A DNA stretch of 64,000 nucleotides from positions 13,789-77,788 of the forward strand of contig PWOI01000179.1 of assembly GCA_003557485.1 (NCBI GenBank), given 5' to 3'. Origin of the DNA: Elusimicrobiota bacterium (GTDB taxonomy: Bacteria > CG03 > SLGR01 > PWQF01). Positions within the stretch are counted from its first letter, which is position 1, and every line of letters starts with the position of its first letter. Under the pieces are notes generated by a model. It did no database searches, was not told where the DNA came from, and was given only the letters and a program-made list of their open reading frames with translations. The translations under genes were made by a program, and so were the position numbers. Positions 1 to 64,000 of the stretch are shown piece after piece.

Positions 1-3000
1 TTGTTAGGGTTGTTAGTTTTTGTCTGTTTTAATCTATATGCGGAAAGTCCGCCTGCTCCTTCAGAATTAAGTTTAAGAGTTGAGGGAACATCAGGGTCAG
101 GTATTCCGGAAAATTATGCAGGCATAGAGAATCCTTATCCGCAATTTAGTTGGGACTCCGCTAATCAGGAGGCTTTTCAGATTCAGCTTGGAATAGGGAA
201 TCCTGCAAATCCGTATAATGTTATATGGGATACGGAAAAAGTTATATCATCTAACAGTTACTGCTATTATGACGGTTCGGAACCCCTTCAATCCAGAGAA
301 CGATATCACTGGCGTGTGAGAATATGGGACAATAATGACCCCGAAGCGTCTCCTTCAGACTGGGCTCTGGACTCTCCTTCTTTTGAAATGAATACCTTTA
401 TATTTAACCGGGACTTTGAACCTATTGGTAATCAGAGTCCGGCGTTTGCTTTCGGGGATGTAACTGGCAACGGTCTGAGAGATATAGTTATCTCCGCTCA
501 TACCGGAACTACGGGGGAATTAATTGTATACGGGAATACTGGCAGCGGCGAATACGAAGCAGTATGGAGTACAGATTCGGTTGTTTCCGAATCAATAGCG
601 CTTGCAGACCTTAACTCCAATGGCTCTCTCGACTTGATAGTGCTTAACAGGCAATCGGCTATGGACAGTCTCTATATTTTCAAAAACAAGGGAGACGGTA
701 CTTTCGAAAAAATATTTCAGAGGACGGGTGACGGAAGCAGAGCTGTAGCTGTAGGGGATATTAATAGAAATGGTAGAATTGATATTGTTGAGGCATTTTA
801 CGGTGTAAACCGGGTTTGGTTAAACAGGAAAGAAAACTTTGATTTTACAGAGTATACTTTTGGAGGAAATAAAAATAATAATGATATTGCACTGGCAGAT
901 CTTAATGGAAATGGATATCTTGATCTTATAGTAGCTAACAGCGGGGCAAATGAAGTTTATCTTAATACGGGTCAATTAAATTCACCATTTGAAAACACAG
1001 CTGATTGGAACGACGAATCTCTTACTCCGGTTACAAGTAATTCGTTGGTGGTTATTGATATAAACGGAAATGGACTCTGGGATTTTGTCATAGGTGGCAG
1101 AATAGGCGACGATCCGGCTTTTTACAGGCTTTATATGAATGAAGGTGACGGTACTTTTAATGGCGATGGGACTACCGAACCATACGATGCCGATTCAAGG
1201 GCACTTACATCGGGTGACATAAATAATAACGGGTTACTGGACCTTGCAGACGGGAATCTGGATAGGGACCTTATTCTTATTAATGAAGGAGGTAGTTTCG
1301 ATCTGTTAAATGAAGGTTTTTATTCTAATGAACAGACTTACCGCGCAGTTCTTGCAGATTTTACGGGAAACGGGAAAGCAGACCTCCTTAGAGGGTTTAC
1401 AGATTCTAAAAGCAAACTGCTTATACAGGTTCCGGATGACTTGTATGTTCCCTATGAGCCTCCCGCTCCCCCGACAGATAATTTTGCAGGATATTACTCA
1501 ACTAGTACAGGAAAACTGCATTTAAGCTGGGGGCACGGGGAGAGCGGGTTTACTCCCCAGAGTCAGCTTTCCTACAATATACGCATAGGAACCTATCCGG
1601 GAGGAGGCAGTATTATCTCCGGCGCTCTGGGCTCAACTGATAATTCAGGGTCATTTTGGGGCAATATAGGACGTTCAACATATGTAAATCTGCAAGTTGA
1701 CCCACAAACTTTTTTCTGGAGTGTACAGGCTATTGATGGAGTTAAAAATGCCGGCCAATGGTCGGTTGAACATATAATTAATACTCCGCCGTCAATTGGT
1801 TGGGCCGAGGAGGGAGTTCTTCTTTCAACTTGCGCGCGCCAGTGGAGTTTTGACAAAATTACCGATAAAGAATATTTAACTTTCATATATCATGAAGATC
1901 GCAGAGGACTTATAGACATAGACTTTAGGGTAAGTGATATTGAGGGAAACAGGGTGAGGCTTACCGGGTTTTCGTATTCCACTGCCGGAGCCGACGGAAC
2001 ATGGTATGACGTTGCCGATGATAGCCCGAATCTGACTCTTTCAGGTAATCAGGAAACGTCCAACTGGCCGGATAAAAATGGAGAGTGGTTTAAGGCAACC
2101 GGAGATCTGGAAACGGAACATATGTTTACTTTTACTGCAGCTGATATGCTTAGGGATGAAGGCATTATAACAGGCAATAATTATAACTTTAAAACTTCCT
2201 CTTTTACTGTTAGGTTTACGGTTGTTGATGAACATGATGCCGAATCCGAGCCCGTGGTATCGGAATACTTTTCTGTTGATTTGAAGAGCCCCTCTGTTCC
2301 CGGATCCCTTATCACAACCGGAACTTACGATAAAGATTCTATTACTCTTGAGTTCAGCACACCTTCTGCCGATGATAACTTTAAAAAATATATGATTTTT
2401 TACGGTGAGACTCCGGGTGAAGCAGGTCATTATTACCCGGGTTACGGTACTATACATGCCGATGAAGCTCTTTTGAGTTATGATTTCGCAGGCGCCACGT
2501 CAACTGTCTTCGAGGGATTAAATCCAGACACCACCTATTATTTCAGAATATGGGCCTATGATAAATTCGGTAATTACAGCAGGCAGCCGGAAGAAGAGAT
2601 AACCGTTCGGAAAACAAACCATCCTCCAGATATTGAAATATATTCCGTATACCAGGCAACCGACGGAAGCGGGCTGGTCTATATTTCCTTCACCGGGTTT
2701 GATAACGATGTTGAATATTCAAGTTATTCCTGGAGCCAGTGCACCTTCAGCTTAGGGGGAAGTACATACGAAATGAAGCCTTCTACCGGTAATATTCTTT
2801 TTTCCGGAGAGCCGCTGCTCTTTACAAAAGATGTCTCTACTTCTGTTTTTGTATGGGATGCCGGACAGCAGCTTGCAGAGTTAACGGCCCTGTCGGATAA
2901 TATACAGGTGAATATTACTCTTACTGTTTTTGACGGAAGAGATACGGGATCAGCGGGATATTCTAATTTTAATGTAGACAATAAACCTCCATATTTTGAG

Positions 3001-5793
3001 GCTGGAGACCTGGAAATAGGGGAAGTTACTTCAGGGACTATAGAATGGCTTTGGCCAAGGGCCGTTGAGGAGAATTTTGTCAGGTACGAGCTTTGGTATT
3101 CTTCCGTAAGCGCTGAATCAGTCATTAACAGGTCAACACAAACGGCGCATTTTGAAACATTTGTAGATATCAATAAGACTGATGATATTACAGAAGAACT
3201 TCTTTCCCAAACACGGTACTGGGGGCAGGTTTGGGCTTATGACGGGCTGGGTTATGAAACCTATACATCAACGGTCTCACGAACTACCGGTTATCCTCCA
3301 AGTCTCTGGGTTTCGGCTCAGCCGGATCCAAAACGGGACGGCAGCGGCCACGTTGAATTTGAAGTTAAAATAAATGATCCTGATGGGTACGACAACTGGA
3401 TAAGTGTCAAGTTTTCTACAGATGGTGTTCTATTCCATAATGCCCACATAGGTCAAATAACAGATAAGGACGGAATACAGCGCACACCCTATAACATTGA
3501 GGAATACCAGATAAGCGGTATTCCTACAAAAGAAGGTGAGGACCTTATTACCAATACTCTGGTGATACGCTGGGATTCGAAAGACCAGCTTCCGGGTCAT
3601 ACATACGGATTGGATGGGCAGAATCACGAAAATGTCTATCTGCGTATAACTCCTTTTGATGGTTATTCAACAGGTGAAAGCACGCAGACCCAGGCCGTGC
3701 GAATAGATAATTCCAGGCCCGAACTTATAGTTTTTGATGATCCTGATCCTCTTATTAAAAGTTATAGTTGGTATAGTCACGATGATAGTGAATTAACGCT
3801 TTATTTTCATGGCGAATACGGCGAGCAAGGTGAATTTTTGTATGTGAGTACCGCATCTGTTGATTTTTCAAAAATTATGGTTTCAACAGGTACCGGACAG
3901 CCAGGGCAGTATATAGATCTTGAAGGTTCTGATGTTGAATTCTCGTTATGCGGAGATTATGTTCATATTACAATAACCGATACACACAGAAACTGGATTG
4001 CAAGACGTGATGGGGAGGGGAAGAGAGAAAATGTTTTTCTCAGGCTTTTATCCGGTGCTGTTGTTGACAGTTACGGTAATCCCAATATAGAGGAAGAACA
4101 GGTTAATTTTCACTGGATTGATAAAAGTGATCCAGTTTATCGATCTAATTACCTGACTTGGTATCCTGCCTGGTATTCGTATCCTTTTGATACTTTACCT
4201 CAGCTTACGACAGCTACCTATGAAATTATAGGAGGGGATATCAAGCTTAAACTGGAATTTGATGAGTATATGGATGTGCGCAGTTTTAGGGATACTGATT
4301 TAAGTTCAATAGTTATTTATGCGACATCACCATTTGACAGCAGGGATCTTTCTCATGATGAGAATATAACTGTTTTAACAGAGGAAAGTGATTCAAAGAT
4401 AATTGAATTTGACATACCTACGGGATTTCATCTGCTGATATGGGATTTTCAGGACGGAAATTTGTTTCTTTCCATTCCTGAAGAAAGCGACCTTAGGGAT
4501 TTATCAGGAAATCATTTGCTTGAGATTTCAACTGATGGTTCCCGCAGGATAGAAACACCATCGGAAGAAGATGCGCCGACTGTCAGTACGCAGACTGTTT
4601 CTCCGAAACCCGGAGAATATAATGTGTCAAAGACAACAAGTATTTATGTTGGATTCAGTACTTTTCTTGTTGATGACCCCCCGGAGAGAAAAAGTCCCAG
4701 GGAAAGTATAAATATCCGTCAGATTGAAGGGCCTACAGGCGAAAAATTAAGTAATGAAATATCGCCCGAAATAATAGTATACTGTAGAGAAGACAAACTT
4801 CTTGAATTTGTTCCTTCGAAACCCTTTCCGGGAAATTCCCTGATTGAAGTTACCATTGATGGGAATGAGATCTCTAATTTTTTTGGGGAACATATGGAGG
4901 AGGATTTTATATGGAGATTCAGGACGCAGTTGGATAGAGGGAAAGATAATCTTATAAGAAGCCCTTCGGGCATAGTTGAAATACTTGTTCCCGCTGGTCA
5001 GTTTGTATCAGACGGCGTAATAAATTTTACTGAAGGAATACCGTCCAAAGATCCCCATGATAAGGTATCAATAGATGCCTACAATGAGGCAGTAAGAAAA
5101 GAGAGATCTTGGGGTAACCCTTATAAATACCCTATAGAGGAGTTGAGCTTTGAGGTTCTTTTTTCAACTGATAGGAATAATCATTTTGACAGGGTTGCAT
5201 TCACGGAGAATGCGCAGATAACTATAAACTACTCAACGGTTATAATAAGCGGCTTAACGAAAACAGGAACCTGGGACTATATTCGTTCTGATTCAAAAGA
5301 TTACCGGCACAGTCCTCCTGTCGCTGAAAAGACTTTGCGAATCTATTACCTGGATGAGGACTCCCGGATGTGGCGCCCTCTTGCCTCGGAAGTAGATACG
5401 GACGAAAAAACCATTACGGCACCTATGAGGCATTTTAGTATTTATACTGTTATGGGAGGGAAGAATTACAGTGCCGAAGATGCCTATGCGTATCCGGTTC
5501 CCTATAAACCCTCGGAAATACCAGAAGATTTTAAAGGCGACCCGGCAAGATCCGGAATAAGGTTTACGCGCCTTCCCTCAGAGTGCGAAATAGAAATATA
5601 TACAATTTCAGGCCGGCTGGTAAATTCGTTTACCCATTCTGACGACAATCTGCTTCCGGGAGCGCAGGCAGGAAGCAGTTACTGGTACCCGGTGGAAAAC
5701 AGAAACGGACGGCCTTTAGAGAGCGGTGTTTATATATATGTGGTTGAAAGTTCCGGAAACAGGAAAAGCGGAAAGCTTATGATAATACGATGA
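1..5793 (+). CDS. Giant secreted cell-surface protein (at least 1930 aa): signal-peptide-like N-terminus, about 8 FG-GAP/VCBS beta-propeller repeats, multiple FN3/Ig-like domains, C-terminal type IX secretion (Por) sorting domain. True start is at or slightly upstream of the window edge.
   Basis: Uninterrupted ORF from position 1. Repeated D-x-N/T-G-N-G-x-x-D-hydrophobic motifs (DVTGNGLRDIVIS, DLNSNGSLDLIVLN, DINRNGRIDIV, DLNGNGYLDLIVAN, DINGNGLWDFVIG). C-terminal YPVPYKP...IEIYTISGRLV...SGVYIYVVES...GKLMIIR matches the T9SS C-terminal-domain pattern. A hydrophobic N-terminus precedes AESPP. Confidence 0.85.
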   Translation: MLGLLVFVCFNLYAESPPAPSELSLRVEGTSGSGIPENYAGIENPYPQFSWDSANQEAFQIQLGIGNPANPYNVIWDTEKVISSNSYCYYDGSEPLQSRERYHWRVRIWDNNDPEASPSDWALDSPSFEMNTFIFNRDFEPIGNQSPAFAFGDVTGNGLRDIVISAHTGTTGELIVYGNTGSGEYEAVWSTDSVVSESIALADLNSNGSLDLIVLNRQSAMDSLYIFKNKGDGTFEKIFQRTGDGSRAVAVGDINRNGRIDIVEAFYGVNRVWLNRKENFDFTEYTFGGNKNNNDIALADLNGNGYLDLIVANSGANEVYLNTGQLNSPFENTADWNDESLTPVTSNSLVVIDINGNGLWDFVIGGRIGDDPAFYRLYMNEGDGTFNGDGTTEPYDADSRALTSGDINNNGLLDLADGNLDRDLILINEGGSFDLLNEGFYSNEQTYRAVLADFTGNGKADLLRGFTDSKSKLLIQVPDDLYVPYEPPAPPTDNFAGYYSTSTGKLHLSWGHGESGFTPQSQLSYNIRIGTYPGGGSIISGALGSTDNSGSFWGNIGRSTYVNLQVDPQTFFWSVQAIDGVKNAGQWSVEHIINTPPSIGWAEEGVLLSTCARQWSFDKITDKEYLTFIYHEDRRGLIDIDFRVSDIEGNRVRLTGFSYSTAGADGTWYDVADDSPNLTLSGNQETSNWPDKNGEWFKATGDLETEHMFTFTAADMLRDEGIITGNNYNFKTSSFTVRFTVVDEHDAESEPVVSEYFSVDLKSPSVPGSLITTGTYDKDSITLEFSTPSADDNFKKYMIFYGETPGEAGHYYPGYGTIHADEALLSYDFAGATSTVFEGLNPDTTYYFRIWAYDKFGNYSRQPEEEITVRKTNHPPDIEIYSVYQATDGSGLVYISFTGFDNDVEYSSYSWSQCTFSLGGSTYEMKPSTGNILFSGEPLLFTKDVSTSVFVWDAGQQLAELTALSDNIQVNITLTVFDGRDTGSAGYSNFNVDNKPPYFEAGDLEIGEVTSGTIEWLWPRAVEENFVRYELWYSSVSAESVINRSTQTAHFETFVDINKTDDITEELLSQTRYWGQVWAYDGLGYETYTSTVSRTTGYPPSLWVSAQPDPKRDGSGHVEFEVKINDPDGYDNWISVKFSTDGVLFHNAHIGQITDKDGIQRTPYNIEEYQISGIPTKEGEDLITNTLVIRWDSKDQLPGHTYGLDGQNHENVYLRITPFDGYSTGESTQTQAVRIDNSRPELIVFDDPDPLIKSYSWYSHDDSELTLYFHGEYGEQGEFLYVSTASVDFSKIMVSTGTGQPGQYIDLEGSDVEFSLCGDYVHITITDTHRNWIARRDGEGKRENVFLRLLSGAVVDSYGNPNIEEEQVNFHWIDKSDPVYRSNYLTWYPAWYSYPFDTLPQLTTATYEIIGGDIKLKLEFDEYMDVRSFRDTDLSSIVIYATSPFDSRDLSHDENITVLTEESDSKIIEFDIPTGFHLLIWDFQDGNLFLSIPEESDLRDLSGNHLLEISTDGSRRIETPSEEDAPTVSTQTVSPKPGEYNVSKTTSIYVGFSTFLVDDPPERKSPRESINIRQIEGPTGEKLSNEISPEIIVYCREDKLLEFVPSKPFPGNSLIEVTIDGNEISNFFGEHMEEDFIWRFRTQLDRGKDNLIRSPSGIVEILVPAGQFVSDGVINFTEGIPSKDPHDKVSIDAYNEAVRKERSWGNPYKYPIEELSFEVLFSTDRNNHFDRVAFTENAQITINYSTVIISGLTKTGTWDYIRSDSKDYRHSPPVAEKTLRIYYLDEDSRMWRPLASEVDTDEKTITAPMRHFSIYTVMGGKNYSAEDAYAYPVPYKPSEIPEDFKGDPARSGIRFTRLPSECEIEIYTISGRLVNSFTHSDDNLLPGAQAGSSYWYPVENRNGRPLESGVYIYVVESSGNRKSGKLMIIR

Positions 5794-6857
5794 AAAGGAT
5801 TATTATAAAATCTATTTTTTCTTTTGCCGCAATTATAATAGTTGCAACTGCTCCCGTATTCTCTGTTTTCGGAGACGGGCCCGGAAGCACAGGATATGAT
5901 TTTCTCAATATACCCATAGGTGCGCGCCGCATAGGAATGGCCGCCGGGACAGCCGTAACCGGAGATAGTGACATATACTGGTGGAATCCTGCCGGGGTGG
6001 CATATGTGGAAAGGCCAGTTGTGAGCCTGATGCATAACCAGTTTATAGAAGGCATAAGCCAGCAGAGAGCAGGGTTCACGTTTCCGATGGAGGGCATGTC
6101 GGCGGGCGCTGTTAACCTTACAATGTTGTCGTATGGTGATATAGACGGGTATGACTGGGACGGCAGTCCGACCGGAGGGGTTTCTGCCGGAAGTTACAGT
6201 ATATCCTATACTCAGGCAAAAAGATTTACTTATGATACTGCTGCTGGCTTAAGTTTAAAAGTTATACATGAACAGCTTGATGATGAAAGCGCCTTTGCCG
6301 CAGCTCTTGACGGTGGAGCTTTGTTTGAACCATATGAAGGAGTTTCTGTGGGGCTGGGATGGAGGAACCTCGGCGTAAGCGGTAATTTTATTGATGAGGC
6401 GCCACAGCTTCCTTTATCCTTGTTTTTCGGAGCCGGGTTGAGACTTAATTATTTTACTCTTTTTGTAACAGATATTTCTTATCTGGACGGAGAACTTAAA
6501 TATGGTGCAGGGGTAGAGCTTAGTCTATGGGACTCTTTCTTTTTCCGTGGCGGTTGGGAAAGTTTTGCTGATGTTGATGAGACCTTCCGGCTTGGAGCGG
6601 GCTGGAGCTTCCGGGGAACCGGTATAAATTATGCGTTTGCTCCTTATGATAAGTTCGGCAGTACTCATAGGATGGATATAAGCTTTCAATTTGGTGAGCC
6701 GCCGCTTATAGAGAGAATATACCGCAGGGGGCAGAGTTTATATAGGCAGGAGAAATTTGAAGAAGCCTGGGTTGAATTCAATAAGGTAAAAGCTTTAAAC
6801 TCCAGGTATAAACGCATAAATTACTGGGTTGAAAGAGTGGAGGATGAAATAAAATAA
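5790..6857 (+). CDS. FadL/TodX/PorV-family outer-membrane beta-barrel protein (355 aa), start overlapping the stop of the T9SS cargo gene (ATGA)
   Basis: Signal peptide followed by the N-terminal motif IGARRIGMAAGTAVTGDSDIYWWNPAGVAY, characteristic of the FadL/OMPP1 hatch region (G-x-G-x-A-x-x-A-D-D-A...NPA). Alternating amphipathic beta-strand pattern with a terminal aromatic residue. Position immediately after a T9SS cargo suggests a PorV-like shuttle. Confidence 0.6.
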   Translation: MKRIIIKSIFSFAAIIIVATAPVFSVFGDGPGSTGYDFLNIPIGARRIGMAAGTAVTGDSDIYWWNPAGVAYVERPVVSLMHNQFIEGISQQRAGFTFPMEGMSAGAVNLTMLSYGDIDGYDWDGSPTGGVSAGSYSISYTQAKRFTYDTAAGLSLKVIHEQLDDESAFAAALDGGALFEPYEGVSVGLGWRNLGVSGNFIDEAPQLPLSLFFGAGLRLNYFTLFVTDISYLDGELKYGAGVELSLWDSFFFRGGWESFADVDETFRLGAGWSFRGTGINYAFAPYDKFGSTHRMDISFQFGEPPLIERIYRRGQSLYRQEKFEEAWVEFNKVKALNSRYKRINYWVERVEDEIK

Positions 6858-6875
6858 AGCGGACACTGTTTTGTC

Positions 6876-6904
6876 TTGACAAAATCGGATATGCGTGTTA
6901 TTAA
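6876..6904 (+). promoter_or_regulatory. sigma70-type promoter: TTGACA, 17-bp spacer, TATTAA(T)
   Basis: TTGACA at 6876-6881. Spacer aaatcggatatgcgtgt (17 nt). TATTAA at 6899-6904. Located in a 273-bp non-coding gap. Confidence 0.45.
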
Positions 6905-6944
6905 TTTAGTGGGAGAGAGAAGGCTCCCATATTAGGTGAAAATT

Positions 6945-7035
6945 TAATATAGCCTGCTGATAAGGGCAACCGTCGGGTAACCGGCGGCTCGCAAAGTCAC
7001 AGCTCCGGGTTAACCGGAGGGCTGGTCTGCCGGTG
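6945..7035 (+). ncRNA. Candidate c-di-GMP-I (GEMM) riboswitch aptamer
   Basis: AAGGGCAACC, then hairpin CCGTCGG-GTAA-CCGGCGG (GNRA-type loop), then CTCGCAAAGTCACAG, then hairpin CTCCGG-GTTAA-CCGGAG. The flanks AGCC and GGCT can form P1. This matches the two-hairpin GEMM-I architecture with GGCAAACC and GACGCAAAGC-like junction sequences. Confidence 0.45.
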
Positions 7036-7085
7036 GGACGTTTAATTTAAACTGCAATATCAAAATTGCAGTAAAAGGAAATTAA

Positions 7086-7123
7086 CGGCCGGTTTGCCTT
7101 TATCAGGTAATCCGGCTGTTTTT
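7086..7123 (+). terminator. Intrinsic terminator-like hairpin plus U5 (riboswitch expression platform), ending 7 nt before the ATG at 7131
   Basis: CGGCCGG (7086-7092) pairs with CCGGCTG (7112-7118), including one G-U wobble. A 19-nt loop is followed by TTTTT (7119-7123). Confidence 0.4.
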
Positions 7124-7130
7124 ATTATAT

Positions 7131-8726
7131 ATGAACAAACTGTTTAAAAATTTAACGGTTTTTTGCCTGGCCCTTATTTACGCGGCCGCGCTGGGGTGGC
7201 TTTGCGTTGGACTGGTTTTTGCCGGTAGCGGCGGAATGCCTGGCGCTTTTATGTCCTGGGGAGCAGGCGCAAGGTCCCTGGGAATGGGAAAGGCTTTTGT
7301 TTCAATTGCTGATGATGCTACGGCTGCGTACTGGAACCCGGCAGGGCTTGCCGGTATTTCCCGTCCCGAACTGACGGCCCTGCATACAATACTCTGGGGC
7401 GGCACGGTTTATGATTTTATAAGTTATGTTCAGCCTACAGAATTCGGGGGGACCTTCGGATTCAGCGGGACCAGGTTGTTTTTGGGCGGTATCGAGGGAA
7501 GGGACTCAGATAACAGAAAAACTTATGACTTTGAAGACATACAGAGCGCTTACGGCATATCATACGGCCAGCGCGTGCTTGATAATCTTTCTGTAGGAGG
7601 CGGATTTAAACGAATGACGCATACTCTCGATGACCATACAAGCGGAAATTATACTATGGATATTGGAGTTCTCTATTCTCCGATTGACAGTCTCAGCCTC
7701 GGTATGAACCTGCAGAATCTTTTTGCAGTTAAGTTTGGAGATTCCACCGATACCAGCCTTCCTATGAACCTGCGCCTGGGCGCAAGCTATAGACTTTTAA
7801 GGGACAGGCTTCTTCTTGCTACTGATTTAGCCGCTTCGGTTTATGGATGGGATATGGGGCTTCCGGTTTTTATGGGAGCCGAGTACAAGGCTATGGATTT
7901 TCTTGATATAAGGTTTGGTGTCGACAGGGAAGAGATAAATATAGGCTTTGGTCTTACATATCTTGATTACGGGTTGGATTATTCATATGCTGCTCACGAT
8001 TTAGGCGGTTCCCACAGGGTTTCCGCAACTGTAAAACTAGGAAGCTCTGTCGAAGAAGCAAAGCGCCGTACTGCCCGGGAACGTGAAGCTGCCGGCGATG
8101 CAGCCTACAGGGCGGGGTTATTCAGAGAGGCTGCCGGATACTATGAGCGCGCTTATGCAATGGATCCTTCTGACAGGGACCTTGCCCGAAAGCTGAATCT
8201 TCTTACAAGAATAGCGCAGGTCATACCTTCTCGTGATGACGACACTCGCGAGGGTGAGCTTTTAAGGAGAGGGCTTAGGGAATATATAGAAGAAAATAAT
8301 ACCGACCTGCTTCTCCTTACACTGAACCATATGCTGGCCCTTGATCCCGGTGACCGTCAGGCGGAAAACCTGCTGCGACTTATCTCTTCAATAGAGGGTA
8401 TCAGCCAGCCAAGGATAAGGGTTGCTTCCGGAATGAGCCTTTCCGAATACAAGCTGCACAGATCTCTGCAACGGTTTTATGAGGGGGAATATGCCAGGGC
8501 GATAGAACTGGCGCAGGATGTTCTTGTTATTGAACCGCGCAACGCTGAAGCCTACAAAAGAATAGGTTCGGCTTTTTATGCAATAGGCAATGAAGAGAGA
8601 GCAGTAGAAAACTGGGAAGAATCGCTTAGAATTAATCCTGCGGATACCCAGCTGGAAAGGTTTCTTGAGAGAGTTCGTGGAGAAGAGGAGAGTCCTCCGG
8701 TAGAAAATATGTTAGATGAGTTTTAA
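7131..8726 (+). CDS. Outer-membrane FadL/PorV-like beta-barrel fused to a C-terminal TPR-repeat domain (531 aa)
   Basis: Signal peptide. GARSLGMGKAFVSIADDATAAYWNPAGLAG hatch motif, paralogous to the 5790 gene. Beta-barrel-like region to about residue 310, then about 200 aa of TPR-like helices (AYRAGLFREAAGYYERAYAMDP..., AYKRIGSAFYAIGNEERAVENWEESLRINP). Confidence 0.7.
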   Translation: MNKLFKNLTVFCLALIYAAALGWLCVGLVFAGSGGMPGAFMSWGAGARSLGMGKAFVSIADDATAAYWNPAGLAGISRPELTALHTILWGGTVYDFISYVQPTEFGGTFGFSGTRLFLGGIEGRDSDNRKTYDFEDIQSAYGISYGQRVLDNLSVGGGFKRMTHTLDDHTSGNYTMDIGVLYSPIDSLSLGMNLQNLFAVKFGDSTDTSLPMNLRLGASYRLLRDRLLLATDLAASVYGWDMGLPVFMGAEYKAMDFLDIRFGVDREEINIGFGLTYLDYGLDYSYAAHDLGGSHRVSATVKLGSSVEEAKRRTAREREAAGDAAYRAGLFREAAGYYERAYAMDPSDRDLARKLNLLTRIAQVIPSRDDDTREGELLRRGLREYIEENNTDLLLLTLNHMLALDPGDRQAENLLRLISSIEGISQPRIRVASGMSLSEYKLHRSLQRFYEGEYARAIELAQDVLVIEPRNAEAYKRIGSAFYAIGNEERAVENWEESLRINPADTQLERFLERVRGEEESPPVENMLDEF

Positions 8727-8738
8727 AGGAATCAAAGC

Positions 8739-10646
8739 ATGAATAAAATGATAAAAGTTCTGGTACTTCTTATGGCGCCCCTTTTTCTGGGCGCCTCTGA
8801 TTTTATGGACTATACAACTTTAATGAATCAGAAAATGGAAACCGAGAGGCGCCTTGAAGACCATCTGCAGGGAATTGTTTCCAGAATAGTCGGGGAAGGA
8901 CGTTCCACAGTTTTAGTCAGCGTAAATCTTTCCGACCTGAGCCGCAGCCGTGAAACTGTAGAAGAATGGCTTGAGCGGGGTGAGGATGCCGAAAGGCGGC
9001 TTCCGATGCGGGAAGAATACCTTCCCGGTATACCCCGCAGGGAAGATATGGCAGAAAGAGAAACGGAAGTCGCCGAGCGGGCCGGTGGAAAACGCCTCCA
9101 GGACGTAATAACTCTGCCTTCGGAATTTATAGAGAGTATGCGCATAAGCCTTATACTTGATTCCACTATATCCGAGACTGTAATCGCAACGGTGGAAAAC
9201 GTTATAACCGAGGTTATGGACCTGGATGCAGCCCGGGGCGATCGTTTAACTATACAGACAGTGGATTTTGCGGGTAGAACGGTAGATTTTATGGGTTTCC
9301 TATTTAATCCATATTTTTATGTTATATCCCTGGTACTTATAATTATAACCATACTCGCGCTTTTTCTTTTCGGGCCGCTGAAAAAATTTCTTTTCGCTAC
9401 TTTACAGACGATGAAAGACTTAAAAGGAATGAAGAGCGAAACCGAATACTCAGGAGGCGGGGGCGGGGGCGGGGGCGGATTTGGCATAACGCCGGACGGC
9501 GAAATTGAAATGGAAGAAGAGATAGAAGAAGATGAAGAATTGAAAGAGGGGGAAGAAGCAGATATAGAAGGCGAAGAAGAAGACGAGGAGTTTAAAAAGA
9601 TGACATATATACCGCTTAAGTTTCTGGAAAACAAGGATTTGAAGAAACTGGCTTACCTTTTAAGTTTTGAAAAACCGGAAGTAGGGGCTCTTCTTCTTAA
9701 ATATCTTTCGCCTCCGCGCGCTGCAAAAGTCCTCAGCTCAATTCCGGGAGAAGAAAGAACTATAGGAATAACAAGGGAGATTGTAAAATTTCAGAGAACT
9801 TCTAAGGAGGTCATGCAGAAAATAGATGAGTTTCTTAGCAGAAAAATAGATTACATTGCCGGCGGCGCCGAAAGTCTTGTGGAAATGATTGAAATGATGG
9901 ATGAAGAAAAAAGAGAGCAGCTCCTAAACCAGATTTCTTCTGAGGATCCTGAATTTGCCGAAAAAATTAAAAAGCGTATTTTCAGTTTTGAAAATATTGT
10001 AAATATGGATGACCCGTCCATACAGACACTAATACAGGAAATGGAGACTGCCGACCTTGGCGCAGCCCTTAAAAATGTATCTGAAGAAGTAAGAAACAAA
10101 TTTGTTTCCAATATGAGCGAAGGTGCGGCTGCTCTTTTAAAAGAGGAAATAGAATTTGGAAAGAAAATGACCGAGGAGCAGATAAAACAGAAACAAATGG
10201 AAGTTGTCGCAAAAATAAAAGATCTGGAGACGTCCGGCTCAATAGCACCCGTGACCGGCGCATCCAAAGAGGAATTATGGGTGGAAGAGCTGGGTGAGGG
10301 AGAAAAAGAAGGAGTTCTTGAGGAAATTATAAAGGCGGCCCAGGAAGCTTACGATAAGAAACAGGAACTTGAAGCTGCTGAGGCTGCCGGCCGTCAGGAT
10401 GATGAAGCTGCATTTGAAAGCTACCGTAAAGGTTTGGAACTCTATAAACACCAGGATTACGATAATGCAATAAAAGAGTTTAATAAATCCATTGCCTCCA
10501 ATCCATCCCTGTGGCAGAGCTATCAATATATAGGTTCCTGCTATCTTGCGCTCGATAATCAGGATGGAGCTAAAAAAGCCTACCGAAAAGCCCTTGAGCT
10601 TAATCCGTCAAACGAGCAGCTCAGGCAATGGTTGGAAAGTCATTGA
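8739..10646 (+). CDS. Membrane-anchored FliG-like protein (635 aa): signal/TM N-terminus, internal TM helix, poly-Gly and acidic linker, FliG middle/C-terminal-like domain, C-terminal TPR repeats
   Basis: Residues about 290-500 align with the FliG M/C pattern (KIKKRIFSFENIVNMDDPSIQTLIQEMETADLGAALKNVSEEVRNKFVSNMSEGAAALLKEEIEFGKKMTEEQIKQKQMEVVAKIKDLETSGSI versus FliG F-x-F-E-D-I...DDRAIQ...L-A-L-K-G-A-S-E-E...NMS-x-R-A-A-E-L-L-R-E-D...EEAQ-x-x-I...EEGEI). Hydrophobic segment FYVISLVLIIITILALFLFGPL. GGGGGGGGGFG and an E-rich run. TPRs at the end. Confidence 0.7.
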   Translation: MNKMIKVLVLLMAPLFLGASDFMDYTTLMNQKMETERRLEDHLQGIVSRIVGEGRSTVLVSVNLSDLSRSRETVEEWLERGEDAERRLPMREEYLPGIPRREDMAERETEVAERAGGKRLQDVITLPSEFIESMRISLILDSTISETVIATVENVITEVMDLDAARGDRLTIQTVDFAGRTVDFMGFLFNPYFYVISLVLIIITILALFLFGPLKKFLFATLQTMKDLKGMKSETEYSGGGGGGGGGFGITPDGEIEMEEEIEEDEELKEGEEADIEGEEEDEEFKKMTYIPLKFLENKDLKKLAYLLSFEKPEVGALLLKYLSPPRAAKVLSSIPGEERTIGITREIVKFQRTSKEVMQKIDEFLSRKIDYIAGGAESLVEMIEMMDEEKREQLLNQISSEDPEFAEKIKKRIFSFENIVNMDDPSIQTLIQEMETADLGAALKNVSEEVRNKFVSNMSEGAAALLKEEIEFGKKMTEEQIKQKQMEVVAKIKDLETSGSIAPVTGASKEELWVEELGEGEKEGVLEEIIKAAQEAYDKKQELEAAEAAGRQDDEAAFESYRKGLELYKHQDYDNAIKEFNKSIASNPSLWQSYQYIGSCYLALDNQDGAKKAYRKALELNPSNEQLRQWLESH

Positions 10647-10709
10647 AAGCGAAAATAGAATGCAGAACTTGAAAAAAAATAAATACTGTATTAGTACTTT
10701 ACAATTCTT

Positions 10710-13700
10710 ATGAATCCTGAAAACAACCAAAATCATAATAAAGGGCAGGGACTTCCCGGACCGCCTCCGCCTCCCTTTTCGGGAGATGCCGGGAAGAATC
10801 CTTCGCCCGGAATACCGGATATGCCGCCAATTCCCGGCTCTGCGCCACCCCCTCAGTCTATTGATGATGTTTTTACTCCTCAGGACCCCGGCATGGCAAA
10901 AGAAAAAAAACGTCCTTCTGAGAGAGAGAAACAGATTGAAGAAGAAATTTCCAGGCTGGACAGCCGTATGGAAAAAGAACGGCTTCAGCTGATGGAAAGG
11001 CTTAAGGAAAAAGAAAACGAAAACCTACGCCTGCAGGAACAGTTTCTTGAAAAAGAAAAAGAGGATGCCCGCCGTAAAAAGGAAGAGTTTGATAGATTGA
11101 AAGAAAAGCTTCATGAACAGTTTGTCGAAAAGGAAAATAAACTTAAAGAGGAAAGAGAACAGTGGCGCAGAGAGCTTGACGAAATAAGAAAAGAAAACAG
11201 AAGCAGACTTGCCCTTGAGCAGACGCAGAACCAGATCCGCATAGAGGCCCAGCAGCAGGCTCGCGAAGAATTTCAGCAACAGATGAAAGAAATGAAAAAG
11301 GAGCTTGAAAATGCCCGCCGCCGCGCTTACGAAGAGGCAATTAAACACAAGGAAGAAGAGAAAAATTCCATTAAGGTAGAGCAGGCCCTTAAAGAGGTCC
11401 TCCAATCAACTTCAATGAGCCAGAAAGCCGAGCAGGTTGAAAAGGAAAAAGAAAAACTCCGCGAAGAACTTTATCATCTTGAAAAAGAACTGGCATCCCA
11501 GAAAATTAATATGACTCGCAAGCTGCAGGAGAGCGAGAATTTAAGAGACAATATCAGGCTTGACTATCATAATAGGATCCGTGAAAGCCGGAGTCAGTAT
11601 GAAAGTAAAATTGCAGAGTTGAGAGAGACTGCTTCCGAGCTTGGCAATAAACTCTGGCAGGCCCGGAACAGCTATGAGAACAAAAAGGAGCTGTGGGAAG
11701 AAAGGGTCCGGGAAAATATTCAGGAAAAGGAAAATCTTACACTGCAGTACCAGAAACAGATAAGCGAACTCAGACTTGAATATGAACAGAAAATTACCGA
11801 TGCGTTAAGCGCAAAAGAATCTGCAGAAAACAGGTATTGGGGAATTAAGGAAAAATTTGATGAGCAAACGGTTGAGCTTAATTCGCGTATTAAAGAACTT
11901 GAAAAAGAGAAAGACCTTATAGAAAAAGAATACGGAATGAAAGTCGCCTCTCTTGAAAGCGCCCTTAATGAAGAGAAAGCCGAACTTGCTGCCCAGAAAA
12001 AGATAAGCGAGGAAAGACTTAACCGAATTAACGATGAACTTCACGCAAAGGAGAACAGGTATAAGGAAAAAATAAGCGATATAGAAATAAATTATTCCGA
12101 AAAAATCCAGAATATAAAAGAAAAATATAAATCCGGCCTTTCTGAAAATGAAAGAGAAATAGAAAAGCTTAAGGCGCTTCTGAAGGAAAGCCGTGAGAAA
12201 TTATCACAGAATTCCGGAGGATCTCACCGGGATTTTGAAAACAGCAAAAAAGAGGTAGAAGAAGCCCGCCGTCTAATGGAGAAGGAAAAGAACAGGTTCA
12301 ATTTCCGGCTCAGAGAAATAGAGAATGATTATGAAAAGCGTCTCTCTGAACTTAAAGTTAAAAACAGCCGTCTTGAATCAAGGATATCAGCCCTTGAAGA
12401 AAAAAGAGAGACCTCTATAGATAAATATAACGACAAGATAGAAGAACTCAACGGAAAAATAAATGAACTTAAAATTGAAAACGCAGCTTTACAGGGAGAT
12501 TTACTGAAAACCGAGAGGCAGATTGAGAGTTCCGACAGAGCTTTAGAGGATATGGCCCGCAAAAATGCCGAAATTCACCACCGCCTTGTCAGCAGCCGAA
12601 AAGAAAATGATGAGGACATTTACCGGTTGAGAGAAGAAATAAATTCTCTGCGCAGGGAAAAAACCGAAGCTCTTCTAAGGATTGAGAACGAGCATTCCAG
12701 GGAATCGGAACTCTATGAGAACCAGCTTCTTCAGGCGCGCAGGGCAACAGAGGATCTCAGGCGCGAAAAAGACCGGCAGATAGATTCAATTAAACAGCAG
12801 TTTGATAATTACAGAAAGAACTTTCAGTGGCTTAAACAGGAGTGGCAGCAGCAAAAAGAAGAACTCCGGGAAAATTTCAGCGTGAAGGAAAAGGGATATG
12901 AAAATGAGATAAAACAGCTTGAATCGGCTCTGAGCGAAGTGCAGAAACTGAAAACACATTCTGAAAGTGAACTTAACGCTGAAATTGAAGCTGTCAGGAA
13001 GGAAAAACAATCCCTGCAGGAAAAATTTGAATCAAAAATTCAGCAGATGAGGGATGAATTTGCAGCTAAAAAGACGGATCTTTATGAAAAACTGAATGAA
13101 AAACAAAGGAATATAAGCGAATTGGAAGCCCGTCTGGATACAGAAAGAGTTGACTATACAGCCCGGATCCAGCAAGCGGAAAAAGAGAAAACTGCTGTTT
13201 TGCGGGAAAAAGAGATCCTTGATGTAGAAACTGAAAAACTGAAAAAAGAGACTCATAGCCTCCAGCTCAGGTACGAAAGAGAAGCAGAAGAAAACCGTAA
13301 ACTGAGAGAGGCTCTTCATCATGGTGAAAAGAAGTACAGAAACGAAATAGGAAAGCTTAAGGAATACTACGAGAAAAACCTTGAATCCCTTCGCAGAAGG
13401 CAGGATGGTATTGCAAATGTAGAGTATGACAGCCTTGATACTGAGAATAGAGAATTGAAGCATCAGCTTAAGTCTGCTGAATCTGAGATAAGCCGGCTTA
13501 AGTCACAGCTTGTAGAAAAAGAAGAGGCTCAGGAAAAAATACAGGCTGAAATAGATAAATATACAGCAGAAATTGATGACCTTACACAGGAATTGAAGCA
13601 AAGACAGTCTGTTATTGAACAACTTGAACGGAAAGTTTCTGATATTGATGATTCGCAGGCTGTGCAGGAGGATATAAGCCAGCTTAAAAAAGAAAACAGC

Positions 13701-14618
13701 GAATTAACCGGACATTTGGAAGAATCATTGCGGGAAAGGGATATTCTTAAAGAGAAAAATGCCAGCCTTTTGTCGGAAAATGAAGCTAAAAAGCAGCAAA
13801 TAGAACAGCTTTCCCTTAAACTTGAGGAAAAAGAAAGCCAAATAGGCCAGCTTCAAGGTAAAATTCCCGGAGAAGATATTATATCCGGTAAGAATGAGGA
13901 AATAGCAGAACTTGAAGATGAAATTAAAGAGCTAAGGTCCGCCCTTTCGGATTCTGAATCTAAAATAAAGCAGCTTTCAGAGGCTGCATCCCGTGCGGAT
14001 TCTCTTATGGACAGCAAAAAAGAGATAGAAGAACTTTCCGCTTCACTTGCGGAAAAACATTTGAAAGAAATTGAAGAGAAAGAAAGAATTATAGAAGAAT
14101 TAAGAAAAGAACTTGAGGAGTCCCTTGAAGAACTTGAAGAGAGGGAGCAGCAGCCTGTGACCGATGGGCTTAAATCTGAAAGGCTGCAGGTTCTTGCCGG
14201 GGAGAATGCTGAACTCAAGGAAAAAATAAGAGAATTGGAGTCTCAGCTTGAGATAGGAATGGAGCAGCTTCGCAGTGAGAAGATGGTTCCGGAATATGAT
14301 ACAGAAAAAACAGACGAAAAAATAAAGCAAATCAATGAAAAATGGAGGAAAAAATGGGCCGGCCGCGAACAGAAAGTAAAAGATTTCATATCACAGGCAA
14401 AAGCCAGGCACAGCCAGCTTAAAGACAAGCTTCAGGTTGCTCTTGAAGACCAGAAAATTCTTTCACAGCTTGCAGAAAAGGAAAAACAACAGAAACAGAA
14501 GCTTGCTTCAGAGCAGGCCGAACTTATAAAAGAGCTTCAGGAAAGCAACAGGTCTTTTGTCAGTAAAATACTTGCCAAACTGAAAAAAGGCGGGCCTAAA
14601 GGCGTACTCATCCTTTAA
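10710..14618 (+). CDS. Giant coiled-coil protein (1302 aa): Pro-rich N-terminus followed by about 1200 aa of E/K/R/Q-rich heptad-like sequence
   Basis: Continuous ORF with a strong purine-rich coding strand. N-terminal PGPPPPPFSGD...PPIPGSAPPP. The remainder is low-complexity, charged and predicted alpha-helical. No enzymatic motif recognised. Confidence 0.7.
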   Translation: MNPENNQNHNKGQGLPGPPPPPFSGDAGKNPSPGIPDMPPIPGSAPPPQSIDDVFTPQDPGMAKEKKRPSEREKQIEEEISRLDSRMEKERLQLMERLKEKENENLRLQEQFLEKEKEDARRKKEEFDRLKEKLHEQFVEKENKLKEEREQWRRELDEIRKENRSRLALEQTQNQIRIEAQQQAREEFQQQMKEMKKELENARRRAYEEAIKHKEEEKNSIKVEQALKEVLQSTSMSQKAEQVEKEKEKLREELYHLEKELASQKINMTRKLQESENLRDNIRLDYHNRIRESRSQYESKIAELRETASELGNKLWQARNSYENKKELWEERVRENIQEKENLTLQYQKQISELRLEYEQKITDALSAKESAENRYWGIKEKFDEQTVELNSRIKELEKEKDLIEKEYGMKVASLESALNEEKAELAAQKKISEERLNRINDELHAKENRYKEKISDIEINYSEKIQNIKEKYKSGLSENEREIEKLKALLKESREKLSQNSGGSHRDFENSKKEVEEARRLMEKEKNRFNFRLREIENDYEKRLSELKVKNSRLESRISALEEKRETSIDKYNDKIEELNGKINELKIENAALQGDLLKTERQIESSDRALEDMARKNAEIHHRLVSSRKENDEDIYRLREEINSLRREKTEALLRIENEHSRESELYENQLLQARRATEDLRREKDRQIDSIKQQFDNYRKNFQWLKQEWQQQKEELRENFSVKEKGYENEIKQLESALSEVQKLKTHSESELNAEIEAVRKEKQSLQEKFESKIQQMRDEFAAKKTDLYEKLNEKQRNISELEARLDTERVDYTARIQQAEKEKTAVLREKEILDVETEKLKKETHSLQLRYEREAEENRKLREALHHGEKKYRNEIGKLKEYYEKNLESLRRRQDGIANVEYDSLDTENRELKHQLKSAESEISRLKSQLVEKEEAQEKIQAEIDKYTAEIDDLTQELKQRQSVIEQLERKVSDIDDSQAVQEDISQLKKENSELTGHLEESLRERDILKEKNASLLSENEAKKQQIEQLSLKLEEKESQIGQLQGKIPGEDIISGKNEEIAELEDEIKELRSALSDSESKIKQLSEAASRADSLMDSKKEIEELSASLAEKHLKEIEEKERIIEELRKELEESLEELEEREQQPVTDGLKSERLQVLAGENAELKEKIRELESQLEIGMEQLRSEKMVPEYDTEKTDEKIKQINEKWRKKWAGREQKVKDFISQAKARHSQLKDKLQVALEDQKILSQLAEKEKQQKQKLASEQAELIKELQESNRSFVSKILAKLKKGGPKGVLIL

Positions 14619-14622
14619 AAAA

Positions 14623-14850
14623 ATGATAAATGTGACCAAATTAAACGGCGATGGTATAATCCTTAACGCCGAACTTATAGAAACGGTTGAATCGCGCCCC
14701 GACACTCTTATAACCCTTACTACTGGAAATAAAATTATGGTAAAGGAAAAAGTTGAGGATATAATAAAAAGGGTTGAGGATTATAAAAGGCAGGTAAATA
14801 TGCTTACCCGAGAGAAGCTTAGTGCGTTGCTCAGGGAAGAAGAGGAATAA
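14623..14850 (+). CDS. flbD: FlbD-family flagellar-type protein (75 aa)
   Basis: MINVTKLNGDGIILNAELIETVESRPDTLITLTTGNKIMVKEKVEDIIKRVEDYKRQV matches the FlbD pattern (I-x-L-T-R-L-N-G-x-x-F-x-L-N-A-D-L-I-E-T-I-E-x-T-P-D-T-V-I-T-L-x-N-G-K-K-Y-x-V-K-E). Conserved flbD-motA-motB order. Confidence 0.7.
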   Translation: MINVTKLNGDGIILNAELIETVESRPDTLITLTTGNKIMVKEKVEDIIKRVEDYKRQVNMLTREKLSALLREEEE

Positions 14851-14853
14851 ATT

Positions 14854-15711
14854 ATGGACCTGACGACAGTAATAGGGCTTTCCGGAGGCATTATAATAGT
14901 TTTTACAGCGGTTGCTCTCCGTGGTGGTATGGCAGGCCTGCAGGGGTTTCTGGATATGCCTTCCGCTATGATTACTTACGGGGGAACCTTTGCCGCTCTT
15001 ATGGTGAACTATCCGATAGATAAAGTTGTAAAAGCCTTTAAAGTCGTCAAAAAAGTATTTACCGAACAGCAGGACGACCCTAACGATTATATTGAAAAAT
15101 TCCGCCAGCTGATTATCAAAGCCTCAAAACAGGGAGTTCTTTCCCTTGAGGAAGATATAAAAAAAATGGACAACGAATTTTTAAGAAATGGAGTTAAAAT
15201 GGTCATGGACGGCCAGAGCCAGGAGCATATAGAAGAAGAAATGGAGACTGAACTGGCATTTACCAGGGAAAGGCATAAAATAGGCCAGGAAATTTTTGTG
15301 ACACTTGGCACTTACTCCCCTGCGTTCGGTATGATAGGGACTATTATGGGTCTTATCCTGATGCTAGCCGACCTTCAGGATACTGCCCAGATAGCTGCCG
15401 GTATGGCGGTAGCTCTATTGACAACCTTTTACGGCGCCCTTGGCGCTTATCTTATTTTTCTTCCCATCGCCGGCAAGCTGAAAAGGCGTTCGGAAGAGGA
15501 GCTTTTTCTTAAAAGTGTCATAACCAGAGGCGTCATGTCCCTTCATGCGGGAGAGGTTCCTTCAATAGCGGTAGCTAAACTGCGCGCGTATATACCGAGA
15601 TCCTCTTTTATGGAGCCTTCCGGCACAAAAAAAGGGAAGGCTGACGAAAAAGAAGAAGGAAACAAGAAGAAAAAAACAAAGGTAAAATACCGTAAAAAGA
15701 AGAAGAAATGA
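14854..15711 (+). CDS. motA: MotA/TolQ/ExbB-family proton-channel stator subunit (MotA-like, 285 aa) with Lys-rich C-terminal tail
   Basis: MDLTTVIGLSGGIIIVFTAVAL...ITYGGTFAALMV N-terminal TM pair. C-terminal TM pair with the LGTYSPAFGMIGTIMGLI...LLTTFYGALGAYLIFLPIAGKL signature. Tail KKGKADEKEEGNKKKKTKVKYRKKKKK. Confidence 0.85.
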   Translation: MDLTTVIGLSGGIIIVFTAVALRGGMAGLQGFLDMPSAMITYGGTFAALMVNYPIDKVVKAFKVVKKVFTEQQDDPNDYIEKFRQLIIKASKQGVLSLEEDIKKMDNEFLRNGVKMVMDGQSQEHIEEEMETELAFTRERHKIGQEIFVTLGTYSPAFGMIGTIMGLILMLADLQDTAQIAAGMAVALLTTFYGALGAYLIFLPIAGKLKRRSEEELFLKSVITRGVMSLHAGEVPSIAVAKLRAYIPRSSFMEPSGTKKGKADEKEEGNKKKKTKVKYRKKKKK

Positions 15712-16562
15712 GCAAAATTGCCGCATTTAAGAGGAGTCTTCCTAAAGACGAGGGGGATATTGAGGTCGGTAAAGGCTCCCCCCCGTGGATGACTACTTAT
15801 GGAGACCTTGTTACCCAGCTCCTGATTTTTTTTGTTATGATGTTTGCGCTTGCCGCCACGCTCAATGAGCTGCAGTTGATAAGCATAAAACGCAGAATTG
15901 AGAACTACGCATACCAGAACCAGCTTGGCCATCTTATAATGCTCGATATTAACCCCAAAGGATTGGTAATAACCCTTAGCGAAAAAATGATGTTTGATTC
16001 CGGCCAGGCCGAGATATATGAGGATGCAAAAGCCATTCTCTCCGCAATAGCAGGTGAAATAATAGATGTACCCAATCCTGTCAGAATTGAAGGTCATACG
16101 GATAGCGTACCCATCAGTACAGATAGGTTTCCTTCCAACTGGGAACTGTCAACAGCCCGGGCGACAAATGTAGCAAGATATCTTGTAGAGAACCTGGAAT
16201 TTCCGCCTGACCGGATAGCTGCCGGGGGGTACAGTAAATACCATCCTGCGGTAGGAACGGAAATTGAAGATGAAATATTCAACTACAAGTTAAAAGTAAG
16301 AGAGGTTCCACAGCATTATTCCCTTGAGCTCAGGCGCGCATCCACTCCGGAGGAGGAAGACCTGGTTATGTTGAGAATAAGAGAAGAACAGCTTGAGATA
16401 CAACGGGAAATGCAGGGAATAATTATGGAGCATATACGTATTGCAAACCTTGATGCGGACAGAAGAGCCCGGAACAGGAGGGTTGACATAATAGTGGAGA
16501 GGATAGGCACTACTGTTGAAAGAAGAACGGATATCGCGGCGCCTGTTGCCGTTTCTCATTAG
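15708..16562 (+). CDS. motB: MotB-like stator subunit with OmpA-type peptidoglycan-binding domain (284 aa)
   Basis: PPWMTTYGDLVTQLLIFFVMMFALAA plug/TM motif. IEGHTDSVPI...FPSNWELSTARATNVARYLV...NRRVDIIV OmpA-like domain. Start overlaps the motA stop (ATGA). Confidence 0.85.
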   Translation: MSKIAAFKRSLPKDEGDIEVGKGSPPWMTTYGDLVTQLLIFFVMMFALAATLNELQLISIKRRIENYAYQNQLGHLIMLDINPKGLVITLSEKMMFDSGQAEIYEDAKAILSAIAGEIIDVPNPVRIEGHTDSVPISTDRFPSNWELSTARATNVARYLVENLEFPPDRIAAGGYSKYHPAVGTEIEDEIFNYKLKVREVPQHYSLELRRASTPEEEDLVMLRIREEQLEIQREMQGIIMEHIRIANLDADRRARNRRVDIIVERIGTTVERRTDIAAPVAVSH

Positions 16563-16606
16563 AATTGTGATTTGCAAAAGTTGGAAAATTTTATTATAAG
16601 TGCTAT

Positions 16607-16660
16607 ATGACGGTTAGATATATAAGTATTACAGAAATGAACTGGTGGTGGCCCATGTAG
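16607..16660 (+). CDS. Candidate trp-operon leader peptide MTVRYISITEMNWWWPM (17 aa) with three consecutive Trp codons. An internal ATG at 16637 would give MNWWWPM.
   Basis: In-frame ATG...TGG TGG TGG CCC ATG TAG, located 95 nt upstream of trpE and directly followed by alternative hairpins and two terminators. Confidence 0.5.
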   Translation: MTVRYISITEMNWWWPM

Positions 16661-16692
16661 GGAGCGCTGCCGTGTCTTTATTTTTTAATCAG

Positions 16693-16720
16693 CGGCGCGC
16701 CCTCTGGCGGCCGTTTTTTT
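16693..16720 (+). terminator. Attenuator terminator 1: GC-rich 8-bp stem (one bulge), CTCT loop, U7
   Basis: cggc(g)cgcc-ctct-ggcggccg followed by ttttttt (16714-16720). Confidence 0.5.
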
Positions 16721-16726
16721 ATTTAG

Positions 16727-16754
16727 GGCCGCCTTTAAGGCGGCTCTTTTTTTT
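16727..16754 (+). terminator. Attenuator terminator 2: GGCCGCC-tttaa-GGCGGCT stem-loop plus U8, ending at the trpE ATG. The right arm contains the trpE SD-like AAGG.
   Basis: ggccgcc tttaa ggcggct followed by c tttttttt (16747-16754). ATG at 16755. Confidence 0.55.
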
Positions 16755-18209
16755 ATGCAAACAAAAATTATACCAGTAAGAGAAAAAATTGTAGCGGATT
16801 TTATAACCCCGGTTTCCGGGTATATAAGAATGGGAAGCGGAGATTATTCGTTTCTGCTGGAGTCTGCTGAAAAAGGAAAGGCCGGCAGGTTTTCTTTCGT
16901 AGGGTTCTGCCCCCGGCGGGTTTATGAACTCTACACTGACCGGGTAGATATTATGGAGAGGGCACAGGAGAATCCGAATGTTCTGACGCCTAAAAAGACC
17001 GTAAGAAGCAGTGACCCTCTCGCAGTAATTCAGGAAGTTCAGGACAGGTTTAAAGTTGAGGATAACGGCAGCCTTCCTCCTTTCTGCGGCGGGCTTGTGG
17101 GATACTCTTCATATGAGATGATTGAAACTTTTGAAAACCTTTGCCTTGAAAACCGGCCGGCTGCCGGGGAACCGCTCGGTGTTTTCATCTTTAGTGATGA
17201 AATAATCGCATTTGACCACCTTCACAATACCGCTGAGATAATAAAACTCGTAAGTGAAGAGGAGGGGGAGGATAAGGCCCGCCTACGCATACTGCAGATT
17301 AAGAACAGATTATTGAATACTCAGGTCCAAATAAAACCGATGGCGATGGCGGGCGAGGGCCGCCCTGAATATAAATCAAATTTTACAGAGAGTGAGTTTA
17401 AAAAGGGTGTTAACAAAATAAAAGAAGAAATTATGTCCGGGGAAATAATACAGGGGGTTTTCTCCCAGAGGCTCACAGCCGACGCGCCGGATGACGTTTT
17501 TGACTGCTACAGGGCTTTAAGGGTAGTAAACCCCTCTCCTTATATGTTTTACCTTAAACTTAAGGATACTGTCCTGTGCGGCTCTTCACCTGAAGTTATG
17601 GTAAAGTCTTCCGGCGGAAAAGCATGCCTGAAGCCGATAGCCGGCACGCGTAAAAGGAGCCTTTGCAGCAACGAGGAAAAAGAACTCAAGGAGGATCTAA
17701 AAAAAGACCCTAAAGAAATAGCGGAGCATATAATGCTGGTTGACCTTGGAAGAAATGATCTCGGGAAAGTCTGCAGTCCGGGCAGCGTTAAGGTTAAAAA
17801 TCTTATGGCGGTGGAAAAGTATTCGCACGTAATGCATATGGTAACAGAGATAGAGGGAAACCTGGCTGAAGGGATAGGGAATACGGATGTTTTTAAAGCA
17901 TGTTTTCCCGCCGGCACGGTGAGCGGCGCGCCCAAACTCAGGGCAATGCAGATAATAGACAGTCTGGAAAAAACACCGCGCGGGCCTTATGCGGGCGCAG
18001 TAGGTTATTTTTCTTTTACAGGTGATATGGATACCTGCATTGCAATAAGGACTATGGTGGTAAAGGGAAAGAAAGTTTTTATACAGGCCGGAGCGGGGAT
18101 TGTTGCGGATTCGGTCCCGGAGAAAGAATATATCGAAACTATGAATAAAGCCGGCGCTCTGCTACAGGCCCTTTATATGGCCGGCAGCGGGAAGGAAGAG
18201 AATTTATGA
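16755..18209 (+). CDS. trpE: Anthranilate synthase component I
   Basis: 484 aa. Chorismate-binding family motifs (FLLES...GRFSF, GTRKR, LVDLGRNDLGKV, GAVGYF). Confidence 0.9.
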   Translation: MQTKIIPVREKIVADFITPVSGYIRMGSGDYSFLLESAEKGKAGRFSFVGFCPRRVYELYTDRVDIMERAQENPNVLTPKKTVRSSDPLAVIQEVQDRFKVEDNGSLPPFCGGLVGYSSYEMIETFENLCLENRPAAGEPLGVFIFSDEIIAFDHLHNTAEIIKLVSEEEGEDKARLRILQIKNRLLNTQVQIKPMAMAGEGRPEYKSNFTESEFKKGVNKIKEEIMSGEIIQGVFSQRLTADAPDDVFDCYRALRVVNPSPYMFYLKLKDTVLCGSSPEVMVKSSGGKACLKPIAGTRKRSLCSNEEKELKEDLKKDPKEIAEHIMLVDLGRNDLGKVCSPGSVKVKNLMAVEKYSHVMHMVTEIEGNLAEGIGNTDVFKACFPAGTVSGAPKLRAMQIIDSLEKTPRGPYAGAVGYFSFTGDMDTCIAIRTMVVKGKKVFIQAGAGIVADSVPEKEYIETMNKAGALLQALYMAGSGKEENL

Positions 18210-18233
18210 TTCACTGCCGGCAAAGGAGTTGAA

Positions 18234-19244
18234 ATGATAGTTAAAAAGTGCATAGAAATCCTGATAGAGAAGAAAGACCTATCAGCAGAACAGATGAGAA
18301 AAGCTATGGAGGAGATAATGGACGGTAATGCCGATTCCGCCGTAATAGGGGCTTTTCTTTCCCTGTTAAGATGCAAAGGCGAGACAGTTGAAGAAATAAC
18401 CGCGGCCGCATCCGTTATGAGAGATAAGTCCGAAAAAATCAGTATAGAGGGAGACCTTCTGGATACCTGTTCAACCGGGGGGACAGGAATAAATCATTTT
18501 AATATATCTACGGCAGCTTCTTTTGTGGCTGCCGGGTGCGGCCTAAAGGTGGCAAAACACGGGAACCGGGCTGTTTCGGGCCGGTGCGGCAGCGCGGATG
18601 TACTTGAAAAACTGGGTGTCTGTATCCAGCTGCCTCCGCATCAGGTAAAAAAATGCATTGAAAAAGCCGGAATAGGTTTTCTTTTTGCTCCAATTTTTCA
18701 CCGGGCAATGAAAAATGTTGCGGTACCCCGCAGGGAACTCGGAATACGGACGGTTTTTAATATACTAGGCCCCCTGACCAACCCGGCAGGGGCCTCTTTT
18801 CAGCTTCTCGGAGTATTTGATGCGGAGTTAGCCGAACCGCTTGCGCGTGTGCTGGGTAATCTGGGCGTAAAAAAAGCTATGGTTGTTCACGGCGCCGGCG
18901 GAATGGATGAAGTATCTCTTGCCGGTCCGAGTTTAGTCTGCGAGCTTAAAGAAGGCGATGTCCGCCGGTATGAAATCGGTCCGGATGATTTCGGACTTAA
19001 AAGAAGCGGCATAGATGAAATTGCCGGCGGCAACGCCGAAATTAATGCATTAGCAATTAAAAAAATTCTCAAGGGAGAGAAGGGGGCCTTCCGGGATATA
19101 GTCCTTGCTAACACTTCCGCTGCTCTTGTGACCGCAGGGCGAGCGGAAAACTTTAAGGATGGAGTAGAAATTGCACGCTGCTCTCTTGATTCCGGTAGCG
19201 CACTGAAAAAACTTAAAGAACTTATATCAATTTCAGGAGAATAA
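18234..19244 (+). CDS. trpD: Anthranilate phosphoribosyltransferase
   Basis: 336 aa. CSTGGTG, KHGNRAVSG, GPLTNP motifs. Confidence 0.9.
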   Translation: MIVKKCIEILIEKKDLSAEQMRKAMEEIMDGNADSAVIGAFLSLLRCKGETVEEITAAASVMRDKSEKISIEGDLLDTCSTGGTGINHFNISTAASFVAAGCGLKVAKHGNRAVSGRCGSADVLEKLGVCIQLPPHQVKKCIEKAGIGFLFAPIFHRAMKNVAVPRRELGIRTVFNILGPLTNPAGASFQLLGVFDAELAEPLARVLGNLGVKKAMVVHGAGGMDEVSLAGPSLVCELKEGDVRRYEIGPDDFGLKRSGIDEIAGGNAEINALAIKKILKGEKGAFRDIVLANTSAALVTAGRAENFKDGVEIARCSLDSGSALKKLKELISISGE

Positions 19245-19825
19245 TGAATATTACAGTAATAGATAATTATGATTCGTTTGTTTACAACCTGGTTGATTAT
19301 ATGGGCAGGAGCCGCGGAGTGAAGGTAAGGATTTACAGGAACGACAGCGTATCTGCCACAGCTGTTATTGAGGAAAAACCTGATGCCGTGGTAATATCAC
19401 CCGGGCCCGGACGCCCGGAAAATGCGGGTATATGTATCGAGCTTATCAGGAAAATGCCGGACGGAATACCTTTACTGGGAGTCTGCCTGGGCCATCAGGC
19501 CATCGGAGCTGCTTTAGGAGCGGAGATAATAAGGGCGGCAAATATTTTTCACGGAAAGACTTCATCTGTCAGCCACAACGGCAAAGGGCTCTTCAATTCT
19601 ATAGAAAATCCGATGACGGCTACACGCTATCATTCACTTGTAATAGACAGAAAGACCCTCCCCGGCGAGCTTGAAGTTACCGCTGTTTCCGAAGACGGCG
19701 AAATTATGGGAGTAAAACACAAAACACGTAAAATATACGGCGTTCAGTTTCATCCGGAATCCATTCTTACGGAAGACGGACTAAAGTTAATGCGGAATTT
19801 TATGGATATAGCCCGGGAAAAATGA
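19244..19825 (+). CDS. trpG: Anthranilate synthase component II (glutamine amidotransferase)
   Basis: 193 aa. IDNYDSFVYNL, GVCLGHQAIG catalytic Cys, HPES. Confidence 0.9.
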   Translation: MNITVIDNYDSFVYNLVDYMGRSRGVKVRIYRNDSVSATAVIEEKPDAVVISPGPGRPENAGICIELIRKMPDGIPLLGVCLGHQAIGAALGAEIIRAANIFHGKTSSVSHNGKGLFNSIENPMTATRYHSLVIDRKTLPGELEVTAVSEDGEIMGVKHKTRKIYGVQFHPESILTEDGLKLMRNFMDIAREK

Positions 19826-20583
19826 CAGTTTTAGATAAGATAATTAAAAGAAAGAAAGAAATGCTTGCCGGGGGCAGGTTTCCTGGGGCGCCGCCCGCGA
19901 CTTGCGCAGAATATGAGAATTCCTTTAAAAAAAGGCTTACCGGAAAAGGCCTTTCAGTAATAGCTGAAATAAAAAGATGCTCTCCTTCTGCCGGGGAGAT
20001 TACAGAAAAAAGCGTTGAAGAACTCGCCGAAATTTACGCAGACAGTACCGCAGCCTGCATATCCGTTCTGACAGAAGATCTATATTTCGGAGGAAGCCCT
20101 GAAGATATTACAAAAGTTAAAAAAATAACCTCAAAGCCGGTTCTTATGAAGGATTTCATAATTTTTAAAGAACAGATCTACCTTGCCCGCCTGTGCGGTG
20201 CAGACGCAGTTCTTCTGATATCTTCCATATTAAGTGAAGAAGAGATAAAAATATTAAACGAGACAGCTAAGCAGTGCGGCTTGTCGGTATTGAATGAAGT
20301 ACATAGTCTGTCTGACATCAAAAAGCTGCAGGGTAACAAAAAGATTGAAATAACAGGTGTAAACAGCAGAGATCTTGTAAGCCTTAAGGTTGATGAATCT
20401 GTTCACGAAAAACTTATTCCCTTTCTTGACAGAAGAACGTTGAAAATTGCCGAGAGCGGAGTAAGCCGGCCCGACCGCGCGCGGCAGCTTGAGAATATGG
20501 GATATGATGCAGTTCTGGCAGGAGAGTCCGTTATAGTTTCTTCTGATCCGGCCGGAAAAATAAAGGAGCTTGGAGGAAAGTGA
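19822..20583 (+). CDS. trpC: Indole-3-glycerol-phosphate synthase
   Basis: 253 aa. IAEIKRCSPS...KDFII...NSRDL pattern. Overlapping start and stop with neighbours. Confidence 0.85.
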   Translation: MTVLDKIIKRKKEMLAGGRFPGAPPATCAEYENSFKKRLTGKGLSVIAEIKRCSPSAGEITEKSVEELAEIYADSTAACISVLTEDLYFGGSPEDITKVKKITSKPVLMKDFIIFKEQIYLARLCGADAVLLISSILSEEEIKILNETAKQCGLSVLNEVHSLSDIKKLQGNKKIEITGVNSRDLVSLKVDESVHEKLIPFLDRRTLKIAESGVSRPDRARQLENMGYDAVLAGESVIVSSDPAGKIKELGGK

Positions 20584-21203
20584 CTCTTCTTAAAATATGC
20601 GGAATAACAAGCTTCGAGGACCTGAAAATGTGCTTTGAAGAAGGTGCGGATATCGCCGGCTTCAACCTGTATCCCGGGTCGGTGAGATATATTTCGGAGA
20701 ATATGCTCAGGGATCTTGTGGCGGCCGCTACAGGTAAATCAGCTGTTGTGACAGTTGATATGGAACCGGAAAAACTGATAAATACAGTTAAAGACTGCAG
20801 ACCGGAATATATACAGCTCCACGGATCCGAAGATTACGGCTACTGCATGAAGATTAAGGACAGGTTCCCGGATATTAAATTAATCAGGAAAGTTACAATT
20901 GATATGAAAAATCAATTTGACGAAGTCCTTAAATCGGCGGATTTTATTCTATGTGACGTTAAAACATTTCTGCACGGTGGCACAGGGCTGAAGTTTGACT
21001 GGAAAATACTGCGCCAAGTTCCGGATGGGATAAAAAAGAAAATGTTTATTGCAGGGGGAGTTACACCGGAAAACGTATCGCAGCTTGCCGGGTTAGGACT
21101 GGCCGGTATAGATGTCGCTTCCGGCAGTGAAGTGTCAGCCGGTATAAAAGACCGCATAAAAATAAGAAAACTGACAGGAATAATAAAAAAGAGAGAAATA
21201 TAA
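20580..21203 (+). CDS. trpF: Phosphoribosylanthranilate isomerase
   Basis: 207 aa. KICGITS...QLHG...GGTGLKFDW...AGG. Confidence 0.85.
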   Translation: MTLLKICGITSFEDLKMCFEEGADIAGFNLYPGSVRYISENMLRDLVAAATGKSAVVTVDMEPEKLINTVKDCRPEYIQLHGSEDYGYCMKIKDRFPDIKLIRKVTIDMKNQFDEVLKSADFILCDVKTFLHGGTGLKFDWKILRQVPDGIKKKMFIAGGVTPENVSQLAGLGLAGIDVASGSEVSAGIKDRIKIRKLTGIIKKREI

Positions 21204-22321
21204 TGAAAAACGGATATTACGGAAATTACGGCGGGAGTTTTGTTCCGGAAACTCTTATAGAGCCTCTCAATGAGCTTATTGCAAATTACAAAAACCTTAA
21301 AAAATCACCACGGTTCAAAGCAGAACTGAAAAAGCTGCTTACAGATTTTGCGGGAAGGCCTACTCCGCTTTTTAAATCAGAAAAACTGTCCGCGCGCGCC
21401 GGCTGCGAAGTTTACCTTAAAAGGGAAGACCTTGCCCATACAGGATCCCATAAAATAAATAATGCTGTCGGGCAGGCCCTGGTAGCCAGGTTTTCCGGAA
21501 AGAAGAAAATAATAGCAGAAACAGGGGCAGGCCAGCACGGGGTTGCCGCCGCCTCCGCCGCAGTTGTAACCGGCCTTAAATGCAGGGTTTTTATGGGGGA
21601 AGTCGATATATCCCGGCAGCAGGAAAACGTAAGAAGAATGAAACTTTTAGGGGCCGAAGTAGTTCCTGTAAAAGAAGGAACCCGCACTCTCCGGGAAGCG
21701 GTAAGCGCAGCTATACGGAGCTGGGTTTCGGATCCCCGTGATTCTTATTATCTTCTGGGTTCCTGCGTAGGCCCGCATCCCTATCCAATGATGGTGCGGG
21801 ATTTTCAGTCTGTAATAGGAAAGGAAGTTAAAAAACAGCTCTCATACCCGCCGACACACTTGGTGGCCTGTGTGGGTGGAGGGTCCAATTCAATAGGGCT
21901 TTTTCATCCTTTTTTCGAAGATAGGAATGTGAAACTTATAGGAGTGGAAGCCGGCGGGGCAGCATCTATTAATAACGGCAGGATAGGGGTTCTTCACGGG
22001 ACCCGTAGCTACCTTCTTTACGGACGCAGCGGCCAGATAAAAGATACGCATTCCGTGGCTCCCGGACTTGATTATTGTGGAGTAGGGCCTGAACATTCCT
22101 ATTATAACGATATCCGCCGGGCTGATTATTTTACTGTAAGCGATGGCGGAGCGCTTAAAGCCTTCAGGTGGCTTTCGAAAAATGAGGGGGTAATACCTGC
22201 GCTGGAATCTTCCCATGCGATATGGTGGATGATGAATAATAAATTCAGCAAGGGTGACCGGGTTGTGGTTTGTCTTTCGGGAAGAGGAGATAAGGATCTG
22301 TCAGCCGCCGGTCAGGGTTAA
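21203..22321 (+). CDS. trpB: Tryptophan synthase beta chain
   Basis: 372 aa. PLP-enzyme motifs (HTGSHKINN, GAGQHGVA, GGGSNSIG). Confidence 0.9.
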   Translation: MKNGYYGNYGGSFVPETLIEPLNELIANYKNLKKSPRFKAELKKLLTDFAGRPTPLFKSEKLSARAGCEVYLKREDLAHTGSHKINNAVGQALVARFSGKKKIIAETGAGQHGVAAASAAVVTGLKCRVFMGEVDISRQQENVRRMKLLGAEVVPVKEGTRTLREAVSAAIRSWVSDPRDSYYLLGSCVGPHPYPMMVRDFQSVIGKEVKKQLSYPPTHLVACVGGGSNSIGLFHPFFEDRNVKLIGVEAGGAASINNGRIGVLHGTRSYLLYGRSGQIKDTHSVAPGLDYCGVGPEHSYYNDIRRADYFTVSDGGALKAFRWLSKNEGVIPALESSHAIWWMMNNKFSKGDRVVVCLSGRGDKDLSAAGQG

Positions 22322-22339
22322 AGAAAGTTGTGACATGAA

Positions 22340-23131
22340 ATGAATGAACTTGAAAGAAAAATTAACTGGTTGAAAGAGGAAAAACTGACAGGCATAAGTT
22401 TTTTTATGACTGCCGGGTATCCGGATATGAAAACCTTCAGTGATACAGTCAGGGAACTTGACCGCCGCAGCCTTGCAGATTTTATTGAGGTAGGCGTGCC
22501 ATTTTCGGATCCCCTTGCGGACGGCCCGGTTATTCAGAATTCTTCCAGGGAGGCAATAAAGCAGGGGGCAAGCCTTGGTAATATTTTTGAAGCAGTCAGG
22601 AAGATTAAAAAGGATACGGCTCTGCCCATGGTGATGATGAGTTATCTTAACCCTCTTACTTCCGGGGCCGGACTGGAAAAAAATCTTAAATGCGCCGCTG
22701 ATTCGGGATTTTCAGCAGTAATAATACCGGATCTCCCGGCCGGTGAATCTGCGGAAATTGAAAAAACAGTAAAAAAGCCGGGTCTTGGACACGTATTTCT
22801 TGCTGCTCCTTCAACCCCGGATGAAAGGATAAGAGAAATATCCCTAAAGAGCTCACCTTTTCTTTATTATGTAAGTTCATACGGCGTAACAGGGGCGCGC
22901 CGCAGCCTGGACAGTAAGCTTGCCTCCAGACTTGAAAGAGTAAGAAAATTGTCCCGTGTTCCTGTTTACTGCGGTTTTGGTATCTCAACCCCCGCGCAGG
23001 CCGCTTTATTGAAAAAAAGTCTTGACGGTATTATTATAGGTTCGGCGTTCATTGATAAATTAAAAACAAGACACTTTAAAGCCCCGTTAAAATTTGCTAT
23101 AAGTATAAATAAATCTCTGGGAAGGATGTAG
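22340..23131 (+). CDS. trpA: Tryptophan synthase alpha chain
   Basis: 263 aa. GVPFSDPLADGP, YVSSYGVTG, CGFGIS. Confidence 0.85.
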   Translation: MNELERKINWLKEEKLTGISFFMTAGYPDMKTFSDTVRELDRRSLADFIEVGVPFSDPLADGPVIQNSSREAIKQGASLGNIFEAVRKIKKDTALPMVMMSYLNPLTSGAGLEKNLKCAADSGFSAVIIPDLPAGESAEIEKTVKKPGLGHVFLAAPSTPDERIREISLKSSPFLYYVSSYGVTGARRSLDSKLASRLERVRKLSRVPVYCGFGISTPAQAALLKKSLDGIIIGSAFIDKLKTRHFKAPLKFAISINKSLGRM

Positions 23132-23176
23132 GTGCGCTGCCCGGGCGGCGGAAGGAAAACAGGGTAAAAGTATCAA

Positions 23177-23779
23177 ATGCCTGCTGTAGATATATGCGGA
23201 ATAACTAGTACAGAAGATGCCAAATGGGCCGCTATTCACGGAGTAGAGTATGTTACGGTTTACAGGGATCCTGAATCGGCTAGAACCATTTCTGTTTCCC
23301 GTGCGGAAGAAATAAGGCATCTCCTGCCGGATTACAGCGAGGTATCTCTTGACTTCGGGTCTGCTGAAAATATAAATTTAAAAGAACTGGATAAGATTGC
23401 GCCATCAATAGTTAAGTTTTATATGCCGGAAGATCATTCTGAATTTGAAAATATTAAAGAACTGCTGGAGGGAAAAAATTACAAGCTGGTTATTAAAATT
23501 CGTCCCGGAAGCATTTCTTCATATATGGAAGGGTTCAGCGGAATGATTCAGCTCGAATTGGATGAAAATGTGCAGGATGAGGAAATAAGCGTGCCGGAAT
23601 ACATAAACAATGAAAAATTTATGATTCTGGGTGATTTGCCGCTTGAGAGAATTAAAAAACTCTGCGGGATTACACAACCCCATGCATGGTGCCTGGAAAA
23701 TATTATTTCCAGCGCGTCCTCAAGAAGGATAGATTACAGTAAAATGAAAAAATTTATCAGGGAGATAACTCTTTTATAG
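23177..23779 (+). CDS. Divergent PRAI (TrpF)-like paralog, 200 aa
   Basis: N-terminal MPAVDICGITSTEDAKWAAIHGVEY parallels the TrpF KICGITSFEDLKMCFEEGADI. C-terminal ...SSASSRRIDYSKMKKFIREI parallels the TrpF GIDVASGSE...KIRKL. Otherwise highly diverged. Confidence 0.5.
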   Translation: MPAVDICGITSTEDAKWAAIHGVEYVTVYRDPESARTISVSRAEEIRHLLPDYSEVSLDFGSAENINLKELDKIAPSIVKFYMPEDHSEFENIKELLEGKNYKLVIKIRPGSISSYMEGFSGMIQLELDENVQDEEISVPEYINNEKFMILGDLPLERIKKLCGITQPHAWCLENIISSASSRRIDYSKMKKFIREITLL

Positions 23780-23781
23780 CA

Positions 23782-24603
23782 ATGAATTCCAAAAAAAATA
23801 ATGTTCCGCACGGACTCTTTAAAAGGTGCCCTAAATGCGATTACTCTATTTACAGCAAAGAACTTCAGCTGTCGCTGTGGGTCTGCCCTAAATGCGATTA
23901 TCACTTCCGGCTACCGGCGCGGCGCCGCATAAAAATGCTTATAGATGAAGGGACTTTCAAGGAGTACGATTCTGATATATCAACTTCGGATCCGTTAGGT
24001 TTCAAAGATATAAAAACGTATCCGGAAAAAGTTTCCGAATATGTAAAAAAATCAGGATTAAACGAAGCAGCAGTTTCCGGAACGGCAAAAATCGGGGGAT
24101 ATGATGTATCCCTCTGCGTTCTTGATTTTTATTTTATGGGCGGCAGTATGGGCTCGGCTGTCGGAGAAAAGGTTTGCCGCGCCGGTGAACGCGCTCTGCG
24201 TAAAAAAATACCTTTCATTGCAGTATCTGCTTCCGGGGGAGCCAGGATGCAGGAGGGAATTCTATCTCTTATGCAGATGGCAAAAACTTCAGCGGTTATA
24301 GCCAAGCTGGATAAGGAAAAGATACCTTATTTCTCGGTTATGTGCGATCCGACAACCGGAGGAGTCTCCGCATCTTTCGCCATGCTTGGTGATGTTAATA
24401 TAGCCGAATCGAGAGCTTTAATAGCTTTCGCCGGACCGAGAGTTATAAAACAGACTATTAAACAGGATCTTCCGCCTGATTTCCAGAGCGCAGAATTTGT
24501 CCGGGACCACGGTATGATAGATATAGTCGTTGACAGGGAAGACCTGCGCGGTGAACTCATAAGACTACTCAGGCTTTTCTCGGGAAAGCCAGCCAATAAA
24601 TAA
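23782..24603 (+). CDS. accD: Acetyl-CoA carboxylase carboxyltransferase beta subunit
   Basis: C4 zinc ribbon (CPKCDYSIY...CPKCDYHFRL) followed by the carboxyltransferase domain (GGSMGSAVGEK, GGARMQEG). Confidence 0.9.
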   Translation: MNSKKNNVPHGLFKRCPKCDYSIYSKELQLSLWVCPKCDYHFRLPARRRIKMLIDEGTFKEYDSDISTSDPLGFKDIKTYPEKVSEYVKKSGLNEAAVSGTAKIGGYDVSLCVLDFYFMGGSMGSAVGEKVCRAGERALRKKIPFIAVSASGGARMQEGILSLMQMAKTSAVIAKLDKEKIPYFSVMCDPTTGGVSASFAMLGDVNIAESRALIAFAGPRVIKQTIKQDLPPDFQSAEFVRDHGMIDIVVDREDLRGELIRLLRLFSGKPANK

Positions 24604-25848
24604 TTGCGGAAAATAAGGCTTGACCTGGAGCCATTAAAAAAAGTTCTTACTGATATGGGTTCCCCTCATCTTGAGATTCCCGTTATATCTGTAGCCGGAA
24701 CAAATGGAAAGGGCTCGGTTTGCGCTTTTTTGGACAGCATTATGGATAAAAAAGGGCTAAAGACGGGACTCTATACTTCACCGCATTTTAGAAACCTTCT
24801 GGAAAGGATAAAATGCGGCCGTCGAAGCATCTCTTCCGGAATATATTCCCAACTAGAAGATAGAATACATGCGGCAGAAGAAAAATCCGGCGAAAAATTA
24901 ACGGAATTTGAGTTTTCAACTGCGGCTGCGATACTCTACTTTAATATGGAAAAATGCGATTTAAATATAATGGAAACAGGAATGGGCGGCCGGCTTGATG
25001 CAACAAATGTATGCCTTAACAAGAAAGCTGCCGTGATAACTTCAATTGATATAGACCATAGCGAATTTCTGGGAGAGACAAAAGAAGAGATAGCAAAAGA
25101 GAAAGCCGGAATTATAACAAACTCTGCACCGGTTATAGATGCCTCGGGTACGGATGCGGTTGAGCGGGAAGCTGTCAGGAAGGGCGCGCCGGTAAAAAAA
25201 TACGGCAGGGATTTTGATGCTCTAAATATCAAAAAAGCAGGAGATAATGGATTGTTTTCTTTTGATTATATAAGCGGTAAAGTTGAAATTAAAGAGCTTA
25301 TTCCTTCACTCAGAGGAATTCATCAATGTTGTAACGCCGCAGCTGCAGTGGCAGCGGCATTTGAATCAGGCTTTAGTGTTTCAGAGGATGATATAAGAAA
25401 CGGGTTGAAAGACGTCTGTCTTCAGGGAAGACTGCAGTTTATCGGACTGCCGGATGGAAAAACAGCTATACTTGATACGGCGCATAATCCTGCTGCCTGC
25501 CGGTCAGTAGCAGAATTTGTCAGGCAGCACCTGCCTCCCGAAAGGCGGCTTTTTACTGTTGCAGGTATGTTAAAGGATAAAAAATACCGGGAAATGATGG
25601 CTATTCTGGAACAAGTTTCATATAAAATATTTACATTTACCCCTCCTTCTGAAAGAGGTCTTGAAGGAAAGAAACTTGCCGGTTTTGGCAGTGGTGCCCG
25701 CGGCTTTGAAACCTTCAAGGAAGCCTACGGAGCAGTTCTTGAAATAATGCAGCCGGGTGAAGCTATGCTTGTATGCGGTTCCTTCGCTTCGGTGTCCGCC
25801 GCGCTTGATGCTTTAAGAGCAGGAAGAAATAAACGAAATGTTTGTTAA
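24604..25848 (+). CDS. folC: Folylpolyglutamate synthase / dihydrofolate synthase (Mur ligase family)
   Basis: P-loop VAGTNGKGS. Mur-ligase middle and C-terminal domains. The accD-folC adjacency is conserved in many bacteria. Start codon uncertain (TTG at 24604 or the downstream ATG). Confidence 0.8.
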   Translation: MRKIRLDLEPLKKVLTDMGSPHLEIPVISVAGTNGKGSVCAFLDSIMDKKGLKTGLYTSPHFRNLLERIKCGRRSISSGIYSQLEDRIHAAEEKSGEKLTEFEFSTAAAILYFNMEKCDLNIMETGMGGRLDATNVCLNKKAAVITSIDIDHSEFLGETKEEIAKEKAGIITNSAPVIDASGTDAVEREAVRKGAPVKKYGRDFDALNIKKAGDNGLFSFDYISGKVEIKELIPSLRGIHQCCNAAAAVAAAFESGFSVSEDDIRNGLKDVCLQGRLQFIGLPDGKTAILDTAHNPAACRSVAEFVRQHLPPERRLFTVAGMLKDKKYREMMAILEQVSYKIFTFTPPSERGLEGKKLAGFGSGARGFETFKEAYGAVLEIMQPGEAMLVCGSFASVSAALDALRAGRNKRNVC

Positions 25849-27838
25849 AAAAATAATTATAATGCTGCTTGTTTTTCTGCTTCCTCTGGCCCGTCCCTTT
25901 TTTGGTGAAGCTTCTTCAGAAGAGAAAATCGAAACGTTTGAAGAATGGGATGTTCAGATTACAGCCGATGAAATAGAATACGCCCGTGAAGATGAGATTA
26001 TAAATGCCCGGGGTAGCGTCACAATTACCTACAGGGATATGGTTATGACGGCTGACAGAATGTCTTATTCAAGAGATAAGGCCCTGATCGAGGCGTATGG
26101 CAACATTTTTTTTGAAAGAGATTTTTTCTGCGTATGGAGTTCAAGTATGGTTTATAATATAGAAACTTCAACCGGCCATGTCTTTGCAGCCAGAGTTGTA
26201 TCAAAGGAGATTCTCGGAGAAGAAAATGAACTGTCTACTCCTCCGCTTATAATTGAAGCCGAAAGCCTTGAACTCCGCGGCGACGATGAATTTTTTATTC
26301 CCCGGGGCAGGATAACAACCTGTGATGATGACACTCCTCACTACTATTTTAAAGGCAGCAGTATATATGTGAAGCTTGAAGACAGGTTCAGCCTCAGAAA
26401 TGCTCTTTTTGTGGTAAGGGGAGTTCCGGTTTTTTATTATCCCTATTACTGGAGAAATCTTGGCGAGCAGAAGTTGATATGGTATCTGGATATAGGGTCA
26501 AGCAATATAAAGGGTACTTTTGTCAGAGCGGGCGCATCCTATCCGTTTACCGAAAATTCACGTACCGGGCTGGGACTGGAAATTATGCAGAAGGGAGGGC
26601 CCGGAATTTACGCTTCCCACAGGTATTCAACTGCCGGCGGCCGTGCGGATTTTGACGTTTATTATCTTGCGGAAGAAGAGAGCCGTCAGGGACGGGTTCA
26701 GGCATCGGGCCGCCAGAACATTGATGAAAGACTGACCCTGCGCTATCGCGGGAGATACTCGAGTATGCGTATGATAGAGCAGGACTATTTCAGGGCGGAA
26801 AAGTACGGGGTCGACAGTCTTTACTGGCTCGGGGGAGTTGATTATGCCGGGGACGGGTATGCCCTGTCTGCATATTTTGACAGGGAAGACAGATGGCGGA
26901 CGGATCGGGATTCATACAGTCTTTACCGGCAGACGCTTCCGGGTCTGAGCGCCCGCAAGTATCCTTTTAATGTAGGAAGAAGAATTATCGCAGAAGGATC
27001 TGCAGACTACAGGAGAAGATATGATGCAGCAGATGATACCCATTATTCTTATGTTAACTGGGATTCTAATTTGAGAAGAAATTTCAGGATTAATGTCGCA
27101 CGAAGGACATACACGTCTTTTTCACCCGGAGCCGGTTATGACGGCAGTTATGCAAGGGAAGAAACTAAACATTATGGTTCCGTTTTTACGGAAAATAGGT
27201 TTGTTTACAGGGGGTATCTTACACTTGACAGTAATTACAGGTATAGAAGCGAACTGGGATATTATGACAGTCCGGCAACTAATTTGCTTGATTGGAGACT
27301 TACTTTCCGGCCCCGCAGGACCTTCAGAATGACCACCCGGAGCCGGTATGATTTTACTGCCGATAAAAGGCCGGTTGGGGATTTTATAAGCGAAGCCGAA
27401 TATTTATTAGGATCAATTAACTTTTATTTGAGAAACAGGTATGATTATTATGACCGGTACGCAAAGCAGTGGCTGGGAGAACTTTCAGCCGGAAGTTTTT
27501 CAAGGACAATTGTGCGTTATGAAAGGCCGGATCCGGGTTTTGACCCAAAAGTTCTGGATATAGAACAGCAGGTAAGGTTCCAGGCGGGACCCTTAGACCT
27601 GATTCCGGCTGTCAGGTTTGAGACAAAGGACTATTATGATTTCAATGAGTTTACCGAACAGCGGCTTGATGTTTTATGGGATATGCACTGCTGGGAATCC
27701 CGTATCCGGTTCAGACAGCGGGGAGATGAAAGTGAAGTATGGCTTCTTTTTAATATAAAAGTATTTGATGAAAACAGAATAGGGCTTTACGGAAATTTTT
27801 CTCCCGACATAATGGATTTCAGGTACCATAACGAATAA
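25838..27838 (+). CDS. lptD: LPS-assembly protein LptD/OstA-like outer-membrane protein (666 aa)
   Basis: Signal peptide. N-terminal OstA-like beta-jellyroll (ITADEIEY...ARGSVTITYRDMVMTADRMSY...AYGNIFF). Large Tyr/Arg-rich beta-barrel region. Confidence 0.65.
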   Translation: MFVKKIIIMLLVFLLPLARPFFGEASSEEKIETFEEWDVQITADEIEYAREDEIINARGSVTITYRDMVMTADRMSYSRDKALIEAYGNIFFERDFFCVWSSSMVYNIETSTGHVFAARVVSKEILGEENELSTPPLIIEAESLELRGDDEFFIPRGRITTCDDDTPHYYFKGSSIYVKLEDRFSLRNALFVVRGVPVFYYPYYWRNLGEQKLIWYLDIGSSNIKGTFVRAGASYPFTENSRTGLGLEIMQKGGPGIYASHRYSTAGGRADFDVYYLAEEESRQGRVQASGRQNIDERLTLRYRGRYSSMRMIEQDYFRAEKYGVDSLYWLGGVDYAGDGYALSAYFDREDRWRTDRDSYSLYRQTLPGLSARKYPFNVGRRIIAEGSADYRRRYDAADDTHYSYVNWDSNLRRNFRINVARRTYTSFSPGAGYDGSYAREETKHYGSVFTENRFVYRGYLTLDSNYRYRSELGYYDSPATNLLDWRLTFRPRRTFRMTTRSRYDFTADKRPVGDFISEAEYLLGSINFYLRNRYDYYDRYAKQWLGELSAGSFSRTIVRYERPDPGFDPKVLDIEQQVRFQAGPLDLIPAVRFETKDYYDFNEFTEQRLDVLWDMHCWESRIRFRQRGDESEVWLLFNIKVFDENRIGLYGNFSPDIMDFRYHNE

Positions 27839-27878
27839 TTATCTTTGACATTGACGCATTTACAGGTAAAATAATCCT

Positions 27879-28571
27879 ATGAGTATTATAGAAATTTTAG
27901 AAAAAATACCTCTTTTTTCTGAGATGGATAAAGCAGACCTGAATAAAATAAAAGAGGTGCTTAAAGAAAAAAGATATTCAAGGGACGAATCTATTTTCTT
28001 TGAAACCGACCTGGGAGATATATTTTACATAGTATATGAGGGAAGAGTTAAAATTTACAATATATCTCTTCAGGGGCAGGTGAAAATACTTGATTTTCTT
28101 GGAAAAGGAGATTTTTTCGGTGAGATGGCTCTCATAGATGAGATGCCCCGCTCTGCAAACGCGCTGGCTGTTGAAGATACTGTTCTTTTAACCATAAGCC
28201 ACAGTGAGTTTCAGCAGTTTCTCCAGAAGCAGCCGGATATTCTTTTTAAAATAACTAAAACTTTGTGCCGTAGGCTGAGAAAAGCTGATCTGGAGATAGA
28301 ACTTATGGCTTTCGGAGATGTAAAAAGCCGCCTTGTATCATGCCTTCTTAATATAATTAAAAAGTATGGGATACAGAAAGGCGGCTCTGATATAATACCC
28401 CCCATATTTACACATAAAGATTTAAGTGAAATAGTAGGGACTTCAAGAGAAGTTATTTCAAGGATACTTAAACAACTGAAAGAAGATAAACTTATTAAAA
28501 TCGGAAAGAAAAGGGAAATATTAATACCTTCATCCGCCGCCCTTGAAAAACTTCTTAAAGAGTCCCATTAA
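27879..28571 (+). CDS. Crp/Fnr-family transcriptional regulator (cNMP-binding domain plus HTH)
   Basis: FGEMALID...RSANAL cNMP-binding motif. C-terminal HTH (DLSEIVGTSREVISRILKQL). Confidence 0.85.
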   Translation: MSIIEILEKIPLFSEMDKADLNKIKEVLKEKRYSRDESIFFETDLGDIFYIVYEGRVKIYNISLQGQVKILDFLGKGDFFGEMALIDEMPRSANALAVEDTVLLTISHSEFQQFLQKQPDILFKITKTLCRRLRKADLEIELMAFGDVKSRLVSCLLNIIKKYGIQKGGSDIIPPIFTHKDLSEIVGTSREVISRILKQLKEDKLIKIGKKREILIPSSAALEKLLKESH

Positions 28572-28572
28572 A

Positions 28573-28902
28573 ATGTATCCGGTGCGGGACCTAAAAGCTG
28601 AAAAACTTTACGCTGCTGTAAAAAGAATTCCTCCGGGAAGAATCTCTACGTATATTGAAGCTTCCCGCGCCGCCGGAATTAAAAGCCCCCGTCATACGGG
28701 AAGGCTTCTTTCTAAAAATCCTTGTATTGGAAAAATACCCTGCCACAGGATAGTCAGAAGTGACGGCAGCGTCGGGGGATATTCCGGAGAGGGAGGAAAA
28801 GACGGAAAAATAAATATTTTGCGTTCGGAAGGGATAGAGTTTGAAGGAGACGTAATTAAGAATTTTTCGGACAGGTTTGTTCCGTTATCAAAAACACCGT
28901 GA
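28573..28902 (+). CDS. Stand-alone MGMT/Ogt-type DNA-alkyltransferase DNA-binding domain protein (PCHRIV active-site motif)
   Basis: YAAVKRIPPGRISTYIEASRAAG...PCHRIVRSDGSVGGY. ATG at 28573 chosen over the track start at 28543. Confidence 0.7.
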   Translation: MYPVRDLKAEKLYAAVKRIPPGRISTYIEASRAAGIKSPRHTGRLLSKNPCIGKIPCHRIVRSDGSVGGYSGEGGKDGKINILRSEGIEFEGDVIKNFSDRFVPLSKTP

Positions 28903-29180
28903 AAGAAGAAAGAAAAGTAATACATGACAGAGAGGGTGAGAGGTTTTATATCGACACTTCCTATGGGGAAGCAACTATTAATTATACCTTGAAGAACGGA
29001 ATCATGGAAGTTTATCATACTTTTGTGCCCGGTGAATTGAGGGGCCGGGGTTTTGCCGGCCTTCTGGGCGAGGAAGCTGCCCGCACTGCCTGCAGGGAAG
29101 GACTTAGAATTAAACCCTCATGCGGATTTATGGCGGCTTTTCTTAAAAAAAACAGAAAGTACTCTCATCTTAAAAAATGA
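28899..29180 (+). CDS. Small GNAT-like (YjdJ-type) acetyltransferase-fold protein
   Basis: 93 aa. HTFVPGELRGRGFAGLL pattern typical of short GCN5-related proteins. Confidence 0.5.
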   Translation: MKEERKVIHDREGERFYIDTSYGEATINYTLKNGIMEVYHTFVPGELRGRGFAGLLGEEAARTACREGLRIKPSCGFMAAFLKKNRKYSHLKK

Positions 29181-30079
29181 TTCTGAACTTTACAAAGGGA
29201 GTTCTTATCGGTATCGCAAACATAATTCCGGGTGTAAGCGGCGGGACATTTGCCCTGGTTCTGGGAATATACACACGCCTCATTGATTCATTAAGCTGTT
29301 TGAGTTTCAATATTCTTCTTCCCTCGAAATTTCGTGAGGAATTTAAACGGATAGACGGAGCTTTCTTATTTCAGGTGCTGCTCGGCGGGGTTGCCGGCAT
29401 AGCTCTTTTGGCGGGACTGATGGATTACCTGTTAAAGTTTTACCCGGAATATACTCTTTCTTTTTTTGCCGGTCTTATACTGGTCTCCATATCAATTCCC
29501 TATAGGATGATCGAAAGTAAAGAAATTAAAAATATTATATATATGCTGCCGGGCCTTCTTCTTGTTGCTGCAGTCTACAGGTTCTGGCATATAGGGCATA
29601 ATTCACAGATATCGCTTGTGTTGGTTTTTATAAGTGCGGCATTAGGCATATCTGCTATGGTTCTTCCCGGGCTCAGCGGGTCATTTGTTTTACTGATTAT
29701 GGGGGTATATGAACCGGTGGTGGGACACATTAAAGATTTTTTCAGCCTCCCTCCTTCGTTAAACTCCTTCAAGTTCCTTGTGGTATTCGGGCTGGGGTGC
29801 GTCGCCGGCCTGGTTTTATTTGTAAGAATAATGAAGTATCTGCTTCACAGAAAAAGGAACCAGACCCTTTCTTTCCTGACAGGCCTCGTGGCCGGATCCT
29901 TTATTGTTCTGTGGCCTTTTAAAGATTATCCCCGCGCTATTGATGGGGCAATAGATATCAGCATAATAACGGCAGAAAACATAATTCCCTCCGACATGCG
30001 GCTAATAATTTTTTGTCTGATGCTTTTTACCGCCGGTGCGGCTGCCGGCGCAGGTCTTAAAATGCTTGAAAAAACCTGA
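29177..30079 (+). CDS. DUF368-family polytopic membrane protein (putative undecaprenyl-phosphate translocase family)
   Basis: Two internal repeats with PGVSGGTFALVLG and PGLSGSFVLLIMG motifs. About 8 TM helices. Confidence 0.6.
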   Translation: MILNFTKGVLIGIANIIPGVSGGTFALVLGIYTRLIDSLSCLSFNILLPSKFREEFKRIDGAFLFQVLLGGVAGIALLAGLMDYLLKFYPEYTLSFFAGLILVSISIPYRMIESKEIKNIIYMLPGLLLVAAVYRFWHIGHNSQISLVLVFISAALGISAMVLPGLSGSFVLLIMGVYEPVVGHIKDFFSLPPSLNSFKFLVVFGLGCVAGLVLFVRIMKYLLHRKRNQTLSFLTGLVAGSFIVLWPFKDYPRAIDGAIDISIITAENIIPSDMRLIIFCLMLFTAGAAAGAGLKMLEKT

Positions 30080-30145
30080 TATAATTGATATAGTCCGAAT
30101 TGAATAGCAGGAAATTACAGTTGAATACAGAGAAAGGAAAAAACT

Positions 30146-30373
30146 ATGATAGATGAAAAGAAAATATGTCAGGTACTGGAAGAAGTCAGGCCGTCGCTCC
30201 AGGCTGACGGCGGGGACATAGAGTTTGTTGAATTAAGCCAGGACGGAATAGTCAAAGTTCGACTGAAGGGTGCCTGTTCGGGATGTCCGATGTCGCAGAT
30301 GACGCTTAAAAACGGTGTGGAAAGTATTTTAAAGGAAAGAATACCGGAAGTTAAATCCGTAGAGGCGGTGTAA
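30146..30373 (+). CDS. NifU/Nfu-type Fe-S cluster scaffold-domain protein
   Basis: 75 aa. ...ADGGDIEFVEL...GACSGCPMS CxxC motif. Confidence 0.75.
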   Translation: MIDEKKICQVLEEVRPSLQADGGDIEFVELSQDGIVKVRLKGACSGCPMSQMTLKNGVESILKERIPEVKSVEAV

Positions 30374-30374
30374 A

Positions 30375-30578
30375 ATGCTGGGAGTAAAAGAGCTAGTAAT
30401 AATATTTCTTATTATTTTCCTTTTATTTGGCGCGAAACAGTTGCCGAAAATAGCAAGAGCTCTCGGGAAGGCAAAGAAAGAGTTTGAAAACCCTTCCGGG
30501 GATGAAGAAAACGAAGACAAACCGGCATGTGAAAGTGATGCCGGGGAAGAAGAAAAAACCGGCGGCGACATACTGTAA
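30375..30578 (+). CDS. tatA: Twin-arginine translocase subunit TatA/E
   Basis: LVIIFLIIFLLFGAKQLPKIARALGKAKKEF, followed by an acidic tail. Confidence 0.85.
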   Translation: MLGVKELVIIFLIIFLLFGAKQLPKIARALGKAKKEFENPSGDEENEDKPACESDAGEEEKTGGDIL

Positions 30579-30581
30579 GGT

Positions 30582-31298
30582 TTGGATATAAGCCTCCCGT
30601 TTACCGAGCACCTGGAGGAACTGCGTCTCAGGGTACTTTATTCCGCAGCCGGAATAATTGCCGCTTCGGCGGTGTCGTTCTTTTTCCACGGAAAACTTCT
30701 GTCTCTGATTAGAGCTCCAATGGCAGGCAGCCTGATATTTATTTCTCCACATGAGGCTTTTATTGTTTCCCTGCGTGTTTCTGTTCTTTCAGGTATAGTT
30801 CTTTCGTTCCCTTTTGTTGCTTACCAGTTGTGGAAGTTTATTGAATCCGGGCTGAAGCCGGCAGAAAAAAAGTTTGTTTACTACTATCTGCCTTCTGCAA
30901 TATTGCTCTTTGCGGCAGGTGTTGCTTTTTCTTTTATGGTTGTAATGCCCGCTGCGCTTAACTTTCTGCTTGGTTTCGGGGGAACCGGAATAAGTCCCTA
31001 TATATCACTGGAAAGATATGTCTCTTTTGCATTCGGTTTTATAGTAGCTTTCGGAATTGTTTTCCAACTGCCTCTTGTAATGCGTATGCTTACATCACTG
31101 GGTATTGTTGAAAGGGAAACTTTCAGGTCCGGCAGAAAATATGCTGTTGTATTGATTTTTATATCAGCAGCATTGCTGACGCCTCCTGATATTTTCAGCC
31201 AGATTGCGCTGGCTCTCCCGTCACTGTTGCTGTATGAATTGGGACTGCTGGTTTGTGGCAGAGCAAGGAAGAAGTATGCCGTTGAGGAGGCGGCTTGA
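30582..31298 (+). CDS. tatC: Twin-arginine translocase subunit TatC
   Basis: HLEELRLRVL N-terminal motif. Six TM segments. Confidence 0.85.
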   Translation: MDISLPFTEHLEELRLRVLYSAAGIIAASAVSFFFHGKLLSLIRAPMAGSLIFISPHEAFIVSLRVSVLSGIVLSFPFVAYQLWKFIESGLKPAEKKFVYYYLPSAILLFAAGVAFSFMVVMPAALNFLLGFGGTGISPYISLERYVSFAFGFIVAFGIVFQLPLVMRMLTSLGIVERETFRSGRKYAVVLIFISAALLTPPDIFSQIALALPSLLLYELGLLVCGRARKKYAVEEAA

Positions 31299-31330
31299 CA
31301 ATAATTAATTTTTTAATAGAATAACTCAAA

Positions 31331-32032
31331 ATGACTGTAAAAATAAGACTAAAAAAAGCGGGAAGAAAAAAAGATCCCCACTATAAGGTTGTAGCTGTTG
31401 ATTCGAGAAAGAAACGAGACGGCCGCGTACTGGACTATCTTGGACATTATCATCCGCAGGATAGATTTCCAAATCTTGTTGTTGATATGGAAAGATATGA
31501 ACATTTCATAAAAACCGGCGCCCAGGTGACGGATACGGTTAGAACCCTGATAAATAAGCTCAAACGTAATTATGTTGAGCCTGAAGAGGGAAAACCGAAA
31601 AAACCGGCACCGGATAAAGTTAAGGATACCTCAGATGCGGAAACTCCGGTTGCTACTGCTGAACCCTCGGAAAAAACTGAAGAGCAGGCACAGGAACCTG
31701 CCGTAGAGCCTTCGGCTGATGAAAAACCGGCACCGGATGAAGTTAAGGATACTGCAGATGCGGAAGCTCCGGCTGCTACTGCTGAATCTTCGGAGAAAAC
31801 TAAAGAACAGGCACAGGAACCTGCCGTAGAGCCTTCGGCTGATGAAAAAACTGATACCGGTGAAGAGTCCGGGGAACCATCTGATCTTAAAAAAGACATA
31901 GAAAAACCGGAAACTGAAAATAAAAAGGAAGAATCTGAAAGCAAAGAAAAAGAAGAAATAAAAGAAAATTCTCCGGAAGAAAAAGCCGTTTCCGAAAAAG
32001 ATAACGAAACCGGAGAAAAGGAAGAAAAATAA
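31331..32032 (+). CDS. rpsP: 30S ribosomal protein S16 with about 150-aa acidic, repeat-containing C-terminal extension
   Basis: MTVKIRLKKAGRKKDPHYKVVAVDSRKKRDGR...LGHYHP. Tail rich in E, K, P and A with two 41-aa repeats. Confidence 0.85.
   Translation: MTVKIRLKKAGRKKDPHYKVVAVDSRKKRDGRVLDYLGHYHPQDRFPNLVVDMERYEHFIKTGAQVTDTVRTLINKLKRNYVEPEEGKPKKPAPDKVKDTSDAETPVATAEPSEKTEEQAQEPAVEPSADEKPAPDEVKDTADAEAPAATAESSEKTKEQAQEPAVEPSADEKTDTGEESGEPSDLKKDIEKPETENKKEESESKEKEEIKENSPEEKAVSEKDNETGEKEEK
31604..31849 (+). repeat. Direct tandem repeat, 2 x 123 bp (about 90% identical), in-frame inside the rpsP tail
   Basis: ccggcaccggatRaagttaaggatacYKcagatgcggaaRctccggYtgctactgctgaa...gaacctgccgtagagccttcggctgatgaaaaa occurs at 31604 and again at 31727. 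Confidence 0.8.
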
Positions 32033-32071
32033 GTTCGCAGGAAACATCCGATACGGCGAAAAGGAGGAGAA

Positions 32072-32314
32072 ATGAAAGACGTAGTAATCGAAATTGTAAA
32101 AAGGCTGGTTGACAATCCGGATGACGTTGATGCCAAAGAGGTGGAAGGCGAACAGACTACAATAATTGAAATCACCACAAATCCCGAAGATATAGGTAAA
32201 GTTATCGGGAAAAAGGGAAGGACAATAAAAGCTCTCAGGACAATAGTAAACGCCGCAGCGGTAAAAGACGATAAAAGAGTCACTGTTGAAATAGTAGAAC
32301 CTGACAGACGTTAA
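32072..32314 (+). CDS. khpA: KH-domain RNA-binding protein (KhpA/YlqC family)
   Basis: 80 aa. IGKVIGKKGRTIKALR GxxG KH motif. Conserved position after rpsP. Confidence 0.8.
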   Translation: MKDVVIEIVKRLVDNPDDVDAKEVEGEQTTIIEITTNPEDIGKVIGKKGRTIKALRTIVNAAAVKDDKRVTVEIVEPDRR

Positions 32315-32334
32315 GGTTCCAAACAAAAAGAAAA

Positions 32335-32395
32335 ACCCCTTTCTCTTCGGGCAGCGCTTCTGGCGTAAGAGTGAGGGGTTTTTTTGTTTAGACCC
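32335..32395 (+). terminator. Long imperfect hairpin plus U7 between khpA and trmD (terminator or attenuator)
   Basis: CCCCTttCTCTT...AAGAGtgAGGGG followed by TTTTTTT. A downstream CCCCT could pair alternatively with AGGGG. Confidence 0.5.
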
Positions 32396-32400
32396 CTGTT

Positions 32401-33045
32401 TTGAAAAAAGAAATAAGTGTAAATATTCTGACTATATTTCCTGAGGCAATCAGAGAATATACAAGGGTCGGCATACTTGAACAGGCCCGGAAGAAGGGCC
32501 TTGCCGGTTTCAGAATAATTGATTTAAGAGATTTTTCATCAGACAAGCATAAGAAAGTCGACGATTCTCCTTATGGAGGCGGTCCCGGTATGGTTATGTC
32601 GGTTGAACCGATTGTAAAAGCCCTGGAAAGTATAGAAAATCCGGGGGTGAAAATACTTCTTTCACCTACGGGAGAATTGTTTAACAGAAAATTTGCCGCC
32701 AAACTTGCAGGAAAAAATTTAACTCTTATATGCGGCAGATATGCGGGCATTGACGAACGGGTAAAGAAGTATGTTGACAGAGTCATTTCTATAGGTGACT
32801 TTGTTTTATCGGGAGGCGAGCTGCCTGCCCTGGTTGTGGTTGAAGCGGCTCTGCGCCTTATTCCGGGTGTTTTAGGAAATGAGCAGTCTTACCGGGAAGA
32901 CCTGGGTTATCCGAGTTATACTCGCCCGCAGGTTTTCAGGGGTGAGAAGGTTCCGGAAGTTCTTCTTTCGGGGGACCACCGGGAAATAGAAAAATTCAGA
33001 AAACAGGAGGCAAGATATGGTAAAGATGATAAAAGATCAGGTTAG
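32401..33045 (+). CDS. trmD: tRNA (guanine37-N1)-methyltransferase
   Basis: ILTIFPE...SPYGGGPGMVM...LICGRYAGIDERV...GDFVLSGGELPA. Confidence 0.9.
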   Translation: MKKEISVNILTIFPEAIREYTRVGILEQARKKGLAGFRIIDLRDFSSDKHKKVDDSPYGGGPGMVMSVEPIVKALESIENPGVKILLSPTGELFNRKFAAKLAGKNLTLICGRYAGIDERVKKYVDRVISIGDFVLSGGELPALVVVEAALRLIPGVLGNEQSYREDLGYPSYTRPQVFRGEKVPEVLLSGDHREIEKFRKQEARYGKDDKRSG

Positions 33046-33352
33046 GAATAATATTCCGGAATTCAGGCCCGGAGATGAAGTTAGGGTTGATTGGAAAGTA
33101 GGTCAGGATAGAAAAAGGATCCAAAGCTACGAAGGGCTTGTAATAGCAGTTAAAGGAAAAGGGATTAATAAAACTTTCACGGTCAGGAAACAGGCTTTCG
33201 GTATCGGGGTAGAAAAAATATTTCCGCTCCATTCTCCTCTCATAAGCAGTATAGAAGTTCTCAGAAGGGGGAAAGTACGAAGATCTAAGCTTTACTTTAT
33301 GAGAGAGCGCTATGGCAAAGCCGCGAAGTTGAAAGAAAAAAGAGAATTCTGA
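33017..33352 (+). CDS. rplS: 50S ribosomal protein L19
   Basis: FRPGDEVRV...EGLVIAVKG...FTVRK...GIGVEKIFPLHSP. Confidence 0.9.
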   Translation: MVKMIKDQVRNNIPEFRPGDEVRVDWKVGQDRKRIQSYEGLVIAVKGKGINKTFTVRKQAFGIGVEKIFPLHSPLISSIEVLRRGKVRRSKLYFMRERYGKAAKLKEKREF

Positions 33353-33696
33353 AAAACAATTTTTCAAAAGGAAGAGAGGCCGAAGAGAAAGCGGCCTGTT
33401 TTCTTTCTTCGAAAAACTATTCAATAATTGAAAGAAACTGGCGTTGTCCTTCGGGCGAAATAGATATAGTGGCCCGTGATGGTGAATATATCTGCTTTAT
33501 TGAAGTCAAATACAGAAGTTCCGATTCCCACGGCAGTCCCGCCGAAGCAGTAAGTGATCTGAAAATAGAAAAGCTGCAGGAACTTGCCAGATTCTACATT
33601 AGTTCTAAAAATTTAAATAATACGGATATAAGATTTGATGTTGTTTCTGTAATGAGAGACCGCATAAGTCTTATAAAAAACGCCTTTGGGATATAA
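33346..33696 (+). CDS. yraN: YraN-family (UPF0102) endonuclease-like protein. Start codon uncertain: no canonical start upstream of the conserved N-terminal region.
   Basis: In-frame translation ...KGREAEEKAACFLSSKNYSIIERNWRCPSGEIDIVARDGEYICFIEVKYRSS matches the YraN pattern (GE-x-x-A-x-x-Y-L...RN-x-RC...GEIDI-I-A...VFVEVK-x-R). The only in-frame canonical start is the GTG at 33469, downstream of the conserved segment. Confidence 0.6.
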   Translation: MLKNNFSKGREAEEKAACFLSSKNYSIIERNWRCPSGEIDIVARDGEYICFIEVKYRSSDSHGSPAEAVSDLKIEKLQELARFYISSKNLNNTDIRFDVVSVMRDRISLIKNAFGI

Positions 33697-33714
33697 TAAA
33701 GAGAATATAAATAA

Positions 33715-35253
33715 ATGACAATAAGCATAGGAAGGAGTTTCTCTCTTGCCGGAATAGATGCCCACCCTGTCACTGTCGAAGTTGACATAAGAAGGGGCCT
33801 TCCTTCGTACACTACCGTCGGGCTTGCCGATAAGGCGGTGAAAGAAAGCAAAAACAGGATAAATGCCGCCGTTAAAAACTCGGGTTATGAATTTCCAGTT
33901 AAAAGGATAACGGTAAATCTTGCGCCGGCCTCGGTAAAAAAAGAGGGTTCCTCTTTTGATTTTCCCATAGCGCTCGGAATACTCCAGTCTTCGGGTACAA
34001 TAAAACCCGGCCGGTTGGACGGCATAGCTTCTGTGGGAGAACTCTCTCTGGACGGAAACCTGAGGAGAGTGCGTGGTGTTCTTCCGATGGCTCGTTGCCT
34101 TAAAGAATCAGGCCTTAAAAAAATACTTCTGCCTGAAGAAAACGGTAAAGAGGCTGCTGTTGTGGAGGGAATAGACGTAATTCCCGTTGATAACCTGAAA
34201 ACTGCCGTAGATTATTTAAACGGTGATAAAAGCATTGAACCTTTTAAGCTTGACCTTCAGCAGGAGTTTCGCCACTCCTGCAGCTACAGGGAGGATTTTT
34301 CAGACATTAAAGGGCAGTACATGGCCAAAAGAGCTATGGAAATAGCTGCTGCAGGGGGGCATAATATTCTTATGACCGGTCCTCCCGGCGCCGGCAAAAC
34401 TATGCTTGCCCGCCGCCTTCTTACAATTCTTCCTTCTTTAAGCATTAGGGAGGCAATACAGGTAACGATTATTCAGTCTGTTGCGGGAAAAGTCTCGCCG
34501 GGAAGTTCTCTTGTCTCCAGGAGGCCATTCAGGTCTCCCCACCATACTGTATCCGATATCGCGCTTGTAGGAGGAGGAAGCAATCCAAGGCCGGGTGAGA
34601 TATCCCTTGCTCACAGAGGAGTTCTTTTTCTTGATGAATTTCCTGAATTCAAGCGTCAGGCAATAGAAGTTATACGGCAGCCTATGGAGGATGGGACAAT
34701 AACAGTTTCCCGCGCTGCGGATTCTGCAACCTATCCGGCATCTTTTATGCTGGTTGCGGCAATGAATCCCTGTCCGTGCGGTTATTTCGCTGTAAGCGGA
34801 AGGGAGTGTACCTGTACAGCGGTTGAAATAAAAAAGTACCGCTCTAAAATTTCAGGGCCGGTTATGGATAGAATAGATATGCATATTTATGTTCCTGCCC
34901 TGGGCAAGAAGGATATCGACTCTCTGGACAGGGGGGAAACTTCGAATATAATAAGAAAAAGAGTAATTGAAGCCAGAAATATACAGAGAGAGCGTTACTT
35001 TCGTGAAGAAAATATTTTTGCCAATGCGGAAGTTGACGGAAAAGTAATAGATAAATACTGCCGGCCTTCAAAAACGGCGTCCGGGCTGCTTATTGATTCA
35101 ATGGAAAAGTACGGGCTTTCGGTGAGGGCTTACAATAAAACGCTTAAAATAGCAAGGACAATTGCCGATATTGAGAACAGTGAGGAAATAACAGAACAGC
35201 ATGCCGCCGAGGCCCTGCAGTACAGAATAGGGGACAGGCAATGGGACCTATAG
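33715..35253 (+). CDS. comM: YifB/ComM-family Mg-chelatase-like AAA+ ATPase
   Basis: Lon-like N-terminal domain. Walker A GPPGAGKT. ChlI-type ATPase. C-terminal domain. The yraN-comM adjacency is conserved. Confidence 0.85.
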   Translation: MTISIGRSFSLAGIDAHPVTVEVDIRRGLPSYTTVGLADKAVKESKNRINAAVKNSGYEFPVKRITVNLAPASVKKEGSSFDFPIALGILQSSGTIKPGRLDGIASVGELSLDGNLRRVRGVLPMARCLKESGLKKILLPEENGKEAAVVEGIDVIPVDNLKTAVDYLNGDKSIEPFKLDLQQEFRHSCSYREDFSDIKGQYMAKRAMEIAAAGGHNILMTGPPGAGKTMLARRLLTILPSLSIREAIQVTIIQSVAGKVSPGSSLVSRRPFRSPHHTVSDIALVGGGSNPRPGEISLAHRGVLFLDEFPEFKRQAIEVIRQPMEDGTITVSRAADSATYPASFMLVAAMNPCPCGYFAVSGRECTCTAVEIKKYRSKISGPVMDRIDMHIYVPALGKKDIDSLDRGETSNIIRKRVIEARNIQRERYFREENIFANAEVDGKVIDKYCRPSKTASGLLIDSMEKYGLSVRAYNKTLKIARTIADIENSEEITEQHAAEALQYRIGDRQWDL

Positions 35254-37181
35254 GATCTGGTTTTTTTAAAGATAAGTGGAGGATCATCATGTCAGCCGTA
35301 TGGTTAATAGCGGTTCTCGCATTCTATTGCTGCTTGAATCCTGCTCCTCTTGGAAATTTTTTTCCGCCTCTTGCAGGGATGTTTTTTATCGGGCTTGCCG
35401 CCATCGGAAGCGGATTAAAAGTGCTTAATAAGTTAAATCTCCGGACCGATACTTTTCTTGAAAATATTACTTTTTCAGGAGGTTTCGGATTGGGAATCCT
35501 TTATATTGCAAGTCTTGCTTTAGGCCTTGCCGGGCTTTACAGGAGCGTATATGCATCGGGTGTTGTTTTTCTTCTTTTGCTTATTTCATTTCCGGAATTA
35601 AAAGACTGGATTAATAAATCGGTTTATAAACTAAAACAGCATTCTGGAAACAGGTTTTCACTTATAGGCGCCCTGTTTTTAATTGTTCTTGTTTCATTCC
35701 TGGGGATAGCCCTTCTTTCAGCAATAACCCCTCCAGTCAGCGAATATGCGTTGTCAGGATCCCTTGCAACATCCGGAAGCTATGTGATTCAGGGCGGCAT
35801 CACCGCTTTCCCGTACAGCTATCAGATTCACCTTCCCCCCGGTATGAGTTCTCTTCAGGCTTTGGGGCTGCTCATAGCCGGTGAAACAGGTGCGGGCCCG
35901 GTGTCTTTTTTCTTTCTTTTTTTTCTTTTAACAGGCGTTTATTCAATGACCAGAAAGTTTTTTCACCGTAAAATAGCTCTTTTTGCATGTGCGATAATGC
36001 TGTCTACTCCTGCTCTGATTAATTTTTACGTTTCCGGACATCCTTTTATGGGAAGTGTGTTTTTCGGATTTCTTGCAGTATACTGTTATATATGCTGGAC
36101 TTCACGTTCGGGGGAAATCACAGGGATGTCTGATAAGTGGATTGTAGCTTGCGGAATATTCGCCGGACTTTCAATATCATTCGGGTTCTACAGTATATTC
36201 GTGCCTATGGCACTTGTTATAATGATAATATATTCCATAGCAGCAATAAAAAAAGATATAAGTTTTCAGGATGCAGTAAATCACGCTGCCTGGTTTCTAA
36301 TTCCTTTTATTGCCGTGCTGCTCCCTCACGTTATTAAAAATCTTATCACAGCAGGGAACCCTTTATTTCCGTTTTTTTCCCGCGCTTTTATCCCTTTAGG
36401 TATAGAAGGAGCAAGGGAAAGTCTCTGGGGCTACCTTATGCCTCTGTGGAATATACCTTTTGCAGAAAACATTAGATGGAGCAATTTTTTCCTGATGGGG
36501 CCGCTTTACTTTCTCTTTATTCCGGCTGTAATTGCAGTAAGAGAGATAGGAAAAACCGTTAAGCTGCTTCTCCGCTTCACTGTATTATATCTGATTATTT
36601 ATATTGTTGCGGGAAGAGATATGGCCTTTATTTATTTCCTTATGCCGGTTTTGAGCATTATTACGGCATATATAATAGTTAACCTTTACGGGCAGAAAAA
36701 GTATTTTTATCATTTTGTAATGGCAGTATTTTTCATAGGTCTTTTCATAAATTTTAATCTAATAATGGGAAGTACAAAAAGTTACGGGAATATATACTTT
36801 ACATTAGGATTGGAAAGCAGAGAAGAGCATCTTAAGAATAATCTCCCGGGGTATAGTGTGTTTCGGTATATAAACGAAAACACTCCTGCAGAAAGCGTCA
36901 TACTTATTGCCGGAGAAACGAGAACATTTTATATTGAGCGCCCTGTTGTCGGCGGCGACGTTTTTATAGACAATCCGATTCTGGATATGATTCGCCGGCA
37001 CGGCACACCGGAAGGATTTCTTGAAGAAATTCAAGAGATGAATATTACGCATATTCTTATCGGAGAGGGGTTCGGCAGATACTGGCCGGAGAGGGATAGG
37101 TTTATTTTTGATAACATTATCAAAAATAATACTATCTTGCTTTTAGATAAAAAAGGCTACCGTCTTTATAGGTTTCTTTAA
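35241..37181 (+). CDS. Polytopic integral membrane protein (at least 12 TM) with a C-terminal soluble domain. Possibly a GT-C-like glycosyltransferase.
   Basis: Long hydrophobic segments throughout. C-terminal about 130-aa soluble region. No motif recognised with confidence. Confidence 0.5.
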   Translation: MGPIGSGFFKDKWRIIMSAVWLIAVLAFYCCLNPAPLGNFFPPLAGMFFIGLAAIGSGLKVLNKLNLRTDTFLENITFSGGFGLGILYIASLALGLAGLYRSVYASGVVFLLLLISFPELKDWINKSVYKLKQHSGNRFSLIGALFLIVLVSFLGIALLSAITPPVSEYALSGSLATSGSYVIQGGITAFPYSYQIHLPPGMSSLQALGLLIAGETGAGPVSFFFLFFLLTGVYSMTRKFFHRKIALFACAIMLSTPALINFYVSGHPFMGSVFFGFLAVYCYICWTSRSGEITGMSDKWIVACGIFAGLSISFGFYSIFVPMALVIMIIYSIAAIKKDISFQDAVNHAAWFLIPFIAVLLPHVIKNLITAGNPLFPFFSRAFIPLGIEGARESLWGYLMPLWNIPFAENIRWSNFFLMGPLYFLFIPAVIAVREIGKTVKLLLRFTVLYLIIYIVAGRDMAFIYFLMPVLSIITAYIIVNLYGQKKYFYHFVMAVFFIGLFINFNLIMGSTKSYGNIYFTLGLESREEHLKNNLPGYSVFRYINENTPAESVILIAGETRTFYIERPVVGGDVFIDNPILDMIRRHGTPEGFLEEIQEMNITHILIGEGFGRYWPERDRFIFDNIIKNNTILLLDKKGYRLYRFL

Positions 37182-37328
37182 GTCCGGAAAAACGGCATAA
37201 AAAAGCGCCGGTATCGGGGGGAGACACCGGCGCAGTAGAATAATAACACAAAGTTCGTGAACCTGTCAAATATTTGAGCCAGGTATTCTTATAACACTAA
37301 ATACCGGAAAATATAAAAGGTCAAATTC

Positions 37329-37357
37329 TTGAAAATGGACCCGGTATTAGATATAAT
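37329..37357 (+). promoter_or_regulatory. Near-consensus sigma70 promoter TTGAAA-17-TATAAT upstream of the GT4 gene
   Basis: TTGAAA at 37329-37334. 17-nt spacer. TATAAT at 37352-37357. SD-like AAAGGAAAG at 37388. Confidence 0.55.
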
Positions 37358-37400
37358 TTAGTGTAACTTGAGCCAATTCAGTCAATAAAGGAAAGCATTT

Positions 37401-38948
37401 ATGAGTGAACAAAAACAAAAGCTGACTATCTGCCTTTTAAACCCGCAGGGTCATGTGAGATGGAAAGAACCCCAGATTGCCGAACATCCCGATACCGGCG
37501 GCCAGATTGTATATATACTGGAGCTTGCCAAGGAATTTGAAAAAGCCGGATGCCGGGTTGATATTTTCACCAGGTATTTTAAAGATCCCGATTGGCCCGG
37601 TTACGACAGGGAAATAGAAGATTACAATGAGAATCTAAGAATAGCAAGAATAAAATGCGGTAAGGAAGACAGGTTTATACGCAAAGAGAAGCTCTGGCCT
37701 TTAATAAAAGATTTTTCCGCCGGTGTGAAAAAGTTTTACAGGGATCAGGGATACCAGCCCGATATTATTACATCTCACTATGCTGATGCGGGCCTTGCCG
37801 CCGGTATACTTAAAAAAGATCTCAAAAAACCCTATGTACATACCGGTCATTCACTCGGAGGAAAAAAAATGGACAATCTCAACCTTTCCCGTTCTAATTT
37901 TGAAATGATAAACAAAAACTTCAGTTTTCATCTAAGAATTTCTGCTGAGAGAATATCTTTCAAGAACGCTAACAGGGTAATTGTTTCAACACAGGAGGAA
38001 ATAGATCAGCAATACGGACACAGAGTTTATAAGTCGATAGTAAGCAGAAATAAGGAAAAATTCTGCATAATACCTCCGGGAATTGACCCGGAAAACTTTT
38101 TTTCATATCACCGGCAGGAAAAAGATACGGAAAAATATAAAAAAGCAGTAGGGTTGTTGAAGAAGCAGTTAAAAAGATCCATATCAAAAGAAAGAAAAGA
38201 TTTGCCCTGTGTCTTTTCTGCTGCCCGCTTTGATGCAAAGAAAAACCCTACGGGACTCTTAAGGGCTTATGCCAGCAGCCGGCAACTTCAGGAGAATATG
38301 AACCTGCTTATTGTGGCAGGAAACGTAGAGAACCCTCTTACCCCTAAAAACAGGAATAAGTTTAAAGAGCATGAGAAATATATTATTGAGGATATAGCCA
38401 GCATAATAGAAGGCTGGAAGCTTAAGGGAAAAGTCTGTCTCAGTCCGGGGTTTGATTATATGGATGAAATGCCGTACATATACAGATATGCCGGTAGGAA
38501 TAAGTGGATTTTTGTTAATCCGGCTCTTCACGAGCCGTTCGGGCTGACTATAATTGAGGCAATGGCCTCGGGGCTTCCCGTTGTGGCTACAAAACACGGG
38601 GGTCCTGCTGAGATCCTTAATGGCGGAGAGTTCGGAATCCTTACCGAATCAATAGATCCTCTTTTGCTGGCCTCTTCCCTGGAAGAGCTTCTTATAGCGG
38701 GAAAATGGAGAAATTTCTCTAAAAAAGGAATGGAGAGAGTTAAGAAAAAATTTACCTGGAAGGCAGCGACGGCCAGTTATATGAAAGTTTTTAAGAAAGT
38801 AAAAAAAGAGGGAGTACAGAATAAAGGTGATTTTCCCATTCCCGATTATTTTCTTAAACGGACAAAAAAAAATGAAAGTCATCTTATGAAGGAATTGAGA
38901 AGTTTAATGTTCAGTCAGAAGAGAGGAGGAAAGAATGCTGGGAGATAA
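37401..38948 (+). CDS. GT4-family glycosyltransferase resembling sucrose-phosphate synthase (glucosyltransferase domain)
   Basis: N-terminal HPDTGGQIVYILELAKEF and the HTGHSLGG motif typical of SPS/sucrose-synthase GT-B enzymes. C-terminal EX7E-like region (FVNPALHEPFGLTIIEAMASGLPVVAT). Confidence 0.65.
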   Translation: MSEQKQKLTICLLNPQGHVRWKEPQIAEHPDTGGQIVYILELAKEFEKAGCRVDIFTRYFKDPDWPGYDREIEDYNENLRIARIKCGKEDRFIRKEKLWPLIKDFSAGVKKFYRDQGYQPDIITSHYADAGLAAGILKKDLKKPYVHTGHSLGGKKMDNLNLSRSNFEMINKNFSFHLRISAERISFKNANRVIVSTQEEIDQQYGHRVYKSIVSRNKEKFCIIPPGIDPENFFSYHRQEKDTEKYKKAVGLLKKQLKRSISKERKDLPCVFSAARFDAKKNPTGLLRAYASSRQLQENMNLLIVAGNVENPLTPKNRNKFKEHEKYIIEDIASIIEGWKLKGKVCLSPGFDYMDEMPYIYRYAGRNKWIFVNPALHEPFGLTIIEAMASGLPVVATKHGGPAEILNGGEFGILTESIDPLLLASSLEELLIAGKWRNFSKKGMERVKKKFTWKAATASYMKVFKKVKKEGVQNKGDFPIPDYFLKRTKKNESHLMKELRSLMFSQKRGGKNAGR

Positions 38949-39597
38949 AATAGTTGTCAGGGATCACCACACCCGCGCCGCTGAAGGAGTCTATGGACTT
39001 GTAAGGGAAAGAGTCCTTAATTCACCGGGAAGAATTGCCATAACAGTAGCCGGAGAGTCAGGAAGCGGTAAAAGTGAAATAGCAACCGAAGTGGGTAGGT
39101 TATTCAGGGAAAAGGATAATTTCAAATCCATTTTATTTCATCAGGACGATTACTTTATCAGGCCTCCTAAAACAAATACTGAATACAGAAAGAAAGGTTT
39201 AAAGCATGTGGGAATTCATGAAGTAAAAATGGACCTTCTTGACAGCCACCTGAAAGAGGCTAAGAGTCCGGAATTTTCTGAAAGCGGACAGATAAAAAAA
39301 CCCCTTATAGATTACGATAAAGACTGTATACTTGAAGAAAAGGTAGATGTTGAAAACATAAAACTTTTAATTGCCGAAGGAACTTATACCACAAGCCTTG
39401 AAAATGCTGATATAAAAGTTTTTATAGATTTAGATTATAAAGAAACAAAAAAGCACCGAGAAGACCGTGGCCGTGATAAACTGGATAGTTATACAGAAAA
39501 AATATTAAAAAAAGAGCACAAAACAATTTCTTCGCATAAAAAGCATGCGGATATTATTATTGACAGCCGTTACACGGCTTTGAAATCCGGCGTTTGA
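38935..39597 (+). CDS. P-loop kinase of the uridine-kinase/phosphoribulokinase family
   Basis: Walker A GESGSGKS. PRK/UDK-like fold pattern (HQDDYF...). Confidence 0.55.
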   Translation: MLGDKIVVRDHHTRAAEGVYGLVRERVLNSPGRIAITVAGESGSGKSEIATEVGRLFREKDNFKSILFHQDDYFIRPPKTNTEYRKKGLKHVGIHEVKMDLLDSHLKEAKSPEFSESGQIKKPLIDYDKDCILEEKVDVENIKLLIAEGTYTTSLENADIKVFIDLDYKETKKHREDRGRDKLDSYTEKILKKEHKTISSHKKHADIIIDSRYTALKSGV

Positions 39598-39660
39598 CAA
39601 AAAAAATAAGTAATATTATCATTACAATTAGATATTCAGAAGTCTAAATAAGGAGTTAAA

Positions 39661-40365
39661 ATGAATATTGAAACAAAAAATTGCCTTTTTGCAGTGCTTC
39701 TGGCAGCGGCCTTAATTGTCCCAGAAATAATTTATTCTGCCTCGCCTCCCCGGGTAACAATTCAGGCTGATGACATAGATGTGCCGGACGGGATGGAACT
39801 CGTACTGGATGTCTATACCGTAAAGAAAACAGATTCTCTTGCAGAAATTGCCCGTAGAAAGTTTGGAGACTGGAAGAAATGGCGAATTATTTATGAATAT
39901 AATGATTATGTAAGGGACCCCCACTGGATTTTCCCTGGTGATACACTTATCGTTCCAGAACTTGTTAAAAAATTGCCGCAGGTGCCTGAGGCCGAGGTAG
40001 GAGAACCGGAAGAAGTTGAAATTGAAAAACCACGGCAGTATAGTGATTTTATTGCCCCGGAAACTTTTACTTTCGATGGGTCAATTGTTGACTTCAGAGA
40101 CAGGAAGCAGATGTATGCTCACCATGATTACTGTTTCATAGACCTGGGACGGCTTGACGGAGTAAGGGAAGGTTATAAATTTAATATATACCGCACTGAC
40201 CGGCGTGTTCCTCACCCCCAGACCGGGCGGCTTCTCGGAACTCTTATGAAAAAAGTGGGAGAACTCAGAGTCACCTCGGATGTGGAAGACCGTTCTTCTA
40301 CGGCTTTGATAACGATGTCGCATACCCTTATAGAGAAAGGGGACCTTCTACTTCTCGCTGAATAA
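39661..40365 (+). CDS. Secreted LysM-domain protein
   Basis: Signal peptide. LysM-like YTVKKTDSLAEIARRKFGDWKKWRIIYEYNDYVRDPHWIFPGDTLIVP. Confidence 0.6.
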   Translation: MNIETKNCLFAVLLAAALIVPEIIYSASPPRVTIQADDIDVPDGMELVLDVYTVKKTDSLAEIARRKFGDWKKWRIIYEYNDYVRDPHWIFPGDTLIVPELVKKLPQVPEAEVGEPEEVEIEKPRQYSDFIAPETFTFDGSIVDFRDRKQMYAHHDYCFIDLGRLDGVREGYKFNIYRTDRRVPHPQTGRLLGTLMKKVGELRVTSDVEDRSSTALITMSHTLIEKGDLLLLAE

Positions 40366-40373
40366 GACAGACT

Positions 40374-40757
40374 GTGCTGAAAAAGGTCTTTTTGGTGGCT
40401 GTGCTGATCGGGGCGGCGGCATATTTATTCTATGATTTTGTTGATACCGGCCTGGCCCGTGATTTCATAATTGAAAATAGTGAAGAGTCCTGGGCGCCTC
40501 CGGCTCTATATTATCTCGGGCATCTGTTCGCAATTATTCAGAACAATGACCGGGCAGAAGAGATATACGGAGACTATATCGAAAATTTCGGCGGGGAAAA
40601 ACACTACCGCAGAGCACTTTACAGGTATTATTATATAGCTGCGCGGCAGAGGAGAGGTAAGGAAGCTTTTGAACGCGGGCAGCGTTATATTGAAGAATTT
40701 CCCGATAGCGAGCGGGTAAATATTATAGAAAGGCGCCTGCAGATGCTGAGAAAATAG
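40374..40757 (+). CDS. Small membrane-anchored hypothetical protein (TPR-like helices)
   Basis: N-terminal TM helix. 127 aa. Confidence 0.4.
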   Translation: MLKKVFLVAVLIGAAAYLFYDFVDTGLARDFIIENSEESWAPPALYYLGHLFAIIQNNDRAEEIYGDYIENFGGEKHYRRALYRYYYIAARQRRGKEAFERGQRYIEEFPDSERVNIIERRLQMLRK

Positions 40758-40809
40758 AAGTCACTATAGAGAAATTAAATATATATAGTGTGCAGGAGTT
40801 AAATAAAAA

Positions 40810-41199
40810 ATGAATTATTCTGGTTTTTCCCGTATAATAAAACAGGGCATAAAGAAAGAAGGAATAAGTTTGAGGGAACTGGCCCGTCGAAGTTCTCTTG
40901 ACGTATCTTTTTTGTCAAAAATACTTTCCGGAAATAGAAACCCTCCCTCAAGCGAAGAAGATATAAAAAAAATAGCCAAAGGAATTAATGTTATGCCTGA
41001 AAAACTTATAATATCCAGCGGCCGCATACCTTCAAGTATGATGAAAATATTTGAAAATGAAGATTTTATTGACAATCTTATGAGGGGAGGAGCAAAAAAT
41101 TCGGATATTCCGGATAGAACTGCGGAAATGGAAGAAGCGCCTCTCGCATCTATCGGTGATTTCACCGGACAGGGCCATATAGAGGACGAACTTCTTTAG
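40810..41199 (+). CDS. XRE-family helix-turn-helix transcriptional regulator
   Basis: GISLRELARRSSLDVSFLSKILSGNRNP HTH. Confidence 0.7.
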   Translation: MNYSGFSRIIKQGIKKEGISLRELARRSSLDVSFLSKILSGNRNPPSSEEDIKKIAKGINVMPEKLIISSGRIPSSMMKIFENEDFIDNLMRGGAKNSDIPDRTAEMEEAPLASIGDFTGQGHIEDELL

Positions 41200-41298
41200 G
41201 GCTGTTGTATAATTTCCGTTTCCTTAAAGATGCAACTGCCGGCCTGAGGATTTATTTCAAGGATATCCTGTATTCACTTTGTTAAGTCTTAAAATAAA

Positions 41299-42594
41299 AT
41301 GAGAAAATACATTTCGCCAAAAGCATTAATAATATTTATCTTTTTTTTCATCTCCTGTATACCCTTAAAGGTAGAGTCTGGCGGTCCTTTTGAACTTGAA
41401 GGCCCGGCTGACCTGGATCCTCTTATAAAACATATTGCGCCGGCGAAAATGGTTCTTCTCGGTGAAGCTTCACACGGTACTTTGGAGTTTTACAGGTGGA
41501 GGAAAGAGATAACGAAAACACTTATAAATGATTACGGTTTTGACTTTGTTGTTGTTGAAGGAGACTGGCCTGCTCATATCCGGCTGAACAGATACGTTAA
41601 AGGGAAAAAAGAGATTTCCGGTATGGAAGAACTGTTTGATATTTTTGACCGGTGGCCGCCCTGGATGTGGAAAAACAAAACAGTAGTTGACTTGATAAAG
41701 TGGCTCTCCGGATACAATGCAGGAACTGATTCAAAAGCCGGATTTTACGGGATGGATGTTTACGGTGTTGAACTTGCCTATCATGATTTAATTGAAAAAT
41801 TCCGGAATGAAGGCACGGAGTTTGCCTCCGGTATAATCTCGCTTATTAAGTGTATGGAGCAGTATGCGGGTGATATGCATGCCTATGCCAGGGCGTACTC
41901 GATGTCTCTGGCAGACTGCAGCACTCAGTTAAGGGAGGCCCGCCGCATGGTCAAAGAAAACATGCCTGAAAATTTCGAAAAAGATGAAGCACTTAACCTT
42001 GAACGCAATATAGCCGTACTATTTTATGGTGAGAAACATTTTCGCGCTATGGTAGATCCTTCTATGGACAACTGGAATGTAAGGGTAGAATTTATGAAAG
42101 AAACCGTCGAAAGACTTCGTGAGTACTACGGCCCGTCAAGCCGGGGAATAGTATGGGCGCACAATACTCACATAGGAGATGCCCGGGCCACAACAATGGC
42201 GCAGCAGGGGAGGATCAATATAGGGCAGCTTATGAGAGAGAATCTTGGTTATGAGAATGTGCGGCTTGTTGGTTTCGGTACAGGAAGCGGAACTGTAAAA
42301 GCCGGAAGTTCATGGGGGGCCCGGGGTGAAGTAATGACCATTCCCGATCCGGTAGAGAACAGTTATGAATATCTTTTTAATCAGAAAGGGTACGATATAC
42401 TGCTGTACCTTTTTGATGAAACAAACCGGGAGGGAGAACTTATGAACCCGCGGGGCCACAGGGCCATAGGTGTTGTATATAACCCCGATACCGAGCACCT
42501 TGGAAACTTTGTTCCCACAATACTGCCTCTCAGGTATGATGCCTTTATATATTTTCGCACTACCGAAGCTCTTCACGAATGGAAAAATGAGTAA
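41299..42594 (+). CDS. Erythromycin-esterase (Ere) family protein, secreted or lipoprotein-like
   Basis: Signal peptide. VLLGEASHGTLEFYRWRKEIT matches the Ere-family IGEATHGTHEF motif. HNTHIGDARAT. Confidence 0.65.
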   Translation: MRKYISPKALIIFIFFFISCIPLKVESGGPFELEGPADLDPLIKHIAPAKMVLLGEASHGTLEFYRWRKEITKTLINDYGFDFVVVEGDWPAHIRLNRYVKGKKEISGMEELFDIFDRWPPWMWKNKTVVDLIKWLSGYNAGTDSKAGFYGMDVYGVELAYHDLIEKFRNEGTEFASGIISLIKCMEQYAGDMHAYARAYSMSLADCSTQLREARRMVKENMPENFEKDEALNLERNIAVLFYGEKHFRAMVDPSMDNWNVRVEFMKETVERLREYYGPSSRGIVWAHNTHIGDARATTMAQQGRINIGQLMRENLGYENVRLVGFGTGSGTVKAGSSWGARGEVMTIPDPVENSYEYLFNQKGYDILLYLFDETNREGELMNPRGHRAIGVVYNPDTEHLGNFVPTILPLRYDAFIYFRTTEALHEWKNE

Positions 42595-43711
42595 GTTCCG
42601 GAATAAAAATCCGGCATTATGCATAAGACTTGCCTCCGCTGAGGGTATAGGGCCCGTTACTGTTAAAAAACTATTAGACGCTTTCGGAGAAAATACAGAG
42701 AATATTTTCAGTTGTTCTGAGAAAGAAATCTCCGAAACAGCAGGGGTGACAGTTAATACTGCCTCACTGATTAAGAGAGCTCTTTCGGATATGTCCGGAG
42801 CCCGGCGGGAACTTGAAAAAGTAAAAAAGAATGGTTACAGGGTTTACTGTTACGGTGATAGTGATTATCCCTTTCTGCTTAAACAGATACATGATCCGCC
42901 GGCCGTACTTTATTCTAGCAGCCGGCTGCAGGAGTCTGACTATAATTCCATAGCGGTTGTAGGTACGAGAAGGGCATCGGATTACGGAAAAACGGTGGCT
43001 TCGCTTATTTCTCAAGGGCTGGCTTCGTACAATATATGCGTTGTGTCGGGAGCTGCTGCCGGAATAGATACGGAGGCGCACAGGTCGGCTCTTAAAGCAG
43101 GGGGAAGAACTATAGCTGTTATGGGAGGAGGACTGAACAGGCCCTACCCTAGCAGTAATAGAAGGCTACTTGAAAAAATAGGTTTATCCGGTACAGTTCT
43201 CAGTGAATATTCTCCCGACGAGATTCCGAGTCCTGTCAACTTTCCCCGGCGCAACAGAATAATAAGCGGATTGTCACACGGAGTTGTTGTGGTAGAAGCA
43301 GCCCGGCGCAGCGGAGCTCTTATAACCGCATCCTTTGCGGCCGAACAGGGTAGGCAGGTCTATGCCGTTCCGGGAAGTGTTTTTGCAGGAGGCAGCCGCG
43401 GCTGCCTTGATCTTATAAGGGACGGGGCTGTACCCGTATCCGGGGCTGAAGAAATAATAGATGATATAAGAGGACAGCTTGACAGCGGTAAGCTGGAGAA
43501 ATCGCGTGCTGAATTTGAAACTAAATACTTCTCCGGATATGCCTCTGAAATCTTAAATTTTTTAAGTTCCAGGCCGGCGCATGTTGACATAATAAAAAAC
43601 AAACTTAAAATGGATATAAGTTTTCTTGCTTCTCAGCTGACCAGCCTGGAGTTAAAGGGACTGATTAAAAAAATAGACGGAGATAAGTATATTAAATTAA
43701 CAGATGAATAA
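42587..43711 (+). CDS. dprA: DNA-processing protein DprA (Smf)
   Basis: SAM-like N-terminus. Rossmann-like DprA domain (AVVGTRRASDYG, GAAAGIDTEAHR). C-terminal winged helix. ATG at 42587 chosen over the track start at 42470. Confidence 0.85.
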   Translation: MSKFRNKNPALCIRLASAEGIGPVTVKKLLDAFGENTENIFSCSEKEISETAGVTVNTASLIKRALSDMSGARRELEKVKKNGYRVYCYGDSDYPFLLKQIHDPPAVLYSSSRLQESDYNSIAVVGTRRASDYGKTVASLISQGLASYNICVVSGAAAGIDTEAHRSALKAGGRTIAVMGGGLNRPYPSSNRRLLEKIGLSGTVLSEYSPDEIPSPVNFPRRNRIISGLSHGVVVVEAARRSGALITASFAAEQGRQVYAVPGSVFAGGSRGCLDLIRDGAVPVSGAEEIIDDIRGQLDSGKLEKSRAEFETKYFSGYASEILNFLSSRPAHVDIIKNKLKMDISFLASQLTSLELKGLIKKIDGDKYIKLTDE

Positions 43712-45842
43712 ACCACTCATAATAGTTGAATCACCTACAAAAGCCAAAGTAATTGATAAATTTCTTGGAGGCAGCCATAAAGTAATTTCCAGTATGGGGC
43801 ATGTTATGGACCTTCCGAAAAAGAAACTGGGTGTGGATATAGAAAAAAACTTTGAACCTCAGTATGAGGTTATAAGGGGCAAGGGTAAAATAATAAAAGA
43901 AATTTCCGGCTTAATGAAAAAAGCAGACAGGGTTTATCTTGGAATGGATGAAGACCGTGAAGGTGAAGCTATAGGATGGCATATTCTGCAGGCCGGCGGA
44001 CTGGCCGGTACGGAAGAAAAAGCTGACAGGATAGTTTTCCATGAAATAACCAAGAGGGCTATAGAAAATGCCCTTCAGTCACCACGGAGTATAGATGTAA
44101 ACCTGGTAGACGCCCAGAAAGCAAGAAGAATTCTTGATAGAATAGTCGGATACAAGGTTTCTTCTTTACTTTCAAAAAAAATAAGGAGAGGGCTTTCAGC
44201 CGGCCGGGTTCAGTCTGTTGCCCTGCGTCTTATTGTAAACAGGGAGCAGGAAAGAGAAGCGTTTACCCCCCGGGACTATTACACGGTCGAGGGAAAGATC
44301 GGCAAAGAAAATATATCTCTTGAAACTTCCCTGTGGGGCCGGCAGGGAAAGAAAATAAAGAAATTTGAACTGGATAAAGAAGCCTCGGACAGGATAGTAA
44401 GTGAATGTCTCAAGTCTGAGGCTGTTGTTGAAAAAATAACAAAAAAAAGCCGGAAAAACCATCCCTACGCTCCTTTTATAACATCTACTCTACAGCAGGA
44501 GGCTTACAGCAGACTGAAGATGACACCATATGCGACAATGAGAGAAGCTCAGAAACTTTACGAGGGAGTAGAACTTCCGGATGGTAGTTCAGGGGGATTG
44601 ATCACTTATATGAGAACCGATTCTGTGAAAATTGCCAGAGAGGCAGTTGAAAATTCCAGAAAGTTCATAGCTAATAATATAGGGCCGGAATATGTTCCGG
44701 AAAAACCTAATTTTTATAAGTCAAAGAAGTCGGCCCAGGAAGCCCATGAATGTATAAGGCCCACAGATGTCACACTAAGGCCGGAGTCTCTTAAGGACAC
44801 ACTGGATAAAAACCAGTACCGGCTCTATGATCTTATCTGGCGAAGATTTGTCGCCTGCCAAATGAAGCCGGCTTTACTGGAGATGGTAAAAGTTGATATA
44901 AAATGTTCGGGATACGATTTCAGGTCAAACGGCCAGAAAATTGTTTTTGACGGTTACAACAGGGTTTGGAAGGCAGAAATAAAAGAACAGAGCGTTGCCG
45001 GTGTTGAAGAAGGAAATGTACTTAACTGGCAAGAACTAGGGGCAATTGCACACCAGACCCAGCCTCCTCCGCGCTACACTATGGCAACACTTGTTAAAGA
45101 ACTTGAAAACAATGGTGTAGGCCGACCTTCAACGTATGCATCCATACTGAATACTCTTTTTAAAAGGAAATATATTTTTTCTGAGAAGGGACGGCTTGTT
45201 CCGGATGAAATATCTTTTGAAGTTATAAAAGGGCTTCAGGATCATTTTCAGACAATTGTTGACTTGGAATTCACTGCGAAAATGGAAGAAAACCTAGATC
45301 TTGTTGCTGAAGGTAAAATGCAATGGAAAGAAATGCTTGAAGTATTTTACGAAAGTTTCAGGGATCAATTGGAAAAAGCAACTGAAAATATGGAAAAAAC
45401 AAAAGATGAAGAAACAGATAAAATATGTCCGGACTGCAAGGAGCCTATGGTTATAAGAAGAGGAAGGAACGGTAAATTTTTGGCCTGCACAGGATTTCCT
45501 GCCTGTAAAAAAACATATAATATTGATGAAGAGGGCAATATTGTTGAAGAAAAAAAATCAGATATAAAATGTCCGAAGTGTTCTTCTGCCATGATTGAAA
45601 AAAACGGAAGATACGGTAAGTTTTTAGCCTGCAGCAAATTTCCGGGTTGCAAAACTACTCTGGCCATAGATAAGGAAGGAGAACTGATAAAAATACCTCT
45701 GGGCTTTGAAAGATGTCCCGAATGCGGAAAGAATACTACTATAAAAAGAGGAAGAAAGGGTATGTTTCTTGCCTGCAGCGGATACCCTAAATGCAGGTTT
45801 TCCATGAATTATGAAAAGGCTCTGGAAAAATCCCGAAAGTAA
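43704..45842 (+). CDS. topA: DNA topoisomerase I with four C-terminal C4 zinc ribbons
   Basis: Toprim domain (IIVESPTKAK, DEDREGEAI). Catalytic region. 4 x CPxC...CxxC ribbons. Confidence 0.9.
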   Translation: MNKPLIIVESPTKAKVIDKFLGGSHKVISSMGHVMDLPKKKLGVDIEKNFEPQYEVIRGKGKIIKEISGLMKKADRVYLGMDEDREGEAIGWHILQAGGLAGTEEKADRIVFHEITKRAIENALQSPRSIDVNLVDAQKARRILDRIVGYKVSSLLSKKIRRGLSAGRVQSVALRLIVNREQEREAFTPRDYYTVEGKIGKENISLETSLWGRQGKKIKKFELDKEASDRIVSECLKSEAVVEKITKKSRKNHPYAPFITSTLQQEAYSRLKMTPYATMREAQKLYEGVELPDGSSGGLITYMRTDSVKIAREAVENSRKFIANNIGPEYVPEKPNFYKSKKSAQEAHECIRPTDVTLRPESLKDTLDKNQYRLYDLIWRRFVACQMKPALLEMVKVDIKCSGYDFRSNGQKIVFDGYNRVWKAEIKEQSVAGVEEGNVLNWQELGAIAHQTQPPPRYTMATLVKELENNGVGRPSTYASILNTLFKRKYIFSEKGRLVPDEISFEVIKGLQDHFQTIVDLEFTAKMEENLDLVAEGKMQWKEMLEVFYESFRDQLEKATENMEKTKDEETDKICPDCKEPMVIRRGRNGKFLACTGFPACKKTYNIDEEGNIVEEKKSDIKCPKCSSAMIEKNGRYGKFLACSKFPGCKTTLAIDKEGELIKIPLGFERCPECGKNTTIKRGRKGMFLACSGYPKCRFSMNYEKALEKSRK

Positions 45843-45851
45843 CTTTAAAGG

Positions 45852-46802
45852 GTGTATGTATCACGCCGCAAGGACATATGCCTTATGAATAAAGAACGAG
45901 AAAAAACTGGAAAATGCCTGGAAGACTGCCGAAAGAAATTTATTGAATATATACGCTACGAAAAAGAATATTCTCCCGCAACTAGAAACGCATACGGGAA
46001 AGATATTAAGCACTTCATAGAATTTTTAATAAGAAAGGGATTGACAGATTTTTCCCTGGTTAAACATACTGATATACGAGAGTACCTTGGGGAACTTCAG
46101 GGTAGATTATCCAGGTCTTCGATAAACCGGAAACTTTCTTCTATCAGGAGTCTTTTTTCATATATGCTTAAAGCAGGAATGATAGAGTCGGACCCTACCG
46201 GCAAAGTTTATTCTCCGGCCGCGCCGTCCCGGTCTCCGGAAGTTCTTACTGTTAAAGAGGTCGCGGCAATGATAAACGCCGCTGTTGAAAACAAAAAACT
46301 TAAAATACGGAACAGGGCGATTATGGAATTTATGTATTCTACCGGATGCCGCGTTGAAGAAGCCGCCGCCCTTAATGTAAAAGACCTGGATTTACTGGGC
46401 GGCACGGTCCTTTTAAAGGGAAAAGGCAGGAAGGAAAGAATTGCGCCTATGGGACGCCCTGCAGTAGAATCTGTTCACAGATACCTGGTTTTCAGGGAAC
46501 ATAGCGGATGGGGAGAGGGATTTCCTGCGGTTTTTATAACCTATCGCGGCAACCGCCTGACTCAAAGAAGCATCCGAAGAATAGTTAAGAAGCAGGCGGC
46601 ACTTGCGGGGATAACTAAGAATACAGGACCGCATACTTTAAGGCACAGTTTTGCAACGCATATGCTTGAAAACGGTTGCAATTTAAGGACTGTTCAGGAG
46701 TTGCTGGGCCATGTGCGCCTGCAGACAACCCAGAGATATACGCATCTTTCCAGAAAAAAATTAAAGGAGGTATACCTGCAATCGCATCCAAGAAACCTGT
46801 AA
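45852..46802 (+). CDS. xerC: Tyrosine site-specific recombinase XerC/XerD type
   Basis: SAM-like N-terminal domain. Catalytic R...HxxR...Y (RHSFATHMLENGCNLRTVQELLGHVRLQTTQRYTH). Conserved dprA-topA-xerC neighbourhood. Confidence 0.8.
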   Translation: MYVSRRKDICLMNKEREKTGKCLEDCRKKFIEYIRYEKEYSPATRNAYGKDIKHFIEFLIRKGLTDFSLVKHTDIREYLGELQGRLSRSSINRKLSSIRSLFSYMLKAGMIESDPTGKVYSPAAPSRSPEVLTVKEVAAMINAAVENKKLKIRNRAIMEFMYSTGCRVEEAAALNVKDLDLLGGTVLLKGKGRKERIAPMGRPAVESVHRYLVFREHSGWGEGFPAVFITYRGNRLTQRSIRRIVKKQAALAGITKNTGPHTLRHSFATHMLENGCNLRTVQELLGHVRLQTTQRYTHLSRKKLKEVYLQSHPRNL

Positions 46803-47806
46803 GTAAGGCCGATATAGAAGTTCTAACTGAAGAAACAGGGTGTAGTCCTGATGAAGCAAAGGAATATTATCGCAACGTGGATGGAAATATCTCGCTGGCT
46901 CTACAGAATATTTCAAGAGACATACATCCCATCGGTATTCTTAAATGCCGCTTCAGTTCGGTTAAGGCCGGCATATACGGACTTTTTCTTTTTATATTTA
47001 ATGTAAGATATGAAAAAATAGTGAGAATAGCTTCGGTCGCCGGATGCAATCCGGAAATATGCGAAACCAATATTAATGACAATTGGTTTTCTTTCGAAAA
47101 GGAGTTATATTCCAAACGCCTTAAAGAAGGGAGTCTCCGTGATGTAACCCAGAATATGGAACAGACTCTCCTGAAAAAACTTGATGATAAAAAACCCGGG
47201 GGCTTTTTTGATATGTACAGAGCCGGCGACAGTGAAGGAATAAGTGCGCTTATGGAACAGGGCATTAGGGAAGTAGTTAAATATGACACCGGTGAAGATT
47301 GTCTTGTGGATTTAATGGTCAGGGCCCAGCGTCTAAATCTTAGACAGTTCAGGTACCTTACGGATTCAGAATCAGTTGCTGAGGAATTCAAGCTGCAACA
47401 TGGCGACGAGCCTGCATATAGCACTCTTGTTGCACTGGATACAGAAATTGTTAAGGTTTCCGGCACTCCTGTCGTAAGAGTCGAGAAAATAGAAGCAGGA
47501 GATATGGTTTTTACCAAGATCAAGGATATGAGGGATATAGGAATATATCTTTCACATCTTCTGGGAGCAAGAAAAGATGATGATTTTCTTCCTATTCCGT
47601 CAACAGTTGCCGATGTGAAGGAAACAAAAGAAGGGATAGAGTTGGTTGTTCGTTTCGGGCCCGGTATCGTTGGAAGGTCCCTTGAAGACCCAAGAAAAAA
47701 AATAAGTATATGGAGGCCGACAGAGGCAAAACCCCCCTGGAGGCTATACGTAGGGACAGTTGCGCTTGCTCTAATAGTTTTGTATTATCTATTATTCCTT
47801 AGATAA
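46676..47806 (+). CDS. Hypothetical protein with N-terminal UBA/EF-Ts-N-like helical domain and C-terminal TM anchor. Start uncertain: TTG at 46676 overlaps xerC by 127 nt.
   Basis: DIEVLTEETGCSPDEAKEYYRNVDGNISLALQNI resembles UBA-like domains. C-terminal PWRLYVGTVALALIVLYYLLFL is hydrophobic. Strong SD AAAGGAGG at 46763 lies inside the xerC 3' end. Confidence 0.5.
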   Translation: MQFKDCSGVAGPCAPADNPEIYASFQKKIKGGIPAIASKKPVSKADIEVLTEETGCSPDEAKEYYRNVDGNISLALQNISRDIHPIGILKCRFSSVKAGIYGLFLFIFNVRYEKIVRIASVAGCNPEICETNINDNWFSFEKELYSKRLKEGSLRDVTQNMEQTLLKKLDDKKPGGFFDMYRAGDSEGISALMEQGIREVVKYDTGEDCLVDLMVRAQRLNLRQFRYLTDSESVAEEFKLQHGDEPAYSTLVALDTEIVKVSGTPVVRVEKIEAGDMVFTKIKDMRDIGIYLSHLLGARKDDDFLPIPSTVADVKETKEGIELVVRFGPGIVGRSLEDPRKKISIWRPTEAKPPWRLYVGTVALALIVLYYLLFLR

Positions 47807-47847
47807 GATTGTAACTGCCGGAATTTTACTTTCATTAAAATTTTATT

Positions 47848-48969
47848 ATGAAAAAAACCTTTAATATTAATTTAGAAAAAATAAAGAAAACTGCTTCAAA
47901 ATCAGCACTGATCACTTTTGCAGCTGTCATTGTCGCCGGAGTAATCGGTACATGGTCAGTCAATATACTCATAAAACAGATAATACATGACCGCAGTGAA
48001 GTTTTAGTGCCCGATATAGAAGGTATGCCGCTGGAAGAGGCACTTGAACTTTTAAGCGAAAGAAATCTTTCTCTATCCCTGATTGCAAGGAAATATGATC
48101 CGGATATTCCCTCGGGAAGTGTAATATCGCAGACCCCGCCTCCGGGCCTCATGGTAAGGGAAGGAGGGGTTATTGAAACTGTTATTTCTTCCGGTGGACA
48201 GGTTGTTTTTGTCCCCAGGGTTGAGGGAAGGGTTCTCAGAGAGGCCGAAATGCTTATACGCCAGGCAGGCCTGCAGATGGGTGAACAGACCCGGACTTAT
48301 TCCCGTACGGTGGAAGAAGGTTACGTGGTTTCCCAGTCCCCGCCTCCAGACGAAGTCGTTCAGGGTGATTCGTATGTTGATATTGTGGTAAGTCTCGGAT
48401 CTGCGGATTATGATAAAGTGGCCTATATGCCGGACCTGGAAGGAATGAGGATAAGAAATGCAGAGAGGGTCCTTAATGAGATGGGGCTCAGAATAGCGGC
48501 AGTAAAAGCGGAAATATATGAAGAATTGCCGGAGGGGACGGTTGTTAAACAGTCACCTGAGGCTGGTGTTGAAATAGAGACAGGTAAAAGCGTTGACCTT
48601 ATTATTTCAAGAAAAAAACAGGAAACCCTTCAGGTTAGAGAAGAAATCATCAGATACAATATAACATCTGAAGATATCGGAAGTGATATAAAAATAATAT
48701 TGTCCGACGATATTAGGGACGAATATGTTCTATACGAAGAAACTGCTGAAGATGTGGAGAAAATTGAAATTCCGGTAAGGGTACTCGGCAAAGCAAAAGT
48801 CCAGGTTTTTTCAGGGAAAAATATTATTTCCGAAAAGATATATGAAGAAAAAAAAGAAACAGAAGAATACGAGGAGCTTTTAGATACGGAAGATCCCGGT
48901 GAAGATTTGTTTTTTGAAGATATTTTTCCTGAAGATTACGGGGAAATCGAAGAGTTTTTTATTGAATAA
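47848..48969 (+). CDS. Kinase-less PASTA-repeat protein (N-terminal TM, 3 PASTA domains, acidic C-terminal tail)
   Basis: Repeats VPDIEGMPLEEALELL..., VPRVEGRVLREAEMLIRQAG..., MPDLEGMRIRNAERVLNEMG... Tail EEYEELLDTEDPGEDLFFEDIFPEDYGEIEEFF. Confidence 0.7.
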   Translation: MKKTFNINLEKIKKTASKSALITFAAVIVAGVIGTWSVNILIKQIIHDRSEVLVPDIEGMPLEEALELLSERNLSLSLIARKYDPDIPSGSVISQTPPPGLMVREGGVIETVISSGGQVVFVPRVEGRVLREAEMLIRQAGLQMGEQTRTYSRTVEEGYVVSQSPPPDEVVQGDSYVDIVVSLGSADYDKVAYMPDLEGMRIRNAERVLNEMGLRIAAVKAEIYEELPEGTVVKQSPEAGVEIETGKSVDLIISRKKQETLQVREEIIRYNITSEDIGSDIKIILSDDIRDEYVLYEETAEDVEKIEIPVRVLGKAKVQVFSGKNIISEKIYEEKKETEEYEELLDTEDPGEDLFFEDIFPEDYGEIEEFFIE

Positions 48970-49625
48970 TGAATAAGAAATTTGAAATATCAGCATCTGT
49001 TCTCAATATGGATTTTTCCATGATGAGAGAGAGTATTGCTAAGATCGAAGAAACCGGTATAGATTCTTTCCACCTTGATATCATGGATGGAAATTTTGTC
49101 AATAATATTTCTTTCGGGCCGGATATATCAAAAACAATTATTTCTCTTGCGACAGTCCCGGTACATTCACACCTTATGGTAAAAAATCCTGAGAAATATG
49201 CAGACAGGTTTTTTGATGCCGGGACAGAAAGTGTAACAGTGCATGCAGAGGTTTTAAATAAAGAAAACCGGGGTTTGCTTGACAGGCCCCGTATGGGCCT
49301 GTCTCTTAATCCTGATATCCCTCTGGAAATTCTGGATCCGTACCTTGAAAAAGCTGAAAGGATTCTAGTAATGAGCGTTATGGCAGGGTTCGGCGGCCAG
49401 AAGTTTATGGATGGCAGCCTTAAAAGAATTGAATCCCTCAGAAATAAAAGAGAAAAAAAGGGTTATTCTTTTCTTATTGAGGTGGACGGTGGAATAAATG
49501 GTGCAAATGCTCCTCTCTGCATAAAAGCCGGTGCGGATGTTGTTATAGTAGGTTCCTGGATAACTCTTTCGGATGATCCGTCCGGTAGGGTAAAAATTCT
49601 TAAAAGTATTCCCGGCCGGAAATAA
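48969..49625 (+). CDS. rpe: Ribulose-phosphate 3-epimerase
   Basis: ISASVLNMDF...FHLDIMDGNFV...VHAEV...VDGGIN. Confidence 0.85.
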   Translation: MNKKFEISASVLNMDFSMMRESIAKIEETGIDSFHLDIMDGNFVNNISFGPDISKTIISLATVPVHSHLMVKNPEKYADRFFDAGTESVTVHAEVLNKENRGLLDRPRMGLSLNPDIPLEILDPYLEKAERILVMSVMAGFGGQKFMDGSLKRIESLRNKREKKGYSFLIEVDGGINGANAPLCIKAGADVVIVGSWITLSDDPSGRVKILKSIPGRK

Positions 49626-49654
49626 CCGGAACCGGTTGTGTAAAACTTTTCATA

Positions 49655-50104
49655 ATGGTAAAAACAGCAGCAAGAAATAAGTCCGCGTATTACAATTTTA
49701 ATATTATTAAAAAATTTGAGGCCGGAATATGCCTTAAAGGGTGCGAAGTCAAATCTTTAAGAGGCGGGCAGGCAGATATAAAGCAGAGCTTTGCAAAAAT
49801 AATTGAAGAGGAGATATTTCTTCTGAATGCTCATATAGCACCTTATGACAAGGCGTCCGGAAACGAACAGTACGACCCTCTCCGGCCAAGGAAACTGCTT
49901 CTTAATAAAAAAGAAATACGGCAGATTGATAAGAAACTGCAGACAAAAGGATTTACCCTTGTCCCTGTTGAAATATATTTTAAGAGAGGCCGGGCGAAAG
50001 TAACCATAGGGCTGGCTGAGGGAAAGACAAAAACCGATAAAAGGCAGGCCATAAAAAAGCGGATAATGGAAAGGGAAATGGACAGGGAAAAGAAAAATTA
50101 TTGA
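49655..50104 (+). CDS. smpB: SsrA-binding protein SmpB
   Basis: NKSAYYNFNI...GCEVKSLR...LLNAHIAPY...RKLLLNKKEI. Confidence 0.9.
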   Translation: MVKTAARNKSAYYNFNIIKKFEAGICLKGCEVKSLRGGQADIKQSFAKIIEEEIFLLNAHIAPYDKASGNEQYDPLRPRKLLLNKKEIRQIDKKLQTKGFTLVPVEIYFKRGRAKVTIGLAEGKTKTDKRQAIKKRIMEREMDREKKNY

Positions 50105-50129
50105 CAAATAGTTGTTTTATATGTATAAA
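50101..50129 (+). promoter_or_regulatory. sigma70-like promoter TTGACA-17-TATAAA at the head of a 247-bp AT-rich gap before polA
   Basis: TTGACA at 50101-50106 (overlaps the smpB stop). 17-nt spacer. TATAAA at 50124-50129. Confidence 0.4.
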
Positions 50130-50351
50130 TAAAATGACATTCCGGTTTTAAAGCAACCCGATTTTATTAAAACTTTATCCGCGTCCGGATTTCGAATCTT
50201 TTTTACATTTAATCTTCTGTATGAAAATATCTGATAGTATTCTTAAGGTGCTTGTTATAACTGACATTCATAAAAAGCATAAATAAACTTTCCGCCGGGG
50301 GAAAACCTTAATTGATGAATCAAAAAAAGGTCGCCTGTTGCGGGCTTATTA

Positions 50352-52988
50352 ATGAAGAAAAATAAAATAATTATAATTGACGGCAATTCCTGTATCCACA
50401 GGGCGTATCACGCTTTACCTCCCCTTACTGATGCCGGGGGCAGGATTGTTAATGCTGTATTCGGTTTTTTGAAAATGCTGAAAAAAATAGTCAATAGCGA
50501 GAAACCAACGCATATTCTTGTGGCTTTTGACCACGAAAAGCCTACTTTCAGGCATAAAGATTTTAGTGAATATAAATCGCACAGGGCCCGTACTGATACA
50601 GAATTGACAGAGCAGTTTCCGGTTATGTATGAAATGCTTGATCTTCTCAATATAAAGAGGCTTTCCTGTGAGGGGTTTGAGGCCGATGATATAATTGCTA
50701 CTTTCGCTGTTAACGCCCGAAAAAAAAACTTGCCCGCTTCAATAGTAACTTCCGATAAGGATATTTTACAGATTGTTGAGGAAGGAGTAACGGTTATAGA
50801 CGGGATGAAAGAGAAGGTCTATGACGAAGAGGGAGTAAAGGAAAAACTTGGGATTGCTCCTCGTTATGTTAGAGATTATATTGCCCTTGTAGGCGACAAG
50901 TCCGATAATCTTCCCGGTGTAAGAGGAATAGGCCCGGTTACTGCCGTAAAACTAATTAACGAGTACGGAGACCTGGACAAAATATACGATTCAATTGAAG
51001 ATATAGACGGAAGGGTGAGAAAGAAACTGGTTGCGGAGAGGGATAACGCCTATATGACACGCCGGCTGGCAACGCTTATAAAAGACCTTGACCTGAATAT
51101 AAATATAGATGACTGCGTCTGGAAAGGCCCCGATACGGAAAAGCTCAGAAAAAAGCTCAGGGAGCTTAATTTTAATTCTCTTATATCGGATTGGGTTGAA
51201 AAAGATGAGCTGATGGGCGAGCTGAATGTGAAAGTACTGCGCCACGGGGATGATGTTGCCCGGTTTGTACGGAAAAACAGTTCCTGTGCCGAAGCTGTTT
51301 CAGAAGTTCTGTGTGAGTCAGATGAATTGATAGGAATAGGTATAAGTTTCGACTCCCGCAATTGTTTTTACATTCCGGTTGGGCATAAATATCTCGGTGC
51401 GGGAAAACAGGCCGGAGCGGCGGAAACAATTAAAATTCTTAGTGAAAGCATTTTTAAACAGTCTTGCGGAATCTGCGCTTATGATTTTAAGAGTCTTTAT
51501 AAGCAGTTGCGGAAAGAAGGAGTTGATAATATAACTCCCTCCTTTGACTGCATAACAGCCGACTATGTTTTAAGTGGCCGTGCCGGTGTCCGGACTCTTA
51601 AGGAAATAGCGGCTGGATGTCTTGAATGGGTGCCCCCCGATTTGCCGGAGCAGCCTTCTGAGTCAGAAATAGAAAAGACAGCTTATGCTGTGTCAACAAG
51701 AATTAATGCGGTTTTTAATATAAGGAAAAAACTCGAAAAGAGAATAAGAGAAGCTTCAATCAGTGACCTTTATGAAAACGTGGAACTTCCTGTTTTAAAG
51801 ATACTTGGAGAAATGGAACTGACCGGCATAAAAGTAAACATTGAAATGCTGGGGGAAGTAGAAAAAGAACTTAAGCAGGAACTGAAGGAGGTTGAAGAAG
51901 ACGTGTTTGAAGCGGCCGGAGAAACATTCAATATAAATTCTCCATCCCAGCTTTCAAGGATATTGTTTCATAAGCTTAAACTGGAATCAGTCAGAAAAAC
52001 AAAGACCGGATACTCAACGGCAGATGATGTCCTTGAGGAATTGAAAGATAAGCATCCTCTGCCAGCAAAAATTCAGAAATACAGGCAGATACAGAAGCTT
52101 TTATCAACTTATATACAGCCTTTACCGGAAGCTGTAGACGGTGAAACCGGCAGAATTCATACAAATTTCAATATAACCGGAACTTCGACCGGGCGGCTCT
52201 CATCAACCGAGCCGAACCTGCAGAATATTCCCGTTAGGACAAAAAAAGGAACAAGGGTCAGGGAAAGCTTTACGGCCGGTGAGGGTAGTGTTTTTCTGAG
52301 CGCAGACTATTCACAGATTGATTTAAGGGTTCTGGCTCATATTTCCGGTGATGAACAGCTTATTGAGAGCTTTCTTAAGGAGGAAGACATACATAGACGG
52401 ACGGCTGCTCTGGTATTTGAAGTTTCCGGAGAACAGGTGACAGATGAGATGCGGAACCGAGCCAAAGCCATAAACTTCGGCATTGTATACGGTATGAGCG
52501 CCTGGGGCCTTGAAAAAAGAGTTGAGGGTATGAATAAGGGCGAATCCGAGGAATTTATCAGAAAATATTTCTTAAAATATCCGGCAATTGAAGAATATAT
52601 GAAAAATACAATTCAGCAGGTCAGGAAAAATAAATATGTTTCGACTATCCTCAACAGGCGCAGATATCTGCCGGAAATAAATTCGTCAAGCTACATGAGG
52701 AGAAAATCGTCAGAGAGGATGGCCATAAATACTCCGATACAGGGAAGCTCTGCAGATATTATTAAAAAAGCTATGGTAGATTTGGATGCGGTATTCAGTT
52801 TCAATCATAAACCGGTGAAACTGCTTCTTCAGATACATGACGAACTGCTTTTTGAGATGCCGGCCGGAGATGAGAAGAAGGCGCGGGAAATTATCAGAGA
52901 TAAAATGGAAAAAGCAGTAAAACTGAAAGTTCCTCTAAAAGTTGATTTTAAGAAAGGAATAAACTGGGGTTCCCTGGAAAGATGCTGA
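50352..52988 (+). CDS. polA: DNA polymerase I
   Basis: 5'-3' exonuclease N-terminus. Family-A polymerase motifs (DYSQIDLRVLAH, RRAKAINFGIVYG, QIHDELLFE). Confidence 0.9.
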   Translation: MKKNKIIIIDGNSCIHRAYHALPPLTDAGGRIVNAVFGFLKMLKKIVNSEKPTHILVAFDHEKPTFRHKDFSEYKSHRARTDTELTEQFPVMYEMLDLLNIKRLSCEGFEADDIIATFAVNARKKNLPASIVTSDKDILQIVEEGVTVIDGMKEKVYDEEGVKEKLGIAPRYVRDYIALVGDKSDNLPGVRGIGPVTAVKLINEYGDLDKIYDSIEDIDGRVRKKLVAERDNAYMTRRLATLIKDLDLNINIDDCVWKGPDTEKLRKKLRELNFNSLISDWVEKDELMGELNVKVLRHGDDVARFVRKNSSCAEAVSEVLCESDELIGIGISFDSRNCFYIPVGHKYLGAGKQAGAAETIKILSESIFKQSCGICAYDFKSLYKQLRKEGVDNITPSFDCITADYVLSGRAGVRTLKEIAAGCLEWVPPDLPEQPSESEIEKTAYAVSTRINAVFNIRKKLEKRIREASISDLYENVELPVLKILGEMELTGIKVNIEMLGEVEKELKQELKEVEEDVFEAAGETFNINSPSQLSRILFHKLKLESVRKTKTGYSTADDVLEELKDKHPLPAKIQKYRQIQKLLSTYIQPLPEAVDGETGRIHTNFNITGTSTGRLSSTEPNLQNIPVRTKKGTRVRESFTAGEGSVFLSADYSQIDLRVLAHISGDEQLIESFLKEEDIHRRTAALVFEVSGEQVTDEMRNRAKAINFGIVYGMSAWGLEKRVEGMNKGESEEFIRKYFLKYPAIEEYMKNTIQQVRKNKYVSTILNRRRYLPEINSSSYMRRKSSERMAINTPIQGSSADIIKKAMVDLDAVFSFNHKPVKLLLQIHDELLFEMPAGDEKKAREIIRDKMEKAVKLKVPLKVDFKKGINWGSLERC

Positions 52989-53584
52989 AAATAGGAATAA
53001 CCGGACTTATAGGAACAGGGAAAAGCAGAGTTCTTAAAATGTTTGCTGAAAACGGCATACCGGGAATCTCGGCCGATGAACTGATAAGGAGCTTCCAGAG
53101 CCCCGGAAATATACTCTGGCAGCATATTCGTAAAAGATGGGGAAAAGTTTTTTTTAAAGAGGACGGAGAACTCAACAGGGAAAAAATATCCGATGGACTT
53201 ATCAGGGATCCTGTTTTCAAAAAGGAACTGGAAGATCTGGCACATCCTCTTGTGAGAACAGAGATGCTGAAAATTTTTAACATATGGGAAAATGAAGGCA
53301 AAGAGTGCGCCGCAGCGGAAGTTCCCCTTCTTTTTCAGGCAGGATGGGAAAATATGTTTGATATTACAATACTTACGAAAACACGACCTGACATTCAGGC
53401 CGAAAGAATTATGAATAAAAGAAAAATATCCCGGAGTAAAGCCGAGAAATGGATATATATGCAATCCGGTGCAGGTATAAATGGTGAAAAAGCGGATATC
53501 GTTCTGGATACTTCGGTTCCGCCCGTGGAAACGGAAAAAAAGGTAAGGGAAATAATAAGAAAAATAAAGGAGGAGAAACAGTGA
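52982..53584 (+). CDS. coaE: Dephospho-CoA kinase
   Basis: [13 protein letters not shown]-loop. The polA-coaE adjacency is conserved. Confidence 0.85.
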
Positions 53585-54843
53585 CATTAACTGAACTGCA
53601 GAAAAAGAAGGTTTCGGAGCTGAAAAATATGGCAAAGAAACTTAAGGTTGAAAATTATAACGGTCTTAATAAAAAAGCATTAGCCGTAAGTGTTCTCAAG
53701 GCAGAAAATGAGAAAGATAAAGAAAATATCTACAAAGAAGGAGTCCTTGAAATACTTCCTGACGGTTTCGGATTTTTACGGTCGGCAGCCAATAACTATA
53801 TAAGCTGCAACGACGATATATATATCTCTCCCTCGCAGATTAAAAAGTTTCTGCTTAGAAAAGGAGATACGGTTTACGGTACCGTGAGGCCTCCAAAAAA
53901 CAGTGAGAGTTATTATGCGCTGCTTAAGGTTCTTTCGGTCAATGGCGAGGATCCGTCTATTATAAGAAGCCGGGAAAAATTTGAAAATCTTATGCCCCTG
54001 TATGCCCAGGAACGCATTGAACTGGAAACTGAACAGCATGAAGTGGAAATGAGGATAATGAATCTTCTTACGCCTATAGGAAAAGGTCAGAGAGGGCTTA
54101 TAGTTTCTCCTCCCCGTGCGGGGAAGACCATTATACTTCAAAAACTGGCAAACGCTATGACTAACAATCATCCGGAGATAAAACTTATAGTACTTCTGGT
54201 AGGGGAGCGTCCGGAGGAAGTCACCGATATGATGCGCTCGGTTAAGGGAGACGTTATAAGCTCTACCTTTGACGAGGCTGCCAAACGTCATATACAGGTA
54301 AGTGAAATGGCTATTGAAAAGGCTAAAAGATTGGTGGAGCACGGACATGATGTGGTTATACTGCTGGACTCTATTACACGTCTTGCTCGTGCATATAACA
54401 CGATAGCGCCTTCATCGGGAAGAGTTCTTACCGGGGGCGTGGATTCCCAGGCACTTCAGAAACCTAAGAAGTTTTTCGGTACTGCGAGAAATATCGAGGG
54501 CGGCGGAAGCCTTACAATTTTGGCAACAGCCTTGATCGAGACCGGTAGCCGCATGGATGACGTGATATTTGAGGAATTCAAAGGAACTGGAAATATGGAA
54601 GTCAACCTTGACAGAAGACTTGTCGATAAACGCGTATTTCCGGCTATTGATATTTTCCGTTCAGGTACCAGAAAAGAAGAACTTCTTCTTACTGAAGATG
54701 AGATAAACAAGGTCTGGATACTCCGTAAAATTCTTAACCCCCTTGGTATGGTTGAGGCAATGGAACTTGTAGTTGAAAAGATGAGAAATACAAAATCCAA
54801 CAAGGAATTCCTTAAGTCAATGGAGGTTGAAGGGGTAGGTTGA
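53581..54843 (+). CDS. rho: Transcription termination factor Rho
   Basis: N-terminal domain, CSD-like RNA-binding domain ([14 protein letters not shown]), RecA-like ATPase with Walker A (PPRAGKT). Confidence 0.9.
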
Positions 54844-54878
54844 CACTAAGCTGAAGTTTTAGATAAAATAAATATACC

Positions 54879-56420
54879 ATGGAATACTTAAAAAGACTGT
54901 CGGCCCTTATTGTCCTTGTTCTTTTAAGTGCAGGGATATATTTTATATATTGGTCCTCCAGTGTACACAGAATTGAAATAGTATTTACCACAGACGGCCA
55001 CGGCCATATACTGCCTTCAAGAGTTCACAGTGAAGAAGGAAGCCCTTTAATGGGCGGGCTTTCCGCTTTGGGCGGCTTTCTTAAAACAGTTCAGGAGCCG
55101 TACCTTCTTACCGATTCCGGAGACATTTATCAGGGAACTCCGGAAGGTTTCAGAACCAGGGGGACTATAGTGGTTGAGCTTATGAACATGCTTGGTTATG
55201 ATGCGCTTGCCGTTGGAAACCATGAATTCGATCACGGTCTTGATAACCTAAGAAATCTTTCATCAATGGCGGACTTCCCTTTTCTGGGAGCAAATATAAT
55301 TGACCTGGAAACGGGCACCAGTCCGGATTTCATATCTCCGGGTTTTCTTACAAAGATAAAAGATGTTAATGCCGGCATCGCAGGAGTCATAACCGAAGAT
55401 ATGGAGAATCTTGTTTTTCCCGGACATATAAAAGGGCTTGAGTTTATATCCGCCCGACAGGCCCTGCAAACTGAGATAGAGCGTCTCAAGGAAGAAGGAG
55501 CGCAGATAATAGTAGTATTGAGCCATATGGGACTTGATGACGATATAGAGCTTGCCCGTGGTTTAGATTCAATAGATGTAATTCTGGGGGGTCACACGCA
55601 TCTTATTCTTGAAAAACCGCATCTGGCAGGAAGGACTATTATAACGCAGGCCGGAAGCAATTTTACGCATGCAGGCCGTCTTACTCTTTATTACAGCGCT
55701 ACAGCCGGAAGAATACTCTCTTTTTCTCATGCAATTGTGCCGCTTTATGCTGATAAGTACGGTGGGTACGAGTCGGTGGAAAGAATAATTGAAGCGCGCC
55801 TGGACGATGTTGTATCGGAGATGTCGCGCGTTATCGGAAAATCAAATGTTAGGATGTCCCGCAGCCTTACAGGTGAAGTAGCGAAACACGGAGAGCTTTC
55901 AATAGGTAATTTTCAGACCGATATTATGCGCGCACTTACCGGGGCGGATTTTGCATTCCAGAACACAGGGGGAATCCGCGGAGAAATTCCGGAAGGTGAT
56001 ATTACTGTCAGGGATATATGGAACCTTTCTCCTTTCGGCAACAGTATAGTAACAATGCATCTCAACGGAAAACAGTTAAAAGAACTGCTTGAATTGAGCG
56101 TTTCTCACAGATATTCAAAACTTCAGATGTCCGGACTAAGAATTATTTACAACAGTTCGCTTCCCCCGGGTAGGAGGGTTCTTAATGTTTTCGTTATAAC
56201 CGATGAGGGAGAGGAGCCGTTGGACCTGAAGGAAAAGTATAAAGTTGCAACCAATTCTTTTCTTGCACAGGGAGGCGATGGTTACAGGACTTTCAGGGAA
56301 GGAGAGGATGTGAGGGATACATCTATTCTTTTAAGGGAAGCTCAGATAGAATATATTGAAGAAAAATCACCTGTAACGGCCCGCCGAACCGGAAGAATGG
56401 TAAATGTTAGTATTGAATAA
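54879..56420 (+). CDS. Membrane-anchored 5'-nucleotidase / UshA-family metallophosphoesterase
   Basis: N-terminal TM. Calcineurin-like motifs (DGHGH, GNHEFD, GGHTH). C-terminal 5'-nucleotidase domain. Confidence 0.75.
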   Translation: MEYLKRLSALIVLVLLSAGIYFIYWSSSVHRIEIVFTTDGHGHILPSRVHSEEGSPLMGGLSALGGFLKTVQEPYLLTDSGDIYQGTPEGFRTRGTIVVELMNMLGYDALAVGNHEFDHGLDNLRNLSSMADFPFLGANIIDLETGTSPDFISPGFLTKIKDVNAGIAGVITEDMENLVFPGHIKGLEFISARQALQTEIERLKEEGAQIIVVLSHMGLDDDIELARGLDSIDVILGGHTHLILEKPHLAGRTIITQAGSNFTHAGRLTLYYSATAGRILSFSHAIVPLYADKYGGYESVERIIEARLDDVVSEMSRVIGKSNVRMSRSLTGEVAKHGELSIGNFQTDIMRALTGADFAFQNTGGIRGEIPEGDITVRDIWNLSPFGNSIVTMHLNGKQLKELLELSVSHRYSKLQMSGLRIIYNSSLPPGRRVLNVFVITDEGEEPLDLKEKYKVATNSFLAQGGDGYRTFREGEDVRDTSILLREAQIEYIEEKSPVTARRTGRMVNVSIE

Positions 56421-56460
56421 AAGGACGTTTTAATATAACTGATTTTGTAGGAGGAAATTT

Positions 56461-57558
56461 TTGTCATACTTAAGTAAATGCCTGATTGCATCCGCAGCGG
56501 TACTTCTAATATTCGCATATATATATGTATATATTAAAAAACAGAAAAGAACAGCAGAAAAGTGTAAAACCGCGGTCAACGATTTAAAACTGGTGCAGGA
56601 GCTTGGAAAGGAAATATCTTCAAAGCTTCAAATGTCGGAACTTCTCCCTGCCATAATGGATGCTTTTGTAAAAGCGGGTGATGTAAGTAAGGGTTCGCTT
56701 ATGCTTTATGACAGGGAAAGAGATATTCTGGAAATACATTCTTCCGTTGGATTGAGCGACAGGGCCCGTAAATATATTAAACTTAAGATAGGGGAAGGTA
56801 TTGCCGGCCGTGTAGCAGAAACGGGTAAGCCCATACTTGTGAATGATACAACCGGCGCCCGTATGTACAAGGATTTCTTTTCTGAAGACTCCAGAGGACG
56901 GCCTCAGGAAACCATTCTCAGTATGCCTCTTATATTCAAGGGCGAAGTGCTGGGAGTCATTACTCTTGATGCTAAAAAAAGCGGAGGACAGTTTATAAGA
57001 AATGATGAGAGACTTCTTTCCATACTTGCCTTACAGGCCGCTGTTTCCATTAATAATGCCAGAATGTACGAGATGGCTATTACCGACGATTTGACAAAAC
57101 TTTACAGTAAGAGGCATTTTATTATCCGGCTTCAGGAAGAAGTTGAAAAGGCCAGAAGGTACGACAGACCTCTTTCTCTTCTTTTTGTGGATATAGATCA
57201 TTTTAAAGAATTTAATGATACCTATGGCCACCAGCTGGGTGACAGAGCGCTTCAGCATCTGGGCGGAGTTATAAAAAAAACAACAAGAGCCGCAGATATA
57301 TCCGGAAGATACGGCGGTGAAGAGTTTGTGATAATTCTTCCTGAAACCGCCAGAGAAAGTGCATTGATTCTTGCCGAGCGCCTCCGTAAAAACATTGAAA
57401 AACAGTCATTTGTATCAAGAGGCAATGAATACAGGATAACCGTAAGCATAGGAATAGGAGAATACAAGGCAAAGATGACTTCCCCGTCCCAACTCATAAG
57501 CGAGGCCGACAAAAATCTCTATAAAGCAAAACAGAAGGGACGAAACAGGGTAGTTTAA
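56461..57558 (+). CDS. Membrane-anchored GAF-GGDEF diguanylate cyclase
   Basis: N-terminal TM. GAF-like region. GGDEF domain with an intact GGEEF motif (RYGGEEFVIILPE). TTG start. Confidence 0.8.
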   Translation: MSYLSKCLIASAAVLLIFAYIYVYIKKQKRTAEKCKTAVNDLKLVQELGKEISSKLQMSELLPAIMDAFVKAGDVSKGSLMLYDRERDILEIHSSVGLSDRARKYIKLKIGEGIAGRVAETGKPILVNDTTGARMYKDFFSEDSRGRPQETILSMPLIFKGEVLGVITLDAKKSGGQFIRNDERLLSILALQAAVSINNARMYEMAITDDLTKLYSKRHFIIRLQEEVEKARRYDRPLSLLFVDIDHFKEFNDTYGHQLGDRALQHLGGVIKKTTRAADISGRYGGEEFVIILPETARESALILAERLRKNIEKQSFVSRGNEYRITVSIGIGEYKAKMTSPSQLISEADKNLYKAKQKGRNRVV

Positions 57559-57598
57559 CGAAAGACCTTTTCGCTCTTCTTCATACCGCCTGCCAACC

Positions 57599-57627
57599 TT
57601 GACTGTAAGTTAAAATATTACTATATT
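57599..57627 (+). promoter_or_regulatory. sigma70-like promoter TTGACT-17-TATATT upstream of the tpiA/BMC operon
   Basis: TTGACT at 57599-57604. 17-nt spacer. TATATT at 57622-57627. SD AAAGGAGAGG before the ATG at 57719. Confidence 0.45.
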
Positions 57628-57718
57628 AAACTTGAATTGAGGCCGTTTTGTTGACAGTATGACATCACCCGGTCTCTTTAAGCTGCTATAAAGGAGAATT
57701 GAAGAAAGGAGAGGTTAT

Positions 57719-58468
57719 ATGCGCAGACCTTTTATTGCCGGGAATTGGAAGATGTACAAAACAAACAGCGAGGCTGAGGAAACCATTCGGTACCTTAAAG
57801 ATAAACTCAAAGAAATAGAAAATGTAGATATAATGATTGCCCCCCCCTATACGGCTTTAACTATTGCTGCCGGAATAACAGCCGGAAGCAATATCTATCT
57901 TGGAGCACAGAATGTTCACTATGAAAATGAAGGCGCCTATACCGGAGAAATTTCTCCGCCGATGCTTGTTTCAGCCGGATGTCGATATGTAATTATAGGT
58001 CACTCCGAAAGAAGGCAGTATTTCGGATGTACCGACAAGGATGTGAACTTAAGGCTTAAATCAGCGGTCAGGTCAGGGCTTAAAACTGTGGTTTGTATAG
58101 GTGAGAAACTTGAGGAAAGGGAATCCGGAAAGACATTTGATATTCTTTCATCCCAGCTTTCCGAAAGTTTGAAAAACCTAAGTGAAGAAGAAAAAAATAT
58201 GCTTATTGTTGCCTATGAGCCTGTATGGGCAATAGGGACGGGTAAGACAGCAACTCCGGATATAGCGGAAGAAGCTCATAAATACATAAGGGGAAAAATT
58301 GCTGATATGTACGGTAGGGATTTTGCTTCCGGAGTCAGGATTCTATATGGAGGAAGTGTAAAACCTGATAACATAAGAGACCTTATGGCTCAGGACAATA
58401 TAGATGGGGCCCTGGTCGGCGGTGCCAGCCTTGATGCGGAATCTTTTTCAAAAATAGTGAATTTCTGA
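57719..58468 (+). CDS. tpiA: Triosephosphate isomerase
   Basis: IAGNWKMYKT. Catalytic H (IIGHSERR) and E (AYEPVWAIGTG). YGGSV. Confidence 0.9.
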   Translation: MRRPFIAGNWKMYKTNSEAEETIRYLKDKLKEIENVDIMIAPPYTALTIAAGITAGSNIYLGAQNVHYENEGAYTGEISPPMLVSAGCRYVIIGHSERRQYFGCTDKDVNLRLKSAVRSGLKTVVCIGEKLEERESGKTFDILSSQLSESLKNLSEEEKNMLIVAYEPVWAIGTGKTATPDIAEEAHKYIRGKIADMYGRDFASGVRILYGGSVKPDNIRDLMAQDNIDGALVGGASLDAESFSKIVNF

Positions 58469-58474
58469 GAAAAT

Positions 58475-59092
58475 ATGGATGAAGCAGTTATAACAGGGGA
58501 AGTTTTACTACGGCTGCAGCGATCGGAGAGGAGTATTGTCTGCAATGTTTCAAACCGCCACGCACATCTTACACAGGAACACATTGAAAAACTTTTTGGT
58601 CCGGGATACAGATTATCCAGGCTGAGAGACCTTGTACAGCCGGGGGAATACGCGGCTGAAGAAACATTGACTCTGAAAGGACCTAAAGGAAAAATTGAAA
58701 AGGTACGCATACTTGGGCCTCCGAGAGAATTCTCACAGCTGGAAATTTCCAGAACCGATACGTATACAAGCGGGATAAAAGCTCCGCTGAGGATTTCCGG
58801 AGATATCCAGGGGTCATCCGGAGGCTGGCTTATAGGCCCTCACGGGTCAGTTCAACTCACACAGGGTATAATAGTAGCCAGGCGTCATATACATATGACC
58901 CCCCGGGATGCCGATTTTTTTAAAGTAAAAGACAGACAGTATGTGCGGGTGAGGACCAGTCCCCCCAGATCGGTTGTTTTTGAGGATGTTCTTGTACGGG
59001 TCAGCCCTGACTACAGGCTTGAGTTCCACGTAGATACGGATGAAGCAAATGCCTGCGATTTGAAAAGCCCGGCAGAAGTATTTTTATCCTGA
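58475..59092 (+). CDS. pduL: PduL-type phosphotransacylase (phosphate acetyl/propanoyl-transferase)
   Basis: Two PduL-repeat signatures: NVSNRHAHLTQEH and ARRHIHMTPRDA. Confidence 0.75.
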   Translation: MDEAVITGEVLLRLQRSERSIVCNVSNRHAHLTQEHIEKLFGPGYRLSRLRDLVQPGEYAAEETLTLKGPKGKIEKVRILGPPREFSQLEISRTDTYTSGIKAPLRISGDIQGSSGGWLIGPHGSVQLTQGIIVARRHIHMTPRDADFFKVKDRQYVRVRTSPPRSVVFEDVLVRVSPDYRLEFHVDTDEANACDLKSPAEVFLS

Positions 59093-59113
59093 AAAAGGAA
59101 GGAGTAACTTATT

Positions 59114-59416
59114 ATGCAGAATCAGGCTCTTGGAATGATAGAGACAAGGGGTCTTGTCGGCATGATAGAAGCTGCGGATGCTATGGTAAAAGCGGCTGAT
59201 GTCAGGATGGCCGGCTACGAGAAGATAGGACACGGATACGTTACGGTTATGGTAAGGGGTGAAGTAGCCGCCTGCCGTGCAGCCTGTGAGGCAGGTAGCG
59301 CAGCTGCGCAGCGGGTAGGCGAACTTGTGTCTGTACATGTAATCCCCAATCCGCATAAGGACCTTGAGGGCAAACTTCCGATATCTCAGGAATTTTTCAA
59401 AAAAGCCCCCAAATAA
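59114..59416 (+). CDS. BMC-H hexameric microcompartment shell protein (PduA/EutM/CcmK-like)
   Basis: [26 protein letters not shown]...[17 protein letters not shown]...VHVIPNPH. Confidence 0.9.
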
Positions 59417-59477
59417 AAACCGGTCAGGAATGCCGGCTGAGATATAATGCCTGCAGGCATAAAGGGAGAGAAATAAA

Positions 59478-59777
59478 ATGAAGTTTGGAATAATAACCGG
59501 AAATGTCGTATGCACCAGGAAAGACGAGAAGATAGAAGGCAGAAAACTTCTGTTAGTCCAGCCTGTTGATGATAATATGAAGGAAGACGGAACAACTCTG
59601 GTTGGAATTGACACGGTCGGTGCAGGAGAAGGAGAACTTATCCTTTTTGTTACCGGCTCCTCTTCGAGACTCACAGAGATAACACAGGACCGTCCTGTTG
59701 ACTGTACGATAATGGGAATAGTCGATTATATAGAAAAAGGCGGGAAAGTAATATTTGACAAAAGTAAATCTGAATAA
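59478..59777 (+). CDS. BMC-P pentameric vertex protein (EutN/PduN/CcmL family)
   Basis: MKFGIITGNVVCTRKDEK...LLLVQPV...LVGIDTVGAG...TGSSSR. Confidence 0.85.
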   Translation: MKFGIITGNVVCTRKDEKIEGRKLLLVQPVDDNMKEDGTTLVGIDTVGAGEGELILFVTGSSSRLTEITQDRPVDCTIMGIVDYIEKGGKVIFDKSKSE

Positions 59778-59817
59778 ATTGTCCCCCTTTTTTTGAATCT
59801 TTGAGGAGGCAGACCCT

Positions 59818-61248
59818 ATGGATATCAACAGAGATGAAATAGCCTCGGTGGTCAGGGAAGTAATTGCTCGTCTTGAAAAAGAAAAAATTTCTTCTTCAGG
59901 TCCGGAAGAAGTTTCTTCGGGGGGGGGTGTCCTCTATGATTCTATGGAAGATGCTGTAAGTGCTGCTAAAAGGGCACAGAAAAAATTTTTATCAATAAGT
60001 CTGGCTTCAAGACAGAATATAATAGAATCAATACGGAAAGCCGCAAGGTCTGAAGCCGGAAACCTGGCGCGCAATGCCGAAAAAGAAACCGGTATGGGAA
60101 GGTGGGAGGATAAGGTAAAAAAGAATCTGCTCGCCGCTGACAAAACACCGGGAATAGAAGACCTTCAGCCCGTTGCCTATACGGGTGACCGAGGGCTTAC
60201 CCTTATTGAAAATGCGCCTTTCGGAGTTATAGGTTCGGTAACTCCCTCAACAAATCCGACTTCAACTATTATCAACAATGCCATCAGTATAATTGCGGCC
60301 GGCAATGCCGCCGTCTTTGCTCCGCATCCCGCTGCAATGAAATGCTCACAGCAATGTATGCAAATTCTTTCAGATGCAGCAGTTGCAGCAGGTGCTCCGG
60401 AAGGGCTTATAACCGCAATGCGTAAACCCTCGCTGGAGGGAGCAGAAGTCCTTTTTACACATCCTGACATACGGCTTCTTATTGTAACCGGCGGGCCGGC
60501 TGTTGTTGAAAAAGCAATGAAAACTGATAAAAAAGTTATAGCGGCCGGACCGGGAAATCCTCCGGTTGTAGTTGACGAAACTGCGGATCCCGTAAAAACT
60601 GTTGACTCTATAATAAACGGTGCCGGTTTTGATAACGGAATATTATGTACGGCGGAAAAAGAGGTTCTTTTAGCCGGCGGTTGTCATGATTCAATTCTTA
60701 AGCAGATGCGTTCCGACGTCAGGGCTTTTGAACTGACGGAATCCCAGATGGAAAAACTTGCCTCCATCGCAATAGAAAAAAGCGGCCGTGGGGGGGGGCA
60801 TCCTATTGTCAATAGGGATTTTATCGGAAAAGACGCTTCTGTCATTGGAAAAGCGCTTGGCCTTGATGTAGGAAGTCAGGTCCGGCTTCTATGGGCGCTT
60901 GTGGATGAGAATAATGATTTCATGTGGACTGAACAGCTTATGCCGGTGCTCCCATTTGCTATATCCGGAGATATAAAAAGAACTATTGATCTGGCGGTGG
61001 AGATGGAAGGTGGGAATGGGCATACCGCTATAATGCACTCTCTTAATGTAGAATCTCTTACGGAAATGGCAAGAAAGTCGGCCTGTTCTATATTTGTTAA
61101 AAACGGGCCTTCTTATATGGGTCTTGGTATGGGGGAAGGTTATGCGACTCTCTCAATTGCCACTCCTACCGGGGACGGGCTTGTAAAAGCCCGGAATTTT
61201 ACACGGCCGCTAAGGTGTTCCCTGGTTGATTACTTCAGGATTACTTAA
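59818..61248 (+). CDS. CoA-acylating aldehyde dehydrogenase (PduP/EutE-like) with N-terminal encapsulation-peptide-like helix
   Basis: ALDH superfamily. Catalytic Cys in NGILCTAEKEV. N-terminal amphipathic helix EIASVVREVIARLEKE followed by a Ser/Gly linker. Confidence 0.8.
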   Translation: MDINRDEIASVVREVIARLEKEKISSSGPEEVSSGGGVLYDSMEDAVSAAKRAQKKFLSISLASRQNIIESIRKAARSEAGNLARNAEKETGMGRWEDKVKKNLLAADKTPGIEDLQPVAYTGDRGLTLIENAPFGVIGSVTPSTNPTSTIINNAISIIAAGNAAVFAPHPAAMKCSQQCMQILSDAAVAAGAPEGLITAMRKPSLEGAEVLFTHPDIRLLIVTGGPAVVEKAMKTDKKVIAAGPGNPPVVVDETADPVKTVDSIINGAGFDNGILCTAEKEVLLAGGCHDSILKQMRSDVRAFELTESQMEKLASIAIEKSGRGGGHPIVNRDFIGKDASVIGKALGLDVGSQVRLLWALVDENNDFMWTEQLMPVLPFAISGDIKRTIDLAVEMEGGNGHTAIMHSLNVESLTEMARKSACSIFVKNGPSYMGLGMGEGYATLSIATPTGDGLVKARNFTRPLRCSLVDYFRIT

Positions 61249-61253
61249 AACGC

Positions 61254-62579
61254 ATGCAGAAAAGTAAAATCATAGAGAAAGTCCGTAATGCCGGGATAGT
61301 CGGCGCAGGCGGCGGCGGATTTCCGACTCATGTAAAGATAGATGCAGAAGTTGAAACCCTGATAGCTAACGGAGCCGAATGTGAACCGCTTCTCTCCACA
61401 GACAGGTATCTTATGGAAAATTATGCCGGGGATATAATAGATGGTCTGAGGTATGTAAAACAGGCGCTTGGTGCCCGGGATATTTATATAGGACTAAAAA
61501 GAAAATATGAAAAAGCTGTAAAAGTATTTAAGACAATCCTGGGTGAAACTTCTGATATAAAGCTGGCCCTGATGGATAACTATTACCCTGCAGGAGATGA
61601 GTTCGACCTTGTATATAATATTACCGGACGGATAATACCGGAGGGAGGGCTTCCTCTTGATGAAGGATGCGTGGTTATCAATGTAAATACTCTTTTGAAT
61701 ATAAAGCGGGCGGTTGACGGATCCGCCCCGGTAACCGATAGGTGGGTGACCGTGACCGGGGAAGTGGAATCGCCATACATCGCTCCTGTTCCGGTAGGCA
61801 TATCAGCTGCAGAGCTGATTAAAAAAGCAGGGGTTAAAATAAAAGATTACCGCCTGCTTGCAGGAGGCCCTATGATGGGAGTTCCGGTTGAGGACAATTA
61901 CCGGATAAAAAAAACCTGCAGCGGGATAATAGTATTGCCTGAAAAACACGGGGCTTTTGTAAAACAGGACATGACTCTGCAGGCACATAAAAAAAGAGGA
62001 AAATCAATATGTGATCAATGTTTTGACTGCACGATATTGTGCCCTCGTAATCTGCTGGGTCATTCGCTTGAACCTCACAGGATAATGCGAAATCTTTTCA
62101 TATCTGCGGAAAATTTTTCAGAGTATACACCGTCTTTTCTTTGTTCGCAATGCGGTTTATGTAATATGTTTGCCTGCCCTCTGGACCTGTCTCCCAGGAG
62201 TCTTCTCAAGGAAACCAGCGATACACTTTCACGCAGAGGCGTTGAAAATCCGCATAAAGAGCGGAATCTTAAGCCCCACCCGGAAAGAGAATACAGAAAA
62301 GTGAACTCTTCCCGTCTTGCAGCCAGAATAGGGGTTGATAAATATGAGAAGGAAGAGTTACCTGTTAAAGAGATCAAAACAGCAAAGGTGCACATAAGCA
62401 TGAGTCAGCATGCGGGTACGCCTGCTGTTGCGGTTGTCAAAAAAGGGGATACGGTGAAACGCGGCCAGTTAATAGGAGAGATACCCCGCGGAAAGCTAGG
62501 GTCCAGGGTTCATTCAAGCATTTCCGGAACAGTTAAAGAAATAACTTCCGGCTATATAGCAATAGAAAAAGGGGAGTAA
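61254..62579 (+). CDS. PduS/RnfC-like flavoprotein with two 4Fe-4S cluster motifs
   Basis: GAGGGGFPTHVK nucleotide-binding motif. CDQCFDCTILCP and CSQCGLCNMFACP ferredoxin motifs. C-terminal barrel-sandwich-like domain. Confidence 0.65.
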   Translation: MQKSKIIEKVRNAGIVGAGGGGFPTHVKIDAEVETLIANGAECEPLLSTDRYLMENYAGDIIDGLRYVKQALGARDIYIGLKRKYEKAVKVFKTILGETSDIKLALMDNYYPAGDEFDLVYNITGRIIPEGGLPLDEGCVVINVNTLLNIKRAVDGSAPVTDRWVTVTGEVESPYIAPVPVGISAAELIKKAGVKIKDYRLLAGGPMMGVPVEDNYRIKKTCSGIIVLPEKHGAFVKQDMTLQAHKKRGKSICDQCFDCTILCPRNLLGHSLEPHRIMRNLFISAENFSEYTPSFLCSQCGLCNMFACPLDLSPRSLLKETSDTLSRRGVENPHKERNLKPHPEREYRKVNSSRLAARIGVDKYEKEELPVKEIKTAKVHISMSQHAGTPAVAVVKKGDTVKRGQLIGEIPRGKLGSRVHSSISGTVKEITSGYIAIEKGE

Positions 62580-62583
62580 GAAA

Positions 62584-63132
62584 ATGCAGCATGCAATAGG
62601 ACTGATAGAGTTAAACAGCATAGCGAAAGGATTTGAGGTAACGGATATTCTTTTAAAGACTGCTTCAAGCCAGCTCGTAGAGGCCCATTCCGTATGTCCG
62701 GGTAAGTTTATAGTGCTGATAACAGGTACAACAGCAGATATTGAATCTTCAATGAAAAGCGGTATTGAACTGGCGGCGGAGTCACTGGTGGATAAAGTGG
62801 TTATTAACAATATAGACCCGCAGCTTGTACCTGCTATAAGAGGCGCCTCGGATGTTGAACGGCTTGATGCTCTGGGTATAATAGAAACTTTTTCTGCCGC
62901 TTCAAGCATTATTGCCGCTGACGCAGCGGTAAAAGCAGCCGATGTTAAACTTATTGACGTAAGGCTTGCCAATGCTCTGGGCGGAAAGGCATACCTTACC
63001 CTGACGGGCCAGATAGGGGCAGTAAGGTCGTCGGTAGCTGCCGGCTGCAATGCCTTAAAGGGGGAAGGAATACTTATCCGTCGGGTTGTTATACCGCAGC
63101 CGCATAAGGATTTACGCAGGAGCGTTTTATAA
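62584..63132 (+). CDS. BMC-T tandem-domain shell protein (PduT-like) with pore-proximal Cys
   Basis: Two BMC domains (AIGLIELNSIAKGFEVTD... and ALGIIETFSAASSIIAADAAVKAADVKL...). Cys in HSVCPGKF. Confidence 0.8.
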   Translation: MQHAIGLIELNSIAKGFEVTDILLKTASSQLVEAHSVCPGKFIVLITGTTADIESSMKSGIELAAESLVDKVVINNIDPQLVPAIRGASDVERLDALGIIETFSAASSIIAADAAVKAADVKLIDVRLANALGGKAYLTLTGQIGAVRSSVAAGCNALKGEGILIRRVVIPQPHKDLRRSVL

Positions 63133-63584
63133 TGGACGATATAGTTATAGGTTCTGATCATGGTGGTTTTGAGCTGAAGGAAAAAATTAAAAAATTTCTG
63201 CAGGAAGCCGATTATAATGTGATGGATTTCGGAACTTATTCTGAAGATTCCTGTGATTATCCCGATTATGCCTTAATTGTGGCAGAAGCAGTCGCTTCAG
63301 GGGAGTATAAAAGGGGGATCCTTATTGACGGGACGGGCGGAGGCATGTGCCTTGCTTGCAATAAAATAAAAGGGATAAGGGCTGTAACCGCATACAATGC
63401 GCTTACAGGCGCTTATGCTGCAGAACATGATAATGCAAATATACTCTGTCTTGGAGGTAAGATGACAGGGGAGCTTGCCGCATCGGATATAGTTAAAAAA
63501 TGGCTCGAGACTCCTTTCGGAGGCGGCCGCCACGAAAGGCGTCTGAATAAAATAGAAAGTATTGAGGAAAAATATTTCAAATGA
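63132..63584 (+). CDS. rpiB: Ribose-5-phosphate isomerase B (RpiB/LacAB family)
   Basis: IVIGSDHGGFELKEKI...GILIDGTGGGMCLACNK...ILCLGG. Confidence 0.85.
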   Translation: MDDIVIGSDHGGFELKEKIKKFLQEADYNVMDFGTYSEDSCDYPDYALIVAEAVASGEYKRGILIDGTGGGMCLACNKIKGIRAVTAYNALTGAYAAEHDNANILCLGGKMTGELAASDIVKKWLETPFGGGRHERRLNKIESIEEKYFK

Positions 63585-64000
63585 AAATTATACTGGCTTC
63601 TGATCACCGGGGTTTTGAACTTAAAGAAGAAATAAAAAAGTTCCTGAAAGAGAAAGGACATGACATTGTTGACGTAGGAACAGAGAGTTCTGAAAGAACA
63701 GATTATCCTTTTTATGCAAGAAAAGGAGCGGATATTATCAGAAAAACTGAAGGAAGTAAAGGTGTTTTTATATGTGGAAGCGGCCTGGGCATATGTATTG
63801 CAGCCAATAAAGTCCCGGGAGTAAGAGCTATTACCGCCCGCTGTCCCGAAGATTCCCGTATGGGTGTGATGCATAATAATGCTAATGTAATTTGCCTCGG
63901 CGCGGACAGGACCGGATTTAAAAAGGCAAAGAAAATAATAGCAGAGTTTCTCAACGGAAGTTTTGAGGGGGGGCGCCATCAGGACAGGTTGACTATGATA
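63580..64000 (+). CDS. Second RpiB/LacAB-family sugar-phosphate isomerase paralog, 3'-truncated by the window edge. Not in the supplied ORF track.
   Basis: ATG at 63580 overlaps the previous stop (ATGA). Translation MKIILASDHRGFELKEEIKKFL...GVFICGSGLGICIAANKVPGVRAI...VICLGADRTG. Confidence 0.75.

Follow-up and report, generated by a model that had tools for sequence, protein, structure and literature searches.

A long coiled-coil protein as a possible structural subunit of an apparently non-flagellar rotor/stator machine in Elusimicrobiota

AglZ and FrzS of Myxococcus xanthus, which serve the gliding and social motility machineries, are cytoplasmic coiled-coil proteins that both begin with a (pseudo)receiver domain. 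In Zorya, which has a MotAB-family 5:2 motor, ZorA itself carries a long intracellular coiled-coil tail. The flagellar operons of Firmicutes and spirochaetes have the genes fliH to flgE between fliG and flbD, and the canonical FliM-binding motif of FliG is EHPQR. To our knowledge, flagellar rotor and stator proteins have almost never been seen at work outside the flagellum.

According to a preprint, free-living Elusimicrobiota possess motAB, flbD and fliG but no structural flagellar genes. The window (the whole 64-kb stretch of Elusimicrobiota DNA analysed here) encodes fliG-like, flbD and motAB genes, and domain searches of its 64 kb identified no FliM/FliN or other flagellar genes. Also lacking from the window are a type III export gate and axial or rod proteins, and T9SS core genes were likewise not seen there. 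Among the flagellar-type genes, the ORF listing and translation give a 1302-aa ORF with an ATG start (10710..14618, + strand), with exactly the coordinates and length claimed in an earlier note on this DNA. That note had placed it between a FliG-like gene and flbD, and domain matches confirm this, with FliG_M and FliG_C upstream and FlbD, MotA and MotB downstream.

The gene directly upstream (8739..10646, +) encodes a rotor-like protein of 635 aa in which FliF (RBM3), a transmembrane segment, FliG (M+C) and TPR are combined in a single chain. Its Pfam matches are to FliG_M, FliG_C and TPR, and two segments of it (aa 1-23 and aa 184-222) are hydrophobic. AF2 modelling with Foldseek recovered FliG MC (E 2e-14) and the FliF MS-ring RBM3 (E 2-7e-5). 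Its torque helix retains the acidic pair (KEEIEF vs KDELEY in T. maritima), the FliM-binding motif is degenerate (EKPE), and the cytoplasmic TPR carries many invariant residues. Downstream of the coiled-coil gene are a FlbD/SwrD-family gene (14623..14850, +; 75 aa; PF06289, E 6.9e-26), a MotA-type stator channel subunit whose C-terminal tail is Lys-rich (14854..15711, +; Pfam MotA_ExbB) and a MotB-type stator subunit with a plug and an OmpA-like peptidoglycan-binding domain (15708..16562, +; Pfam MotB_plug and OmpA). The MotA-type protein scores 202-233 bits against the NCBIfam flagellar MotP/PomA/MotA models, below their equivalog cut-offs. Only 4 nt separate the coiled-coil gene from flbD and 3 nt separate flbD from motA, motA and motB overlap, and a terminator-like hairpin (16725..16747, +; 10-bp stem with 7 G-C pairs, then T8) is found only after motB, at the end of the operon before trpE.

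Genes for envelope proteins lie on the 5' side. These include a 531-aa outer-membrane barrel of the PorV/PorQ family that has a TPR at its C-terminus (7131..8726, +; NCBIfam PorV_fam 115 bits, cut-off 90; Pfam TPR and UPF0164), a second PorV/PorQ-family gene (5790..6857, +; 355 aa; PorV_fam 111.9 bits) and a giant secreted FG-GAP/Ig-like protein of at least 1930 aa (1..5793, +; Pfam domains) that ends in a T9SS-type-A-like C-terminal domain. TIGR04183 matches the last 72 aa of the giant protein at a sub-threshold 19.3 bits (cut-off 23), and the same C-terminal domain is common to giant or supergiant proteins of three related loci (L001, L003 and L004).

The composition of the coiled-coil protein bears out its earlier description as Pro-rich at the N-terminus and otherwise E/K/R/Q-rich. 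The first 100 aa hold 19 of its 23 prolines, cysteine is absent, and E (18.8%), K (12.4%), R (7.8%) and Q (7.2%) together make up 41-64% of every 100-aa bin beyond aa 100. The coding strand is purine-rich as noted previously (63.6% vs 56% window-wide), and minus-strand open stretches of at least 60 codons occur at 4.3 per kb vs 3.9 elsewhere, a marginal and unremarkable excess. Hydrophobic residues recur with periods of 3.5 (z=12.3 against shuffles) and 3.6 (z=15.7), with the maximum at 3.6 and not exactly 3.5; no signal was found at periods 2, 3, 4, 5 or 7. In the AF2 model, the N-terminal Pro-rich region (aa 1-71; 10710..10922, +) is disordered, with no regular structure and pLDDT of about 30. 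The remainder is about 93% alpha-helix, in six helices (aa 72-228, 242-494, 507-980, 983-1050, 1058-1147 and 1158-1189) with no globular domain or insert. Mean pLDDT is only 61, a modest confidence, and a monomer model does not distinguish coiled coil from single alpha-helix stretches.

PDB profile matches are to generic coiled coils only (keratin, lamin, myosin, SAS-6), phmmer against the PDB gave 0 matches, and Pfam gave two sub-threshold coiled-coil-type matches, nothing else and no catalytic domain. Helix and heptad-type periodicity extend over hundreds of residues, as in other coiled-coil or long alpha-helical rods. These results support an elongated, all-helical, non-enzymatic protein of coiled-coil type, in line with the structural rather than enzymatic role proposed earlier; they give no sign of polymerisation into the filament that the earlier note had also considered. 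If fully extended, its approximately 1150 helical residues would form a rod of roughly 170 nm. A hydrophobic-window scan of the whole protein detected no signal peptide or TM segment, and the protein is predicted to be cytoplasmic.

Several conserved blocks punctuate the sequence. At the N-terminus, a short polar-rich stretch precedes LPGPPPPPFSG (aa 15-25); in most orthologues this stretch is basic, and both clades have orthologues in which (I/V/F)PxPPPP(P) comes after a basic stretch at the equivalent position. Conservation peaks at aa ~100-400, beginning within the first long helix (aa 72-228 in the AF2 model; 10923..11393, +). Within this peak, just ahead of the first helix break, is a signature of about 35 residues (aa 199-234; 11304..11411, +; LENARRRAYEEAIKHKEEEKNSIKVEQALKEVLQST), the only alignment block conserved across both clades. 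Its pattern is L-x3-[KR][KR]-x-[AVI]-[YWF]-E-x3-K-x-[KR]-EEEK-x3-[KR]-[VM]-E-x-[AS]-L-x-E-[VI]-[LM], with L199 and E224 invariant and E215-217 and L227 nearly so. A motif HMM of the signature recovers orthologues on which it was not trained (E 1e-21 to 7e-5). Alignment of the close clade identified two further blocks: a small aromatic-rich one (aa 690-730; 12777..12899, +; QFDNYRKNFQWLKQEWQQQKEEL), whose HMM matches collinear positions in orthologues (E 1e-18 to 3e-21), and a C-terminal one (aa 1205-1302; 14322..14615, +), matched at the extreme C-termini of orthologues (E 1e-30 to 7e-40). The latter ends in a cationic amphipathic tail (aa 1283-1302; 14556..14615, +; FVSKILAKLKKGGPKGVLIL), the only part of the protein with 11-aa windows that combine net charge of at least +3, muH > 0.5 and mean hydrophobicity > -0.35. 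Equivalent tails in orthologues rank at the 97-100th percentile of muH. The tail is a candidate membrane-targeting or docking peptide; it is missing from the shortest orthologues (L013, L023 and L024), which means that not all family members can be membrane-anchored.

Only 9 relatives came out of an exhaustive HMMER search of 1.84 billion proteins. Wherever a related locus extends far enough downstream, which is the case for about 20 distinct MAG loci, most of them labelled Elusimicrobia, the slot between the FliG-like gene and flbD is filled by a Pro-rich, E/K-rich ORF of 522-1655 aa. Gene order in these loci is PorV-TPR, FliG-like, coiled-coil ORF, FlbD, MotA and MotB, with the PorV-TPR gene always directly 5' of the FliG-like gene. 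The slot between the FliF/FliG-TPR gene and flbD-motA-motB is occupied in L001, L004, L006, L010, L011, L013, L015-L019, L023, L024 and L026. Thus, in relatives, the gene belongs invariably to a motor-like operon with motAB, where the earlier note had suggested looking for co-localised homologues, and the absence from syntenic loci that would have counted against that note's reading does not apply. Its word "inserted" does not hold: the gene is a core component, universal in related loci.

The coiled-coil gene is under purifying selection, with dN/dS of 0.087-0.150 against the nearest relative (L006), and 0.034-0.053 for its neighbours. That the ORF is a real gene and not a chance one follows from its conserved position in all related loci and from these low ratios. 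It is the fastest-evolving gene of the operon (69% identity where neighbours have 88-94%, and 32-35% where they have 54-75%); the ends are kept, and the middle varies, as does the length. The ORF is intact in all loci other than that of the nearest relative, whose MAG carries a frameshift; this is likely an assembly error, because it lies in a purine run and both halves stay open. We define the coiled-coil proteins of the Elusimicrobiota FliF/G-FlbD-MotAB cluster as a putative new family, marked by the N-terminal basic/polyproline motif and the signature, both found in the window protein (aa 15-25 and aa 199-234), and by a position, also seen in the window, after the FliF/FliG-TPR gene and before flbD-motA-motB.

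Comparison with described systems gives partial likenesses. As in AglZ/FrzS, a long cytoplasmic coiled coil without an enzymatic domain appears tied to an envelope machine driven by a MotAB/TolQR-type proton channel. However, the receiver domain is theirs only (no Response_reg or other Pfam domain was found in the window protein or 16 orthologues), there is no detectable sequence similarity, and their motor is AglRQS/Glt rather than flagellar-type MotAB with a FliG-like rotor. Thus, of the scaffolds to which the protein was earlier likened, AglZ/FrzS offer a reasonable functional analogy but are not family, and the spirochaete periplasmic collar does not fit a protein lacking a signal peptide and TM segment. 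Like the flagellar C-ring (FliG-FliM-FliN) under the MS ring, the protein would occupy the cytoplasmic side of a FliF/FliG-type rotor, and its gene is directly 3' of the FliG-like gene, but FliM/FliN (SpoA) domains are absent here and an extended rod differs from a compact ring subunit. FliH, FliJ, FliK, FliM and FliN models gave no Pfam or NCBIfam match to the window protein at E up to 0.01, and none to the 16 orthologues at E up to 0.1. The ZorA tail is also a very long intracellular coiled coil functionally linked to a MotAB-family ion-driven motor, whereas the coiled coil here is a separate gene with no ZorA fusion and MotA is nearer to flagellar stators (202-233 vs 15.7 bits to ZorA). In PADLOC, the best that the coiled-coil protein reaches is 16.6 bits, to the JetC coiled coil, and no Zorya effectors (ZorC/D or ZorE) are present. 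At the operon level, the MotAB-family motor, PorV-family proteins and giants with a T9SS-type-A-like C-terminal domain resemble Bacteroidota T9SS/gliding (GldLM/PorLM, PorV shuttle, SprB-like cargo with C-terminal sorting domains). The motor here is MotAB with a FliF/FliG-type rotor and not GldLM, the sorting-domain match is sub-threshold, and no T9SS component is known to correspond to the cytoplasmic coiled-coil protein.

Tentatively, and with slightly less than even confidence, we propose that the protein is a cytoplasmic coiled-coil tether, strut or scaffold, an obligate structural subunit of an apparently non-flagellar Elusimicrobiota rotor/stator machine. The other parts would be the single-chain FliF(RBM3)-FliG(MC)-TPR rotor, the FlbD/MotA/MotB stator module, the two PorV-like outer-membrane proteins and giant surface proteins. 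The N-terminal part, with the basic/polyproline motif and the signature, may dock on the cytoplasmic face of the motor, most likely on the FliG-like protein, at its conserved TPR or its degenerate FliM-binding site. The fast-evolving, length-variable rod would act as a spacer, and the amphipathic tail may bind the inner membrane or a second partner. In this arrangement, the coiled coil would stand in for the FliM/FliN C-ring, whose genes the window lacks, and would serve to scaffold, space or restrain motor units. A rod fixed to the rotor at one end and to the membrane at the other would impede continuous rotation, which speaks against a tether.

The anatomy of the protein (disordered N-terminus, long coiled coil, candidate membrane-binding end), together with its fast evolution and variable length, recalls many landmark proteins, and it may instead localise or cluster machines at the pole, at mid-cell or in arrays with no handling of force, a function that long coiled-coil organisers have in other bacteria. 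We consider this unlikely, as translational coupling to flbD-motAB and presence in every locus fit a stoichiometric subunit better. Less probable again is a rod that sits on the rotor or on MotA and, by being spun or twisted, transmits mechanical work or a signal to the cytoplasm. Such an output would be comparable to the ZorA tail, and would be consistent with the retained acidic pair of the torque helix, the flagellar-type MotA and MotB with plug and peptidoglycan-binding domain, and the lack of axial or rod proteins in the window to carry output outward. However, the coiled coil is no extension of MotA, resemblance to Zorya is slight in score and effectors, and PorV-like neighbours and giants with sorting-like domains suggest an output directed to the envelope. 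Given that the fliG-flbD interval holds fliH to flgE in Firmicute and spirochaete operons, the gene could also be a decaying remnant of an ancestral FliH-, FliJ- or FliK-like gene, now without a specific role. Its rapid evolution and the frameshift in the nearest relative's MAG are in keeping with decay, but dN/dS of 0.09-0.15 is far under 1, other loci have intact ORFs, motifs persist across deep clades, the frameshift is probably artefactual, and neither the protein nor 16 orthologues show a FliH/FliJ/FliK signal; we regard decay as very improbable.

Two further identities concern the class of the protein, and the earlier note had recognised that a known M-like surface protein or SMC/chromosome-partition protein would undo its reading. 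Coiled-coil fibres are common on cell surfaces, and outer-membrane and giant surface proteins are among the products of this operon, so that an M-like fibre or a periplasmic collar or strut might be imagined. We give this hardly any credence: the N-terminus is basic/polyproline with no hydrophobic segment, the sequence has no signal peptide, TM-like window, lipobox or LPXTG/sorting motif, and the neighbouring genes include no type III export gate. Least probable of all, to the point of being refuted by the missing ATPase head, is a chromosome-organising ATPase of the SMC/Rad50/MukB type. The overall size and long coiled-coil arms are similar, and NCBIfam SMC and Rad50 models match weakly (E 1e-9 to 3e-6), but these matches reach 26-36 bits against cut-offs of 567-1087 and cover coiled-coil stretches only. 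There is no Pfam SMC_N or Walker A/B head, the termini being a Pro-rich, disordered region and an amphipathic tail; a hinge or CxxC zinc hook is excluded by the lack of any globular insert (AF2) and of cysteine. The phmmer search of the PDB was empty, and no SMC occurs among the 9 relatives.

A bolder extension of the tether or scaffold reading, possible but doubtful in our estimation, is that the protein forms the cytoplasmic arm of an undescribed rotary envelope machine. Here a FliF-RBM3/FliG fusion ring driven by FlbD-MotAB would be coupled via the PorV-like proteins to the giant surface proteins, which it would move or secrete, and the rod would replace the C-ring and link or gate the rotor. 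If so, the machine would descend from the flagellar motor or be a cousin of it, without a flagellum of its own, and would work as a surface-adhesin conveyor or secretion system with a flagellar-type drive instead of a GldLM-type one. The coiled-coil protein, as the sole cluster component without a known counterpart, would be key to how the rotor is connected on its cytoplasmic side. With about 8 genes, the system is small enough for reconstitution and cryo-ET to be realistic. Of the flagellum, the cluster keeps only the MS-ring RBM3, FliG MC, FlbD and MotAB, and its phylum is reportedly without flagellar structural genes. The cluster may represent a motor put to new use, which would be a novel means of powering surface-protein movement or secretion, or a minimal rotor-stator module that would be informative on the origin of the flagellar motor.

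The coiled-coil gene lies at 10710..14618 on the + strand and has an ATG start and 1302 codons; an ORF listing and translation confirm the position assigned in the earlier note. It belongs to a series of + strand genes arranged head to tail. A giant FG-GAP/Ig-like protein (1-5793) comes first, then a PorV/PorQ-family protein (5790-6857) and a PorV-family barrel whose C-terminus carries a TPR (7131-8726). Next are a 635-aa FliG-like protein with FliG_M, FliG_C and TPR domains (8739-10646), the coiled-coil gene and FlbD (75 aa, 14623-14850; PF06289, E 6.9e-26), and the series closes with MotA (14854-15711) and MotB (15708-16562), the latter carrying a plug and an OmpA-like domain. Gaps of 4 nt and 3 nt separate the coiled-coil gene from flbD and flbD from motA, motA and motB overlap, and the only strong terminator-like hairpin is located 3' of motB (16725-16747). 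MotA scores 202-233 bits against flagellar MotP/PomA/MotA models and only 15.7 bits against ZorA; as judged from these scores, the stator is of flagellar type, and a Zorya defence system was rejected. The MotA C-terminus (window 15600-15711) carries a Lys-rich tail, KKGKADEKEEGNKKKKTKVKYRKKKKK, that is conserved in the closer of two clades only. This tail is a possible candidate for an electrostatic partner of the acidic coiled-coil rod, which has a net charge of -38.

The remaining genes of the 64-kb window are housekeeping genes (the trp operon, accD, a folC-like Mur ligase-family gene, tatC, rpsP, trmD, dprA, topA and others), and no further flagellar genes were found there. The trp operon (trpE, D, G, C, then on to trpA; 16755-23131) lies 3' of the motor cluster, as it does in L001 (14612-20499), a 54-75% identical locus from another MAG in which a Wzy_C/TPR gene is located between the two. 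Also present are a 234-aa LysM ORF (39661-40365) with a weak, sub-threshold match to the C-terminal domain of flagellar FlgT (E 4.8e-4), and two ORFs without Pfam matches among the housekeeping genes (23177-23779, 200 aa; 25838-27838, 666 aa).

Nineteen of the 23 prolines of the coiled-coil protein occur in the first 100 residues. Beyond these, each 100-residue bin contains 41-64% E+K+R+Q and 21-27% hydrophobic residues, and there is no cysteine in the entire 1302-aa sequence. Relative to shuffled sequences, hydrophobic residues recur with periods of 3.5 (z = 12.3) and 3.6 (z = 15.7), with no signal at periods 2, 3, 4, 5 or 7. An AlphaFold2 model covers residues 1-1200; because its mean pLDDT is 61, only the secondary structure was used. 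Residues 1-71 are without structure and are followed by six helices (72-228, 242-494, 507-980, 983-1050, 1058-1147 and 1158-1189), with no globular domain in the modeled residues. Both coiled-coil-type Pfam matches are sub-threshold, and self-BLAST gave no off-diagonal matches; thus, internal repeats are absent and a tandem duplication was rejected. The coding strand is 63.6% purine compared with 56% for the whole window. The many spurious minus-strand ORFs attributed to this bias do occur but are not distinctive, as open stretches of at least 60 codons number 4.3 per kb opposite the gene and 3.9 elsewhere.

Comparison with L006, an Elusimicrobia MAG and the nearest relative, shows that the ORF is a real gene. 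Values of dN/dS, which are approximate because dS is near saturation, are 0.087 (residues 24-331) and 0.150 (residues 332-1302), compared with 0.034-0.053 for the five neighbouring genes. Thus, the gene is constrained, although two- to fourfold less strongly than the genes around it. A single frameshift in a purine run (L006 4420-4435, aa 331/332) splits the L006 copy. As both halves stay open, this is likely a MAG assembly error. The flanking genes are 88-94% identical between L006 and the window.

An index of 5.8 billion proteins contains 19 relatives of the FliG-like protein, with Elusimicrobia for all source names given. Scanning 185,579 species genomes gave 27 loci; six are ordinary 343-aa FliG genes and were set aside as irrelevant. 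The other 21 are from MAGs mostly titled Elusimicrobia or Elusimicrobiota; some bear the titles uncultured Clostridia, Caldiserica, Sumerlaeota or Deltaproteobacteria, the taxonomy here being the record label only. Wherever a locus extends far enough, the genes run PorV-TPR, FliG-like, one long ORF, FlbD, MotA, MotB, so homologs do co-localise with motAB elsewhere. The long ORF (522-1655 aa, 40-57% E+K+R+Q) begins with a basic stretch and then a Pro-rich motif, typically (I/V/F)PxPPPPPPFSG. Because the same slot is always filled, the coiled-coil gene is an invariable part of the cluster and, contrary to the earlier note, not an insertion in it. It is co-operonic and co-conserved with the FliF/FliG-type rotor and the FlbD-MotAB stator.

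By BLAST identity, the coiled-coil gene is the fastest-evolving member of the cluster: 69% (top segment) where neighbours are 88-94% identical, 32-35% where they are 54-75%, and little or nothing in the deeper clade. An HMM of residues 76-420 nevertheless recovers the positional equivalents, collinear and at E 3e-8 to 2.5e-4, with no other match in a set of 1560 ORFs. Exhaustive HMMER comparison of residues 103-1302 with 1.84 billion cluster representatives yielded only nine proteins with E of 0.001 or below, each of them a fragment or orthologue belonging to this family; no SMC, myosin or M protein was among them. Word-indexed searches gave just two matches each for the full protein and for an alignment of 16 N-domains and missed even the L006 protein, which is 70-83% identical, evidently because the 8000-candidate limit fills up with low-complexity E/K words. 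These counts therefore say nothing about rarity, for which we rely on the exhaustive HMMER search and the locus scan. No shared Pfam family was found in the N-domain of the 16 orthologues, and profile searches of this conserved domain in Pfam, NCBIfam and the PDB returned nothing specific. The exact protein is absent from a collection of 15 billion proteins in which its same-contig neighbours P0003 and P0029 are present; presumably the gene was called with another start or left uncalled. A literature search found no published description of the gene. The protein founds a small, undescribed family.

Conservation is concentrated in a few blocks. The sole block conserved across both clades in the alignment is window aa 199-234, LENARRRAYEEAIKHKEEEKNSIKVEQALKEVLQST; an HMM of this motif recovers orthologues on which it was not trained with E values of 1e-21 to 1e-12, rising to 7e-5 for L023, the most distant. 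In the closer clade, aa ~100-400 (with the motifs SExLRDNxRLxY and ELWEERxR), aa 690-730 and the last ~100 residues are also conserved, the latter ending F[ILV]xK[IL]xxK[LF]...K.[IV][LVM][LI]L-COOH. Segments at aa 1283-1297 are the only ones in the protein that combine a net charge of at least +3 and muH >0.5 without being strongly polar. Equivalent cationic amphipathic tails occur in most long orthologues (e.g., KKFWQWLNKP, KKGFSLFKKK) and are absent from the three shortest. They resemble MinD/FtsA-type membrane-targeting helices, a resemblance that we treat as a lead only. A symmetric SMC-like hairpin with aa 690-730 at its apex was considered and not adopted, because the spacing between this block and the N-terminus is constant and the C-terminal half varies in length (in L001 the block is at 664-704 of 1655 aa).

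The upstream FliG-like protein begins with a hydrophobic stretch (aa 1-23) and a region of ~160 aa, followed by a strong TM segment (aa 184-222), an acidic/Gly linker, the FliG M and C domains and then a TPR. Foldseek comparison of its AlphaFold2 model (pLDDT 64) with the PDB matched FliG MC structures (4fhr_B, E 2e-14), the RBM3/S-ring of the FliF MS-ring (7cg7_A, 6sd1_A, 8z4d_1 and others, E 2-7e-5; target TM-score 0.5-0.58 over ~160 columns) and TPR proteins. Pfam places a weak YscJ_FliF_C match at aa 129-177. On these separate matches, the protein is a natural single-chain FliF(RBM3)-TM-FliG(MC)-TPR with the topology of FliF; we found no published description of a natural non-flagellar FliF-FliG fusion. 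FliG_N is absent, and the surrounding genes include neither FliM nor FliN. EHPQR, the canonical FliM-binding motif of FliG, is degenerate (EKPE). The cytoplasmic TPR is among the most conserved parts, with ~20 residues invariant even in comparison with a 36%-identical member. In the torque helix of FliG_C (window 9900-10300), the acidic pair is kept within KEEIEF (NMSEGAAALLKEEIEF, compared with NMSKRAAALLKDELEY in T. maritima), and the preceding Arg, equivalent to E. coli R281, is replaced by a Gly that is invariant in the family (alignment A1); roles of the charged residues are as described in PMC7564593.

The coiled-coil protein is a cytoplasmic, non-enzymatic, almost wholly helical rod that bears a coiled-coil signature and is conserved at both ends and variable in between, and the earlier view of it as structural is upheld. 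We tentatively favor, at somewhat short of an even chance, a tether or strut that takes the place of the missing C-ring. The N-terminal part, with its polyproline motif and aa 199-234 signature, would dock on the cytoplasmic face of the motor, given the conserved cytoplasmic TPR, the degenerate EKPE and the missing FliM/FliN. The rod would act as a spacer: at full extension, ~1150 helical residues at ~0.15 nm each would span roughly 170 nm, a length similar to the cell width of cultured Elusimicrobia, whose cells are described as small. The C-terminal tail may bind the membrane or a second site.

That the protein is instead a localisation scaffold seems unlikely, and we give still less weight to a rod that might be spun to deliver torque, by analogy with the ZorA tail. 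A decaying flagellar remnant is improbable in view of the purifying selection on the gene and its deep motif conservation. The absence of an export signal of any kind leads us to reject an M-like protein and the suggested parallel with periplasmic collars, and leaves a surface or periplasmic fibre very improbable. An SMC-like protein is the least credible reading: ATPase head, hinge and Cys are all absent. SMC/Rad50 identity was rejected, as NCBIfam models give 26-36 bits compared with cut-offs of 567-1087, there is no Cys, and a PDB search had no match at E up to 0.001.

The C-terminal segment of the giant protein scores 19.3 bits against TIGR04183, the T9SS type A sorting domain (cut-off 23), a narrowly sub-threshold match. 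The ~85-aa C-terminal domain, ending K(L/I)xI(I/V)R, is shared with proteins of three related loci (window 1-5793; L003 1-7021; L004 1-7055; L001 1-1651). This domain closes 1900-2000-aa proteins in L003 and L004, and also proteins encoded upstream in L001, L003 and L004 (called as 17,658 aa in L003 and 8,258 aa in L004). Given this sorting-domain-like C-terminus and the two PorV/PorQ-family genes that adjoin the giant-protein gene, the cluster combines T9SS-like parts, both cargo and shuttle, with a motor of flagellar type. Elusimicrobiota is not a phylum known for T9SS, and we found no paper describing such a combination. According to a preprint, structural flagellar genes are missing from free-living Elusimicrobiota, which nevertheless encode motAB, flbD and fliG of unclear role (10.1101/2022.07.08.499144). 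FlbD/SwrD, whose characterisation is still at an early stage, forms a hexameric ring with charged tails, with MotA a predicted, unvalidated partner (PMC13232269). The system around the coiled-coil protein is a flagellar rotor/stator theme in a new form. The finding would gain in interest should the cluster turn out to be a working non-flagellar rotary machine.

Follow-up and report, generated by a model that had tools for sequence, protein, structure and literature searches.

The flagellar stator units PomAB, MotPS and MotAB make up the 'FIT' clade, with its four-helix torque interface (PMC12505986). In Bacillus subtilis and Borrelia burgdorferi, motA is directly preceded by the gene for a small protein of the PF06289 family, SwrD/FlbD, whose most conserved residues have been reported to be N15, I19, E23, P26, D27 and T28 (PMC13232269). 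Some Elusimicrobiota, albeit few, own complete flagellar sets, and free-living members of the phylum without flagellar structural genes still hold motAB, flbD and fliG, the role of which has been called 'unclear' (10.1101/2022.07.08.499144). For the Elusimicrobia, a 'Clear absence of ... flagellar genes' has been stated (PMC7031533).

We analysed a 64-kb stretch of Elusimicrobiota DNA (hereafter, the window) that carries an flbD-motA-motB triad. This triad probably supplies the stator of a rotor-stator cassette that is conserved in the Elusimicrobiota and has no flagellar role; its candidate rotor is a fusion of FliF and FliG parts. To our knowledge, torque generation by MotAB and FliG is known from flagella only; the cassette would be a concrete, experimentally approachable minimal rotor-stator module outside the flagellum and bears on the stepwise evolution, or exaptation, of the flagellar motor. 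It would also explain the 'enigmatic' motAB, flbD and fliG genes of non-flagellated Elusimicrobiota, magnetotactic ones included (10.1101/2022.07.08.499144), and its link to a PorV/PorQ-family barrel and a giant adhesin suggests a new way to power surface-protein dynamics.

The flbD-motA-motB triad

The three genes lie on the forward strand with intact reading frames: flbD (14623-14850; 75 aa; FlbD/SwrD family, PF06289, E=7e-26), motA (14854-15711; flagellar-type stator A subunit, 285 aa; MotA_ExbB, 6e-30) and motB (15708-16562; 284 aa; MotB_plug, 5e-11; OmpA, 4e-15). The flbD gene starts 4 nt past the gene for a giant coiled-coil protein and ends 3 nt before motA. A sequence-only reading of this DNA had recognized the triad and proposed translational coupling of motA and motB. 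Both claims stand: the three frames run exactly as it had placed them, and the motB ATG overlaps the motA TGA in ATGA at 15708-15711. What that reading overlooked was the remainder of the cassette immediately upstream, a FliG-domain gene included.

FlbD scores 90 bits against PF06289 (cut-off 24.7) and has all six of the residues most conserved in SwrD. It thus resembles the B. subtilis and B. burgdorferi proteins (PMC13232269) in family, small size, position directly upstream of motA, the six conserved core residues and a charged C-terminal tail, and differs from them in its non-flagellar context. A member of the SwrD family, it would help the stator.

By profile scores and PDB matches alike, MotA and MotB fall with the flagellar stators and not with ExbBD, TolQR or Zorya. 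MotA scored 233 bits with the MotP profile, 214 with PomA and 202 with MotA, as against 22 with TolQ, 20 with ExbB and 15.7 with ZorA, and its PDB matches were to flagellar MotA/PomA only (1.6e-49 to 2e-27), among them MotA of Clostridium sporogenes (6ysf, 1.6e-49) and PomA (8brd, 2e-44). MotB matched C. sporogenes MotB (6ysf_A, 5e-29), its D33 falling on the conserved Asp, as well as the MotS, MotD and MotB models of NCBIfam. By sequence, the pair belongs to the flagellar stator lineage. The stator scores were all under the NCBIfam equivalog cut-offs (237-394 bits for MotA), and MotA is therefore not an equivalog of any named stator.

The residues of the ion path, and Asp33 of MotB, are conserved. 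Numbering was transferred from Escherichia coli MotA through the conserved motif R-x-G-x-L-S-L-E; on this mapping, K92 and E99 of MotA are the equivalents of R90 and E98. Together with Asp33 of MotB, these are the charged residues that the sequence-only reading had singled out, and all three were found. Both conserved prolines (P156 and P204; P173 and P222 in E. coli) and the threonines T163 and T190/T191 are present and, by column conservation, these prolines and threonines are invariant among 115 homologues. The R90 equivalent is basic in all 27 subclade members aligned, 20 of which have Gln at the E98 position. MotB comprises a plug, a single transmembrane (TM) helix with Asp33 and an OmpA-like peptidoglycan-binding domain, with GHTD at aa 129 and NRRV at aa 256. 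Compared with the related locus L012, dN/dS is 0.034 for motA and 0.043 for motB, and 0.03-0.05 across the FliF/FliG fusion, flbD, motA and motB, at dS of 1.0-1.4; these four genes are under strong purifying selection.

Overall, the pair resembles flagellar stators such as C. sporogenes MotAB (6YSF) and Vibrio PomAB (8BRD) in several respects. MotA has four TM segments, a large cytoplasmic part, the conserved prolines, the charged torque residues and a Thr ring; MotB has a plug, a TM Asp and an OmpA-like peptidoglycan-binding domain; and the genes are ordered flbD-motA-motB, with motA and motB translationally coupled. The pair differs from these stators in lying outside a flagellar operon, in a 36-aa polybasic MotA tail and a 64-aa MotB insertion, in the relaxation of the E98 equivalent to Gln in most of the subclade, in its scores below the equivalog cut-offs and in its likely partner, which is a FliF/FliG fusion and not a C-ring.

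Charged elements of one subclade

MotA ends in ...SSFMEPSGTKKGKADEKEEGNKKKKTKVKYRKKKKK, and its final 36 residues (aa 250-285; 15601-15708, forward strand) hold 16 K/R and 5 D/E; a KVKYRK motif lies close to the C-terminus. The view that this polybasic tail is atypical of MotA agrees with its distribution, which is specific to the 28 closest homologues (68-94% identity): all 28 have at least 10 K/R in the last 30 residues (median 15.5), against a median of 7 in the next 92 homologues, only two of which reach 13 or more. Of the 28, 19 have a K-[VI]-K-[FY]-like motif among their last 20 residues; none of the 92 does. The tail, which has a dN/dS of 0.16 (34 codons), compared with 0.024 for the MotA core, is a selected feature and not a chance oddity; it is a lineage-specific detail of the larger cassette system.

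MotB carries a charged insertion of 64 aa (aa 186-249; 16263-16454, forward strand) within its OmpA-like domain, between the GY..P loop and the NRRV strand, and HMMER accordingly splits the domain into aa 63-183 and aa 249-263. The insertion is shared by the window and loci L001, L003 and L005 and absent from L007, L008 and L009; MotB is 276-286 aa long in the polybasic-tail subclade and mostly 213-245 aa elsewhere (with exceptions of 318-343 and 642 aa). FlbD of the window has an acidic C-terminus (…LLREEEE), as have its counterparts throughout the polybasic-MotA-tail subclade, but the FlbD tail is basic in other loci. The sign of the tail charge of Elusimicrobiota FlbD thus switches with the MotA tail between subclades, a further difference from the B. 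subtilis and B. burgdorferi proteins. The polybasic MotA tail, the 64-aa MotB insertion and the acidic FlbD end mark a single subclade.

Across loci, the K/R count of the MotA tail is inversely related to the charge of the rotor linker described below (Spearman rho -0.53, kinship ignored). One subclade would have acquired the Lys-rich tail together with the MotB insertion, the acidic end of FlbD and a rotor linker of greater acidity. The tail would most likely tether stator units electrostatically to acidic partners (the linker of the rotor, the tail of FlbD and/or the coiled-coil protein), an idea that draws on essentially one evolutionary event in one subclade. The coding sequence of the tail is rich in AAG/AAA and lies shortly before the motB start, and part of its role could be in translational coupling.

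A candidate rotor encoded upstream

Two genes upstream of the triad, at 8739-10646 on the forward strand, lies the gene for a 635-aa FliF/FliG-TPR fusion, the candidate rotor. Its N-terminal part consists of a signal peptide (aa 1-20), a FliF RBM3/collar-like periplasmic domain (aa ~25-177) and a TM helix (~186-215). A Gly-rich, acidic linker with a net charge of -20 (aa 236-291) leads to the C-terminal part, which contains the FliG middle domain (292-371), the FliG C-terminal torque domain (398-502), an acidic linker and 2-3 TPR repeats (546-635). FliG_M and FliG_C were recognized by Pfam and by PDB matches, which found no FliG_N, and TIGR00207 aligned only from model position 112, at 146.9 bits (cut-off 226.7). 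The protein thus lacks the three-domain architecture of canonical, soluble FliG (FliG_N-M-C, ~330-350 aa), as represented by the 343-aa FliGs of the control loci L033-L038. The N-terminal part is akin to FliF/SctJ in having an alpha/beta fold of the RBM3 type that is interrupted by a collar insertion, with a TM helix after it. The AF2 models are of moderate confidence (mean pLDDT 64-68), and sequence matches to YscJ_FliF_C were weak but recurrent (15 of 17 fusion members).

At the torque interface, the fusion keeps the K264 equivalent (E. coli numbering, as for R281 and R297) and an acidic pair (E469/E470, in the place of D288/D289) that is retained in most fusions. Every fusion has Gly or Ala at the position of R281, and the position of R297 shows no conservation. 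The EHPQ FliM-binding motif reads EKPE, with the MFXF hinge kept as IFSF. Because the R281 equivalent is gone and EHPQ has become EKPE, we regard the FliG module as derived.

Engineered or spontaneous FliF-FliG fusions of Salmonella stay functional. A Salmonella chain of this kind is present in PDB 8z4d. The protein of the window is a natural single gene that agrees with the flagellar FliF MS-ring plus FliG in its RBM3/collar-like periplasmic domain, TM helix, FliG middle and torque domains and membrane topology, but it has neither RBM1 and RBM2 of FliF nor FliG_N, its N-terminus resembles a cleavable signal peptide in place of TM1, and it has gained C-terminal TPR repeats in addition to the changes at EHPQ and R281. 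Unlike the flagellar rotor genes, it has no genes for FliM/FliN, the export gate or the rod nearby.

The remaining cassette genes and their conservation

The window opens, on the forward strand, with the gene for a giant secreted surface protein of ~1,930 aa (1-5793), the 5' end of which is cut by the window edge. Pfam recognized FG-GAP_3 (3e-28), Ig-like (Ig_Rha78A_N), fn3 and Big_5 domains in it, and it ends in a segment resembling a T9SS sorting domain, ...GVYIYVVESSGNRKSGKLMIIR; over the last ~72 aa, TIGR04183 (Por_Secre_tail) gave a borderline 22.6 bits (cut-off 23). An ortholog is encoded in L018 (681 bits). In other loci, the gene immediately before PorV/Q-TPR encodes a different giant, with a conserved ...GGY..I.V.S..GT...RKI[GA][IV][IV][RH] end; giant upstream ORFs with this CTD-like end were found in 12 further loci, and PF18962 and FlgD_ig gave sub-threshold matches at the C-termini of three other giants. 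The giant surface protein is likely a cargo or adhesin and an accessory, variable member of the cluster.

It is followed, with a 4-nt overlap, by the gene for a 355-aa PorV/PorQ-family outer-membrane beta-barrel (5790-6857, forward strand; NF033709 PorV_fam, 111.9 bits, cut-off 90) that starts with a signal peptide/N-terminal hydrophobic segment and scores 97 bits with the PorQ model, below its equivalog cut-off. This barrel is paralogous to the N-terminal half (27% identity, E=4e-21) of the PorV/Q-TPR protein encoded at 7131-8726 on the same strand (NF033709, 115.1 bits, cut-off 90; Pfam UPF0164 and TPR_1/2), which has a signal-peptide-like N-terminus, a barrel (aa ~40-302) and C-terminal TPR repeats (aa ~317-505) that would be periplasmic. 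Neither barrel reached the PorV, PorQ or PorV2 equivalog models. The PorV/Q-TPR gene is the first of the conserved core cassette and lies directly upstream of the fusion gene in every locus with enough flank.

Between the fusion gene and flbD, at 10710-14618 on the forward strand, is the gene for a giant cytoplasmic coiled-coil protein (1302 aa, E+K+R+Q+L ~57%) with a poly-proline N-terminus, no TM segment and weak matches of the SMC/Rad50 type only. Its termini are conserved in L001, L003 and L005, and the conserved C-terminal block includes W-[KR]-KKW...RE..., LSQLAEKE and ...F..K[IL]..K....KG[VI]L[IL]L. Other complete loci have, between the fusion and flbD/motA, an E/K/R/Q/L-rich ORF of 522-1655 aa (fraction 0.50-0.68, compared with 0.28-0.32 in the control loci).

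The order PorV/Q-TPR, FliF/FliG-TPR, coiled-coil giant, (FlbD), MotA, MotB was found in at least 20 species-level Elusimicrobiota genomes and in all loci among L001-L032 with enough flank. The triad forms its 3' end, and a gene for a giant surface protein that ends in a CTD-like segment usually stands before the cassette. Triads without a nearby fusion gene occur in L009 and L010. No further flagellar genes (structural, export or switch, including fliL, fliM and fliN) were found in the 64-kb window, and none in the ±10 kb flanks of at least 20 related loci. This genomic context argues against an ordinary flagellar role of MotAB.

Possible function of the cassette

As the cassette adjoins genes for giant surface proteins and not flagellar genes, its flagellar torque parts may do a non-flagellar job. 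In the mechanism that we propose, the RBM3-like domain would oligomerize the fusion into a membrane ring that displays FliG_C underneath. Such a ring would be the MS-ring plus the upper C-ring in one protein, and the contact between FliG_N and FliF would therefore be unneeded. MotA5MotB2 units, anchored to peptidoglycan through MotB and gated by the plug and Asp33, would turn the flow of H+ or Na+ into rotation against the FliG_C torque helix, with basic K92 of MotA facing acidic E469/E470 as the retained charge pair and the second canonical pair, E98-R281, lost or relaxed. The output of the machine would probably go to the cell envelope, where it may move, secrete or anchor surface adhesins, much as in gliding motility; an envelope output is suggested because the operon starts with the PorV/Q-TPR barrel gene, usually preceded by a giant with a T9SS-like CTD.

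Several other readings have to be weighed against a non-flagellar rotor-stator module. The triad might be the ordinary stator operon of a flagellated host, with the remaining regulon elsewhere and the FliG paralogue next to it by chance. A full flagellar regulon may indeed be present elsewhere in the host genome; some Elusimicrobiota are so equipped (10.1101/2022.07.08.499144), MotA and MotB are of flagellar type by sequence, Firmicutes and Spirochaetes usually have the genes in the order flbD-motA-motB, and stand-alone triads exist in the phylum (L009 and L010). We nevertheless consider this explanation improbable: chance proximity sits badly with a linkage to the membrane-anchored fusion, the coiled-coil giant and PorV/Q-TPR that is kept in at least 20 species-level loci, with the lack of any other flagellar gene in the window and within ±10 kb of the related loci, with stator scores uniformly below the equivalog cut-offs and with the orphan motAB, flbD and fliG genes of non-flagellated Elusimicrobiota (10.1101/2022.07.08.499144; PMC7031533). 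That the genes are decaying, functionless leftovers of a lost flagellum is extremely improbable, even in a largely non-flagellated phylum (10.1101/2022.07.08.499144; PMC7031533) and with remnant flagellar genes known in other bacteria (PMC12199754). A dN/dS of ~0.03-0.05 at dS above 1, key MotA prolines and threonines invariant in 115 homologues, intact reading frames, synteny kept in many species and lineage-specific elaborations (the MotA tail, the MotB insertion and the gene fusion) all run counter to decay, and the selection and synteny data effectively refute it.

A motor that does not rotate is a somewhat stronger contender, if still an unlikely one. MotAB would then use ion-motive force in the manner of Tol-Pal/TonB to drive conformational work of PorV/Q-TPR, or the anchoring or secretion of giant surface proteins, with the fusion and the coiled coil as static scaffold or regulator. 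The operon does open with outer-membrane barrel genes that follow those of giant secreted proteins, the torque helix no longer has the R281 equivalent, the FliM-binding motif is degenerate, and 5:2 motors drive many processes at the outer membrane (PMC12204202). However, the stator keeps a flagellar-type plug, peptidoglycan-binding domain and large cytoplasmic torque domain and not the TolQR/ExbBD architecture, the basic MotA residue and the acidic FliG pair of the torque interface are retained, and the RBM3 fold of FliF is a ring-forming module. Zorya, an anti-phage defence system, couples a MotAB-like motor to a long coiled coil; a system of this type comes to mind where a MotAB pair adjoins a very long coiled-coil protein, and ZorB models do match MotB (39-53 bits). 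We give it almost no weight: with ZorA at 15.7 bits (MotP, 233 bits), a coiled coil that is part of ZorA there but a separate protein here, no ZorC/D/E-type effector genes and no PADLOC matches for the other cassette proteins, membership in Zorya is disfavoured, and the neighbours are FliG, FlbD and PorV/Q in a vertically conserved cassette among housekeeping genes.

The non-flagellar rotor-stator module has partial parallels in other envelope machines. Functionally, the most similar gene neighbourhood is that of the T9SS/gliding machinery of Bacteroidota (GldLM/PorLM, PorV/PorQ, SprB), in which an ion-driven 5:2 motor is likewise encoded with PorV/PorQ-family barrels and giants with CTD-like ends. 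The motor here is MotAB with FliG and not GldL/GldM, core T9SS genes (SprA/Sov, PorK/L/M/N, PorU/Z) were not found in the 64-kb window, the CTD matches are borderline, and we found no literature tying Elusimicrobiota to T9SS. In Myxococcus, the Agl-Glt machinery has an AglRQS motor with the coiled-coil protein AglZ. Zorya ZorAB and Agl-Glt resemble the cassette in linking a MotAB-family motor functionally to a very long coiled coil and to envelope or surface machinery, but the motor of the window is of the flagellar subfamily and not ZorA/TolQ-like, and its coiled coil is a separate gene.

More tentatively, the cassette could be a free-standing motor made of flagellar parts, in which MotAB/FlbD stators turn a one-protein rotor ring (FliF-RBM3, TM helix, FliG-MC and TPR). 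Export apparatus, rod, hook and filament would all be missing, and the motor would drive the movement or secretion of giant CTD-bearing adhesins through PorV/PorQ-TPR and the coiled coil; we regard this as possible rather than likely. If true, it would represent a third type of gliding or surface-transport motor, and phylogeny would decide whether it arose by exaptation after flagellar loss or is a surviving model of a pre-flagellar rotor-stator module.

The region downstream of motB

The sequence-only reading had remarked that fliL, fliM and fliN do not follow motB, which is correct: a trp operon stands there instead. Its further claim that the flbD-motA-motB operon ends at two strong terminators did not hold up. 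The two hairpins (16691-16715 and 16725-16747, forward strand) lie behind a leader ORF on the same strand (16637-16660; ATG AAC TGG TGG TGG CCC ATG TAG), which encodes the Trp-rich peptide MNWWWPM, and 16706-12 can alternatively pair with 16727-33. Leader ORF, hairpins and alternative pairing make up a trp attenuator before trpE. A similar leader, ...NENWWWRM, recurs upstream of trpE in the relative L006.

The stator genes and their flagellar affinity

The genes flbD (14623–14850, 75 aa; Pfam FlbD PF06289, 7e-26), motA (14854–15711, 285 aa; Pfam MotA_ExbB, 6e-30) and motB (15708–16562, 284 aa; Pfam MotB_plug and OmpA) are consecutive on the plus strand, and both the ORF list and the sequence confirm the positions proposed for them in an earlier sequence-only reading. 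The end of flbD is 3 nt from the start of motA, and motB does begin inside the motA stop codon, as that reading had noted, the motA TGA being overlapped by the motB ATG in the ATGA at 15708–15711. The polybasic C-terminal tail described for MotA is also there: the protein ends in SSFMEPSGTKKGKADEKEEGNKKKKTKVKYRKKKKK, in which 16 of the 36 residues are Lys or Arg. This triad with its odd tail is more interesting than the sequence-only reading had realised: it is the 3′ end of a conserved module that is made of flagellar parts and is apparently non-flagellar. What is new here is how flagellar rotor and stator components are put together and the setting in which they occur; we found no description of the fusion protein or of the cassette discussed below in the literature searched on Elusimicrobia and T9SS, non-flagellar FliG/MotAB systems, Endomicrobia and Antarctic lakes.

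Judged by sequence, the stator is of the flagellar type, and it sides with flagellar stators in the proposed comparison with ExbBD and TolQR. The NCBIfam scores of MotA were 233 bits for MotP, 214 for PomA and 202 for MotA (each below its equivalog cut-off) versus ∼ 20 bits for TolQ/ExbB, and its PDB matches were flagellar stators only, namely MotA of C. sporogenes (1.6e-49), Paenibacillus MotA1, Vibrio PomA and the proteins of B. subtilis, Aquifex and C. jejuni. The placement of MotA relative to the GldL, AglR and ExbB clades is expressed by these gaps in HMM and PDB scores, in place of an explicit tree. An ExbBD/TolQR identity was rejected on the same scores and a Zorya identity on the 15.7 bits obtained with the ZorA model. 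The residues singled out for checking are all present. K92 and E99 of MotA stand where E. coli has R90 and E98, as mapped through a conserved motif known from the literature, and D33 of MotB aligns with the conserved Asp. MotB also has the plug and the GHTD and NRRV motifs. MotA P156 and P204 are the counterparts of P173 and P222, and T163 and T190/T191 line the channel; these prolines and threonines are invariant among 115 homologues.

The absence of fliL, fliM and fliN after the triad was likewise upheld: the trp operon lies downstream, and there are no flagellar genes elsewhere in the 64-kb window, the remaining genes of which are housekeeping ones (trpEDGCFBA, accD, folC, tatC, S16, trmD, comM-like, dprA, topA, xerC, polA, rho and tpiA, among others). 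A non-flagellar context is supported by the literature at the level of the phylum. Most free-living Elusimicrobiota, including the magnetotactic ones, lack flagellar structural genes and nonetheless carry motAB, flbD and fliG, whose role was termed 'unclear' or 'enigmatic' (Uzun et al., 10.1101/2022.07.08.499144), and Elusimicrobia were reported to show a 'clear absence of ... flagellar genes' (Doud et al., PMC7031533).

A FliF/FliG fusion protein

Two genes upstream of flbD, a plus-strand ORF (8739–10646) encodes a 635-aa protein with FliG_M and FliG_C domains and C-terminal TPRs, whose residues 292–511 align to T. maritima FliG-MC (1.9e-36). No canonical FliG shares its signal-peptide-like N-terminus or its TM segment (∼ aa 186–215). 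An alignment of 17 family members shows that the layout is conserved: a signal peptide is followed by a ∼ 150-aa alpha/beta region, interrupted by disorder around an invariant LPGIP, and by the TM helix, which is likewise invariant (FNPYFY...FLFGPL). A linker that is both Gly-rich and acidic then leads to FliG_M and FliG_C, and another acidic linker to the TPR repeats.

The region of aa 21–240 was modelled with the family as the MSA (mean pLDDT 67.5, ∼ 80 in the structured parts), and the top 18 Foldseek matches of the model were all FliF RBM3, collar or MS-ring entries. The Pfam domain YscJ_FliF_C was sub-threshold but recurred in 15 of the 17 members. On the strength of these results and the FliG_M and FliG_C matches, the protein is a natural fusion that joins a FliF RBM3/collar-like domain to a TM helix, FliG(M,C) and TPR repeats. 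FliG_N was not found in it (TIGR00207 aligns from model position 112 only), which fits a covalent link in place of the contact between FliF and FliG_N.

Upstream neighbours and giant surface proteins

The gene between the fusion gene and flbD (10710–14618) codes for a 1302-aa protein that is rich in E/K/R/Q/L, has a poly-proline N-terminus and no TM segment, and resembles only SMC/Rad50-type coiled coils. The PorV/Q-TPR gene (7131–8726), 12 nt upstream of the fusion gene, encodes a protein with a PorV/PorQ-family N-terminal half (115 bits versus a cut-off of 90) and a TPR C-terminal half. Its paralogue, a 355-aa protein encoded upstream across a gap of 273 nt that may hold a promoter, passes the same cut-off (112 bits versus 90).

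The gene for this paralogue overlaps by 4 nt that of a giant surface protein of ∼ 1930 aa with FG-GAP, Ig and fn3 domains, the two genes together taking up 1–6857 of the window. The last ∼ 72 residues of the latter score 22.6 bits on the T9SS type-A sorting-domain model (cut-off 23), a borderline T9SS-like cargo signal; the literature searched on T9SS in this phylum yielded no report of an Elusimicrobiota T9SS. A giant ORF is found just upstream of the PorV/Q-TPR gene in 12 further loci. These giants often exceed 2000–2800 aa as far as the locus reaches, one gene call being 16 455 aa long. The very large ORFs L003 1–1353 (a gene call that runs off the locus), L017 2–8329, L023 3–8378 and L029 3–7196, with more than 2400–2800 aa visible, have almost no Pfam matches. 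The giants share a conserved C-terminal end (...GGY..I.V.S..GT...RKI[GA][IV][IV][RH]), and their C-termini show Por_Secre_tail and FlgD_ig matches, all of them sub-threshold.

Conservation of the cassette

As a homologue query, the full-length fusion returned 20 proteins; TPR words probably dominated this candidate selection, so genome contigs were scanned. The loci compared came from the contexts of MotA homologues and from a scan of species-representative genomes with the fusion alignment (27 loci), and were scored with the proteins of the window; six loci that encode a 343-aa FliG of the canonical kind were the negative controls. Assemblies with the cassette include PWMP01, PWEK01, CAYZAK01, JAFGSA01 and JBDRKX01, and also the closed 2.87-Mb genome that encodes the protein P0093. 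In every locus with enough flank the genes stand in the order PorV/Q-TPR, FliF/FliG fusion, large ORF, FlbD, MotA, MotB, although FlbD is missing in three loci. The fusion measures 581–719 aa across these loci, with the TM segment at ∼ aa 180–250, and the large ORF 522–1655 aa, with an E/K/R/Q/L fraction of 0.50–0.68 versus 0.28–0.32 for ORFs of the control loci. The cassette genes of the window form a tightly packed operon, the gaps between successive genes being 12, 63, 4, 3 and −4 nt. The genes downstream of the cassette differ (trp operon, Wzy_C-TPR, TctA and others) and, therefore, the cassette ends at motB. Some FlbD-MotA-MotB triads of the phylum (L009, L010) have no fusion nearby.

Between the window and its closest relative, locus L012, dN/dS was 0.034 for motA, 0.043 for motB, 0.047 for flbD and 0.042 for the FliG-domain gene (dS 1.0–1.4), and 0.16 for the 34 codons of the MotA tail alone. 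The triad and the FliG-domain gene are functional genes under purifying selection, and a reading of them as decaying relics was rejected on these values.

A divergent cassette occurs in L007 (8189–11438), whose lineage includes a closed 2.87-Mb genome; it has a fusion that lacks the TPRs, no FlbD and a short MotB, and motB is followed by the gene for an 809-aa signal-peptide protein instead of a cytoplasmic coiled-coil gene. Contigs with near-identical cassette proteins (L015, L016, L019–L024, L025, L027, L031 and L032, and the P0040 cluster) bear the submitters' labels Elusimicrobia, Clostridia, Firmicutes, Caldiserica, Sumerlaeota and Deltaproteobacteria. Three different phylum labels within one 90%-identity MotA cluster suggest mis-binning or mislabelling. 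The non-Elusimicrobiota labels were not counted as evidence for a spread beyond Elusimicrobiota, since the proteins are at least 90% identical to Elusimicrobiota-labelled ones.

The polybasic tail and a possible mechanism

A Lys/Arg-rich MotA tail of 35–50 aa is present in all of the top 28 homologues (68–94% identity), which are all MAG proteins, the named ones being from Elusimicrobiota; the names of the MAGs of the closest relatives suggest an origin in soda-lake sediments. The last 30 residues contain a median of 15.5 K/R in this subclade versus 7 in the next 92 homologues, only two of which reach a count of 13, and 19 of the 28, compared with none of the 92, carry a K-[VI]-K-[FY]-like motif within their last 20 residues. 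Other traits of the subclade are a 64-aa charged insertion in the OmpA-like domain of MotB (aa 186–249), an acidic instead of basic end of the FlbD C-terminal tail, a coiled-coil neighbour that ends in ...KG[VI]L[IL]L, and a more acidic linker between the TM helix and FliG_M of the fusion (net charge −11 to −33). MotB is much longer in some loci (642 aa in L029 13868–15796, 339 aa in L011 10783–11802 and 343 aa in L025 9358–10389), which marks its periplasmic part as a hotspot of variation in the system.

In the mechanism that we propose, the RBM3-like domain would build a ring that displays FliG_C below the membrane, and peptidoglycan-anchored MotA5B2 units would turn against this FliG_C ring. 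All 27 subclade members retain the basic residue of MotA equivalent to R90, and most fusions retain the acidic pair of FliG. At the position of FliG R281 every fusion has Gly or Ala, and at that of MotA E98 there is a Gln in 20 of the 27 members of the subclade. This charge pattern fits a simplified stator-rotor interface in which the second canonical pair has degenerated in both proteins.

FlbD is a member of the SwrD family. SwrD forms hexameric rings with charged tails, and its binding to MotA has been predicted but not demonstrated (PMC13232269). Subclades with a basic MotA tail have an acidic FlbD end and vice versa, a pattern consistent with the two tails touching each other. We therefore read the polybasic tail as a putative electrostatic tether to acidic partners, these being the FlbD end, the rotor linker and/or the coiled-coil protein (net charge −38). 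The correlation of MotA tail charge with rotor-linker charge (rho −0.53, a statistic that ignores phylogeny) is only suggestive. Alternatively, the tail may bind anionic lipids, or its purine-rich coding sequence may have a partial role in translational coupling to motB. The envelope is the probable site of the machine's output, to judge from the PorV/Q-TPR barrel and the giant surface proteins with their CTD-like ends. In analogy to gliding by GldLM/T9SS, the output could be adhesin movement, secretion or anchoring, which is the least secure part of the proposal.

The trp attenuator downstream of motB

The two strong terminators described after motB exist as U-tailed hairpins; they belong to a trp attenuator and say nothing on the nature of the mot operon. 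A leader ORF (ATG AAC TGG TGG TGG CCC ATG TAG, 16637–16660) encodes MNWWWPM, and downstream of it are three hairpins, of which two have U-tracts. An alternative, antiterminator-like pairing joins the 3′ arm of hairpin 2 (16706–12) with the 5′ arm of hairpin 3 (16727–33), and the predicted fold has an MFE of −51.9 kcal/mol (z = −3.2). In the related locus L006, a ...NENWWWRM leader and a terminator are also found upstream of trpE. An Rfam search of 16500–16800 gave no family above the gathering score. We assign 16634–16754, directly upstream of trpE (16755), as a classical trp attenuator on three grounds, namely the hairpins, a leader peptide with WWW and the conservation of this leader. Its hairpins may also stop transcription of the mot operon.

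Other features of the window

The substantial ORFs of the 64 kb are essentially all on the plus strand, an extreme gene-strand bias; the long ORFs on the minus strand lie across plus-strand genes and are probably spurious. The S16 ORF (31331–32032, 233 aa) has its S16 domain only in aa 10–67, followed by a long C-terminal extension. A bacterial-microcompartment-like cluster at 58475–63584 encodes a PduL-type phosphate propanoyltransferase, an aldehyde dehydrogenase, an RnfC/Nuo51-like Fe-S flavoprotein and a tandem-BMC shell protein. The window also encodes a GAF-GGDEF diguanylate cyclase (56461–57558), and in L007 a PilZ-domain gene (16884–17681) is situated within a few kb of the cassette. 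PilZ proteins act as brakes on flagellar stators, so that these two genes hint at control by c-di-GMP.

Follow-up and report, generated by a model that had tools for sequence, protein, structure and literature searches.

How is tryptophan synthesis controlled in this Elusimicrobiota bacterium, where the genes trpE-trpD-trpG-trpC-trpF-trpB-trpA, assigned by Pfam, are preceded by a short open reading frame (ORF) rich in Trp codons and by two hairpins? The 17-codon WWW ORF sits 95 nt upstream of trpE, and the interval between them is wholly taken up by the hairpins, which lie about 130-190 nt downstream of motB. From the analysis of the whole 64,000-nt stretch of DNA (hereafter, the window) and of related trpE loci, we conclude that this leader is probably a ribosome-mediated (leader-peptide) attenuator of trpEDGCFBA, in which six RNA segments form a relay and a single ribosome stall controls two tandem intrinsic terminators. 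The features concerned are collected in Table 1.

Table 1. Features of the trp leader in the window; positions count from the first letter of the 64,000-nt stretch, and pairings are named by the numbers of the two segments involved.
Feature	Position	Strand	Description
Promoter-like element	16572..16600	+	-35 TTGCAA 16572-16577, 17-nt spacer, -10 TATAAG 16595-16600; read from the sequence
Leader ORF	16607..16660	+	MTVRYISITEMNWWWPM; ATG 16607, TGG TGG TGG 16643-16651, TAG 16658-16660; 17 codons
Region 1 (Trp codons and CCC)	16644..16654	+	1:2 hairpin with region 2, loop AUGUA; in the MFE fold
Region 2 (segment A of the original prediction, GGAGCGCTGCCG, 16661-16672)	16660..16673	+	partner is region 1 or region 3
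Region 3 (5' arm of terminator 1 and part of its loop)	16692..16703	+	partner in the 2:3 antiterminator
Terminator 1 (3:4)	16693..16720	+	hairpin 16693-16713, U7 16714-16720
4:5 alternative hairpin	16706..16733	+	16706-16712 (3' arm of terminator 1) with 16727-16733 (5' arm of terminator 2)
Terminator 2 (5:6)	16725..16754	+	hairpin 16725-16747, U8 16747-16754
trp operon (putatively regulated)	16755..23131	+	Pfam; trpE ATG at 16755 directly abuts the U8 run

The leader ORF with three consecutive TGG codons, noticed in the original prediction from the sequence alone, is present exactly where it had been placed. The motif TGGTGGTGG on its own is not significant (one match in the 64-kb window; at least one match in 19 of 100 shuffles). 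The layout is shared by 12 of the 15-16 related trpE loci (labelled Elusimicrobiota, with 52-65% TrpE identity), that is, it recurs in 11 loci other than the window despite diverged sequence. Four relatives with at least 52% TrpE identity were taken from genome contigs, and the remainder were collected by a protein search and contig look-ups; a scan of metagenome contigs with TrpE yielded nothing above 47% identity. The leader peptides of the 11 related loci are 14-22 aa long and end in WW(W/R)x(M/V)-UAG. The Trp codons (WW, WWW, or WCW), the UAG stop codon, and the spacing between them are kept in 12/12 leaders, the first Trp codon standing five codons before the stop in every one. In the 171 loci fetched, the pattern TGGTGG-N6-RTGTAG is confined to these leaders. 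The original prediction hinged on the conservation of the WW(W) ORF and both hairpins in relatives, and all three elements turned out to be conserved. The genes upstream of the leader differ among the loci, being motB, Wzy_C/TPR, or a response regulator.

The family lies outside current Rfam models, and annotation would miss it. The Rfam Trp_leader model (RF00513) has no match at E<=10 between positions 15500 and 18000, and none at the gathering score in the whole window. The sole leader family in a permissive Rfam listing is Phe_leader (18 bits vs. a gathering score of 55); other weak matches, all below gathering, are to small RNAs, e.g., ncS54 and suhB (28-29 bits), and reflect a generic arrangement of two hairpins and a U-run. 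Neither a T-box nor any other cis-regulatory Rfam family matched between 15500 and 18000, and the features of a T-box or of a TRAP site, i.e., an array of (G/U)AG, were not found. A covariance model built from a single sequence recovered 12/12 leaders at E<=0.07 and provided a usable alignment of 10 sequences. This alignment was used instead of MAFFT alignments of the leaders, which misalign the hairpins.

Immediately upstream of the leader ORF there is a promoter-like element whose TATAAG box ends 6 nt before the leader ATG, with no Shine-Dalgarno (SD) sequence in between, an arrangement missed in the original prediction. That prediction would not be compatible with transcription starting downstream of 16660; the element is situated instead upstream of 16607. 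A generic promoter scan listed no promoter in this region, because it demands T at the last position of the -10 box. By an explicit scan, a sigma70-like pair (TTGACA-like, 16-18 nt, TAnnnT-like) ending 5-9 nt upstream of an SD-less ATG was found for 12/12 leaders. Judging from this geometry, transcription would start at the leader AUG or no more than about 3 nt from it, and the leader ORF is apparently leaderless.

The 161-nt region folds with z = -2.4. In the window, the 1:2 pairing (16644-16650 with 16665-16671, plus 16652-54 with 16660-62) has an energy of -14.3 kcal/mol, equalled by 13 of 200 shuffles. This pairing of the Trp codons themselves with segment A had been overlooked in the earlier description of the locus. 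Region 2, which begins 0-4 nt past the stop codon in all 12 loci, can alternatively form the 2:3 antiterminator (16660-16673 with 16692-16703; 3 of 200 shuffles) at -19.3 kcal/mol, as compared to -12.9 kcal/mol for terminator 1, a hairpin of eight G-C pairs with a bulged G16697 and the loop CUCU. The 4:5 hairpin is composed of seven G-C pairs (-16.1 kcal/mol; 0 of 200 shuffles), and hairpin 2 consists of 10 pairs closing the loop UUA (-17.2 kcal/mol). Both alternatives that had been proposed, 2:3 and 4:5, therefore exist; they match the terminators in stability and pair more strongly than shuffled controls. The two terminators, each fitting the usual description of an intrinsic terminator (a G+C-rich hairpin followed by a U-run), stand as well, with hairpin 2 slightly longer than originally delimited; hairpin 1 was not listed by a generic terminator scan. 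All five pairings (1:2, 2:3, 3:4, 4:5, and 5:6) are predicted in 12/12 loci with comparable energies, and the MFE structures of two loci, L001 and L165, show the alternative set of pairings.

Hairpin 2 is the better-conserved terminator of the two, being followed by U6-U9 in 12/12 loci. A full U-run after hairpin 1 is present in 7/12 loci (U7 in the window, U6-U9 in six relatives); the other five, in which the run is interrupted or lacking, are L003, L004, L164, L165, and L167. In the last three of these it is missing, and hence hairpin 2 is the sole terminator; from the layout of their sequences, the ribosome signal would be able to reach it only via 4:5. The same design with different sequences is seen in an unrelated lineage (L152/L153, TrpE 41% identical), where a near-leaderless WW leader is accompanied by 2:3 (-21.3 kcal/mol), terminator 1 (-16.2 kcal/mol, U6), 4:5 (-15.8 kcal/mol), and terminator 2 (-15.7 kcal/mol, U6). 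In contrast to the two weaker terminators of the trp leader studied here, W-leaders in other phyla have one strong terminator (-17 to -24 kcal/mol).

Comparison of cognate and non-cognate arms demonstrated that cognate arms pair better in 2:3 (p=0.02), 3:4 (p=9e-6), 4:5 (p=0.005), and 5:6 (p=0.007), the advantage being marginal in 1:2 (p=0.09). No more than 3 of 200 shuffles equal the 4:5 energy in the window, L001, L161, L167, L169, and L171, and in L164, L165, and L004 this energy is no better than that of shuffles. Both hairpins have a core of the GGGC/GCCC type, and hence a part of the 4:5 complementarity comes free. In L171, the two stems differ in sequence, and yet 4:5 beats the shuffles.

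Covariation in relatives, suggested as a check in the original prediction, is observed for the terminator stems and not for the alternative helices. The alignment, which was made to fit the terminated fold, has 90% of its cells paired and double changes in 16 pairs, a result reached by 0 of 500 shuffles; compensatory changes occur across relatives in the stems of terminator 1 (helices 3-4) and terminator 2 (helix 5). In the 10 sequences, the 1:2 helix has 89.7% of its cells paired and varies on the region 2 side only. Column-wise covariation of 2:3 and 4:5 in the register of the window is not significant (score reached in 74 of 500 shuffles), the share of paired cells being 72.5% vs. 69.2% in shuffles (27/500), and only 60% for 4:5 alone. 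This is probably due to register shifts between species, and for these helices we relied on the alignment-free tests, i.e., the cognate/non-cognate comparison and the shuffle energies.

A ribosome of standard footprint with UAG in its A site would cover the RNA to about 16670-16674, and one stalled at W13 or W14 would leave 16664-16673 free. Folding with ribosome masks (+13 nt, footprint size assumed) gives terminator 1 of the window a predicted probability of 0.01 for a stall at W13 or W14, and of 0.97 for a ribosome that has reached the stop codon. These model values fit the geometry originally suggested, in which a ribosome at the stop codon covers segment A and a stall at WWW frees it, and control of terminator 1 by the ribosome may be considered well supported. 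The equilibrium predictions are heterogeneous over the 12 loci: the probability of terminator 2 in L001 decreases from 0.87 to 0.01 on stalling, and in L161, L167, and L168 little change with ribosome position is predicted. In the window, relief of terminator 2 was not reproduced by equilibrium masked folding, the probability being 0.8-0.95 despite the stall. Thus, of the initial claim that the ribosome switches both terminators, the part concerning terminator 1 is retained and the part concerning terminator 2 does not hold at equilibrium, so that the cascade can work only kinetically. The barrier for refolding of 2:3 into 3:4 in the window is about 13 kcal/mol; that of 4:5 into 5:6 is about 9 kcal/mol by a crude estimate (findpath, assumed prefactor), and ranges from 9 to 17 kcal/mol in 11/12 loci. 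Relief of terminator 2 is supported by the energies, the shuffles, the refolding barriers, and the unrelated lineage of the same design, and not by column-wise covariation.

We propose the following mechanism. The leader would be translated as a leaderless mRNA, with transcription beginning at or near the AUG. Given ample charged tRNA-Trp, the ribosome would reach the UAG and cover region 2, and with this region masked both terminators would fold: 3:4 would form as terminator 1, a polymerase that had escaped it would then meet 5:6 as terminator 2, and the leak fractions of the two would multiply. Without translation, region 1 with its Trp codons would hold region 2, and the outcome would again be termination. 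When charged tRNA-Trp is scarce, the ribosome would stall on W13-W15, covering region 1 and leaving region 2 free to pair with region 3 once the latter emerges, so that terminator 1 could not fold. Region 4, now partnerless, would capture region 5 ahead of the synthesis of region 6; with 4:5 captured first, terminator 2 would be kinetically blocked, and the polymerase would enter trpE. We infer this kinetic 4:5 trap, as well as actual termination at each hairpin and the response to Trp.

Somewhat more boldly, and with confidence a little short of even, we suggest that the leader may exemplify a distinct architectural class, in which a leaderless sensor ORF relays one stall through 2:3 and 4:5 to disable two sequential terminators, two modest terminators replace one strong terminator, and terminator 2 acts as a checkpoint with a delay. 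Were the ribosome to resume translation and 3:4 to re-form before the polymerase arrives, region 5 would be released and terminator 2 would fire. The class would have arisen at least twice, in the Elusimicrobiota clade and in the L152/L153 lineage.

The original prediction also included a translational stage, in which the 3' arm of terminator 2 holds the SD of trpE. Indeed, an SD-like UAAGGCGG is situated at 16736-16743 inside terminator 2, 10-11 nt from the trpE ATG, and pairs with the canonical anti-SD at -7.6 kcal/mol. By hiding it, terminator 2 might act also, or mainly, on translation; the choice between 4:5 and 5:6 would then also set the translation of trpE, which is compatible with the attenuator proposed here. 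This reading, which we consider unlikely, is consistent with the proximity of the 3' arm of terminator 2 to the trpE AUG (7 nt), with the AUG abutting the U-run of the hairpin, and with the general proposal of concerted transcriptional and translational attenuation by terminators that sequester ribosome-binding sites (PMC2965389). However, the spacing between the SD-like element and the AUG is above the optimum, many first genes in the window lack any SD, and the match within terminator 2 is unique to the window among the 12 loci. In L001, the only other locus where the ATG abuts the U-run, no comparable SD-like match is seen (-3.1 kcal/mol), and in the other ten loci the start region of trpE lies 20-110 nt downstream of hairpin 2, in some cases with its own SD. 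The SD in terminator 2 was therefore rejected as a conserved feature. The N-terminus of TrpE aligns with those of relatives having a normal SD.

The relay acting on both terminators has also to be weighed against a simpler arrangement, in our estimate quite unlikely, where ribosome control extends to terminator 1 only, terminator 2 is unregulated and partly efficient, always lowering expression, and the 4:5 complementarity is a by-product of the likeness between two G+C-rich hairpins. The equilibrium probability of terminator 2, which in the window stays at 0.8-0.95 wherever the ribosome is placed, agrees with this arrangement, as do the low column-wise pairing of 4:5, its non-significant covariation, and the shuffle-level 4:5 energies in L164, L165, and L004. 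On the other hand, a constitutive terminator of -17 kcal/mol with U8 before trpE would waste most of the induced transcripts, and it is hairpin 2 that is better conserved and has the sole U-run in L164, L165, and L167. Neither would a by-product be expected to exceed shuffles in six loci, including L171 with its dissimilar stems, to be far stronger than the competing terminator, as in L001 (4:5 -16.9 kcal/mol, 5:6 -10.2 kcal/mol), or to be part of a design repeated independently in L152/L153.

Conversely, hairpin 2 could be the only terminator in a chain of the his-leader type, with hairpin 1 serving mainly as a "protector" stem that keeps region 4 off region 5, and with its U7 incidental. Hairpin 1 is bulged, has only -12.9 kcal/mol, is absent from the generic terminator scan, and has its U-run interrupted or absent in 5/12 loci; the six-segment logic is the one described for the Salmonella his leader (PMC4046918). 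Nevertheless, such a chain is improbable, given U6-U9 directly downstream of hairpin 1 in the window and six relatives, and U6 behind both hairpins in L152/L153; the occurrence here of two weaker terminators, where other phyla have a single strong one, suggests a contribution from each. Finally, there is hardly any likelihood that no attenuator exists, the hairpins terminating the motAB operon upstream and the WWW ORF arising by chance, since this possibility, suggested by the position of the hairpins some 130-190 nt behind motB and by TGGTGGTGG alone being statistically unremarkable in 64 kb, is effectively refuted by the comparative data (leader and hairpins accompany trpE behind unrelated upstream genes, and WW(W) codons, W-to-stop spacing, and UAG are kept in 12/12 loci) and is at odds with the promoter-like element upstream of the leader ORF and the lack of any space in which a trpE promoter could follow hairpin 2, since 0 nt separate it from the ATG.

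Attenuation by leader peptides is textbook knowledge, and the mechanism is not new. The present analysis extends Trp attenuation to uncultured, poorly studied Elusimicrobiota-like MAGs, for which no regulator of tryptophan synthesis is described in the literature searched; the search also yielded no relevant leader-peptide attenuators with tandem terminators and nothing on trp regulation in Elusimicrobia. The locus is a compact natural case of one sensor, two serial terminators, and a pairing relay. Such a serial-terminator relay should multiply repression while keeping induction, a property that bears on synthetic attenuators and on the evolution of dynamic range. The conserved adjacency of promoter and AUG would add a case of regulatory leaderless translation beyond Actinobacteria and Deinococcus.

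Among known systems, the locus had originally been likened to a classical trp attenuator. It probably does belong to the leader-peptide, ribosome-mediated type, but it has no Rfam Trp_leader match, is apparently leaderless, and contains a chain of pairings closer to the his leader than to E. coli trpL. With E. coli trpL (RF00513) it shares a short ORF containing Trp codons in tandem, the overlapping pairings 1:2, 2:3, and 3:4, and a terminator before trpE. The E. coli leader peptide ends in WWRTS, its first Trp standing five codons before the stop, as here. In contrast to the four segments and one terminator of trpL, there are six segments and two tandem terminators here, the leader ORF has no SD in front of it, and the promoter lies right next to the AUG; moreover, the two leaders show no homology in sequence or structure (no RF00513 match at E<=10), and trpL is found in Proteobacteria, whereas the present leader comes from an Elusimicrobiota-like lineage. 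The mechanism of ribosome-mediated trp attenuation has been summarised (PMC4007540).

The his leader of Salmonella and E. coli has five overlapping pairings too, A:B/C:D/E:F vs. B:C/D:E; there, stalling of the ribosome switches all of the pairings, and the intermediate hairpin passes the signal to the distal terminator (PMC4046918). It senses His, whereas the codons of the present leader point to Trp. Only its last hairpin (E:F) terminates, whereas here a U-run also stands behind the middle hairpin, both in the window (U7) and in 6/11 relatives, and a last hairpin acting alone, as in his, is seen just in L164, L165, and L167.

Leader ORFs that lack an SD and begin no more than 1 nt from the transcription start are known from Deinococcus deserti, including trpEGD, and from Corynebacterium (PMC4007540; PMC5784534), and leaderless Cys-responsive uORF attenuators of mycobacteria follow the same theme (bioRxiv 10.1101/834739). 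In D. deserti and Corynebacterium, which belong to other phyla, the starts were mapped by dRNA-seq, whereas here the start is deduced from promoter geometry, and tandem terminators are not described there. Two serial terminators within one 5' leader are, in turn, present in the rimP-leader of some Gammaproteobacteria (PMC2965389), which resembles our case in this respect but precedes another gene, is not based on a leader peptide, and has no 4:5 relay described. In the trp leader analysed here, a known mechanism is thus seen in a lineage new to it and in an uncommon architectural variant, with two linked terminators and a leader that has no ribosome-binding site.

All elements of the predicted trp leader, i.e., a leader ORF with three consecutive Trp codons, segment A, two hairpins followed by U-runs, and the trpE ATG, were found in the sequence at their predicted positions, with terminator 2 slightly longer than originally proposed. 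Absent from the original prediction was a pairing of the Trp codons with segment A; with it, the region becomes a chain of five overlapping pairings between six successive segments, of which region 1 contains the Trp codons and region 2 is segment A. The 161-nt region folds better than shuffled sequences (z = -2.4), and its minimum-energy fold consists of three hairpins, namely, both terminators and 1:2. No Shine-Dalgarno (SD) sequence was found between TATAAG and the leader ATG. As TGGTGGTGG by itself is unremarkable within the 64 kb, the case depends on comparison with relatives.

Features of the trp leader and operon in the window, with predicted pairing energies
Feature	Position	Strand	Details
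flbD, motA, motB	upstream of leader, end at 16562
Promoter-like TTGCAA and TATAAG	16572-16577 and 16595-16600		17-nt spacer; ends 6 nt 5' of leader ATG
Leader ORF MTVRYISITEMNWWWPM	ATG 16607 to TAG 16658-16660	+	sequence
TGG TGG TGG codons	16643-16651	+	sequence
1:2, Trp codons with segment A	16644-16650 with 16665-16671; CCC 16652-16654 with GGG 16660-16662		-14.3 kcal/mol
Segment A, GGAGCGCTGCCG	16661-16672	+	sequence
2:3, antiterminator	16660-16673 with 16692-16703		-19.3 kcal/mol
Hairpin 1 (3:4, terminator 1)	16693-16713	+	eight G-C pairs, bulged G16697, loop CUCU; -12.9 kcal/mol
U7 after hairpin 1	16714-16720	+	sequence
4:5	16706-16712 with 16727-16733		seven G-C pairs; -16.1 kcal/mol
Hairpin 2 (5:6, terminator 2)	16725-16747	+	ten pairs, loop UUA; -17.2 kcal/mol
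U8 of hairpin 2	16747-16754	+	sequence
trpE	ATG 16755	+	484-aa anthranilate synthase component I
trpD, trpG, trpC, trpF, trpB, trpA	after trpE, up to 23131	+	Pfam

The proteins nearest to the window TrpE (52–65% identity) come from MAGs labelled Elusimicrobiota, and trpE upstream regions were recovered for 15–16 members of this clade. The comparison bore out the prediction: a WW(W) leader and hairpins in the same layout are present in twelve loci, the window included (the others, retrieved trpE loci denoted by L-numbers, are L001, L161, L003, L004, L164–L169, and L171). Only a short A+T-rich spacer precedes trpE in L002/L163, L162, and L170. The N-terminal parts of the twelve leader peptides (the window's MTVRYISITEMNWWWPM, and MEKMKDIISISWWWPV, MKTKEQVISINWWWSV, MSNIKITKINIGWWRIM, MNFIKYLQFKNCWWRPV, MKIMDNISFQVWWRCM, MHNIHNMLKMVWCWRM, MNIKKKNYSINWWWPM, MVINSIINFWWRRM, MNNRVEKENNVIWWWHM, MMVIVNSEEYSTDRVTGWWWPM, and MKIKKNNLISWWWRM) are unconserved. 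The invariant features are the first Trp codon, five codons 5' of the stop, and the terminal nucleotides UGUAG; among 171 fetched loci, TGGTGG-N6-RTGTAG is restricted to these leaders. The upstream neighbours vary (motB, a Wzy_C/TPR protein, a response regulator, a divergent gene); hence the element travels with trpE and is part of the trp operon, not of motAB. In all twelve loci, a TTGACA-like/16–18 nt/TAnnnT-like pair, which putatively sets the transcription start, ends 5–9 nt before an SD-less ATG.

The UGUAG motif (window 16654–16660) forms the loop of the 1:2 hairpin. All leaders stop at UAG, none at UAA or UGA, and the penultimate codon is AUG in nine loci and GUG in three, both of them start codons. 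This invariance might reflect a constraint on the loop, a tuned, RF1-dependent time of ribosome release, or a start-stop element. Six nucleotides 3' of the 1:2 hairpin begins a U-rich stretch, UUUAUUUUUU (window 16677–16686), which by analogy may be a pause signal synchronising polymerase and ribosome; the E. coli trp 1:2 hairpin is a pause hairpin.

Each of the twelve sequences is predicted to form all five pairings, with comparable stabilities, 4:5 ranging from -6.6 to -16.9 and 5:6 from -7.7 to -17.2 kcal/mol. In an alignment-free covariation test, the 5' partner of each species was paired with its own or another species' 3' partner; cognate pairings were stronger for 3:4 (p = 9e-6), 4:5 (p = 0.005), 5:6 (p = 0.007), and 2:3 (p = 0.02), with p = 0.09 for 1:2. 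When 3' partners were shuffled, 2:3 was equalled by at most 12 of 200 shuffles in 11 of 12 loci, and 4:5 by at most 3 of 200 in the window, L001, L161, L167, L169, and L171; in L164, L165, and L004, 4:5 was no stronger than the 200 shuffles.

Column-wise covariation was less favourable to the alternative helices. R1, a covariance model trained on the window leader alone, retrieved every one of the twelve leaders at E <= 0.07. In the ten-sequence alignment that it produced, 90% of cells in the terminated fold were paired and 16 pairs had changed on both sides, a result reached by 0 of 500 shuffles (slid controls, 41–64%) and biased in favour of that fold, to which the alignment was fitted. For 2:3 and 4:5, taken in the window register and unfitted by R1, 72.5% were paired on the same sequences (slid controls, 32–58%); this fraction barely exceeds shuffles (27/500), and the covariation score was not significant (74/500). 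On that alignment 4:5 alone was 60% paired. Register shifts between species limit such a test of the alternative helices; by strict covariation, 2:3 and 4:5 are left unconfirmed.

One uniform terminator rule was applied to all loci. Hairpin 2 scores as a terminator in 12 of 12; hairpin 1 does so with a full U6–U9 run in seven and with an interrupted run in two more, L003 and L004, and lacks a U-run in L164, L165, and L167. Thus, hairpin 2 is the sole terminator in the latter three, where, as in the his leader, the ribosome signal would reach it only via region 4. In L164 (~863–900), U6 directly follows the 1:2 hairpin, which therefore resembles a third terminator or a pause site.

Ribosomes were modelled as masks blocking nucleotides up to 13 nt beyond the A-site codon. 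Such constrained folding of the window reproduced the predicted switch of terminator 1, with a probability of 0.01 for a ribosome stalled at W13/W14 (the first two Trp residues) vs. 0.97 at UAG. The predicted relief of terminator 2 was absent at equilibrium, its probability staying within 0.8–0.96 in every scenario (0.8–0.95 stalled, 0.96 at UAG, 0.96 untranslated). In L001, terminator 2 did respond (0.01 stalled, 0.58 at UAG, 0.87 untranslated); the remaining loci gave mixed outcomes. Direct-path barriers are 9–17 kcal/mol for 4:5 to 5:6 in 11 of 12 loci (window, 9.1) and 10–16 kcal/mol for 2:3 to 3:4. These crude figures suggest refolding in seconds or longer, slower than transcription of the U-run.

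The element is best explained as a ribosome-mediated Trp attenuator that includes a relay. Support for the attenuator comes from the twelve-locus layout, the 2:3 energies, and the mask response of terminator 1; the relay to terminator 2 is plausible on comparative evidence, and unproven. Whereas the elements, their conservation, and the energetics are shown, we infer the transcription start and, as follows, actual termination, kinetic trapping, and a response to Trp. With Trp replete, a ribosome at UAG would mask region 2, so that 3:4 folds and terminates; polymerases escaping it would encounter 5:6, and the leak fractions would multiply. Without translation, region 2 would be held by 1:2, with the same outcome. 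With Trp scarce, a ribosome stalled at W13–W15 would mask region 1 and leave region 2 open; 2:3 would form first, blocking terminator 1, and the freed region 4 would capture region 5 ahead of region 6 synthesis, so that terminator 2 is kinetically blocked. As a corollary, terminator 2 might act as a delayed second check: should the ribosome resume and 3:4 re-form before the polymerase reaches 16747–16754, region 5 would be freed and terminator 2 would fire.

The predicted translational stage, with an SD sequence inside terminator 2, is not supported as a feature shared by these leaders, although translation might be affected in the window's one genome. There, UAAGGCGG (16736–16743), from the terminator 2 loop and 3' arm, fits the SD consensus with -7.6 kcal/mol at a distance of 10–11 nt from the trpE AUG. 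The only other locus with an ATG abutting the U-run, L001, has no SD-like match (-3.1 kcal/mol), and in the other ten trpE starts 20–110 nt further downstream, some with an SD of their own (GAGGAGG, AAGGAGG) and others with none. Many first genes in the window lack an SD. The trpE ATG adjoins U8 with zero spacer and no canonical SD in the window (16747–16757) and L001 (2993–3003), where initiation might rely on a U-rich standby site. In L161, the closest relative, a 90-nt spacer that includes AAAGGA intervenes.

The same layout, a terminator U-run abutting a start codon, recurs at 6877–7133. Here, TTGACA-17 nt-TATTAA (6877–6905) lies 5' of a c-di-GMP-I riboswitch (RF01051, 43.8 bits; 6955–7034), which is followed by a hairpin with U5 (~7086–7124) directly before an SD-less ATG (7131). 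The genes downstream encode a TPR/UPF0164 protein, a FliG-TPR fusion (8739–10646), a 1302-aa ORF (10710–14618), flbD, motA, and motB, which points to putative c-di-GMP control of a motility-like cluster. The 1302-aa ORF, flanked by the FliG-TPR gene and flbD, gave a weak Pfam match (DUF1664) but no confident domain, and lies in a region of strong A-over-T skew (0.33–0.35; 10001–14618). Within 22340–25848, trpA is succeeded by a 200-aa ORF with no Pfam match, accD (carboxyl transferase with zinc ribbon), and a Mur ligase resembling folC; such a trpBA-accD-folC linkage is also reported from Sinorhizobium, as trpFBA-accD-folC (abstract of PMC6614838).

Outside the clade, the same design was observed in L152/L153 (~1160–1400), from an unrelated metagenomic lineage with TrpE 41% identical and a sequence different throughout. 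A near-leaderless WW leader, MKKETGSGKRCNFWWDSL, with a UAG stop and a promoter 9 nt from its ATG, precedes 2:3 (-21.3 kcal/mol), T1 (-16.2, U6), 4:5 (-15.8), and T2 (-15.7, U6), the tandem terminators being joined by the strong 4:5 pairing of GGUCACGG with CCGUGACG. By sequence, this appears to be an independent instance. WW/WWW trpE leaders in loci labelled Zixibacteria, Ignavibacteriaceae, Bacteroidota, and Deltaproteobacteria (L006, L007, L016, L039, L040, L049, L057, L065, L072, L084, L154) have 30–40-aa ORFs, several with a common YWWWYY core, and a single terminator (-17 to -24 kcal/mol) much stronger than the two of Elusimicrobiota-type leaders (-8 to -17 kcal/mol). Trp leader-peptide attenuation thus appears widespread beyond Proteobacteria and Actinobacteria.

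The window leader gives no match to Rfam Trp_leader and hence is not a member, and we found nothing in the open-access literature on trp regulation in Elusimicrobia or on leader-peptide attenuators in which two terminators are linked. Its working principle is that of the E. coli trpL attenuator, W-to-stop spacing included. Leaderless leader peptides are known from Deinococcus deserti (trpEGD included), Corynebacterium, and mycobacteria (PMC4007540, PMC5784534, bioRxiv 10.1101/834739); tandem terminators within one leader occur in the rimP-leader (PMC2965389). The six-segment his leader passes the signal to its terminator through an intermediate region by the same five-pairing relay (PMC4046918), but only in the Trp leader is the middle hairpin also a terminator. 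The element represents a known type of regulation, here in a new lineage and as an uncommon architectural variant.
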